NCBI GenBank assembly: GCA_910589075.1
Contig: CAJUSK010000012.1
Location: forward strand, 154,428 to 178,427
DNA length: 24,000 bases
Source of the DNA: an uncultured Lachnospiraceae bacterium
GTDB taxonomy: Bacteria > Bacillota > Clostridia > Lachnospirales > Lachnospiraceae
Direction of reading: 5' to 3'
This document shows positions 1-24,000 of this stretch, piece after piece (within the stretch, counting starts at the first letter, position 1; each line of letters opens with the position of its first letter). The translations under genes were made by a program, and so were the position numbers. The notes beneath the pieces are model-generated. The model did not search any database and had not been told where the DNA came from. It was given only the letters and a program-made list of their open reading frames with translations.

Positions 1-256
1 CTCAGACAGATGTCTGAGGCGCTAATCTACATTATCGCGGTACCACTCAACTTGACCTTTTACAAAAAGGCCCTCTTATTTCATGTACTTCATACATGCC
101 GCATGGATAACGGGTACGGTTCCCGGCAGCGCCTACTTGCATTGACTTACGTTCGGACTGCCCTCGAAAGCCCATTCAGCAAATATCTCCATGCTGCAAT
201 CCCACCATCTGCAGCTCTCTGGTATGGTATCCATTAGCCTACTCCTCTTTCTCACA
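1..256 (-). promoter_or_regulatory. T-box riboswitch leader, probable tryptophan (UGG) specifier. The regulated gene lies beyond the left edge.
   Basis: Minus-strand read shows: K-turn-like UGUGAGAAAG (256-247), a GAGUA element, and the AGAGAG bulge (220-215). It also shows a distal hairpin CUGCA-GAUGGUGGGAU-UGCAG and a specifier-loop pattern GAA-UGG-G followed by CUUUCGAG (177-163). That pattern has the same layout as the glyQS GAA-GGC-A-CUUCGAG. The canonical T-box core GUGGUACCGCG is at 46-36, and the terminator hairpin CUCAGACA/UGUCUGAG (18-1) is cut by the window edge. Confidence 0.85.
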
Positions 257-278
257 GGTTTATTTTTATTTTTTTATT

Positions 279-307
279 ACTCTAATACGTTTCGGTTCAA
301 ATGTCAA
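279..307 (-). promoter_or_regulatory. Candidate sigma-A promoter for the T-box leader
   Basis: Minus strand has TTGACA (307-302), a 17-nt spacer, then TAGAGT (284-279), about 25 nt upstream of the first T-box stem. Confidence 0.45.
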
Positions 308-425
308 GAAGATTTTTGTGTTTTACACGATAATTTACACAATAATGACAGGTGCAACTGCAAAAGCGAAAGCAAATGCCGCCGCGGGAGCCCTGGTTTT
401 ATTCGCTCCGAAATATCCCATTTCA

Positions 426-1304
426 TCATTCAATCGGTTTCAGATAGAAGCCGCCATAAAAATCTTCGGACTTAAATGTATTGATGATCACATGGGGATC
501 TGTCTTGTGCATCAGTTTTGCAATATCCTGGATCTCATAACTGGAAACAACGGTGTGCAGCAGGCTGATTTTCTTGCCGCTGTATCCGCCGATGCCGTCA
601 ACCCTGGAAACGCCATGCCGGTACTCTGCCACATAGGCTTTGATGATCTCATCCGGTTTGGTCGTCGTAACCTGCATGGTCATACGCTCGTACCGGTGAT
701 AGAAAGAATCAATGGTCTTTGTGGAAATAAACTGGAACAAAATGGAGTAACCTGCATACTCCCAGCCAAACATAAATCCGAAAATGGTAATCAACGCTGC
801 ATTAAATACAAAGACATAACTCCAGATGGACTTGCCTTTTTTATTGGAAATATACAGCGCCACAAAATCCACGCCTCCGGTGGACGCGTTGCCTTTCAAT
901 GCGATCACTGTCATAATGCCGTAAGAGAATCCTCCAAAGATCACGTTCAGCAGAACATCGTCAAATAAAGGCGCAAAATTCAGGATCTTCAGAAAAAAGC
1001 TGGCAAAAAATACTTGTAACAGTGAGAAAAAGGTAAAGCGTTTGCTGATACTTTTACTGCACAATATAGCTACCGGAATGTTCAAAACCAGCATGCCCAC
1101 GGAAACGGAAAACGTAAATCCGAAAAATGTGGAGGTGATCTTTTCAACCAGAATGGCAACCCCCGTAAAACCGCTGGAGAGCAGGTTGATCGGATTCATA
1201 AAAATCTGCAGAATCGCTGCCTGCAAAAATCCTGCCACCAGTACACTCGTAAAGGTAATGACATACCGCACTTTTTCATTGCTTCTTAACGTTCGAAAAT
1301 TCAT
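426..1304 (-). CDS. YitT-family membrane protein (with DUF2179-like C-terminal domain)
   Basis: 292-aa ORF with a multi-TM N-terminal part (GFLQAAILQIFMNPINLLSSGFTGVAILVEKI...) and a soluble C-terminal domain typical of YitT proteins. Its ATG overlaps the cutC stop (ATGA at 1301-1304). Confidence 0.85.
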   Translation of the reverse strand: MNFRTLRSNEKVRYVITFTSVLVAGFLQAAILQIFMNPINLLSSGFTGVAILVEKITSTFFGFTFSVSVGMLVLNIPVAILCSKSISKRFTFFSLLQVFFASFFLKILNFAPLFDDVLLNVIFGGFSYGIMTVIALKGNASTGGVDFVALYISNKKGKSIWSYVFVFNAALITIFGFMFGWEYAGYSILFQFISTKTIDSFYHRYERMTMQVTTTKPDEIIKAYVAEYRHGVSRVDGIGGYSGKKISLLHTVVSSYEIQDIAKLMHKTDPHVIINTFKSEDFYGGFYLKPIE

Positions 1305-2041
1305 ATCGTCTCAACCAGCCTCTTCACCAACGCCTCATCTACGATTTCATATGCATCCCTGTGGGGCTGCTCCGTATAGGAGTAGGATACATCCGGCCCG
1401 TTGGTAGTCGGATCGCAAAGCCATCCCTTACAGGAACTGTGTACCTGCCAGATACCGGTCTTTTCCATCAGTTCTGCGGCATTACCCGCATTGACACCAC
1501 TGCCCGCCAAAATCTGTATCCGGTCGCCGTATTTCTTCTGGAGAGCGGCAATCTGCTCCGCGCCATCCATGGCCTTTGCCTTACCGCCGCTGGTGAGAAC
1601 ACGGCAAATTCCCATATCAATCAGCGCTTCCATGGCGCTGTCCTGATCCTGTACACAATCAAATGCCCGATGGAACACGGCCTCTCCGTGGTATCGGTCT
1701 ATAATCTGAACGATCTTTCGTATCTGTGCCTCATGAAGCCTTGCCTGCGCATCCAGACATCCGAAAGCAATGCCGTCAGCGCCGTTTTTCATCAACAGTT
1801 CCGTATCCTGTTCCATCACTTCAAAGTCTGTATCACTGTAACAAAAGCCTGCCGCCCTGGGCCGTACCATCGCCACCACATTCAGATCCGTATGCTTTTT
1901 TGTCAGAAGCAACGTCCCCACAGACGGCGTCAGTCCCCCCAGATACAGCGCACTGTTCAGTTCGATACGCTTTGCACCTCCGCGATAAGCCGCCAGCGCG
2001 TCTTCATAGCTTCCGCAACAGATTTCCACTATTTTTTCCAT
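1301..2041 (-). CDS. cutC: CutC-family protein (copper homeostasis protein CutC, TIM-barrel)
   Basis: 246-aa ORF. The N-terminus MEKIVEICCGSYEDALAAYRGGAKRIELNSALYLGGLTPS matches the CutC family signature. GAGGGTG RBS lies upstream of the ATG. Confidence 0.85.
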   Translation of the reverse strand: MEKIVEICCGSYEDALAAYRGGAKRIELNSALYLGGLTPSVGTLLLTKKHTDLNVVAMVRPRAAGFCYSDTDFEVMEQDTELLMKNGADGIAFGCLDAQARLHEAQIRKIVQIIDRYHGEAVFHRAFDCVQDQDSAMEALIDMGICRVLTSGGKAKAMDGAEQIAALQKKYGDRIQILAGSGVNAGNAAELMEKTGIWQVHSSCKGWLCDPTTNGPDVSYSYTEQPHRDAYEIVDEALVKRLVETI

Positions 2042-2218
2042 ATTGTCACCCTCACGCCTGAATCATTTTCTTTTGTAACAGTTTCGTCAAACAGAACTGT
2101 TACCTGCAAACTCCATTGATCACTGCCTGCGGCAATGGGAGTTTGCACCCATGAATCGTTCACTTGCGGTCTGCCCGGTCAATGTGCAGACCTGATTTCA
2201 GCTTGTTCTATCGTTCCG

Positions 2219-3313
2219 TTAAATTGTCAGCGCAAAGCTGTAAGCCGGTTTGATGCAGTCCAGTAAAAGCTGTTCCCCGCCATCCACATGGCCCACATAA
2301 TTATAGACATCATCCGCTTTTATCTCGCTCAGTACGATCATCAGTTCTCCCGCATAATGTTTCAGATGATCGTTGACAATGATCACATCGCCTCTGGTAA
2401 ACAGTTCCTTGCCGTTTGGCCGGGGCACAATGGATTTGTCTTTATATTCTACTCTGGGCCAGCTTGATCTGACAACCAGTTCATTGCAGTCGTCCCTGGA
2501 CATATGGATATCGCAAGTGATAATCTCTTTTTCTATCTCAGAAATGCCTTCGGCTGCATTCACTTTGATCATAATTTTGCTCAGGTCGGTTTCCGCCATG
2601 GCTTTCAGCTCCGCCTCACTGGCAAAGGCATTGCCGATGAGGAAATCATTGATCAGCCCCATGGCATTCAAATGTCTGAGCTGCAGGTCAATGGGCAGGT
2701 CACGGTGGATCTCCAGTGTGGGAAGCCCGTCATATACTTCCCAGGGCCCATGGGTATGCGGCTCATGACTGGTCACAAAAGCCGCATTATTCAGTCCCAG
2801 CGGCTGATACCAACTGTTCAGCTCCTGCCACCGGGAAAGTCCCATACCCGTATTTCTCTGGGGATAAAAATTACTGCAAAGGCACATATTGCCGCGGTCT
2901 GCGCCCTTTTTGATCATTACGTCCAGCGCCTGGGTGGAGGAAGCATTGTATTCAATCATAATGCCATAGGGATTTTTGGTGATGGCAATATCCTCGGCAT
3001 CACTAAAATGTTCGTCCAGACGGATGATGTCCACATTCATTTCCGCGAAAACGGACAGATCACGCGGCCCTGCGCCCAGTCTTTTAAAAACAGCTCCGTT
3101 TGTATCCACCGATACTTTGAGACCATTCTCATGAGCCACCTTGCAAAACTCTGTAAAGTCCCGTTTGATCGTCTCTTTATCCTCTTCCACGGACAACAGA
3201 CAGGTAAATACGCGCTGAAAACCGTATTTCCCCGCCAGTTTCATATATTCATAGCATTTTTCTCTGGGTGCCCGCTCCGGGTATACAGAGATGCCGAGTC
3301 TTTTCATACTCAA
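2219..3313 (-). CDS. DUF871 / MupG-like protein (putative 6-phospho-glycosidase, TIM-barrel)
   Basis: 364-aa ORF. The N-terminus MKRLGISVYPE... and overall length match the DUF871 family, whose characterised member is S. aureus MupG (6-phospho-N-acetylmuramidase). GGAGGG RBS lies 8 nt upstream. Confidence 0.75.
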   Translation of the reverse strand: MSMKRLGISVYPERAPREKCYEYMKLAGKYGFQRVFTCLLSVEEDKETIKRDFTEFCKVAHENGLKVSVDTNGAVFKRLGAGPRDLSVFAEMNVDIIRLDEHFSDAEDIAITKNPYGIMIEYNASSTQALDVMIKKGADRGNMCLCSNFYPQRNTGMGLSRWQELNSWYQPLGLNNAAFVTSHEPHTHGPWEVYDGLPTLEIHRDLPIDLQLRHLNAMGLINDFLIGNAFASEAELKAMAETDLSKIMIKVNAAEGISEIEKEIITCDIHMSRDDCNELVVRSSWPRVEYKDKSIVPRPNGKELFTRGDVIIVNDHLKHYAGELMIVLSEIKADDVYNYVGHVDGGEQLLLDCIKPAYSFALTI

Positions 3314-3339
3314 ATCCCTCCTGTTTTATTCCAGCTTTA

Positions 3340-3680
3340 TTCCAGTTCCGCTACATTCCGGACAATACCCCTGCTCTGAAAGGTTTTTCCATCCCCTTCG
3401 TGGCTGTAAAATCCTTTCGGGCATTGTCCGGAATTTCGCTGTTTTTATTCCTGTTTTATTCCTGTTCCGCTACATTCCGGACAATGCCTCTGCTCTGAAA
3501 GGTTTTTCCATCCCCTTCGTGGCTGTAAAATCCTTTCGGGCACTGTCCGGAATTCCGCTGTTTTTTTCCAGTTCCGCTACATTCCGGACAATGCCCCTGC
3601 TCTGAAAGGCTTTTCCATCCCCTTCGTGGCTGTAAAATCCTTTCGGGCACTGTCCGGAATTTCGCTGTTTTTGTTCCTGT
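3340..3680 (-). repeat. Three tandem copies (unit starts 3346, 3465, 3572; periods 119 and 107 bp) of a structured intergenic element. Each carries a 78-nt extended hairpin (3356-3433, 3475-3552, 3582-3659).
   Basis: Direct reading shows near-identical units: TTCCGCTACATTCCGGACAATGCCCCTGCTCTGAAAGGYTTTTCCATCCCCTTCGTGGCTGTAAAATCCTTTCGGGCAYTGTCCGGAAT. Structure: 15-bp outer stem (TTCCGGACAATRCCC / GGGCAYTGTCCGGAA), a 7-nt bulge, an 11-bp inner stem (GAAAGGAUUUU / AAAARCCUUUC in minus sense) and a 19-nt apical loop. The array fills the whole gap between the M20 stop (3683) and the MupG-like start (3313). Confidence 0.9.
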
Positions 3681-3682
3681 TT

Positions 3683-4807
3683 TTAATTCTGCTCCAGGCC
3701 ATCTATGAGCTGATGCAGTGCATAAGCATAGATTTGGGTGTTTTTCTCAATGTCACAAATGCGCATCCACTCGTCAGGCATATGGCCGATGCCTTTCTGG
3801 CCTTTGAAGCTGGGGCCAAAGGGTACGATATTTTTCACCACTTTGGCATAGCTGCCGCCGGTGGTGGTCACTGCACTTCCGTCCTCGTGCATGATTTCCT
3901 CATAGACACGTTCCAGGGTTTTGATCAGGTAGGTATCCTTGTCAAAAAAGACGGGATCAATGTTGGAATCCAGAATGAGGATCATATGCTCGCTGCACAG
4001 TTTCCGCAGGGATTCTGTCATCGTCTCCAGCTTATAAGAAGCCGGATAGCTGGAAACCAGTGTCAGGCCGCAACTGTCCGCATCCTCAAACAGTTCAACC
4101 TTGCGCACTTGGTTTTTTCCGAACTCTTCGTCGGAATAGTCGATGCCCAGGCTGGCTGCCAGATCATTTTTGTTGAGAATAAACCGGTTGACAAAGGTAT
4201 AAAGTTCTTCTGTCCTGTCTTTCGGCAGGCTGTAACGGAATGCCGCCCTGCCGCGCTCCGCGTAGATAACCGGATACTTAACATCGGGAGTCCAGCCCAT
4301 CAGGGGATATTTGTGGTCTTTGAAATACCATTTCATATCTTCCATCCCGGTTTCTTCGTTGGTACCGAAAATGATCTTGACACGAATGGGGAATTCATAC
4401 CCCAGATCCATCAATGCCTTTAAGGCATACATACAGCAGAATGTGGGACCCTTATTGTCAAGGACACCTCTTGCATACAGGGTGCCGTCTTTTTCCGTAC
4501 ATACAAAGGGATCCGTCTTCCACACGCCGTCCACATCCACCACATCCAGATGTCCCACACAGGCAATGTAATCTTCCGTGTCGGGGCCGCAGGCTGCAAT
4601 GCCCACCTGATTGCCCACATTCTCGGTCTCGAATCCCAGCCGCCGGGCAATGGCCAGTGCCGCATTGAGGCAGTCTGTCACCCGTTGCCCGTAAGGGTCC
4701 TCCGGTGTGGCTGTATCTTGCCTGGAATCCATACTACAGATTGTTTTGATGTCTTCCACCAGATCCGGAAGCAGCTCACTCACATGGTTTATGATTTTCT
4801 CTTTCAT
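3683..4807 (-). CDS. M20-family metallo-dipeptidase (PepV/Sapep-like, short form)
   Basis: 374-aa ORF with M20 metal/catalytic motifs: GHLDVVD, RGVLDNKGP, GTNEETG and C-terminal GHMPDE. The start is 2 nt after the upstream gene's stop. Confidence 0.8.
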   Translation of the reverse strand: MKEKIINHVSELLPDLVEDIKTICSMDSRQDTATPEDPYGQRVTDCLNAALAIARRLGFETENVGNQVGIAACGPDTEDYIACVGHLDVVDVDGVWKTDPFVCTEKDGTLYARGVLDNKGPTFCCMYALKALMDLGYEFPIRVKIIFGTNEETGMEDMKWYFKDHKYPLMGWTPDVKYPVIYAERGRAAFRYSLPKDRTEELYTFVNRFILNKNDLAASLGIDYSDEEFGKNQVRKVELFEDADSCGLTLVSSYPASYKLETMTESLRKLCSEHMILILDSNIDPVFFDKDTYLIKTLERVYEEIMHEDGSAVTTTGGSYAKVVKNIVPFGPSFKGQKGIGHMPDEWMRICDIEKNTQIYAYALHQLIDGLEQN

Positions 4808-4809
4808 TT

Positions 4810-5763
4810 TTATTCCTCAACCGGTGCCATACGCACGCGCATATATTCTTCCAGCCACTCTTTGGAAGCTTCTTCAAATGTGCAGTGGCCGTCCTCTTCT
4901 CTTGTTACCAGATAGACAATGGGGGGCTGGTCCTGTGTGGCCACGCTGAAGGAAAATCCGCCGATATTGGTAGCACAGCCAAATTCCCCTTTGCAGTTCA
5001 TTGCCACCACCGATAAATCGCCTGCTTCGCCCCGTTTTTCTTTCAGTTTCCGGTCCAGATCGCCAACTGCCTTCTCACATGCCTCCTGGGGTGTCAGTCC
5101 TTCTTTCATCAGACGGACGATCTCATAGGAGATACAGCCTTTCATCAGATCCTCTCCCAGTCCGGTAGCCGTCGCACCACCCACTTCAGAATCCGCATAG
5201 AACCCGGAACCTACGATCGGTGAATCCCCTACACGGCCGCTGCGTTTCATAAACAGGCCGCTGGTGCTGGTAGCCGCTGTCACTGTGCCGGACTGATCCA
5301 GACATACCATGCCCACCGTATCGTGGCCATCATAGGGTTTCAGTTCCTGATCCAGCTCTTTTTTCTTTTTGCGGTAAAAAGCCTTTGCACGGTCAGTCAG
5401 CATTTCCTTTTCCTCGAATTTGCACGCACGGGCGTATTTCTCGGCGCCTGCCCCTACCAGTACATTGTTGACTTTTTCTTCGCTGAGTTTTCTGGCGATG
5501 CTGATGGGGTTTGCAAAATCTTTGATGGCGCCCAGCGCACCCACGCTCATGGTATCACCGTCCATATAGCCGGCATCCAATTCCACGATCTGCTCTTCAT
5601 TGGGCAGCCCGCCATAACCCACTGACTTATAATAAGGGAAGTCCTCCACCGCACGGATGGCAGTCTCGATGGCGCTGCCTGAAGTTTCCCCCTTTTTCAG
5701 CATTTCGTCTGCCAGTTCTATCCCTTCCTTTGCCATCCTCCATGTGGCTATGATTCCATACAT
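4810..5763 (-). CDS. Asparaginase-2 family Ntn hydrolase, glycosylasparaginase-like (N4-(beta-N-acetylglucosaminyl)-L-asparaginase / isoaspartyl peptidase family)
   Basis: 317-aa ORF with N-terminal IIATWRMA, autoprocessing/nucleophile motif GHDTVGMV, and GDSPIVGSGFYAD and GGATATGLGEDLM motifs. GGAGGAA RBS is present. Confidence 0.8.
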   Translation of the reverse strand: MYGIIATWRMAKEGIELADEMLKKGETSGSAIETAIRAVEDFPYYKSVGYGGLPNEEQIVELDAGYMDGDTMSVGALGAIKDFANPISIARKLSEEKVNNVLVGAGAEKYARACKFEEKEMLTDRAKAFYRKKKKELDQELKPYDGHDTVGMVCLDQSGTVTAATSTSGLFMKRSGRVGDSPIVGSGFYADSEVGGATATGLGEDLMKGCISYEIVRLMKEGLTPQEACEKAVGDLDRKLKEKRGEAGDLSVVAMNCKGEFGCATNIGGFSFSVATQDQPPIVYLVTREEDGHCTFEEASKEWLEEYMRVRMAPVEE

Positions 5764-5828
5764 ATCATTTCCTCCTGCCTGATATCATGTTTCCACGGTC
5801 TGCGCAGCAAGTGCGCAGACCTGTATAT

Positions 5829-6902
5829 TTATTTACATTCATTGTTTAATATCCTGTGAAATACCTCATCATCCATGTCCTTTACCAGCTCGCAGATCAG
5901 ACGGATGCAGGCCTCCACATCATCCTCGTGGATCATGCTGTGGTTGGTGTGCATATACCGGATGGGTATGGATAAGGTCATATTGAGGATTCCTTCAAAA
6001 GCCTTGTGTATATTGCCGGAATCCGTACCGCCTTTGTTAAATACCGCATACTGGCAGGGAATATCGTGCTCTTTGCAGATACTTTCCACATACCGCACCA
6101 GTCCTCTGGGCGCTATGGAATTGGAGTCAATCATCGAAAGCACCACACCTTTGCCCAGGCTGCAAATATTATGGTTAGCCGGCGTATCTCCGGCCAATGT
6201 GGTGTCAATGGCGAAGGCAATATCCGGATGCACGGCCTCTGTGGCAGTTCTGGCGCCCCTAAGGCCCGGCTCTTCCTGCACGGTATTGGCCAGGTACAGA
6301 GGGATATGGGCCGTATCTTTCAGCCGCTCTGCAGCCTCTGCCATGATGTAGTTTCCGATTCGATCATCAAAAGCTTTGCAGGAAATATATTTGGGATTGT
6401 TCATCACTTCAAAATGCGCCCAGGGCGCAATCATATCCCCTATAGCAATTCCCATGGAAAGTACTTCTTCCCGGTCTTTCACACCCAGATCCAGATACAC
6501 GTCTTCCATGGAAACAGTCTTGCTGCGAATTTCCTCCGGCAGTCCATGGGTTGCCATGCTGCCCATCAGCGCCGGATATTTCTTTTTATCTTTCGTGACA
6601 ATGGTGTACCACTGCCCCAAAACCATGTGGCTCCACCAGCTTCCCACCGGACGCACCCGGATGAATCCGTTGTCGTCGATGCTCTCCACCATAAAGCCCA
6701 CCTCGTCCATATGGGCGGCAACCATCATCACCGGCCCCCGGGCATCCCTGCATTTGACAGCGACCACGCTGCCCAGTCCATCCTGCATACAGTCGATACC
6801 GAGGCTCTCATACTCTTCTGTCAGGATCCTGCCCACTTCCTGCTCAAAGGAGGAGATCCCGCAGACGGAACATATTTTTTCCAGTCTTTCCAAATTTATC
6901 AT
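5829..6902 (-). CDS. M42-family aminopeptidase (FrvX/YsdC/TET-like), metal ligands intact
   Basis: 357-aa ORF with all expected M42 ligand motifs: AAHMDEVGF, KAFDDRIG, VQEEPGLRGA, AFAIDTT, IRYMHT. Its start overlaps the upstream paralog's stop (6899-6902). Confidence 0.85.
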   Translation of the reverse strand: MINLERLEKICSVCGISSFEQEVGRILTEEYESLGIDCMQDGLGSVVAVKCRDARGPVMMVAAHMDEVGFMVESIDDNGFIRVRPVGSWWSHMVLGQWYTIVTKDKKKYPALMGSMATHGLPEEIRSKTVSMEDVYLDLGVKDREEVLSMGIAIGDMIAPWAHFEVMNNPKYISCKAFDDRIGNYIMAEAAERLKDTAHIPLYLANTVQEEPGLRGARTATEAVHPDIAFAIDTTLAGDTPANHNICSLGKGVVLSMIDSNSIAPRGLVRYVESICKEHDIPCQYAVFNKGGTDSGNIHKAFEGILNMTLSIPIRYMHTNHSMIHEDDVEACIRLICELVKDMDDEVFHRILNNECK

Positions 6903-7921
6903 CTATTGTCACCCAGTCCGAACCCTGCAATTTTTTCAGAATCAATGGTATCCAGATATGCAGCCAGGCTCTCTGTCAATGCGTCCACATCCCCGGCCCT
7001 GCAAATCTCGTTGGCGCTGCCCATATGATCCATGGCTACACCGACACTGATCGCCGGCGTCCCTTTTAATGTCTTATGGATAAAAGAACCGTCATTTCCC
7101 GTAATTCCAAAATAAGGTTTTGTCTCTGTCTTTCCTGCAAAATCATGTAACAGAGACTGTGCGGGAAGCATCTGGCGGTCATAATATCCCAGAATCACGC
7201 CGTCCCCTGTGTTTGCTTTTCTTTTCGCTGTGTCAAACGCTGTCAGGGCAATGGCTGCATCCGGCCGGATTACATAAGTCGCTGTTTTCGTTCCTCTGAA
7301 CCCGATGACAGACTGCGCAATACAGCCCACTGCCAGATGGAAATCAAATTCTGTATCCTTTATCCGTTCCAGCAGTTCCAATGTCACTTCATTAAATATC
7401 CTGGGGAACAGTGCCTTCGACATGATAATCCCGTCTCTCTCACAAAATGCACTGGCATATCCCACCAGATCGCCGGGATGAACGCGTTCTTTCAGTTCTT
7501 CATAAGGAATACCGCAGGTGATAAATAAGTCATCCGCATTTTTCGCCTCACAGGAATCTTCCAGCGTTTTTTTGTCCATACCGATCACACCGTCGATACA
7601 GGTATCCTCTCTCGTCAGAATACGCACACGCTGATGCAGCAGGGAGCTGCATGCCAGATGTTCCAGCGGAATAAAGGAAACAGTCCCTTCCTTCTTCACC
7701 TCTGAAACCATCAGCCCCACTTCGTCCAGAGGGGAAGCGATCATAAAAGTCTGTGCATTTGGATTTTTTGATTTCTTAATCGCAAAGAGCGATCCCAGAC
7801 GGTCACACCGTATCTCATCACATAAGGGTTCATAACTCTCACGGAGTATTTTGGAAATCCCATGCTCCGCGCTGCTGACCCCGAAACTGTTACATAGTTT
7901 TTCTAATCTGCCTGTGTTCAT
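6899..7921 (-). CDS. M42-family paralog with substituted metal-ligand positions (probable non-catalytic subunit)
   Basis: Collinear with the downstream M42 protein (LEKLCNSFGVSSAE vs LEKICSVCGISSFE; PLDEVGLMV vs HMDEVGFMV), but ligand motifs are replaced. Start chosen at ATG 7921 (MNTGRLEKL, aligns with MINLERLEKI; AGGAGAGG RBS). A longer ORF to 7957 is possible but would include a strong hairpin. Confidence 0.7.
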   Translation of the reverse strand: MNTGRLEKLCNSFGVSSAEHGISKILRESYEPLCDEIRCDRLGSLFAIKKSKNPNAQTFMIASPLDEVGLMVSEVKKEGTVSFIPLEHLACSSLLHQRVRILTREDTCIDGVIGMDKKTLEDSCEAKNADDLFITCGIPYEELKERVHPGDLVGYASAFCERDGIIMSKALFPRIFNEVTLELLERIKDTEFDFHLAVGCIAQSVIGFRGTKTATYVIRPDAAIALTAFDTAKRKANTGDGVILGYYDRQMLPAQSLLHDFAGKTETKPYFGITGNDGSFIHKTLKGTPAISVGVAMDHMGSANEICRAGDVDALTESLAAYLDTIDSEKIAGFGLGDNR

Positions 7922-7941
7922 ACCTCTCCTTTTTGAAAAGA

Positions 7942-7982
7942 CCGCCGCAAAATCCATTTTACGAAAAATCCTTTTGCGGCGG
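7942..7982 (-). terminator. Candidate partial terminator/attenuator hairpin between the GrdB-like and M42-like genes
   Basis: 11-bp stem CCGCCGCAAAA / TTTTGCGGCGG with a 19-nt loop. In minus sense it is followed by TCTTTTC. The loop is large and the U-tract is interrupted, so function is uncertain. Confidence 0.3.
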
Positions 7983-8003
7983 CACTTTTAAAATTTTATA
8001 TAC

Positions 8004-8528
8004 TTAATAGCAAACCCGATTGCGGACATTCTCAAGTTCTGCTGACTGCTCTACCATGCATTTCATAAACTCGCACAAATCCGCAAAGCTGTCATTCAAA
8101 CCGGTACCGCCCTTTTTCGGCATTTTCAGTATAGGCGTTTTGTCTTTGAATGCCGCGATGGTATCTCCGTTCTCAACAGACATCATGGCACAAGACTTGA
8201 TATCGGTGTTTTCCAGAATCGAAGTGGAAATCATGGCAGCCATCCGTGCATAATCCGGATAGTTGAAGCAAGGCCCGCACAAAACGAAGTCCGGATTTAC
8301 CTTTTTAGCCATTGCTGTCATCTTTTTCACTACTTCTTCTTCATTGTTCTGAAAATACTCATTGCCACAGTACAGCGTAGCTGCAACCTGCGCTCCGATT
8401 TTTTCAAAATGCGGCTCCAGCATCAGGGAGGAACCAATCCCGCCTTTCACGGCAGTCAGGCCCACGTTCGGATTGGATTTTCCACCGGCCCCTGCCAGAC
8501 CCTGATCAAAAATCAATACAACTTTCAT
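8004..8528 (-). CDS. GrdB N-terminal-domain-like protein (glycine/sarcosine/betaine reductase component B family, short stand-alone form)
   Basis: 174-aa ORF. From memory of GrdB N-termini, MKVVLIFDQGLAGAGGK..., ATLYCGNEYFQNNEEEV and NPDFVLCGPCFNYPDY resemble VVHYINQFFAGIGGEEKAD, VICGDSYFNEN and PDLFIAGPAFNAGRYG. AGGAGG RBS is present. Confidence 0.6.
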   Translation of the reverse strand: MKVVLIFDQGLAGAGGKSNPNVGLTAVKGGIGSSLMLEPHFEKIGAQVAATLYCGNEYFQNNEEEVVKKMTAMAKKVNPDFVLCGPCFNYPDYARMAAMISTSILENTDIKSCAMMSVENGDTIAAFKDKTPILKMPKKGGTGLNDSFADLCEFMKCMVEQSAELENVRNRVCY

Positions 8529-8561
8529 ATTCAGCCTCCTGTTATTTCAGGTGGATTGTCA

Positions 8562-9914
8562 TTAATCCAGTTCCAGATCGTCAAAGGACAGATCATCCAG
8601 TTCATCCGTCTCATTGCCTGCTGCACTTTCTTCCTGCACATATCTCTGATCCAGCAGTTTGAAGAATGGATAATAGATGAGGATATCCACCGCCAGCATC
8701 ACAATCTGGACCACAGAGCCCATGACGGAACCTGTTACCAGGAATCCGGAGAAGATAATCGGACAGGTCCATGGCAACTGGACACCCAGCGTAATCGGCA
8801 TAATCCCCGTTACCGTAGCCAGATAGCCGATAATCGTATTTACAACCGGTGCAAAGATAAACGGAACTGCCATCAATGGGTTCAACACAATCGGCAGACC
8901 AAAAATAAGCGGCTCATTGATACCGAAAATTCCGGCCGGCAGTGACAGTCTGCCCAGAGTTTTCATACGGTTGGACTTTCCAAGGAAGGCCATCATGATA
9001 ACAAGGCCCAGTGTGGAACCGCCGCCACCGAAGTTGCAGAAGAAATCCGAGAAACCTGCAGTGAAGATATTGGTCATTTCCAGACCTGCCTGTGCAGCTT
9101 CATAGTTTTCAACTGTCAGCACTTTATGGATCGGGCTGAAGATCGTATTGGTTACAGCCGGTCCGTTGATACCGAAGAACCAGAACAGTGTGGAGAGGAA
9201 CTGGTAAATTACCTCGAATCCGGACAGTTTGCCCAGACCCACCAGTGGCGTCTGCAGTACTTTGTAAATGAAATAATGTACATATTCGAAGGATGTATGA
9301 TCGAAAATAATACCTACAACAAAGAATATTGTCATCGCTATGGCAGAAGGAATCAGGGAAGCAAACGATTCCATAACCATAGGCGGCACACCGTCGGGCA
9401 AACGGATAATCAATTTCTTCTTAATCGCCCATGCATAAATCTCTACGGACAAAATTGCCGTGAGCATTGCCAGGAACATACCTGCAGTACCCAGGAATGT
9501 AAACTGGAATCCGCTGAAAGATGCCGCTTCTGCTGCCCCTTCCAGTTCCACGAATGTTTTCTGAGGCGTAATAATCAGGAAACATACCATTGCCACCACG
9601 CCGCCGGCGATACGGTTTTCCAGCCCTTTTTCTCTGGCATAACAGTACCCGATACTCAATACGCCGAGGAGTGCCACACAGTCAAATGCTATAGCGGATA
9701 CTCTGCCCAGATATGCGTCCCAGCCTTCTCCGAATATGGAAGTCATCATATTCAGAAAACCTTCCAGCGGGAAGTTGGAAATCAACAGGAAAATCGAACC
9801 TACAATGGTGATCGGAACCGTAACCAAAAAGCCGTCACGGATAGCGATCAGTATCTTGTTCCTGGAGAGCACATTCGCAATGGGCATCAGGATTTTTTCA
9901 AGTTTCTGCATCAT
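8562..9914 (-). CDS. PTS EIIC, lactose/cellobiose (chitobiose) family
   Basis: 450-aa polytopic membrane ORF. The N-terminus MQKLEKILMPIANVLSRNKILIAIRDGF is typical of CelB/ChbC-type EIIC. It has an unusual acidic C-terminal tail (ETDELDDLSFDDLELD). Confidence 0.9.
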   Translation of the reverse strand: MMQKLEKILMPIANVLSRNKILIAIRDGFLVTVPITIVGSIFLLISNFPLEGFLNMMTSIFGEGWDAYLGRVSAIAFDCVALLGVLSIGYCYAREKGLENRIAGGVVAMVCFLIITPQKTFVELEGAAEAASFSGFQFTFLGTAGMFLAMLTAILSVEIYAWAIKKKLIIRLPDGVPPMVMESFASLIPSAIAMTIFFVVGIIFDHTSFEYVHYFIYKVLQTPLVGLGKLSGFEVIYQFLSTLFWFFGINGPAVTNTIFSPIHKVLTVENYEAAQAGLEMTNIFTAGFSDFFCNFGGGGSTLGLVIMMAFLGKSNRMKTLGRLSLPAGIFGINEPLIFGLPIVLNPLMAVPFIFAPVVNTIIGYLATVTGIMPITLGVQLPWTCPIIFSGFLVTGSVMGSVVQIVMLAVDILIYYPFFKLLDQRYVQEESAAGNETDELDDLSFDDLELD

Positions 9915-9917
9915 AAC

Positions 9918-10241
9918 TTATTTTCCTCTACTTTCTTTGTACAGCTTCATCGCTTTCTTTAAAACTCTCTCGCCATCCACATTGCCGTAGTCGGTACTGT
10001 CAATGACCGATACCACATGCTCCTGACCATACTTCTCGTTCACTTTGTCGTAGAGATGTTTTACCTGCGGCCCCAACAAAATCACTTCCGGATTGAACTC
10101 ATTTACGATGTCGTTCATCTGTGCGTCGGAAAATGCCTTGATCTCGATGGGCAGTTCATGCGCATCCGCAGTTTTCTGCATTTTGCTTGCCAGCAAACTG
10201 GTGGACATACCTGCGTTGCAGAATAAATAGAATCTTTTCAT
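9918..10241 (-). CDS. PTS EIIB, lactose/cellobiose family
   Basis: 107-aa ORF with the active-site Cys context FYLFCNAGMSTSLL. AGGAGGAA RBS is present. Confidence 0.9.
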   Translation of the reverse strand: MKRFYLFCNAGMSTSLLASKMQKTADAHELPIEIKAFSDAQMNDIVNEFNPEVILLGPQVKHLYDKVNEKYGQEHVVSVIDSTDYGNVDGERVLKKAMKLYKESRGK

Positions 10242-10260
10242 GGTGTTTTCCTCCTTTCCC

Positions 10261-10569
10261 TCATTTCACCTTTTTATACAGTTCGATCAGTTCCACAGCC
10301 AGTAACTTGATCGTCTCTGCCGCCATCAACTGGTCCTCGGCATGCATGAGCAGGAGACATACTTCTGTCTTCTCTCCGCCTGCCTCTTTTGTGATCAGTT
10401 CCGCATGCTGTTTGTGTCCGTTCAAATAACATGCCTCTCCGTGTTTGATTGCCTCTTCTGCTTTTTCGTAATCTCCCTTTTTTGCAGCTTCCAGAGCAGA
10501 GATATAATCACTCTTTGCCTCCCCTACCGCAGAGATGATCTTAAAACAGATCAGTTCCATTTCTTCCAT
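10261..10569 (-). CDS. PTS EIIA, lactose/cellobiose family
   Basis: 102-aa helical ORF. ISAVGEAKSDYISALEAAKKGDYEKAEEAIKHGEACYLNGHKQHAELI is typical of the LacF/ChbA family, including the phosphorylatable His region. GGAGGAA RBS is present. Confidence 0.9.
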   Translation of the reverse strand: MEEMELICFKIISAVGEAKSDYISALEAAKKGDYEKAEEAIKHGEACYLNGHKQHAELITKEAGGEKTEVCLLLMHAEDQLMAAETIKLLAVELIELYKKVK

Positions 10570-10587
10570 ATTGTCTTCCTCCTTATA

Positions 10588-11187
10588 TTATAATTGTGTA
10601 TAATTTGTTTCGCTCTCTTTGCCACATACCACCTGGCTGTCTGACCAGAGATCATGAACCGCTTTTCCTTTTTTGAATACCATCCAGACAGAAATCAGAA
10701 ATGCCCCGAGCATCAGGTAATTCAGCGCATTTCCAATGGCCCCTGCCGTCAGCATGGTAACCATCTGCGTCGCATACTGGCCCGTCAGCATAAACGAGCT
10801 TTCCAGTATCATAATCCCCACAATCTGCCTGACTGCAAGCCGGCCGGCCGGAAGCGCCCCGCCATCCTCACCGACAATCCGGATATTCATCAACCGCTTT
10901 CCAAATGTCTGGCCCTTCCATATTTTGAGCGGAACCACATAGTAGTAAGCAGCTCCAAACAAGAGTCCAAGCAATCCCGCAAGCCAGCCCCATGGCGCTT
11001 CAAACAGAGTCACATCGGTATTGATTGCCGTTTCACCAGTCTGCATATTCCACAGAATCCCTACCGGGACGGCACTGAATGCCGATCCAAGATACCAGTC
11101 CAGTAAAAAAGCAAATCCCCTTCTGTTCAGCGGAGCCGGTATCACTTTCGGTGCGGCTTTGTCAGTCCTGTTTTTCTTCATATCCAT
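10588..11187 (-). CDS. RDD-family integral membrane protein
   Basis: 199-aa ORF (197 aa if the start is ATG 11181, which has better RBS spacing). It has the RDD-domain pattern NRRGFAFLLDWYL...GQTFGKRLMNIRIV...VHDLWSD and 3-4 predicted TM segments. Confidence 0.7.
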   Translation of the reverse strand: MDMKKNRTDKAAPKVIPAPLNRRGFAFLLDWYLGSAFSAVPVGILWNMQTGETAINTDVTLFEAPWGWLAGLLGLLFGAAYYYVVPLKIWKGQTFGKRLMNIRIVGEDGGALPAGRLAVRQIVGIMILESSFMLTGQYATQMVTMLTAGAIGNALNYLMLGAFLISVWMVFKKGKAVHDLWSDSQVVCGKESETNYTQL

Positions 11188-11193
11188 CCTCTG

Positions 11194-13140
11194 TCATTCT
11201 ATTAAACCCACAAATTCACTCGCTGTTTTTGCCTTCATAATCTTTGACAAAAGAAGCGTGTCATCACTTAAATTACCCAGCCAGTCAAAAAATATTTTCA
11301 GAAGTTCCCGCTCGTCATCCCTGACAGCCAAAAGCAGTACCAGACGCACCTGATACTCTCCCCACTGCACAGGCTTTTTCAATATGGCAATGCCCATCGT
11401 CGACCTGATGGCCGAATAATTCAACGCATGAGGAATCGCATACCCGTAACTGAAGGAGGTAAATGCCATCTTTTCCCTTGCAAATGTGGAATCTTTGAAA
11501 CTTTCTTCCACACGTTCCCCCTCATACAGCCGGTCACACATATAGCTGACCACATCCTGCCAGGTATCGCATTCCAGATTATGAAAATAGTACTCTTCCA
11601 TAATCAGACATTTGATAAAATTATCAAATTCCGTTTTATAATGTCTCTGATCCAGTTCCGTTATCGCCCTGAATATCTTATACTCATCGCTGGTGTTCAC
11701 AAACATACTGATGGAAATCATCGGTATATCCAGCTTGTGGGAAAGGGGGATTGTCGAAATAATCAGATCCGGATGGAGACTCTCAATGACTGACGCCTCG
11801 TAATATTTCAATATCCCGTCGATTACAATCCGTTCTCCAAAACGTTCCAGTATCTTATCACTGCACGCCCCTGTGAGGGTACTGCTGTTGGGCTGGATCA
11901 GTACCACATGATAAAAGTACTTGATATTCAGCCGGTCATACGCCGCACCCAGATGGATTGCCAAAAAACCGATCTCATCTTCCGAAACAGAACTGCCCGT
12001 ATATTCCTTGATCACATGACCGATAAAAACACTCATTTCAAACACAAGCGGGTATGTCTTTTTAATCTCCGCCAGGCAGACATTGGAAACAACCGCCTTA
12101 TAGCGAATCCTCTCCAGAAGATTTTGCAGATGCAGGACAATACCATCCTTGAAAATTATGTCACCGGAAAAATCAATGTCATACCGCAGACGGACCGTAC
12201 TGATAATCTTCAGCATCAGTTCTTCCGCCTGTACCAGATACTCCCCTTTGTTATCGAACAGGGTGCTCCTCTGTCTTCCAATCAAAAGATTGGCAAAGAG
12301 GACCACTTCATTTTCATTCAGTTCAAAACAGAGAGTCGCGGTCACTCTGGCAAAAAATTCCATGGCAATCCTGTATTCCAGTGTATCCCTGATTTCACTC
12401 CGGCATCTGTTTGTTTCCACATAGTTGTAATTCATCATCCGCTGGATGGAAACCCCTACGTGGATCATCAGCATGGGAAAAGTCTCCTCACGCACCCGGT
12501 AGCTGTACTTGCCCAGAATTTCTTCCAGAACATTTTTCACCCTGATCAGATCAAAATTCGGAAACAGTTCATCTATTTTATTGATATTGATAAAATTGCC
12601 TTTGGTTTCGTTGGCAAGCAGATCTTTGTAAACAGAACGCTTGCACTCTTCGCTTCCTCTGATATAAATGTGGCTGTCGGTTCTGACCAGCTCCACACCA
12701 TCGTACTTCTCCAGCATTTCGGAAACTTTTTTCATATCATTTTTGATGGTAAACTCGCTGACATAAATATCATATTGCAAGTCAAAAATATTCAGCTTCC
12801 GGGTACTGAAAAGCAGTTTCTCAATAATATATTTGCACCGTTCTTCCGAAGTCTGCGGAATACTTTCTCTCTGCGGAGCGCTGCCCTGTCCGGAACTGCT
12901 CTTTTCGGATATCTCCTGATTGATCCGATATCCGTAGCGCACGCTGGATTCTATCAGCCCACTGCACTCCTTTCTCAGCATTTCCATATCGTTGCGAATG
13001 GTGCGATCCGAAACACTCAGCATTGTGGATAACTCTTTTCCGGTGATCCAACCCTTTTTCTCGTTTAAAATCTCAAGGATTCTTTTCTGTCTCGCTTGCA
13101 TGTGTCTATTATACATGATATGTTTCCCGATTTTTTCCAT
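11194..13140 (-). CDS. PRD-domain transcriptional regulator of the LicR/MtlR/BglG class (HTH + 2 PRD + EIIB-like + EIIA-Mtl/Fru-like domains)
   Basis: 648-aa ORF with an N-terminal HTH (RQKRILEILNEKKGWITGKELSTMLSVSDRTIRNDMEML) and PRD His contexts (MLMIHVGVSIQR, FLAIHLGAAYDR). The C-terminal EIIA-type-2 motif is GYAIPHA. The stop is 6 nt before the RDD gene. Confidence 0.85.
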   Translation of the reverse strand: MEKIGKHIMYNRHMQARQKRILEILNEKKGWITGKELSTMLSVSDRTIRNDMEMLRKECSGLIESSVRYGYRINQEISEKSSSGQGSAPQRESIPQTSEERCKYIIEKLLFSTRKLNIFDLQYDIYVSEFTIKNDMKKVSEMLEKYDGVELVRTDSHIYIRGSEECKRSVYKDLLANETKGNFININKIDELFPNFDLIRVKNVLEEILGKYSYRVREETFPMLMIHVGVSIQRMMNYNYVETNRCRSEIRDTLEYRIAMEFFARVTATLCFELNENEVVLFANLLIGRQRSTLFDNKGEYLVQAEELMLKIISTVRLRYDIDFSGDIIFKDGIVLHLQNLLERIRYKAVVSNVCLAEIKKTYPLVFEMSVFIGHVIKEYTGSSVSEDEIGFLAIHLGAAYDRLNIKYFYHVVLIQPNSSTLTGACSDKILERFGERIVIDGILKYYEASVIESLHPDLIISTIPLSHKLDIPMISISMFVNTSDEYKIFRAITELDQRHYKTEFDNFIKCLIMEEYYFHNLECDTWQDVVSYMCDRLYEGERVEESFKDSTFAREKMAFTSFSYGYAIPHALNYSAIRSTMGIAILKKPVQWGEYQVRLVLLLAVRDDERELLKIFFDWLGNLSDDTLLLSKIMKAKTASEFVGLIE

Positions 13141-13143
13141 ATT

Positions 13144-13164
13144 ATTTCCTAACAGATAGGAAAT
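13144..13164. promoter_or_regulatory. Perfect 8-bp inverted repeat ATTTCCTA-N5-TAGGAAAT overlapping the regulator's RBS
   Basis: Read directly from the sequence. The 3' arm (minus sense) contains the AGGAAA Shine-Dalgarno-like sequence 4 nt from ATG 13140. It could be an operator or an RBS-sequestering hairpin. Confidence 0.35.
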
Positions 13165-13192
13165 TTACTGCGTGAAAATAGTCAGTTTTGCA

Positions 13193-13241
13193 CAAAAGAA
13201 GGAGATATTTCCTTTCTCTGCGGAAATATCCCCTTCTTTTC
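13193..13241 (-). terminator. Rho-independent terminator after the anti-sigma gene (bidirectional in form)
   Basis: 16-bp stem AGAAGGGGATATTTCC / GGAAATATCTCCTTCT (one G-U) with a 9-nt loop, followed by TTTTG in minus sense. It separates the sigma operon from the PTS regulator. Confidence 0.7.
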
Positions 13242-13354
13242 TATATCAGAACTGCATAAAACGGTGGTAATCATTTTGTGAAGTTTATTATAAGCGGTTG
13301 TCAGCTACGCGGCAGTCTCTTATTCTCTCTGTCACAGACCGCCGGAGAATGGCT

Positions 13355-14725
13355 TCAGGAAACGGGCACTTCCAACTCTTTACTGTACAACGATTTTTCC
13401 TTTACATATTGCAGAAAGTCTGCTTCATCCCGATGGGATAACAGGTCCTCTTTCCACACATCAAACAGGCAGATGCAAACAGTCATCCGGTTGACAGCAT
13501 GATCCCCAATGGGCAAAACGGAAACATCGCCTGATCCATTCTCCATCCGGTTCCCCTGCGCGTCAAACACAATGGGAATACAATCCATACCGCCATCCGC
13601 ATAATCCACGGACACTTCAAAGGGCGTAACGTTTATCGTATGCAGCCCCACGCCTTGTTCATTCACCTCTTCCACTGTCACCGCATAATTTCCCGATTCG
13701 TTCACAGACACGGGTATCGTAAAATCCCAGGGACCTTCAAACCAGTAATGCTCAGCCCGATTGGGATACTGATCCATTCCATATTCTTTCATCTTTTCAT
13801 CATACAACGCCTGAAATGCTTCATCCGACATACCTTTCAGTTCTTCCTCACTGACACCCCAGTCTATCTTTTCCGGCTCTGCCAGATCGCCCACAATTTT
13901 TTCCAGATGAATTTCCACTGTGAATTCTTCTGGCAGAGTCAGTTTTTCGGTGTGACTGCGAATCATCTCATCCGTAATGACCACTTCCTCCCCCGATGCT
14001 TCTGCCTTTGCAACTATTTTTTCAAGTTCAGAGTCATCCACCAATACACTGTCAAGACGGATCCGCCAGATACCGGCAAATGTCCGCTCATCCAGAAAAG
14101 TACCTTCCAGATCCTTATCCCCCACGTAAGGATCCTGCGCCCGGAAGGAAAACAGGCTGGAAGCTGCCAGGGACAGGTACTGCCTGCCATCCACATTTTT
14201 CATAATCTTATCCGCAAAAGGTTCCTGGCTTTCCACCAGCATGGATATGCTGAGACTTTCCTGATTACAATACACTTCTGACAGTGTTACCGTGACATCC
14301 CCTACAGTCTGCGTATAAGTCAAAGACGGATCTTCTGCTGTTGTCTCTTCGTCAGATTCCAAAACCGGATCTTCCAGAGGCTGGGCATAGCCTTCATAAT
14401 CTCCTGGATATTCCGATGTCTTCTGCAGCATGGAAAAAATTCGTCCGATGACAGGTATTTTTGCCGCCAACACCGGATTGGCGGAACAGATTCCCAAAAA
14501 CAGCAGCATAAAGGCCGCTGCCGCTGTGGCGGCTTTCACCCATACGGGAACTTTTTTCTTCTGAGATTTCTTCCGTGTGTTCTTCTGTTCTTCTTTCATC
14601 TTATCCTTCTCCTTATGGCTTTCTGACAGTATCTGTTCAAAAGCCGCATCTGCTTTTTGTGTAACAATCGCAGGGAGTTCAATATCCTGTCGGAAAGCTG
14701 AACATATTTTTTCATTTTGATTCAT
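13355..14725 (-). CDS. DUF4179-type anti-sigma factor (single-pass membrane protein with a large extracytoplasmic domain)
   Basis: ORF directly coupled to the ECF sigma gene (ATGA overlap at 14722-14725). It has a short cytoplasmic N-terminus, a Lys-rich segment, a TM helix (VWVKAATAAAAFMLLFLGICSANPVLA) and a ~370-aa external domain. The track ORF starts 2 codons earlier (14731). Confidence 0.7.
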   Translation of the reverse strand: MNQNEKICSAFRQDIELPAIVTQKADAAFEQILSESHKEKDKMKEEQKNTRKKSQKKKVPVWVKAATAAAAFMLLFLGICSANPVLAAKIPVIGRIFSMLQKTSEYPGDYEGYAQPLEDPVLESDEETTAEDPSLTYTQTVGDVTVTLSEVYCNQESLSISMLVESQEPFADKIMKNVDGRQYLSLAASSLFSFRAQDPYVGDKDLEGTFLDERTFAGIWRIRLDSVLVDDSELEKIVAKAEASGEEVVITDEMIRSHTEKLTLPEEFTVEIHLEKIVGDLAEPEKIDWGVSEEELKGMSDEAFQALYDEKMKEYGMDQYPNRAEHYWFEGPWDFTIPVSVNESGNYAVTVEEVNEQGVGLHTINVTPFEVSVDYADGGMDCIPIVFDAQGNRMENGSGDVSVLPIGDHAVNRMTVCICLFDVWKEDLLSHRDEADFLQYVKEKSLYSKELEVPVS

Positions 14726-15243
14726 TTGCATTCCCTCCGCATTTCAGGATAATACATCAGCTCCATTTGCCTGCGGGCCAGCGTCAGACGACGTTTTATG
14801 GTGCTTTCGCTCTCCCCCAGGAGTTTGCCGATTTCTTTTACTTTAAAACCTTCTGCATAATACAGAACAAGAATGACACGGTATTTCTCATCCACACACC
14901 GGAGCATTTCCCGCCACTCTATCATTTCATATTCGGCGCATGCGCTCCCGGTCTGTATGTCCATCATACTGTCACTATACACGAGTTTTCGCCCTTTTCT
15001 GAGGATGTCGTTGCATTTGTTGATGAGAATTCTTGTCAGCCAGGATTTGAAGTATGCCTCCTGCTTCAGCGTATGCAGCTTTTCCCAGCATGCCAGTATG
15101 GTATCCTGAATCGCATCCGCCGCGTCCTCATCATTGGAGAGAATCGCAAAAGCCGTTCTGTACATTCCCTTCATATTCTCCTGCATCAAAGCCACAAACG
15201 CTTCCCCGTCCCGGCGCTTTGCCCTTTTTAGTAATGTGTTCAT
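14722..15243 (-). CDS. ECF-type RNA polymerase sigma-70 family factor
   Basis: 173-aa ORF with a region-2 pattern (DAADAIQDTILACWEKLHTLKQEAYFKSWLTRILINKCNDILRK) and a region-4 HTH (VILVLYYAEGFKVKEIGKLLGESESTIKRRLTLARRQM). Confidence 0.9.
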   Translation of the reverse strand: MNTLLKRAKRRDGEAFVALMQENMKGMYRTAFAILSNDEDAADAIQDTILACWEKLHTLKQEAYFKSWLTRILINKCNDILRKGRKLVYSDSMMDIQTGSACAEYEMIEWREMLRCVDEKYRVILVLYYAEGFKVKEIGKLLGESESTIKRRLTLARRQMELMYYPEMRRECK

Positions 15244-15364
15244 ATCTATTCTCCCTGTTACCTGGCAGCCGCGGCGCCCTGCCTGGCTGTCAGTTCTGTT
15301 TCCCCTGTCCGGACTTTGGGTATTTGAACAACAAAAATGCCTTTCGCTTTTTAGTTGTCATACA

Positions 15365-15392
15365 TTAGACGCAGAACGATCCCAAATGGTTC
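15365..15392 (-). promoter_or_regulatory. Candidate ECF-type autoregulatory promoter (GAACC-N16-CGTCTAA)
   Basis: Minus strand reads cgaACGAACCatttgggatcgttctgCGTCTAAtg, about 120 nt upstream of the sigma ATG. The AAC ... CGTC architecture is typical of ECF sigma promoters. Confidence 0.4.
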
Positions 15393-15437
15393 GTCTGAAA
15401 ATCACTTCACAGGACACACTTTCCTATGAAACAAGTA

Positions 15438-15477
15438 TAAAAATCACACCATTTATCCAGGCAAATGGTGTGATTTT
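15438..15477 (-). terminator. Rho-independent terminator after the LRR protein gene
   Basis: Minus sense reads AAAATCACACCATTT-gcctggat-AAATGGTGTGATTTTT. The stem is ~15 bp with a U-run, 40 nt downstream of the stop at 15518. Confidence 0.8.
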
Positions 15478-15517
15478 ACAGATAGCGTCTATAGGATAAA
15501 ACATGTGCAGGAGAATA

Positions 15518-17245
15518 TTAAGCCGGGTTACGTATCCAGTCCTCATCCACTACCAGACATTTAATCTGCGGATACGTTCCTTCTCCAAAAGCGGCACGCC
15601 GGGAATCTGCCGCCTCGCTGTCCCGTTCTTCGCCGCTGAGACGGAATGTGTACAGATCGGGCAATGCCTTCAGGAATTCAAAGTCCATCATACCGGTGCG
15701 TTCCAGATCCAGATATTGCAGAGATGTACATTGTTTCAGCGTATCTTCCCAGTTTCCGGCCTTCGCCGTGCTTCCTTCTGTTCCCTCTTTTTTCCCAAAC
15801 GTCGTACCGCCTTCTTTTTCATATCCCATTTCATTCAAACGGGAGAACATACTGATGCGCAGGGTCAGCGATTTAAGGTTCGGGAGATCACAGATCCATT
15901 CTATATCCTCCATGGGCTCTGCGGAAACGATGGTAAGCTCCTCCAGGGAAGGGCAGGTTTTCAGTACTTCATAATCAGATGCACTGCCGATTTCCAGGGT
16001 CAGCTCTTCCAGATTGGGCAATACGGCTATATCCTGGAAGGAAGTCAGGTTATAGGACGCACAGACCTCATCCTGGGGAACCAGCCCGCCCACAGACACC
16101 GTGTCTCTGCCCGGTATGGGACTCTCTGTCATTGTCACCTCTGTGATCCAGGCAAGATCGCTGGCATACACGGATCTGTCTGAAAATTTATCCCATTCCG
16201 CGTCCGACATATCATAGTGATATCCAACGGCTAAACGAATCAGATCTTCCCATTCCTTTGAAATAAAGGTAATGGCTCTGTCTTCCCCCGCCAGCGGCTT
16301 ATCCTCACCGGGCGCATACAGTTCGCTGGCCAGTGCAAAGGGATTATGCAGATCTTCATAGGCCCAGTTTTCATATCCGGTATAAGGGCGGTATTTCAAC
16401 TGGTCAAAGTTCTTTTCTGCTTTTGTCTCTTCATAAGAAGCCGCCATATAACGGGTAATCTCTTCAATGGCATAATCGGATGTTGTCATTCCCTGTTCCT
16501 CAGACTGAGGACAGCTTCCGATAAATTCCGCCAGATAGGATTCCCCTGTCACATAGGCTACCGCATAACGGACCTTCTCGTCTCCCCCACTGCAAAGAAA
16601 GCTGTAAAACAACAGTTCCCGGCCATCACTCCTTCGATACCGTTCAAACCGGAACTCGGAAAATTTGACCCCCTGGGTCTTCCCGGCGCTTGCCCGGATC
16701 TGTTTCTGCATTTCTTTCCAGCCATCCTCAACACCTTCCGGAAACATCCGGTTTTCCGTAATGTGGGTACAGATTTCCGCATCCGAATCATCGGGCCAGT
16801 AAACATCCAGACAGGGTTCCCCCGATTTACTGCCATAGGTCCAGTCCACAGGGACATCATAGGAGCAGGCCGGAGAAGAAAAACCGCCCCTGCTGCCAGT
16901 CTGTTTTTTGATATAACAGGTCTGCGGCTTTTTCCCGCCCATATCCGGCAGGCCGCCGCCCGTACCGGTTGTCTCCAGCAGAGACAGTTTAATCCAGTTG
17001 TTGCCTCCGCCCGGCTTTGTATCTGTCACAGGATAACGCTGTGCCCGGTTACCGAATCGGATATCCTCTTTGTCAGATACGTTTTTTTCCGTCCGCAGAC
17101 TGCCATCCGGCGTAACATTTTTCCCCTTTCCCACTACAGTCAGCGGATAGCAGGCAAGAAAAGCTGCCGTCATACACACAATTCCCCCACCTGCCAGACA
17201 CCTGGCCCATGCCCTGCGCCTGCCTGTATTTGTTTGTCCTTTCAT
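15518..17245 (-). CDS. Membrane-anchored protein of unknown function with a C-terminal leucine-rich-repeat region
   Basis: Start chosen at ATG 17245 (GAGGGG RBS 5 nt upstream). The protein then begins MKGQTNTGRRRAWARCLAGGGIVCMTAAFLACYPL (basic N-terminus plus TM/signal anchor). LRR-like repeats lie near the C-terminus (LPNLEELTLEI..., CPSLEELTIVS..., LPNLKSLTLRI..., CTSLQYLDLER...). The frame stays open upstream to 17539 (673 aa), but that extension has atypical composition. Confidence 0.6.
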   Translation of the reverse strand: MKGQTNTGRRRAWARCLAGGGIVCMTAAFLACYPLTVVGKGKNVTPDGSLRTEKNVSDKEDIRFGNRAQRYPVTDTKPGGGNNWIKLSLLETTGTGGGLPDMGGKKPQTCYIKKQTGSRGGFSSPACSYDVPVDWTYGSKSGEPCLDVYWPDDSDAEICTHITENRMFPEGVEDGWKEMQKQIRASAGKTQGVKFSEFRFERYRRSDGRELLFYSFLCSGGDEKVRYAVAYVTGESYLAEFIGSCPQSEEQGMTTSDYAIEEITRYMAASYEETKAEKNFDQLKYRPYTGYENWAYEDLHNPFALASELYAPGEDKPLAGEDRAITFISKEWEDLIRLAVGYHYDMSDAEWDKFSDRSVYASDLAWITEVTMTESPIPGRDTVSVGGLVPQDEVCASYNLTSFQDIAVLPNLEELTLEIGSASDYEVLKTCPSLEELTIVSAEPMEDIEWICDLPNLKSLTLRISMFSRLNEMGYEKEGGTTFGKKEGTEGSTAKAGNWEDTLKQCTSLQYLDLERTGMMDFEFLKALPDLYTFRLSGEERDSEAADSRRAAFGEGTYPQIKCLVVDEDWIRNPA

Positions 17246-17562
17246 CCATACCCCTCGCTTTCCCCATCCGGCCGGATACGGCCCCTTATGCCAACACAGG
17301 AGGCCCGGTTTGCCATATCCCCTATCACTGCCGGAGGCGTGTTTACAATTACCCGGCCCATAAACAGGCATCCTGTACACAGAGCCAGTATCCTCTGTAT
17401 CGACTATAGCAAAGAGTTGCATCATAATTGCATCATCCATACGTTTGTCCGCAGATGCCGGAAACCCGTTCTCAGCCCGTGCAATGACCATAATTCCCCT
17501 TTCATGGGAACGGCATTCCGTTCCGGCTTCCCGCGTCAATATGCAACAAGGAAATCAGACTT

Positions 17563-17808
17563 TTATTGAGGCTGGCGGTTATTGTTCGATGCTGAAGAAT
17601 GTTCTCCGGCACTGACTTTCATAATATCATTATAGTTCTCACTCGGATAAACATAATCATCCGGCTTCATTGTTGTTTCATAGGTATCTCGAACAAGATC
17701 ATCCGCAAGCTCATCCACCTGCTGCTCCACCAGCTCCACTGCTTCTTTATGAGGATTAACCGCCGTGATCAAAGCCTCCCTGCTGCCTGAAACTCTGCCA
17801 ATTACCAT
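17563..17808 (-). CDS. Small acidic hypothetical protein (81 aa)
   Basis: ATG 17808 is preceded by GGAGGGAGG at 8 nt. The sequence MVIGRVSGSREALITAVNPHKEAVELVEQQVDELADDLVRD... matches no family I recognise. Confidence 0.4.
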   Translation of the reverse strand: MVIGRVSGSREALITAVNPHKEAVELVEQQVDELADDLVRDTYETTMKPDDYVYPSENYNDIMKVSAGEHSSASNNNRQPQ

Positions 17809-17913
17809 TTTGCACACCTCCCTCCGTCATACATTGTCTTCCAGGATAGCCGGCATCGTTAAGCGATTACATCCAAAAATCAGCATCATGCCACGCTTCC
17901 CCAGGATAATCAT

Positions 17914-18882
17914 TCACAGTAAATAAATAAAGTATCCAAAATATCCAAGCAGCAGCAAGCCGCCCTCCGCACGGTTCAGGCTCTTTCCATTGAAAGAGAA
18001 TATCCACAACAACACTCCCGCTGCCACAGCCACAATGAAATCCACTATAAATTTGCTCTCGAAAACAACCGGTGTAATCAATGCAGATGTTCCTACTACA
18101 AAAAGGATATTGAAGATATTGCTTCCCACAATATTTCCGATTGCAATATCCGCATTGCCTTTTCTTGCTGCTGAAACAGATGTAAACAATTCCGGCAGGG
18201 ATGTTCCCAGCGCCACAATCGTAAGCCCTATAAATCTCTCACTCAGACCTATGATCCTTGCTATCGCTGTCGCTGCATCCACAGTGACGCTGCTGCCGAT
18301 CACAATAAGCACAAGACCAACAACCGTGAACAAAAGCAACATTGCCATGCTTTTTTCCTTTTTATCCCCTCCTTTTCCTGAAATATCTCCCTCATCGTCC
18401 CCTGAATTCCCCTCAGCGCCTTTTTTTGCCATCTTTAAGAGATAAAAAAGATACAGCAGAAAAACAACCCACAATCCGGCTCCTTCCAGTCTTGTAATTT
18501 CATTGCCCGCATATCCCATCCAAAGAAGGATGAATGTTATTACAGTCATAAAGGGCATTTCATATTTTATAGTCGAAGATGCAACGGGAACTATCTTTTT
18601 TGCAAAAAATGCCGTGAGACCTAAGATAATAAGAATATTCAAAATATTGCTTCCCGCCACATTTCCAATGGTAATGCCCGCATTCCCCTTTAGCGCCGCC
18701 GAGATGCTTACCGCAGCCTCCGGGGCGCTCGTTCCCATAGCAACGATAGTAAGCCCGACTACAAGCTGCGGAATCCCAAACCTCGAAGCTATTCCTGACG
18801 AACCATCCACAAAGAAATCCGCGCCCTTGATAAGCATCGTAAATCCTGCGGCCAACAAGAATATCTGCAAGACAGCCTCCAT
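17914..18882 (-). CDS. Ca2+/Na+ antiporter, CaCA family (YrbG-like)
   Basis: Two alpha-repeat signatures are present: GLTIVAMGTSAPEAAVS...GNVAGSNILNILIILG and GLTIVALGTSLPELFTS...GNIVGSNIFNILFVVG. Start set at ATG 18882 (GGAGG 8 nt upstream). The track's GTG at 18906 overlaps the upstream remnant. Confidence 0.9.
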   Translation of the reverse strand: MEAVLQIFLLAAGFTMLIKGADFFVDGSSGIASRFGIPQLVVGLTIVAMGTSAPEAAVSISAALKGNAGITIGNVAGSNILNILIILGLTAFFAKKIVPVASSTIKYEMPFMTVITFILLWMGYAGNEITRLEGAGLWVVFLLYLFYLLKMAKKGAEGNSGDDEGDISGKGGDKKEKSMAMLLLFTVVGLVLIVIGSSVTVDAATAIARIIGLSERFIGLTIVALGTSLPELFTSVSAARKGNADIAIGNIVGSNIFNILFVVGTSALITPVVFESKFIVDFIVAVAAGVLLWIFSFNGKSLNRAEGGLLLLGYFGYFIYLL

Positions 18883-18902
18883 GTCTTCAACCTCCGTTCT
18901 TT

Positions 18903-19211
18903 TCACTTAACGATTTCTGCATTGCCCCTGTCCCAGACAATAACTATCTTCGTTCCGGCTCCCGGCTTACTCATCAGGCCCATATCCGCATCTGTCAGGT
19001 TACAGATATGCTTTACAATCGCAAGGCCCAATGCCCGTGCCTCCAAGTTCCTTCGATCTGCCTGCCTCAAGCAAGACGGCCTTCACAGGATGATCCGTCA
19101 TACGCTCCAGTACCTGCTCCAGCCTGCCGTCTGCCATCCTGGACAGGGCATCTCCCATCATTTTCATTCCATATAAAAATAACGCCAGCCCGCCAATCCG
19201 AAGAAATCCAT
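18903..19211 (-). pseudogene. Chimeric gene remnant: Na/Pi-cotransporter N-terminal fragment fused to a histidine-kinase HATPase C-terminal fragment, with at least two frameshifts
   Basis: Hand translation of the minus strand. ATG GAT TTC TTC (19211) is followed, after a 1-nt frame slip, by RIGGLALFLYGMKMMGDALSRMADGRLEQVLERMTDHPVKAVLLEAG (Na/Pi cotransporter N-terminal motif). Next comes RSKELGGTG, then another 1-nt slip inside the G2 box. The remainder reads LGLAIVKHICNLTDADMGLMSKPGAGTKIVIVWDRGNAEIVK-stop (HK C-terminus). Confidence 0.6.
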
Positions 19212-19264
19212 CTAACTATAATCCCCCAAAAGAATTCTCTTACTAGTAAATGGTATCCGATTCA

Positions 19265-19326
19265 TGTAAAATCTAAAAGATGATTTGTGTAAAATCTATG
19301 TAAAACCTGTGTAAAATTCTGTAAGT
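19265..19326. repeat. Helically phased TGTAAA(A) direct repeats (5 copies)
   Basis: TGTAAA starts at 19265, 19288, 19299, 19310 and 19320 (spacings 23, 11, 11, 10 bp). They lie in the divergent intergenic region between the pseudogene and the plus-strand gene. Confidence 0.7.
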
Positions 19327-19400
19327 TTCTAACCATTCAAAAAGCTATGCCACTACCTGCATTTATTCCCGGTCTATCCCGGCAAGCCTTTCCGGAAAAG

Positions 19401-19429
19401 TTGAAATCTGCCCATGCCGATGGTATACT
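19401..19429 (+). promoter_or_regulatory. Sigma-A type promoter for the plus-strand hypothetical gene
   Basis: TTGAAA (19401-19406), a 17-nt spacer, then TATACT (19424-19429), about 60 nt upstream of the ATG. Confidence 0.6.
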
Positions 19430-19489
19430 TTGCGTGTAATGAGCCGATCAATCGGTGTTTAAGACAAATAAAAGGAGGTGCTACTTGCT

Positions 19490-20083
19490 ATGGAATCTTT
19501 AGAGCACTTACAGCGTCAAGAGACCGGCGTTCACCCACATCAGATTATCTTTGAAAAAGAGAACACCAACAATACCTATATCTCATGGAAAGATCAGATG
19601 AAGCCGCGCATTCGTCTGAAAGACGGCATCACCCAGGAGGAGTACCAGTCCATAGCGTCCCGCTGGGATGAAATACTGTCTTTGGCTGAAGAAATCATCT
19701 GGCGATACTACCTGGACCCCAAAAGTGAGGATCTCATGTCTGAGGCGGATTCCTTCCCCGATATCCGATATCTTACCGGGAATTACTATGTGGGAACCGT
19801 ATCCTACGGTTATGTCCGCCGGGACAAAAAGTGTCGGCCCTACCAGATCAAGGATGGCCGGCTGCGGCATAAGTACCACAACGGCCAGGAGTGGGTATCG
19901 GAATGGCTCCCCTTAGACAGCCCGGAAATCATTCGCTATTACCGGATTGTCCTTACGCTGCATCTCACTGGAGACGAGGATGGAACAGAGAAGGATTATA
20001 TGGGCCTGGACTTGATTGCAGAATTTGTGGATCTGGACGACCCCATGGAATTTGAGATACTGTCCCATGATGTGATTGGCTGA
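19490..20083 (+). CDS. Hypothetical protein (197 aa), no recognisable family
   Basis: It is the only plus-strand ORF with an RBS (AAGGAGG, 11 nt upstream of ATG 19490), its own promoter and a terminator. The track ORF begins at GTG 19478, inside the RBS. Confidence 0.6.
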   Translation: MESLEHLQRQETGVHPHQIIFEKENTNNTYISWKDQMKPRIRLKDGITQEEYQSIASRWDEILSLAEEIIWRYYLDPKSEDLMSEADSFPDIRYLTGNYYVGTVSYGYVRRDKKCRPYQIKDGRLRHKYHNGQEWVSEWLPLDSPEIIRYYRIVLTLHLTGDEDGTEKDYMGLDLIAEFVDLDDPMEFEILSHDVIG

Positions 20084-20115
20084 TTCCGGCTGGGGGGATG
20101 GTTTCTTCCACACCT

Positions 20116-20146
20116 AAAAACAGGCCGGATAGCCCGGCCCGTTTTT
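20116..20146. terminator. Bidirectional rho-independent terminator between convergent genes
   Basis: AAAAAC-aGGCCGG-atagc-CCGGCC-cGTTTTT. A short GC stem is flanked by an A-run and a T-run, between the stop of the plus-strand gene (20083) and the stop of the alpha-galactosidase gene (20179). Confidence 0.7.
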
Positions 20147-20178
20147 ATATTTCTAACTCATTCTCCCCTGAAATCCTG

Positions 20179-22368
20179 TCACAGTTTTCTGTTCAGCTCA
20201 ATCTGATAGGACAGATATTCTCCCAGCTCCGCAGGCAGAGGCAGTCCCGCTTCCATCAACGCAGAACCGTAATAGCACCTGCCGCTGTCCGGCTCCTCAT
20301 AGAGGGCATCCCGATCCAGCCCTTTCAGTCTGACATAACTGACGGGCATATTGTTGTTCCCGTTCTGAATAGTCATCACCGCACTGACCAGTGCCCGTCC
20401 GCCATCCTCCGAGACAAACATCCATGCCGTATATACATCGTCAAAAGGGCTGGAAAGGCGGTAATAATCTCCTGAAAACACCAGCGGCGCATATCTCTTA
20501 TACTTCGCAATCTGCTCCCGGATTTGTTCCTTCTCCCGCTCTGTCATATGATTCGGATCCAGTTCATAGCCAAAACCGCTCCCGGCCATGGCCACGATCC
20601 CTCTCGTCCTCAGACTGATTCTCCGGCCTGTCTGATGATTGGGTACGGCAGACACGTGGGCGCCTACCGAAGCGGCCGGATAGAAGAAAGAAGTGCCATA
20701 CTGAATCTTCAGCCGGTCCAGCGCATCCGTATTGTCACTGCACCAGATCTGCGGCGTATAATACATCATCCCGGCATCAAACCGCCCACCGCCGCCGCTG
20801 CAGCCCTCAATCAGCATATTCGGATAACGTTCCATGAGATTCTCCAGAAATTCATAGACGCCCAGCATATAGTCATGGGCCACCTTCCCCGGACTCCGCT
20901 CCTGGGAATAAATATCGGAAATGCTCCGGTTCATATCCCATTTTACATACTCCACATTGCCCTGATCCAGCACACCACAAATCTGTTTAAATATATGATC
21001 CCGTACTTCTGCCCTGGAAAAATCAAGTACAAGCTGATTTCTGGCATGTATCGGTTTCCTGCCCGGTATCCGCATGACCCAGTCAGGATGGGTGCGGTAA
21101 AGATCGCTGTCTTCGGAAATCATCTCCGGTTCAATCCAGATCCCGAACTTCACACCCAGACTGTTAATGCGCTCAATTAATTCACCCAGACTGCAGCCCA
21201 GTTTTTCCTCATTGACCTGCCAGTCGCCGAGACCGCTGTTGTCGTCTTCCCGCTTGCCAAACCAGCCGTCGTCCATCACCACCATATCCATGCCCAGTGT
21301 GGCAGCCTCTTTCGCCAGTTTACAGATTTTTTCCCCATCAAAATCAAAATAAAAGGCTTCCCAACTGTTCAGCAGTACCGGGCGCATTGCCTGCCCATAC
21401 TTTCCTCTGAACAGGTGCTTTCTGATACAACGGTGGTATCGGTTGGACAACGCGGCAAAACCTTCATCCGAATAGCAGAGAACTGTCTCCGGCACAGTCA
21501 GCACTTCGCCCCGTTCCAGCGTATAATGGAACAGATCCCTTTGCAGCCCCATCAGTACCCTGGTCTGGTCAAACTGATCCTTTTCCGCCTCACACAGAAA
21601 GCTGCCGCTGTAAACGAACATCATACCATAGCAGCCGCCCGTATCCTCTGTGGTATCCCGGCGTGCAATGATCACCGCCGGATTATACTGGTGGCTGGAA
21701 GCGCCTCTGCGGCTGCCAATAGAAAAGCTGCCATGGGCAATTTCCCTGCGCTGAAAACTGCGTTCCATCACATGTCTGCCATAAAAGCTGATCAGGTCAT
21801 AGCTGCCTGCCAGAAAATCAAGACAAGCCCCTGCCGCTTTTTCCACAATCACGTCCTCGCTGCCCAGATTGGTAATCTTCACGCTCCTTGTAATGATGTC
21901 TTCCTCTTCCAGTACACCATACAACAGTCTGACCTGCACTTTGCTGACACTGTCCTCCAGAAGGATTTCCAGTGTCTGCGCTTCCTCCTCACCGGCATAC
22001 ACAGCCGGCAGGCCTACCAGGCCATATTTCCCCTGACGGATTTCATGACTCACATAGCGCAGATCGCAACAGTCCGAACCGTCTCCATTGTGGATAATCA
22101 AAGCGCTGTTGCGGTAATCGCCCGTTCCCATAGCAGGGTATTCCTGCGGCAGTGCATCCATGGAATAGGTCCTGTCCGTGCCTGCATCAGCCGGGTTCCC
22201 CGAAAATCCTCTGTCAAAATATGTCAGGAGGTAATCCATGTCGCCCGATATCCTGGCGCCGTAATATAAATGCAGCAGGAAACCATAATCATCCACCTTC
22301 ATCTGATAAGTTGTATTCTCTGTATCCAATGTAAAAATATGACTTGTCCTATGATAGTTTATTGCCAT
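20179..22368 (-). CDS. Alpha-galactosidase, glycoside hydrolase family 36
   Basis: 729-aa ORF from ATG 22368 (GAAGGAGAAG RBS). The N-terminus MAINYHRTSHIFTLDTENTTYQMKVDDYGFLLHLYYG is typical of GH36. Catalytic motifs YVKWDMNR and EGCSGGGGRFD are present. The track's 33-codon N-terminal extension lacks an RBS. Confidence 0.92.
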   Translation of the reverse strand: MAINYHRTSHIFTLDTENTTYQMKVDDYGFLLHLYYGARISGDMDYLLTYFDRGFSGNPADAGTDRTYSMDALPQEYPAMGTGDYRNSALIIHNGDGSDCCDLRYVSHEIRQGKYGLVGLPAVYAGEEEAQTLEILLEDSVSKVQVRLLYGVLEEEDIITRSVKITNLGSEDVIVEKAAGACLDFLAGSYDLISFYGRHVMERSFQRREIAHGSFSIGSRRGASSHQYNPAVIIARRDTTEDTGGCYGMMFVYSGSFLCEAEKDQFDQTRVLMGLQRDLFHYTLERGEVLTVPETVLCYSDEGFAALSNRYHRCIRKHLFRGKYGQAMRPVLLNSWEAFYFDFDGEKICKLAKEAATLGMDMVVMDDGWFGKREDDNSGLGDWQVNEEKLGCSLGELIERINSLGVKFGIWIEPEMISEDSDLYRTHPDWVMRIPGRKPIHARNQLVLDFSRAEVRDHIFKQICGVLDQGNVEYVKWDMNRSISDIYSQERSPGKVAHDYMLGVYEFLENLMERYPNMLIEGCSGGGGRFDAGMMYYTPQIWCSDNTDALDRLKIQYGTSFFYPAASVGAHVSAVPNHQTGRRISLRTRGIVAMAGSGFGYELDPNHMTEREKEQIREQIAKYKRYAPLVFSGDYYRLSSPFDDVYTAWMFVSEDGGRALVSAVMTIQNGNNNMPVSYVRLKGLDRDALYEEPDSGRCYYGSALMEAGLPLPAELGEYLSYQIELNRKL

Positions 22369-22500
22369 GAATCTTCTCCTTCTTTTATCAGATTTTGCAC
22401 AGACAGCCCTGCCGGATACGGCAGAGCTTGATTTCTGTGACTCTATCTGCAAGGGATGCCAGAGCATCCCCCAGATATCCGTAATACTTATATGTGTCAG

Positions 22501-23346
22501 TTATTTTACCGCACCGTTTACAACACCGTTCAGAATCTGCTTCTGGCAGACAATATAGAAAATCAGAATCGGCACGAGAGACAGCAGGTAGGATGCAAAC
22601 GCCAGATTATAGTTTGTACCAAACTGGGACTGGAAATTCAACTGTGCCAGCGGCAATGTGTTCTTACCGGAACCGGCCATAATTACAAGAGGCGTCATTA
22701 CGTCATTCCAGACTGCCAGGGCCGTCAGTACAGCCACCGTGGCATGCATGGGTTTCATAATCGGGAAAATAATTTTCCAGTAAGTCGTCCATGTGGATGC
22801 ACCGTCCACCCTTGCGGCTTCTTCCAGTGCAATGGGAATATTTACAAGATAACCCGAATACAGCAGTATATTCATCGGCATATAGAATACCACATACAGA
22901 ATAATGACACCGGCCCAGTTCGCCAGATGCAGTTCTGCGGTCTGTTTTGCCAGAGGCATCATCAGGATCGCAAAAGGAACGAACATACCGCTGACAATAA
23001 ACAGATAGACAAAGCTGTAAAATTTGCTGTGGGCTTTATTTCTTCCCAGGGCATATCCCATCAGGGAATGCAGCGCCAGGGACAGCGCCACGGTACATGC
23101 GGTAATCAGAAGGCTGTTGCAGAGGGAACGCCAGAAATCCGTTACCACCATGGCTTCTCTGAAATTGGCAAGGCTCCATGTCTTGGGCAGGGAGAGGATG
23201 CCGCTGATGCTGTTGGTCATTTCCGACGGCTGCTTGAACGCGATCATAACCGTCATATAGAGCGGAAAGATGATAGTGGAAAGGCCGAGAATCAGAAAGA
23301 CCATCGGGCCGTATACGGACGCTTTGAGCTTTTTTGTCTCCGTCAT
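22501..23346 (-). CDS. Carbohydrate ABC transporter permease (MsmG/RafG-like)
   Basis: 281-aa ORF with 6 predicted TM segments and the EAA loop LEEAARVDGASTWTTYWKIIFP. Its start overlaps the upstream permease's stop. Confidence 0.9.
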   Translation of the reverse strand: MTETKKLKASVYGPMVFLILGLSTIIFPLYMTVMIAFKQPSEMTNSISGILSLPKTWSLANFREAMVVTDFWRSLCNSLLITACTVALSLALHSLMGYALGRNKAHSKFYSFVYLFIVSGMFVPFAILMMPLAKQTAELHLANWAGVIILYVVFYMPMNILLYSGYLVNIPIALEEAARVDGASTWTTYWKIIFPIMKPMHATVAVLTALAVWNDVMTPLVIMAGSGKNTLPLAQLNFQSQFGTNYNLAFASYLLSLVPILIFYIVCQKQILNGVVNGAVK

Positions 23347-24000
23347 AACTGTTCCTCCTTACTGCTTGAGAATTTCATCTGTGCAACCGATACACATACG
23401 ATCACAATAAAGAATACAACCGCGTTGGCACTCTGGAAACCGAACTGTCCGCCTGACATACCATTGTTGTAAATCAGGTAGGAAATGGATTCCGTACTCT
23501 GTGCCGGGCCGCCTTTTGTCAGGGCCATGATCTGATCAAATACCATCAGGAAGTTTTTCACGCAAAGCACCATATTGATGGAAAAGAAGGGAATGATCAG
23601 CGGGAAGGTCAGATATTTAAACTGTTTCCAGCCGGTTGCCCCGTCCAGTCCGCCTGCCTCATATACATCTTCCGGTACGGTCTGCAGGCCGGAGATATAG
23701 ATGATCGTATTCATGGCAATCGCCTGCCATGCACATACCACTACGATGCCGATCCATGCGGACTTAGGGTCAGAAAGAATACTGGTGGAGTTCATACCCA
23801 TCATATTTGCCACTGCCGGAAGGATATATGTAAAGAAGTAGTTGAAAATATAACCTACGACCAGGGCGCCCAGAATATTGGGCAGGAAATATGCGCCTCT
23901 GAAAAAACTCTTCGCGCGGATTTTGCTGTTCAGCGCCAGTGCCAGCACAAGACTGAGCACATTTACCACAACTGTCGTCACAATCGCCAGTTTAAAGGTA
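23343..24000 (-). CDS. Carbohydrate ABC transporter permease (MsmF/RafF-like), 5' end outside the window
   Basis: The frame is open to the window edge. The EAA loop YEAGGLDGATGWKQFKYLTFP is present. The track's M at 23981 is an internal GTG. Confidence 0.85.
   Translation of the reverse strand, partial: TFKLAIVTTVVVNVLSLVLALALNSKIRAKSFFRGAYFLPNILGALVVGYIFNYFFTYILPAVANMMGMNSTSILSDPKSAWIGIVVVCAWQAIAMNTIIYISGLQTVPEDVYEAGGLDGATGWKQFKYLTFPLIIPFFSINMVLCVKNFLMVFDQIMALTKGGPAQSTESISYLIYNNGMSGGQFGFQSANAVVFFIVIVCVSVAQMKFSSSKEEQL

Follow-up and report, generated by a model that had tools for sequence, protein, structure and literature searches.

A Clostridia-type PTS-linked gene cluster probably serving N-acetylglucosaminyl-asparagine catabolism in a gut Lachnospiraceae bacterium

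What would a bacterium import through a PTS whose genes lie in one array with those of a glycosylasparaginase, several peptidases, and a CutC-family protein? The question is raised by a 24,000-nucleotide stretch (the window) of contig CAJUSK010000012.1. Its source, an uncultured Lachnospiraceae bacterium, is known solely from a metagenome-assembled genome. An ORF check located thirteen co-directional minus-strand genes at 13140–426, in a single array running from a PRD regulator to a YitT gene, as the sequence-only reading had proposed (Table 1). Profile searches against Pfam and NCBIfam placed all 13 products in the families named for them, above the curated cut-offs. The antisense ORFs gave no Pfam match.

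Table 1. Features of the cluster and its upstream boundary, in order of transcription.
Coordinates	Strand	Feature	Basis
13191..13240	-	Terminator-like upstream boundary: 19-bp-stem hairpin, then UUCUUUUGUG	Sequence inspection
11194..13140	-	PTS-controlled transcriptional activator, LicR/MtlR type	Pfam HTH_11, Mga, two PRD domains, EIIA_2
10588..11187	-	RDD-family small membrane protein, conserved accessory	Pfam RDD, 66 bits
10261..10569	-	PTS EIIA, lactose/cellobiose (Lac/Cel) family	Pfam PTS_IIA, 109 bits
9918..10241	-	PTS EIIB, lactose/cellobiose family	Pfam PTS_IIB
8562..9914	-	PTS EIIC, lactose/cellobiose family	TIGR00410, 391 bits
8004..8528	-	Selenocysteine-free GrdB-related protein, corresponding only to the N-terminal half of GrdB	NF041545 (GrdB_like_no_Se)
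6899..7957	-	M42-fold pseudo-peptidase	Pfam M42, 123 bits, full length
5829..6902	-	M42 aminopeptidase, predicted catalytically intact; start overlaps preceding gene by 4 nt	Pfam M42, 309 bits
5797..5821	.	Hairpin, perfect 10-bp palindrome, in 65-nt M42–Asg gap	No U-tract on transcribed strand
4810..5763	-	Cytoplasmic glycosylasparaginase (Asg), 317 aa, Ntn hydrolase, Asparaginase_2	PDB and NCBI homologues
3683..4807	-	M20 dipeptidase, PepV/Sapep-like	TIGR01887, 290 bits in two stretches
3324..3683	.	Tandem array, three copies of a 119-nt unit, filling the 369-nt M20–MupG gap	TRF score 569
2219..3313	-	Putative 6-phospho-beta-glycosidase, GH170/MupG family	MupG_N 251 bits, MupG_C 102 bits
2042..2218	-	Structured 177-nt gap before cutC, holding three hairpins plus a weak promoter-like site at 2090-2062	Scans, folding
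1301..2041	-	CutC-family TIM-barrel protein	Pfam CutC, 198 bits
426..1304	-	YitT-family membrane protein carrying DUF2179; 4-nt overlap with cutC at its start	Pfam

The junctions, in gene order, measured 6, 18, 19, 3, 33, and 46 nt, a 4-nt overlap, 65, 2, 369, and 177 nt, and a second 4-nt overlap, matching the earlier description of short or overlapping junctions with three structured gaps. These long gaps (65, 369, and 177 nt) folded better than shuffled sequences (z = -7.0 for the 369-nt gap, -3.5 and -2.95 for the other two), and in none of the three was a hairpin followed by a U-tract. A terminator scan returned 16 sites, against 12.2 ± 4.2 by chance, with no minus-strand site inside the gaps, in line with the claim that the cluster holds no canonical terminator. 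Each unit of the tandem array forms a hairpin of ~80 nt (-47 kcal/mol and z = -7 for the whole array); strain L002 has one copy, and other species have none. The structured gaps might be borders between transcription units. Upstream, the 13150–13290 region folded at -37 kcal/mol (z = -5.4), and the hairpin within it is, judging from its sequence, an intrinsic-terminator-like structure that closes the ECF sigma/anti-sigma operon lying before the cluster.

The 317-residue Ntn hydrolase is closest to true glycosylasparaginases. It scored 185 bits against the Elizabethkingia glycosylasparaginase in the PDB versus 126 bits against the best other entry (isoaspartyl peptidases), and it keeps its catalytic and substrate-binding residues (W8, the H-D-T149 autoprocessing site, R177, and D180). 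Close homologues carry the NCBI name N(4)-(beta-N-acetylglucosaminyl)-L-asparaginase. The Asparaginase_2 family also includes isoaspartyl peptidases, many peptidase genes are present in the cluster, and an asparaginase is used by Salmonella in fructose-asparagine catabolism, all of which would suit beta-aspartyl/isoaspartyl peptides or glycated (Amadori) asparagine as the substrate, instead of N-glycan GlcNAc-Asn. We consider these substrates extremely unlikely: Asg reached 122 bits on the beta-aspartyl-peptidase equivalog model, far under its 567-bit cut-off, Pfam profiles detected no deglycase, SIS-domain, or kinase genes in the cluster, and a Lac/Cel PTS implies a beta-glycoside.

The ega (enterococcal glycosylasparaginase) locus, egaRP/egaGBCD1D2, was reported as a GlcNAc-Asn PTS system by Combret et al. 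2023 (Res Microbiol 175:104169), as cited in two other papers. These place a cellobiose-family GlcNAc-L-Asn PTS of E. faecalis in this locus (PMC11976118) and give its genes as those for a GntR regulator, a dipeptidase, EgaG, and the Lac/Cel components EIIB and EIIC, together with a GrdB-like pseudogene (PMC11549559). The assertion that no PTS-based pathway of this kind had been described therefore fails. The basic pathway is known from E. faecalis (2023), and the Clostridia-type version adds conserved genes, notably CutC. The ega locus shares with the window a cytoplasmic glycosylasparaginase, Lac/Cel EIIB and EIIC, an M20 dipeptidase, and a GrdB-related gene. The window differs in having a PRD/EIIA_2 activator in place of the GntR repressor, its own EIIA where E. 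faecalis borrows CelA1, additional RDD, CutC, YitT, and GH170 genes, and a one-strand, single-array layout; its M20 is shorter than its enterococcal counterpart by ~60 residues. The ega-like locus of Enterococcus gallinarum, with the blocks YitT-GntR-M20 and Asg-EIIC-GrdB-like-M42-M42, also has both M42 genes, and YitT lies at its flank. Identities to the window are 55% for Asg, 52% for EIIC, 37% for the GrdB-like protein, 40% and 28% for the M42 proteins, and 32% for M20.

The EIIA His motif (MHAEDQ) and the EIIB Cys motif (FCNAGMSTS) are intact in the translations, and EIIC is, by homology, a probable permease for the glyco-amino acid GlcNAc-Asn. Its score on the cellobiose/lactose IIC model would suit an ordinary chitobiose/beta-glucoside PTS operon in which the PTS and the MupG-like enzyme handle a plain disaccharide, with the asparaginase and peptidases as unrelated neighbours. 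Similarly, GH170 ChbE acts in L. paracasei chitobiose use (PMC12791066), and CelA1 is common to chitobiose, cellobiose, and GlcNAc-Asn uptake in E. faecalis (PMC11976118). However, EIIC falls under the cellobiose equivalog cut-off, and reports on the corresponding locus of E. faecalis describe a GlcNAc-Asn PTS (PMC11976118, PMC11549559). Moreover, EIIC-GrdB-like-Asg-M20 are adjacent from Lactobacillaceae to Lachnospiraceae, with MupG as the least conserved member. A plain disaccharide operon thus appears very unlikely.

Conservation was counted in 80 species-representative Firmicutes genomes, with 66 loci scored upstream of Asg and 69 downstream. The core order regulator-(RDD)-EIIA-EIIB-EIIC-GrdB-like-glycosylasparaginase-M20-CutC-YitT was found in ~80% of the genomes and is kept in Lachnospiraceae, Erysipelotrichaceae, Clostridium, Peptacetobacter, Enterococcus, and Lactobacillaceae. 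The flanks differ; those of the window (ECF sigma, anti-sigma) recur in same-species contigs only. Among the 66 upstream loci, the PRD regulator was present in 47, RDD in 31, EIIA in 52, EIIB in 54, EIIC in 53, and EIIC together with the GrdB-like gene also in 53. Downstream, CutC was found in 67 of 69 loci, M20 in 65, and YitT in 56. The Lactobacillales minimal set consists of glycosylasparaginase, Lac/Cel EIIC, GrdB-like, and M20; Latilactobacillus sakei and one Lactiplantibacillus genome show the order Asg-GntR-GrdB-like-EIIC-M20. The thirteen genes do not form a single conserved unit: the M42 pair (11/66 loci, only ~15 genomes) and the MupG gene (within 5 kb downstream of Asg in 17/69 loci, its position shifting between genomes) are both outside the core.

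The GrdB-like gene adjoins EIIC and Asg in Firmicutes generally. Its product scored 232 bits on NF041545 (cut-off 175), and its AF2 model (pLDDT 96) had no match among PDB folds at E below 1e-3. The core pathway can probably do without this gene, because it is a pseudogene in E. faecalis OG1RF, the strain for which ega expression data are recorded (PMC11549559).

All three peptidases had been expected to trim a peptide, which would suit the second M42 and the M20, both of which keep their metal ligands, but not the first M42. In the latter, alignment showed replacements at each of the five metal-ligand positions examined and at the catalytic Glu (H to P, DD to FP, EE to SV, D to T, and H to G), with the identical set in 13 species. 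These substitutions indicate that it is a conserved pseudo-peptidase, predicted to be unable to trim peptides. The second M42 (top PDB match 1VHE, 274 bits) keeps every ligand across all species; on two NCBIfam enterobacterial M42 aminopeptidase models it scored 270 and 237 bits, both under the equivalog cut-offs. The E. coli genes frvX, sgcX, and ypdE are likewise M42 genes within PTS operons, but those operons have no glycosylasparaginase. In the window the M42 genes form an active/inactive pair. Alignment of the M20 with PepV (1LFW) revealed a deletion of ~100 lid residues and intact metal ligands; its length is 374 aa in all strains. An intracellular PepV-type M20 also accompanies the intracellular glycosylasparaginase AsnA2 in the Lacticaseibacillus casei alf-2 operon, which likewise handles an N-glycan-core glyco-amino acid (Becerra et al. 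2020, PMC6960285). Unlike the window, alf-2 relies on AlfH (an MFS permease), AlfC (a fucosidase), SugK (a kinase), and AsdA, and is without PTS, GrdB-like, CutC, M42, and GH170 genes.

The MupG-like protein matched 1X7F with 267 bits; its probable start is the ATG at 3307, the one called in L001. In S. aureus MurP-MupG and the L. paracasei chb cluster, a MupG-family enzyme also stands behind a PTS and is expected to split a 6-phospho-beta-1,4 HexNAc disaccharide; ChbE has been implicated in the hydrolysis of 6-phospho-chitobiose (PMC12791066). The window differs in its partner genes and, relative to S. aureus, in PTS family, and its GH170 gene is a clade-specific insertion between structured intergenic DNA. 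The sole characterised MupG-family member is a 6-phospho-N-acetylmuramidase (PMC6262408), and in a Bulleidia locus Asg-CutC-YitT has as neighbours AnmK, MupG, a PTS EIIC, and a regulator of the RpiR/SIS type. Both would fit peptidoglycan recycling, with MurNAc-GlcNAc or muropeptides entering through the PTS, MupG cutting the 6-phospho-disaccharide, the peptidases degrading the stem peptide, and a beta-aspartyl (D-iso-Asx) cross-bridge being opened by the Ntn hydrolase. We regard this as very unlikely, since Asg is nearer to glycosylasparaginases than to beta-aspartyl peptidases and has relatives that are experimentally GlcNAc-Asn hydrolases (PMC6960285 and PMC11549559). Furthermore, Pfam profiles found no MurQ etherase in the cluster, most related loci lack MupG, and MurP is a glucose-family, not a Lac/Cel, PTS (PMC6262408).

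The cluster is thus likely a Clostridia-type version of the PTS-dependent GlcNAc-Asn (N-acetylglucosaminyl-asparagine) pathway. The resemblance of Asg to glycosylasparaginases and the conserved core order fit the original proposal of PTS-linked glycosyl-asparagine catabolism. GlcNAc-Asn is the stub that remains after endoglycosidase and protease digestion of N-glycoproteins, and this gut bacterium most likely imports and degrades such leftovers of host glycoproteins. The PRD-containing activator, controlled by PTS phosphorylation, would probably switch on expression. EIIA-EIIB-EIIC would import the glyco-amino acid, perhaps also short glycopeptides or chitobiosyl-Asn, with phosphorylation of the sugar at C6. 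The short M20 and the active M42, the latter probably in a complex with the inactive M42, would strip flanking residues from Asn. This would leave both its alpha-amino and alpha-carboxyl groups free, as glycosylasparaginases require. Asg would then yield L-aspartate and 1-amino-GlcNAc(-6-P), and the latter would break down to ammonium and GlcNAc(-6-P), on its own or with the aid of CutC. If the imported substrate has a chitobiose unit, the MupG-like enzyme could split its 6-phospho-GlcNAc-beta-1,4 bond. This scheme assigns no step to the conserved accessory proteins GrdB-like, RDD, and YitT. Several members may be non-essential or serve other substrates, because pepV is dispensable in L. casei (PMC6960285) and E. 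faecalis OG1RF carries the GrdB-like pseudogene.

In the literature searched here, no paper linked CutC with a glycosylasparaginase, which makes the Asg-CutC pairing a new lead. CutC also lies directly 3' of Asg on the same strand in 27 of 59 environmental loci, on diverse contigs whose hosts are probably Bacteroidota and others. PTS, M20, GrdB-like, and YitT homologues were not detected in these loci. Their Asg homologues carry signal peptides and are secreted, in contrast with the PTS-linked Asg of the window, in which no signal peptide was found. Glycosidases of the N-glycan core (GH20, a GH2 beta-mannosidase-like enzyme, and GH29) and a ROK kinase are encoded nearby.

Thirteen open reading frames were called in the cluster, all co-directional on the minus strand from 13140 to 426, and Pfam and NCBIfam searches matched every one of them to a family. 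The layout described in the sequence-only reading, with thirteen genes of the named families, short junctions, and three structured gaps, was confirmed in this way. The junctions measured 2–46 nt or were 4-nt overlaps, with the exception of the three gaps (65, 369, and 177 nt). The Cys motif of EIIB and the His motif of EIIA were both intact. Antisense ORFs of the cluster gave zero family matches in Pfam, and the unassigned proteins of the window matched none of the defence-system models.

Genes of the cluster and their recurrence, upstream or downstream, in homologous loci from the best 80 of >560 genomes (the 13 window proteins placed by tblastn; denominators are the loci with enough flank)
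Feature	Coordinates	Strand	Assignment	Recurrence
Regulator	13140-11194	-	HTH-Mga-PRD-PRD-EIIA_2	upstream, 47/66
RDD membrane protein	11187-10588	-	Pfam/NCBIfam	upstream, 31/66
EIIA, Lac/Cel family	10569-10261	-	Pfam/NCBIfam	upstream, 52/66
EIIB, Lac/Cel family	10241-9918	-	Pfam/NCBIfam	upstream, 54/66
EIIC, Lac/Cel family	9914-8562	-	Pfam/NCBIfam	upstream, 53/66
GrdB-like, 174 aa	8528-8004	-	GrdB_like_no_Se, 232 bits vs cut-off 175	upstream, 53/66
M42a, M42 family	7957-6899	-	Pfam/NCBIfam	upstream, 11/66 (M42 pair)
M42b, M42 family	6902-5829	-	Pfam/NCBIfam	upstream, 11/66 (M42 pair)
Asg, Asparaginase_2	5763-4810	-	Pfam/NCBIfam	
M20 family	4807-3683	-	Pfam/NCBIfam	downstream, 65/69
MupG_N + MupG_C	3313-2219	-	Pfam/NCBIfam	downstream, 17/69
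CutC family	2041-1301	-	Pfam/NCBIfam	downstream, 67/69
YitT family	1304-426	-	Pfam/NCBIfam	downstream, 56/69

The Ntn hydrolase Asg (317 aa) scored 185 bits to the Elizabethkingia glycosylasparaginase, as compared with 126 bits to the next-best other entry. The equivalents of W8, H-D-T149, R177, and D180 are retained, and a signal peptide is absent. Close homologues carry the NCBI name N(4)-(beta-N-acetylglucosaminyl)-L-asparaginase, so the glycosylasparaginase-like assignment held. Basic residues at R9, K46, R125, K/R174, and R217 showed little or no variation among 70 cytoplasmic Asg proteins linked to a PTS, which did not hold for 13 secreted homologues; R9 adjoins the sugar-stacking Trp. 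These residues could bind a 6-phosphate or be a mere lineage signal. They remain only a lead, because the PTS-linked enzymes carrying them form a phylogenetically coherent group.

In PMC11976118 (citing Combret et al. 2023), E. faecalis is described as having a GlcNAc-L-Asn PTS, with the cellobiose-type CelA1 as its EIIA. The enterococcal glycosylasparaginase (ega) locus, as described gene by gene in PMC11549559, contains OG1RF_10933 (GntR regulator), OG1RF_10934 (dipeptidase), OG1RF_10935 (EgaG), a lactose/cellobiose PTS represented by its EIIB and EIIC, and a putative-oxidoreductase pseudogene cited to the GrdB paper. This published system makes the earlier statement that no PTS-based pathway had been described out of date. 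The functional proposal itself, namely PTS-borne catabolism of glycosyl-asparagine, agrees with this characterised system. The window cluster is real; its basic idea is already published, and it departs from ega in several genes. A reading of egaD1/D2 as M42 genes was rejected, since OG1RF_10938-39 is a split GrdB-like pseudogene (PMC11549559).

Like ega, the window encodes a cytoplasmic Ntn glycosylasparaginase with the autoprocessing Thr and the Asn-binding Arg/Asp, 55% identical to the enterococcal homologue. Lac/Cel EIIB and EIIC genes adjoin it in both cases (the window EIIC shares 52% identity with its counterpart in the E. gallinarum locus), as do an M20 dipeptidase (EgaP; the window M20 is shorter) and a GrdB-related gene (EgaD). 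Unlike ega, the window carries an HTH-Mga-PRD-PRD-EIIA_2 regulator and not the GntR repressor EgaR, GntR being found in the Lactobacillales loci, and it has its own EIIA, RDD, CutC–YitT, active/pseudo M42 pair, and GH170 genes. It also differs from alf-2, the fucosyl-GlcNAc-Asn operon of L. casei, in that an AlfH-type MFS permease, a GH29 AlfC, and a ROK SugK are absent from the 13 genes and from the rest of the window.

Homologues at ~55% identity extended the comparison to Lactobacillales. The E. gallinarum locus reads YitT–GntR–M20 / Asg–EIIC–GrdB-like–M42–M42, the locus of another relative reads GntR–M20 / Asg–EIIB–EIIC–EIIA, and L. sakei and one Lactiplantibacillus genome have Asg–GntR–GrdB-like–EIIC–M20. 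Reduced to its minimum, the pan-Firmicutes set comprises the glycosylasparaginase together with Lac/Cel EIIC, the GrdB-like protein, and M20.

A scan of species-representative genomes yielded >560 relatives, of which the best 80 (68–97% identity) were used. These belonged to Lachnospiraceae (Enterocloster, Hungatella, Lachnoclostridium), Erysipelotrichaceae, Coprobacillaceae, Clostridium, Peptacetobacter, and Agathobaculum. The flanking ECF and anti-sigma genes of the window recur in same-species contigs only. Together with the gene counts (table), this delimits the conserved unit as regulator–(RDD)–EIIA–EIIB–EIIC–GrdB-like–Asg–M20–CutC–YitT. Conservation of the neighbourhood therefore stood for the core from regulator to YitT and failed for the M42 pair and MupG, which are clade-specific additions. 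MupG lies upstream of the regulator in Enterocloster and after YitT in Lachnoclostridium, and occupies the M20–CutC interval only in the clade of the window. An identical cluster was found in one Lachnospiraceae metagenome-assembled genome and in many gut metagenome contigs. Digestion of N-glycoproteins ends universally in GlcNAc-Asn. With relatives in >560 species-representative genomes, the PTS route is widely distributed among the Clostridia and Erysipelotrichia of the gut, so host-glycoprotein scavenging by this route reaches well beyond enterococci. The conserved extras offer testable contexts for CutC, GrdB-like NF041545, YitT, and the M42 genes in PTS operons.

Several loci deviated from the common order. 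Two MAGs labelled Firmicutes and Erysipelotrichaceae (L010, L011) have every gene of the window-type cluster, the M42 pair and MupG among them, with 84–85% Asg identity; an additional RDD-like gene separates EIIA from EIIB. Horizontal transfer would account for them, or else an error in binning or labelling. Loci L030, L078, L022, and L014 form a further group. In some Erysipelotrichaceae, Asg–M20–CutC(–YitT) occurs without an adjacent PTS, and in Beduini it comes after TrkH/TrkA. One Hungatella locus has GntR–Asg–M20–CutC, with transporter genes of the MatE and MFS families behind it. In a Bulleidia genome (L014), PTS EIIC–MupG–GH1–BadF-type ATPase–RpiR–AnmK precedes Asg–CutC–YitT.

The AnmK and MupG genes adjoining Asg–CutC–YitT in Bulleidia are the best point for peptidoglycan-fragment recycling as the function of the cluster. 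The glycosylasparaginase signature, the deeply conserved EIIC–GrdB-like–Asg–M20 core, and the E. faecalis data all argue against recycling, and we regard it as improbable. The same three lines of evidence weigh against a plain chitobiose or beta-glucoside operon, to which we give a marginally better chance, and against catabolism of beta-aspartyl peptides or Amadori-Asn, the least probable of the three.

The PTS-dependent GlcNAc-Asn pathway, each step of which we infer, is in our judgement likely as a whole; the roles of the individual accessory proteins are much less certain. Outside the cell, endoglycosidases and proteases would leave GlcNAc-Asn, sometimes still bearing further residues or another GlcNAc, and the Lac/Cel PTS would import and 6-phosphorylate it. 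The Asn termini would be freed by the short PepV-like M20 and by M42b, for which M42a would serve as scaffold. Glycosylasparaginase would then release Asp and 1-amino-GlcNAc(-6P), the latter giving GlcNAc(-6P) and ammonium, possibly with CutC. From chitobiosyl substrates, 6-phospho-GlcNAc would be removed by the GH170 enzyme, and the PRD activator would couple PTS flux to expression.

CutC belongs to a TIM-barrel family conserved from bacteria to humans. Among the loci from the best 80 of >560 genomes, it was the tightest partner of Asg in Clostridia and Erysipelotrichia. The window protein reached 163 bits against NF008603, the E. coli equivalog, below its cut-off of 311. As a test of lineage inertia, we inspected metagenome contigs with signal-peptide-bearing Asg homologues, 34–41% identical to the window Asg (L092–L171). 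Of the 59 loci whose downstream side extended for 1 kb or more, 27 had a CutC homologue immediately downstream of Asg on the same strand, and 8 more had one elsewhere in the locus. The metagenome Asg–CutC loci ranged from 30% to 69% GC, their taxonomy being inferred from GC content and neighbouring genes alone. No PTS, M20, GrdB-like, or YitT homologues were detected in the metagenome Asg loci, and the CutC proteins had no signal peptide. In the two annotated examples the pair has enzymes of the N-glycan core as neighbours: one reads GH20–Asg–CutC–GH2 mannosidase-like, the other ROK kinase–Asg–CutC followed by two GH29 fucosidases. Example coordinates for the pairing are 5968-7670 in L125 and 6001-7707 in L103.

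From this synteny we infer that CutC works in the GlcNAc-Asn pathway. Any action of CutC on the glycosylamine product is speculative; it may, for example, hydrolyse the 1-amino-GlcNAc(-6-phosphate) released by glycosylasparaginase. Among the papers searched, none named CutC together with glycosylasparaginase or aspartylglucosaminidase. In the alf-2 paper, 1-amino-GlcNAc is thought to decay non-enzymatically (PMC6960285). The E. coli copper phenotype behind the name CutC was reassigned in 2014 to the embedded sRNA MicL, and the authors urged re-examination of the protein's function (PMC4102768); the pairing with glycosylasparaginase across phyla suggests an assayable substrate.

The GrdB-like protein matches only positions 2–160 of the 347 of the GrdB profile. 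GrdB itself has ~430 aa with selenocysteine in its C-terminal half, and the window protein (174 aa) falls under the selenium-free model. Its AF2 model (pLDDT 96) predicts a generic three-layer alpha/beta domain. Foldseek against the PDB gave TM values of at most 0.5 and no E-value below 1e-3, with EIIB absent from the top 50. A substitute EIIB, considered since some loci have one and lack the other, was thus unsupported by the generic alpha/beta folds returned. The motifs DQxQAGxGG, TLYCG, and MPKKGGxGL are invariant. The protein is probably accessory, because its gene is a pseudogene in E. faecalis OG1RF.

Of the three peptidase genes proposed, the family assignments (M42, M42, M20) stood; intact function did not extend to all. 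M42b retains the two-metal site (His, Asp, Glu, Asp/Glu, His) and the catalytic Glu. In M42a, every metal ligand and the catalytic Glu are replaced (H→P, DD→FP, EE→SV, D→T, H→G), with identical changes in 13 species, which is not the active site of an M42 aminopeptidase. By its residues, M42a is a pseudo-peptidase that has been conserved, and its role is presumably to partner M42b structurally. In E. gallinarum, the leading M42 of the two (L085 11896-12960) is partly degenerate (DD→NG, EE→EQ, H→N). Together, the two proteins suggest an active/inactive M42 hetero-oligomer. This pair may trim PTS-imported phospho-glycopeptides, which, if true, would be a first rationale for M42 genes in PTS operons, those of frvX, sgcX, and ypdE being examples. 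A tentative proposal, which we consider less likely than not, is that such trimming, and CutC as a dedicated enzyme, fill gaps in the route by which bacteria degrade Asn-linked GlcNAc. The M20 protein is PepV/Sapep-like, with all metal ligands present and ~100 lid-domain residues missing; it has 374 aa in other strains too. The idea that a frameshift had turned the short M20 into a pseudogene, the rest of which survives in the 369-nt gap, was rejected, as the gap is a tandem repeat, the length is conserved, and the ligands are intact.

The MupG-like protein matched MupG_N (TIM barrel, 251 bits) and MupG_C (102 bits), and scored 267 bits to 1X7F. Family searches of the 13 genes found no MurQ or glucose-family MurP. 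The GH170 enzyme ChbE of L. paracasei has been implicated in 6-phospho-chitobiose hydrolysis (PMC12791066), so by analogy a role on chitobiose-bearing substrates is plausible for the window gene.

All three gaps (65, 369, and 177 nt) folded more stably than shuffled sequence (z = -2.95, -7.0, and -3.5). Their positions coincide exactly with the 3' end of the M42 module and with the two flanks of MupG. Terminators were rejected, since U-tracts are absent after the hairpins in all three and the terminator scan gave a site count at chance level. The observation that the cluster has no canonical internal terminator was thus borne out. At 13240-13191 lies a strong hairpin, followed by a U-tract, that insulates the cluster from the ECF sigma/anti-sigma pair preceding it. 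The 369-nt gap holds a 119-nt unit three times in tandem (3324-3683), each forming a hairpin of ~80 nt (-47 kcal/mol, z = -7). Copy number varies between strains, with three copies in the window and in L001 and one in a second strain (L002), and none in the other loci or species compared; the repeat may be an RNA processing/stability element or an insertion scar. Hairpins at 2168-2192 and 5797-5821, in two different intergenic gaps, have common 7-nt arm ends (GGTCTGC...GCAGACC). Zero such pairs are expected by chance, and the pair was seen only in the species of the window; the two copies may represent a REP-like element of small size that marks where modules meet.

A T-box leader (115 bits) lies at 12-264 on the minus strand (L001 15500-15752), with an apparent UGG (Trp) specifier; in L001 it is followed by an ORF of 33 aa and then by an ABC transporter with a permease, an ATPase, and a binding protein of PF04392. 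With this specifier and neighbour, it was rejected as part of the PTS system. Upstream of the cluster, 13355-15243 encodes the 173-aa ECF sigma factor together with an anti-sigma-like DUF4179 protein of 458 aa, ending at the strong terminator 13191-13240. The region 15518-17539 encodes a 673-aa protein (575 aa as called in L001 and L002) with a weak leucine-rich-repeat as its sole match, and 17914-18906 a Na/Ca-exchanger-family protein. A GH36 alpha-galactosidase and two ABC permease genes at 20179-23981 probably serve melibiose/raffinose use.

Follow-up and report, generated by a model that had tools for sequence, protein, structure and literature searches.

The M20-mupG junction and its repeat units

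The window, by which we mean the whole 24,000-nucleotide stretch of contig CAJUSK010000012.1 that was analysed, comes from an uncultured Lachnospiraceae bacterium that has been recovered in MAGs and in metagenomes of the mouse gut. Its genes from about position 426 to 13140 are all minus-strand genes and encode, in order, a PRD/EIIA-type regulator, an RDD protein, PTS IIA, IIB and IIC, a GrdB-like protein, two M42 peptidases, an Asparaginase_2 protein, an M20 peptidase, a MupG_N/MupG_C protein (here mupG-like), CutC and YitT; this is an operon that joins a PTS transporter to glycopeptide-degrading enzymes, for sugar-peptide uptake. The co-directional gene string encloses an array of repeats in the 375-nt gap (3308-3682) between the M20 stop codon and the mupG-like ATG, a gap of the same length in the window and in the locus L001, and no plus-strand gene lies near the array in the window. 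The features of the junction, in mRNA order, are as follows.

3683-4807, minus strand: M20 peptidase gene
3683-3685, minus strand: stop codon of the M20 gene, TAA
3669-3682, minus strand: array leader directly after the M20 stop, AAACAGGAACAAAA, with one degenerate 11-mer
3568-3671, minus strand: unit 3, first in mRNA order, with flank AAAACAGCGAAA, hairpin 3581-3660 and flank UGUAGCGGAACUGG
3461-3564, minus strand: unit 2, with hairpin 3474-3553, a C.A at the innermost outer-stem pair and a G-U at the 3543 pair
3443-3464, minus strand: two 11-nt sub-repeats CAGGAAUAAAA between units 2 and 1 (Tandem Repeats Finder, period 11, and motif search)
3342-3445, minus strand: unit 1, last in mRNA order, with hairpin 3355-3434 and a G-U at the 3367 pair
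3324-3345, minus strand: two 11-nt sub-repeats, CUGGAAUAAAG / CUGGAAUAAAA, between unit 1 and the ribosome-binding site
3305-3321, minus strand: mupG-like ribosome-binding site GGAGGG (3316-3321) and start codon ATG (3305-3307)
2219-3307, minus strand: MupG_N/MupG_C (mupG-like) protein gene, called as a 362-aa gene in L001

An earlier note on this DNA had described three near-identical tandem units filling the gap, each forming an extended hairpin, and both descriptions are borne out. Tandem Repeats Finder places an array at 3324-3683 with a period of 119, 3.1 copies and a score of 569, and a repeat search returns three copies of 122 nt (at 3336, 3455 and 3562) with identities of 89-96% and spacings of 119 and 107 nt, so that the units are 107-119 nt long; the window contains the 19-nt loop exactly three times, where none would be expected. 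RNAfold gives the same 80-nt architecture in each unit, with 15-16 bp in the outer stem, AGAGCAG as a 7-nt bulge on the 3′ side, one A.G or A.A mismatch in the inner stem GAAAGGAUUUU/AAAA[G/A]CCUUUC, and 19 nt in the apical region; in silico, each unit is a helix of 15-16 bp plus 10-11 bp stacked over a one-sided bulge. The inverted arms are 21 nt long and 86-90% complementary (3350-3370 with 3419-3439, for example), and GTAG adjoins each hairpin on its 3′ side. Folding in mRNA sense (the minus strand) yields -42.7, -41.1 and -44.7 kcal/mol for units 1, 2 and 3, with z scores of -7.1, -6.3 and -7.2 respectively and none of 200 shuffles as good, and the units score 126.7, 124.3 and 128.8 bits with the covariance model.

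The individual bases to which the note had drawn attention are also as described. Copy 1 has an A at 3367 opposite a C, copies 2 and 3 have a C (3543 and 3650) opposite an A, and the pair table confirms that these sites are G-U in minus sense; the T at 3489 of copy 2 is present too, and makes a C.A in minus sense and a G-U in plus. An A-run precedes each hairpin in mRNA sense, which is the T-run that follows the hairpin in plus sense. The inter-module 11-mers CAGGAAUAAAA and CUGGAAUAAAG look like module flanks that lack a hairpin (AACAGGAAY), and the CAGGAAUAAAA sub-repeats between units 2 and 1 may be viewed as 'empty-slot' copies of those flanks.

Ancestral junction, copy number and searches for other copies

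Operon loci of relatives were gathered via protein look-up and compared at the M20-mupG junction. Where MupG is 88% identical to that of the window (L004/L005/L006 and L027) or 86% identical (L007 and L008), the M20 gene extends further and overlaps mupG by 4 nt, ATGA, and where it is 77% identical (L009-L012, including the complete genome CP143548 of Lachnospiraceae bacterium JLR.KK008) the two genes are 2 nt apart. The hairpin element is found only in lineages with MupG identity of at least 93% and is absent at 88% or less, with no replacement element seen at the junction in the sister lineages. Since those lineages are without the element and have M20 and mupG overlapping, the array is a recent insertion and not a conserved regulator of the operon; it splits a formerly coupled M20-mupG pair, and its boundaries are evident from the comparison.

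Among the strains that carry the element, the number of long hairpins varies from 0 to 3, as set out below, the one-unit contigs being short-read assemblies in which tandem repeats may be collapsed.

L028: a 56-nt junction with a short hairpin only (GCAUCUCCC-loop-GGGAGAUGC) and 0 long units
L013, L029, L030, L035: the L028-type short hairpin and one long unit
L014-16, L018, L020, L032, L033, L036-39: one long unit
L031: two long units
L034: at least two long units
Window, L001: three long units

The two units of L031 are identical to each other and have in common a private loop change (GAAG to GAGG), and their duplication is therefore independent of that in the window. The MupG proteins of L028 and L029 are identical, and what separates their junctions is a 109-nt segment with the 10-nt direct repeat GCGGAACTGG at its borders; the difference would fit a target-site duplication and a deletion or duplication between direct repeats equally well. 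The slot between the flanks AAAACAGC and GCGGAACUGG is occupied by either a short or a long hairpin. The 11-mers vary as well, strains having from two to five of them ahead of the ribosome-binding site and differing in the number between units 2 and 1; a remnant, AAAAGCGGAAC, is kept in some strains, and contigs L017 and L019 begin or break within the array.

In every sequence searched, the element is confined to this single locus. A scan of JGI metagenomes with the inner-stem pattern found the M20-mupG junction once each in ERZ778511 and ERZ778518, and elsewhere gave three chance matches only; a scan of GTDB genomes with the 19-nt loop gave two chance matches in coding sequence, without hairpin context, and may miss variant copies because the loop varies, as it does in L031. 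Three patterns run against IMG/VR yielded chance matches that score at most 15 bits with the covariance model R1, compared with 107-129 for true units. No match to the unit was obtained by blastn against phages and plasmids, and short-word blastn with the unit as query revealed no donor sequence in the masked window or in the loci of the relatives. A motif search and the covariance model R1, over 288 kb of collected loci, returned the M20-mupG junction only, and a search of the same loci for the ACAGC...GCGGAAC module returned the junction plus one coding-sequence match. Dispersal within the host genome was assessed by exact-pattern scans and over about 60 kb of host sequence.

These results bear on the proposal, one of several options in the note, that the units belong to a REP/BOX/MITE-like family. 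A dispersed miniature mobile element (a MITE, or one of the REP/BIME, ERIC or Correia-like types) that inserted here and was then duplicated would account for the 21-nt inverted repeats with their 86-90% complementarity, for the presence/absence polymorphism at the 10-nt direct repeat that distinguishes L028 from L029, and for the breaking of assemblies at the site, and there are recurrent GGTCTGC...GCAGACC hairpins at other junctions of the operon. No second location, however, appears in any collection or host sequence searched; the two metagenome assemblies that contain the host have the pattern at the M20-mupG junction alone. BLAST, pattern scans and the covariance model gave no copy in unrelated intergenic sites, nor any beyond the junction in the databases and loci searched, and we regard a mobile element of this kind as very improbable.

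The note had not recognised the hairpin as any named motif, and the Rfam scans agree, with no family at threshold. With Rfam 15 at gathering thresholds, the whole window contains only a T-box at 12-264 and nothing at the array; a permissive scan of 3250-3750 has as its best match Flavo-1, at 21.8 bits against a gathering threshold of 42 and lying across a two-unit junction. A riboswitch or tandem aptamer was rejected in view of the absence of the element at 88% MupG identity or less, the variability of its bulge and apical loop, and its 0-3 copies. By inspection, readings of the units as attC or integron sites or as guanidine-II-like RNAs were also rejected, the core-site and ACGR loop motifs being absent.

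A ligand- or protein-binding RNA in triplicate was also among the options in the note. Such an RNA, for instance a tandem aptamer or a GGA-rich sponge or platform for a CsrA-like protein, would control mupG translation. The GGA trinucleotide occurs 27 times in 369 nt, compared with 15 +/- 2.3 in dinucleotide shuffles, an enrichment that is inflated because the repeats are not independent; several GGA motifs fall in single-stranded 11-mers that immediately precede the ribosome-binding site, and the flanks are conserved, but many others are buried in stems. The lack of an Rfam match and the lack of conservation of the bulge and apical loop sequences between the two lineages also argue against this reading, as does a copy number of 0 to 3 with sister lineages that have none. 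The number three is a property of one strain, and since others of the species have 1 or 2 units and one close lineage has none, an obligate triplicate binding RNA is unlikely; for a binding RNA of any of these types, we think the chance extremely small.

The array could alternatively be coding, each unit encoding a 32-aa peptide, MPERILQPRRGWKNLSEQGYCPECSGTGIKLE, with a CxxCxGxG motif, and there is also a shorter ORF of 13 aa. Open reading frames in mRNA sense with ATG or GTG starts are present in all three units, and the A/G polymorphism at 3423, 3543 and 3650 retains a valid start codon. That start lies inside the outer stem without a Shine-Dalgarno sequence before it, neither unit length (107 or 119 nt) is divisible by three, the L013-type unit has a TAA at codon 6, and no gene is called at the array in any assembly. 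The coding reading, for the 32-aa ORF (with CPECSGTG) and the 13-aa ORF alike, was rejected on the lack of a ribosome-binding site and the breaking of the 32-aa frame in L013, and we give it virtually no credence. On the plus strand, the longest ORF through the array (104 aa) has no match in a protein-space search, and a similar ORF is therefore called in no assembly elsewhere.

Strand, pairing and constraint

The earlier note had argued that substitutions in the hairpin arms preserve pairing only in mRNA sense and thus reveal selection on the RNA. The direction of this argument stands. The window units fold 6-8 kcal/mol better in sense than in antisense, the plus-sense energies being -35.6 to -36.9 kcal/mol, and the diverged unit of L013 has -43.8 kcal/mol in sense and -29.4 in antisense, a difference of 14 kcal/mol; changes compatible with G-U pairing favour the mRNA sense by three events to one. 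This ratio is statistically insignificant, and in the L013-type unit five of the 33 pairs are broken. As a point of method, the contrast between G-U and A.C was correctly oriented, population data were required for it, and it is still statistically weak.

An alignment of eight distinct unit variants provides a further view of the pairing, with 92% of the cells at paired positions consistent with the structure. Three outer-stem pairs have changed on both sides, namely G-C to U-A, A-U to G-C, and a U-A/U-G/C-G series across lineages. The covariation score is 0.089, compared with 0.056 in shuffles (two of the 500 reach 0.089), and is above all slid controls. As covariation this is weak, since the variants represent two lineages and essentially one phylogenetic split, and related sequences can exceed shuffles without any structure. 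The diverged type has replaced an apical A bulge with a G-C pair that closes a GAAA tetraloop, the mismatch site of the inner stem is A, G or U depending on the copy, and neither the bulge nor the apical loop has the same sequence in the two element-bearing lineages.

Comparison of the window with L013 also shows where the element is constrained. The flanks AAAACAGCGAAA and UGUAGCGGAACU are identical at 22 of 22 positions (p = 4e-5) and the hairpin is 75-78% identical (binomial p = 0.007), both relative to a neutral benchmark of 4-fold degenerate sites that are 60-66% identical. Elsewhere in the operon, intergenic identity is 83-96%, which places the hairpin lowest in constraint among these stretches and the flanks highest. 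Taken together, the fold energies, the compensatory changes and the G-U ratio are weak evidence for selection on mRNA-sense pairing.

The same comparisons bear on a rival explanation of the array, that it is a neutral or selfish DNA palindrome without function, expanding and contracting by slippage, whose hairpin is a by-product of its palindromic origin. Compensatory changes can arise without selection on RNA, through hairpin-templated (quasi-palindrome) correction in replication, and freedom from constraint is indicated by the five broken pairs of L013, by the free variation in the numbers of units and 11-mers, and by the position of the unit as the least conserved intergenic stretch in the operon. 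The close lineage L028 tolerates zero copies, and the sister lineages manage without either the element or a replacement. A functionless palindrome does not readily explain, however, why 22 of 22 flank positions are identical while 4-fold sites are at about 63%, why the hairpin is above those sites in conservation (p = 0.007), or why the diverged copy retains the architecture with an apical stem-loop that is even better; the G-U and purine-purine mismatches are moreover on the mRNA strand. We consider the neutral palindrome rather unlikely.

The position of the T-run raises the question of termination. A signal scan of 3314-3682 gave no promoter-like or terminator-like site on either strand. 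An internal promoter was rejected on this basis, and a sense intrinsic terminator was rejected because no U-tract follows the hairpins in mRNA sense and none is called in that interval.

Intrinsic terminators might instead face the antisense direction, stopping spurious transcripts that originate within mupG before they enter the upstream genes. The short-hairpin module of L028 is indeed called as a terminator on the antisense strand, with 10 bp, six G-C pairs and the tail TGTTTTTTAT, and all modules have in common a GC...GC closure and a plus-sense T-run (UGUUUUU); plus-strand promoter-like sites are present within mupG at 2497-2524 and 2982-3009. Against these stand the long units, which are not called as terminators on either strand and fold 6-14 kcal/mol more weakly in plus sense than in sense. 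In plus sense, too, A.C mismatches accumulate, the T-run is down to TTTT in L013, and there is no plus-strand gene nearby. An antisense-terminating function seems to us decidedly improbable.

Relation to known repeats and a possible role

The array has counterparts of several kinds among bacterial repeats. Like the MIRU-VNTR loci of mycobacteria, it is made of tandemly repeated units, tens to about 100 bp in length, which lie between the genes of an operon and vary in number among strains. MIRUs are inserted precisely at start codons or at the junctions of coupled genes (PMC12548453), and the ancestral junction here, an ATGA overlap, is a site of this type. MIRUs are dispersed over dozens of loci, whereas one locus is known for the present element, and they carry an ORF that is translationally coupled to its neighbours, whereas the internal ORF here is not conserved, has no Shine-Dalgarno sequence, and lies in units of 107 or 119 nt. 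The unit also differs from a MIRU in being a long palindrome, and the host is a Firmicute rather than a mycobacterium.

The palindromic character is closer to that of the Correia/NEMIS elements of Neisseria, which are about 100-150 bp long, have long inverted repeats and are present or absent between strains; they are co-transcribed as long mRNA hairpins, as we infer for the array. In Neisseria, RNase III binds the hairpins of the Correia elements and either cleaves or protects them (PMC2649163). The CREE type exists in 100-250 dispersed copies with a TA target duplication, IHF sites and promoter-forming ends, whereas the element here is at one locus, in tandem, and without sequence similarity to it, and a role for RNase III would be an extension by analogy.

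Resemblances to enterobacterial repeats and to structured RNAs are more general. REP/BIME and ERIC sequences are, like the units here, imperfect palindromes in transcribed intergenic regions of operons, and REP hairpins stabilise upstream mRNA against 3′-5′ exonucleases. REPs are 20-40 nt long with a 5′ GTAG or GTGG head, occur in hundreds of copies and are associated with RAYT transposases, whereas the palindrome here is 80-90 nt and its GTAG is on the 3′ side of the hairpin rather than in the 5′ head position; ERIC, at about 126 bp, is dispersed, and dispersal was not found for the element here in the sequences searched. Rfam structured RNAs and tandem riboswitches share with the array strongly folding units placed in tandem within an mRNA, but here no family reaches threshold and conservation is limited to one species-level lineage. 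The array is not a conserved triplicate structured RNA, and we would place it, as a new variant with a single locus, in the known class of intra-operon palindromic or variable-number repeats.

We therefore think, with modest confidence, that this is a lineage-specific, MIRU/Correia-like variable-number palindromic repeat at a single locus, co-transcribed with the operon and possibly influencing how stable the mRNA is or how it is processed; a repeat of this kind within the message is the most likely reading, ahead of a conserved regulatory RNA. Its history began with insertion at the formerly overlapping (ATGA) M20-mupG junction, and in each module constant single-stranded flanks (AAAACAGC..., ...GCGGAACUGG) surround an imperfect palindrome of about 80-90 nt. 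Modules and 11-mers would then be gained or lost via recombination or slippage between short direct repeats, as a consequence of which strains have 0, 1, 2 or 3 long hairpins.

As to expression, the array would be read through as part of the polycistronic mRNA, since the hairpins are followed by no sense U-tract and the gap contains no promoter-like site. It probably abolishes the translational coupling of M20 and mupG, in which case mupG would rely on its own GGAGGG site. The near-continuous helices of 26-30 bp are plausible substrates for RNase III or barriers to exonucleases, and the hairpins would in this way set the relative stability of the mRNA halves upstream and downstream of them, with weak selection perhaps keeping both the mRNA-sense pairing and the intact flanks. 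An mRNA processing or stabilising function, which was one of the roles offered in the note, is the most reasonable functional guess, probably with a modest effect.

A stronger version would make the array a functional RNA cassette in which the invariant flanks AAAACAGC and GCGGAACUGG are read by a host factor, and the number of modules and of GGA-containing 11-mers tunes the expression of the distal mupG-cutC-yitT genes relative to the proximal half of the operon; we think this distinctly unlikely. The candidate factor would be an endoribonuclease or an RNA-binding protein, and the hairpin itself, long or short, would be exchangeable. If true, the cassette would constitute a heritable and rapidly mutable expression dial within the operon of a gut commensal.

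What the variable-number repeat means for the organism depends on whether it acts on the mRNA. If it is merely a repeat, it provides a strain marker for this mouse-gut Lachnospiraceae and accounts for the breaks in assemblies, and little else changes. To our knowledge, intra-operon RNA elements are almost unstudied in uncultured gut commensals, and if the hairpins and conserved flanks do set mRNA processing or stability, the array would be an example of an insertion that splits translationally coupled genes, after which changes in copy number may retune expression within the operon of an uncultured gut commensal.

Proteins of the operon and a T-box leader

The PTS/peptidase operon encloses a GrdB-related protein, and this pairing is kept across this Lachnospiraceae and Erysipelotrichaceae group. 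The M20 protein, which is 374–378 aa long in the relatives, matches PepV/Sapep dipeptidase models (447–466 positions) in two separate stretches, and some of the middle (lid) region that such proteins normally have seems to be absent. A T-box leader is located 3′ of yitT; in L001, a contig that carries the same operon, the leader is followed by the operon of an ABC transporter (ABC_sub_bind, BPD_transp_2, ABC_tran).

12–264, minus strand: T-box leader (Rfam RF00230, 114.6 bits)
3683–4807, minus strand: M20 protein, 374 aa
8004–8528, minus strand: GrdB-related protein, 174 aa, without selenocysteine (NCBIfam NF041545, above cut-off)

The M20–mupG gap

The mRNA strand of the M20–mupG gap (3314–3682, minus sense) is 66% purine, and GGA occurs in it 27 times, compared with 15 ± 2.3 in dinucleotide shuffles; several of these motifs sit in single-stranded 11-mers directly 5′ of the mupG ribosome-binding site. 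We note also that the flank-defined slot of the long units, the tandem hairpin repeats of this gap, is the site of a short-hairpin module in the lineage with 93% MupG identity, where, read antisense to the operon, it forms a canonical terminator-like hairpin (10 bp, followed by a T-run).

L028, 2951–2974: short-hairpin module, 93% lineage
L013, 4666–4689: short-hairpin module, 93% lineage

Hairpins at other gene junctions

7931–7993: hairpin with 22-nt arms (AAAAGUGCCGCCGCAAAA...), GrdB-like to M42 junction
2042–2218, minus sense: second lineage-specific insertion, 177 nt, from the mupG-like stop to the cutC start
2168–2192 and 5797–5821: hairpins with a GGTCTGC...GCAGACC stem, at two separate operon gene junctions
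L004, about 7785–7815: GGTCTGC...GCAGACC hairpin of a relative, M42–Asparaginase junction

Every relative, to as low as 77% identity in MupG, keeps the hairpin at 7931–7993 at the GrdB-like/M42 junction, and the L009 copy shows compensatory changes. In contrast to the long units of the M20–mupG gap, this is a truly conserved intra-operon hairpin. The mupG–cutC junction differs in length: it measures 177 nt in the window, and in L013, L004 and L009 it measures 33, 19 and 2 nt, respectively. The insertion there contains three to four hairpins; its folding energy is -57.8 kcal/mol (z -4.3), no Rfam family matches it, and it starts with CGGAAC, a motif common to the 3′ flank of the long units.

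The GGTCTGC...GCAGACC stem, present at two operon junctions in the window against none expected by chance, has a compensatory change from G-C to A-U in L013, and these hairpins may constitute a small REP-like family within the clade.
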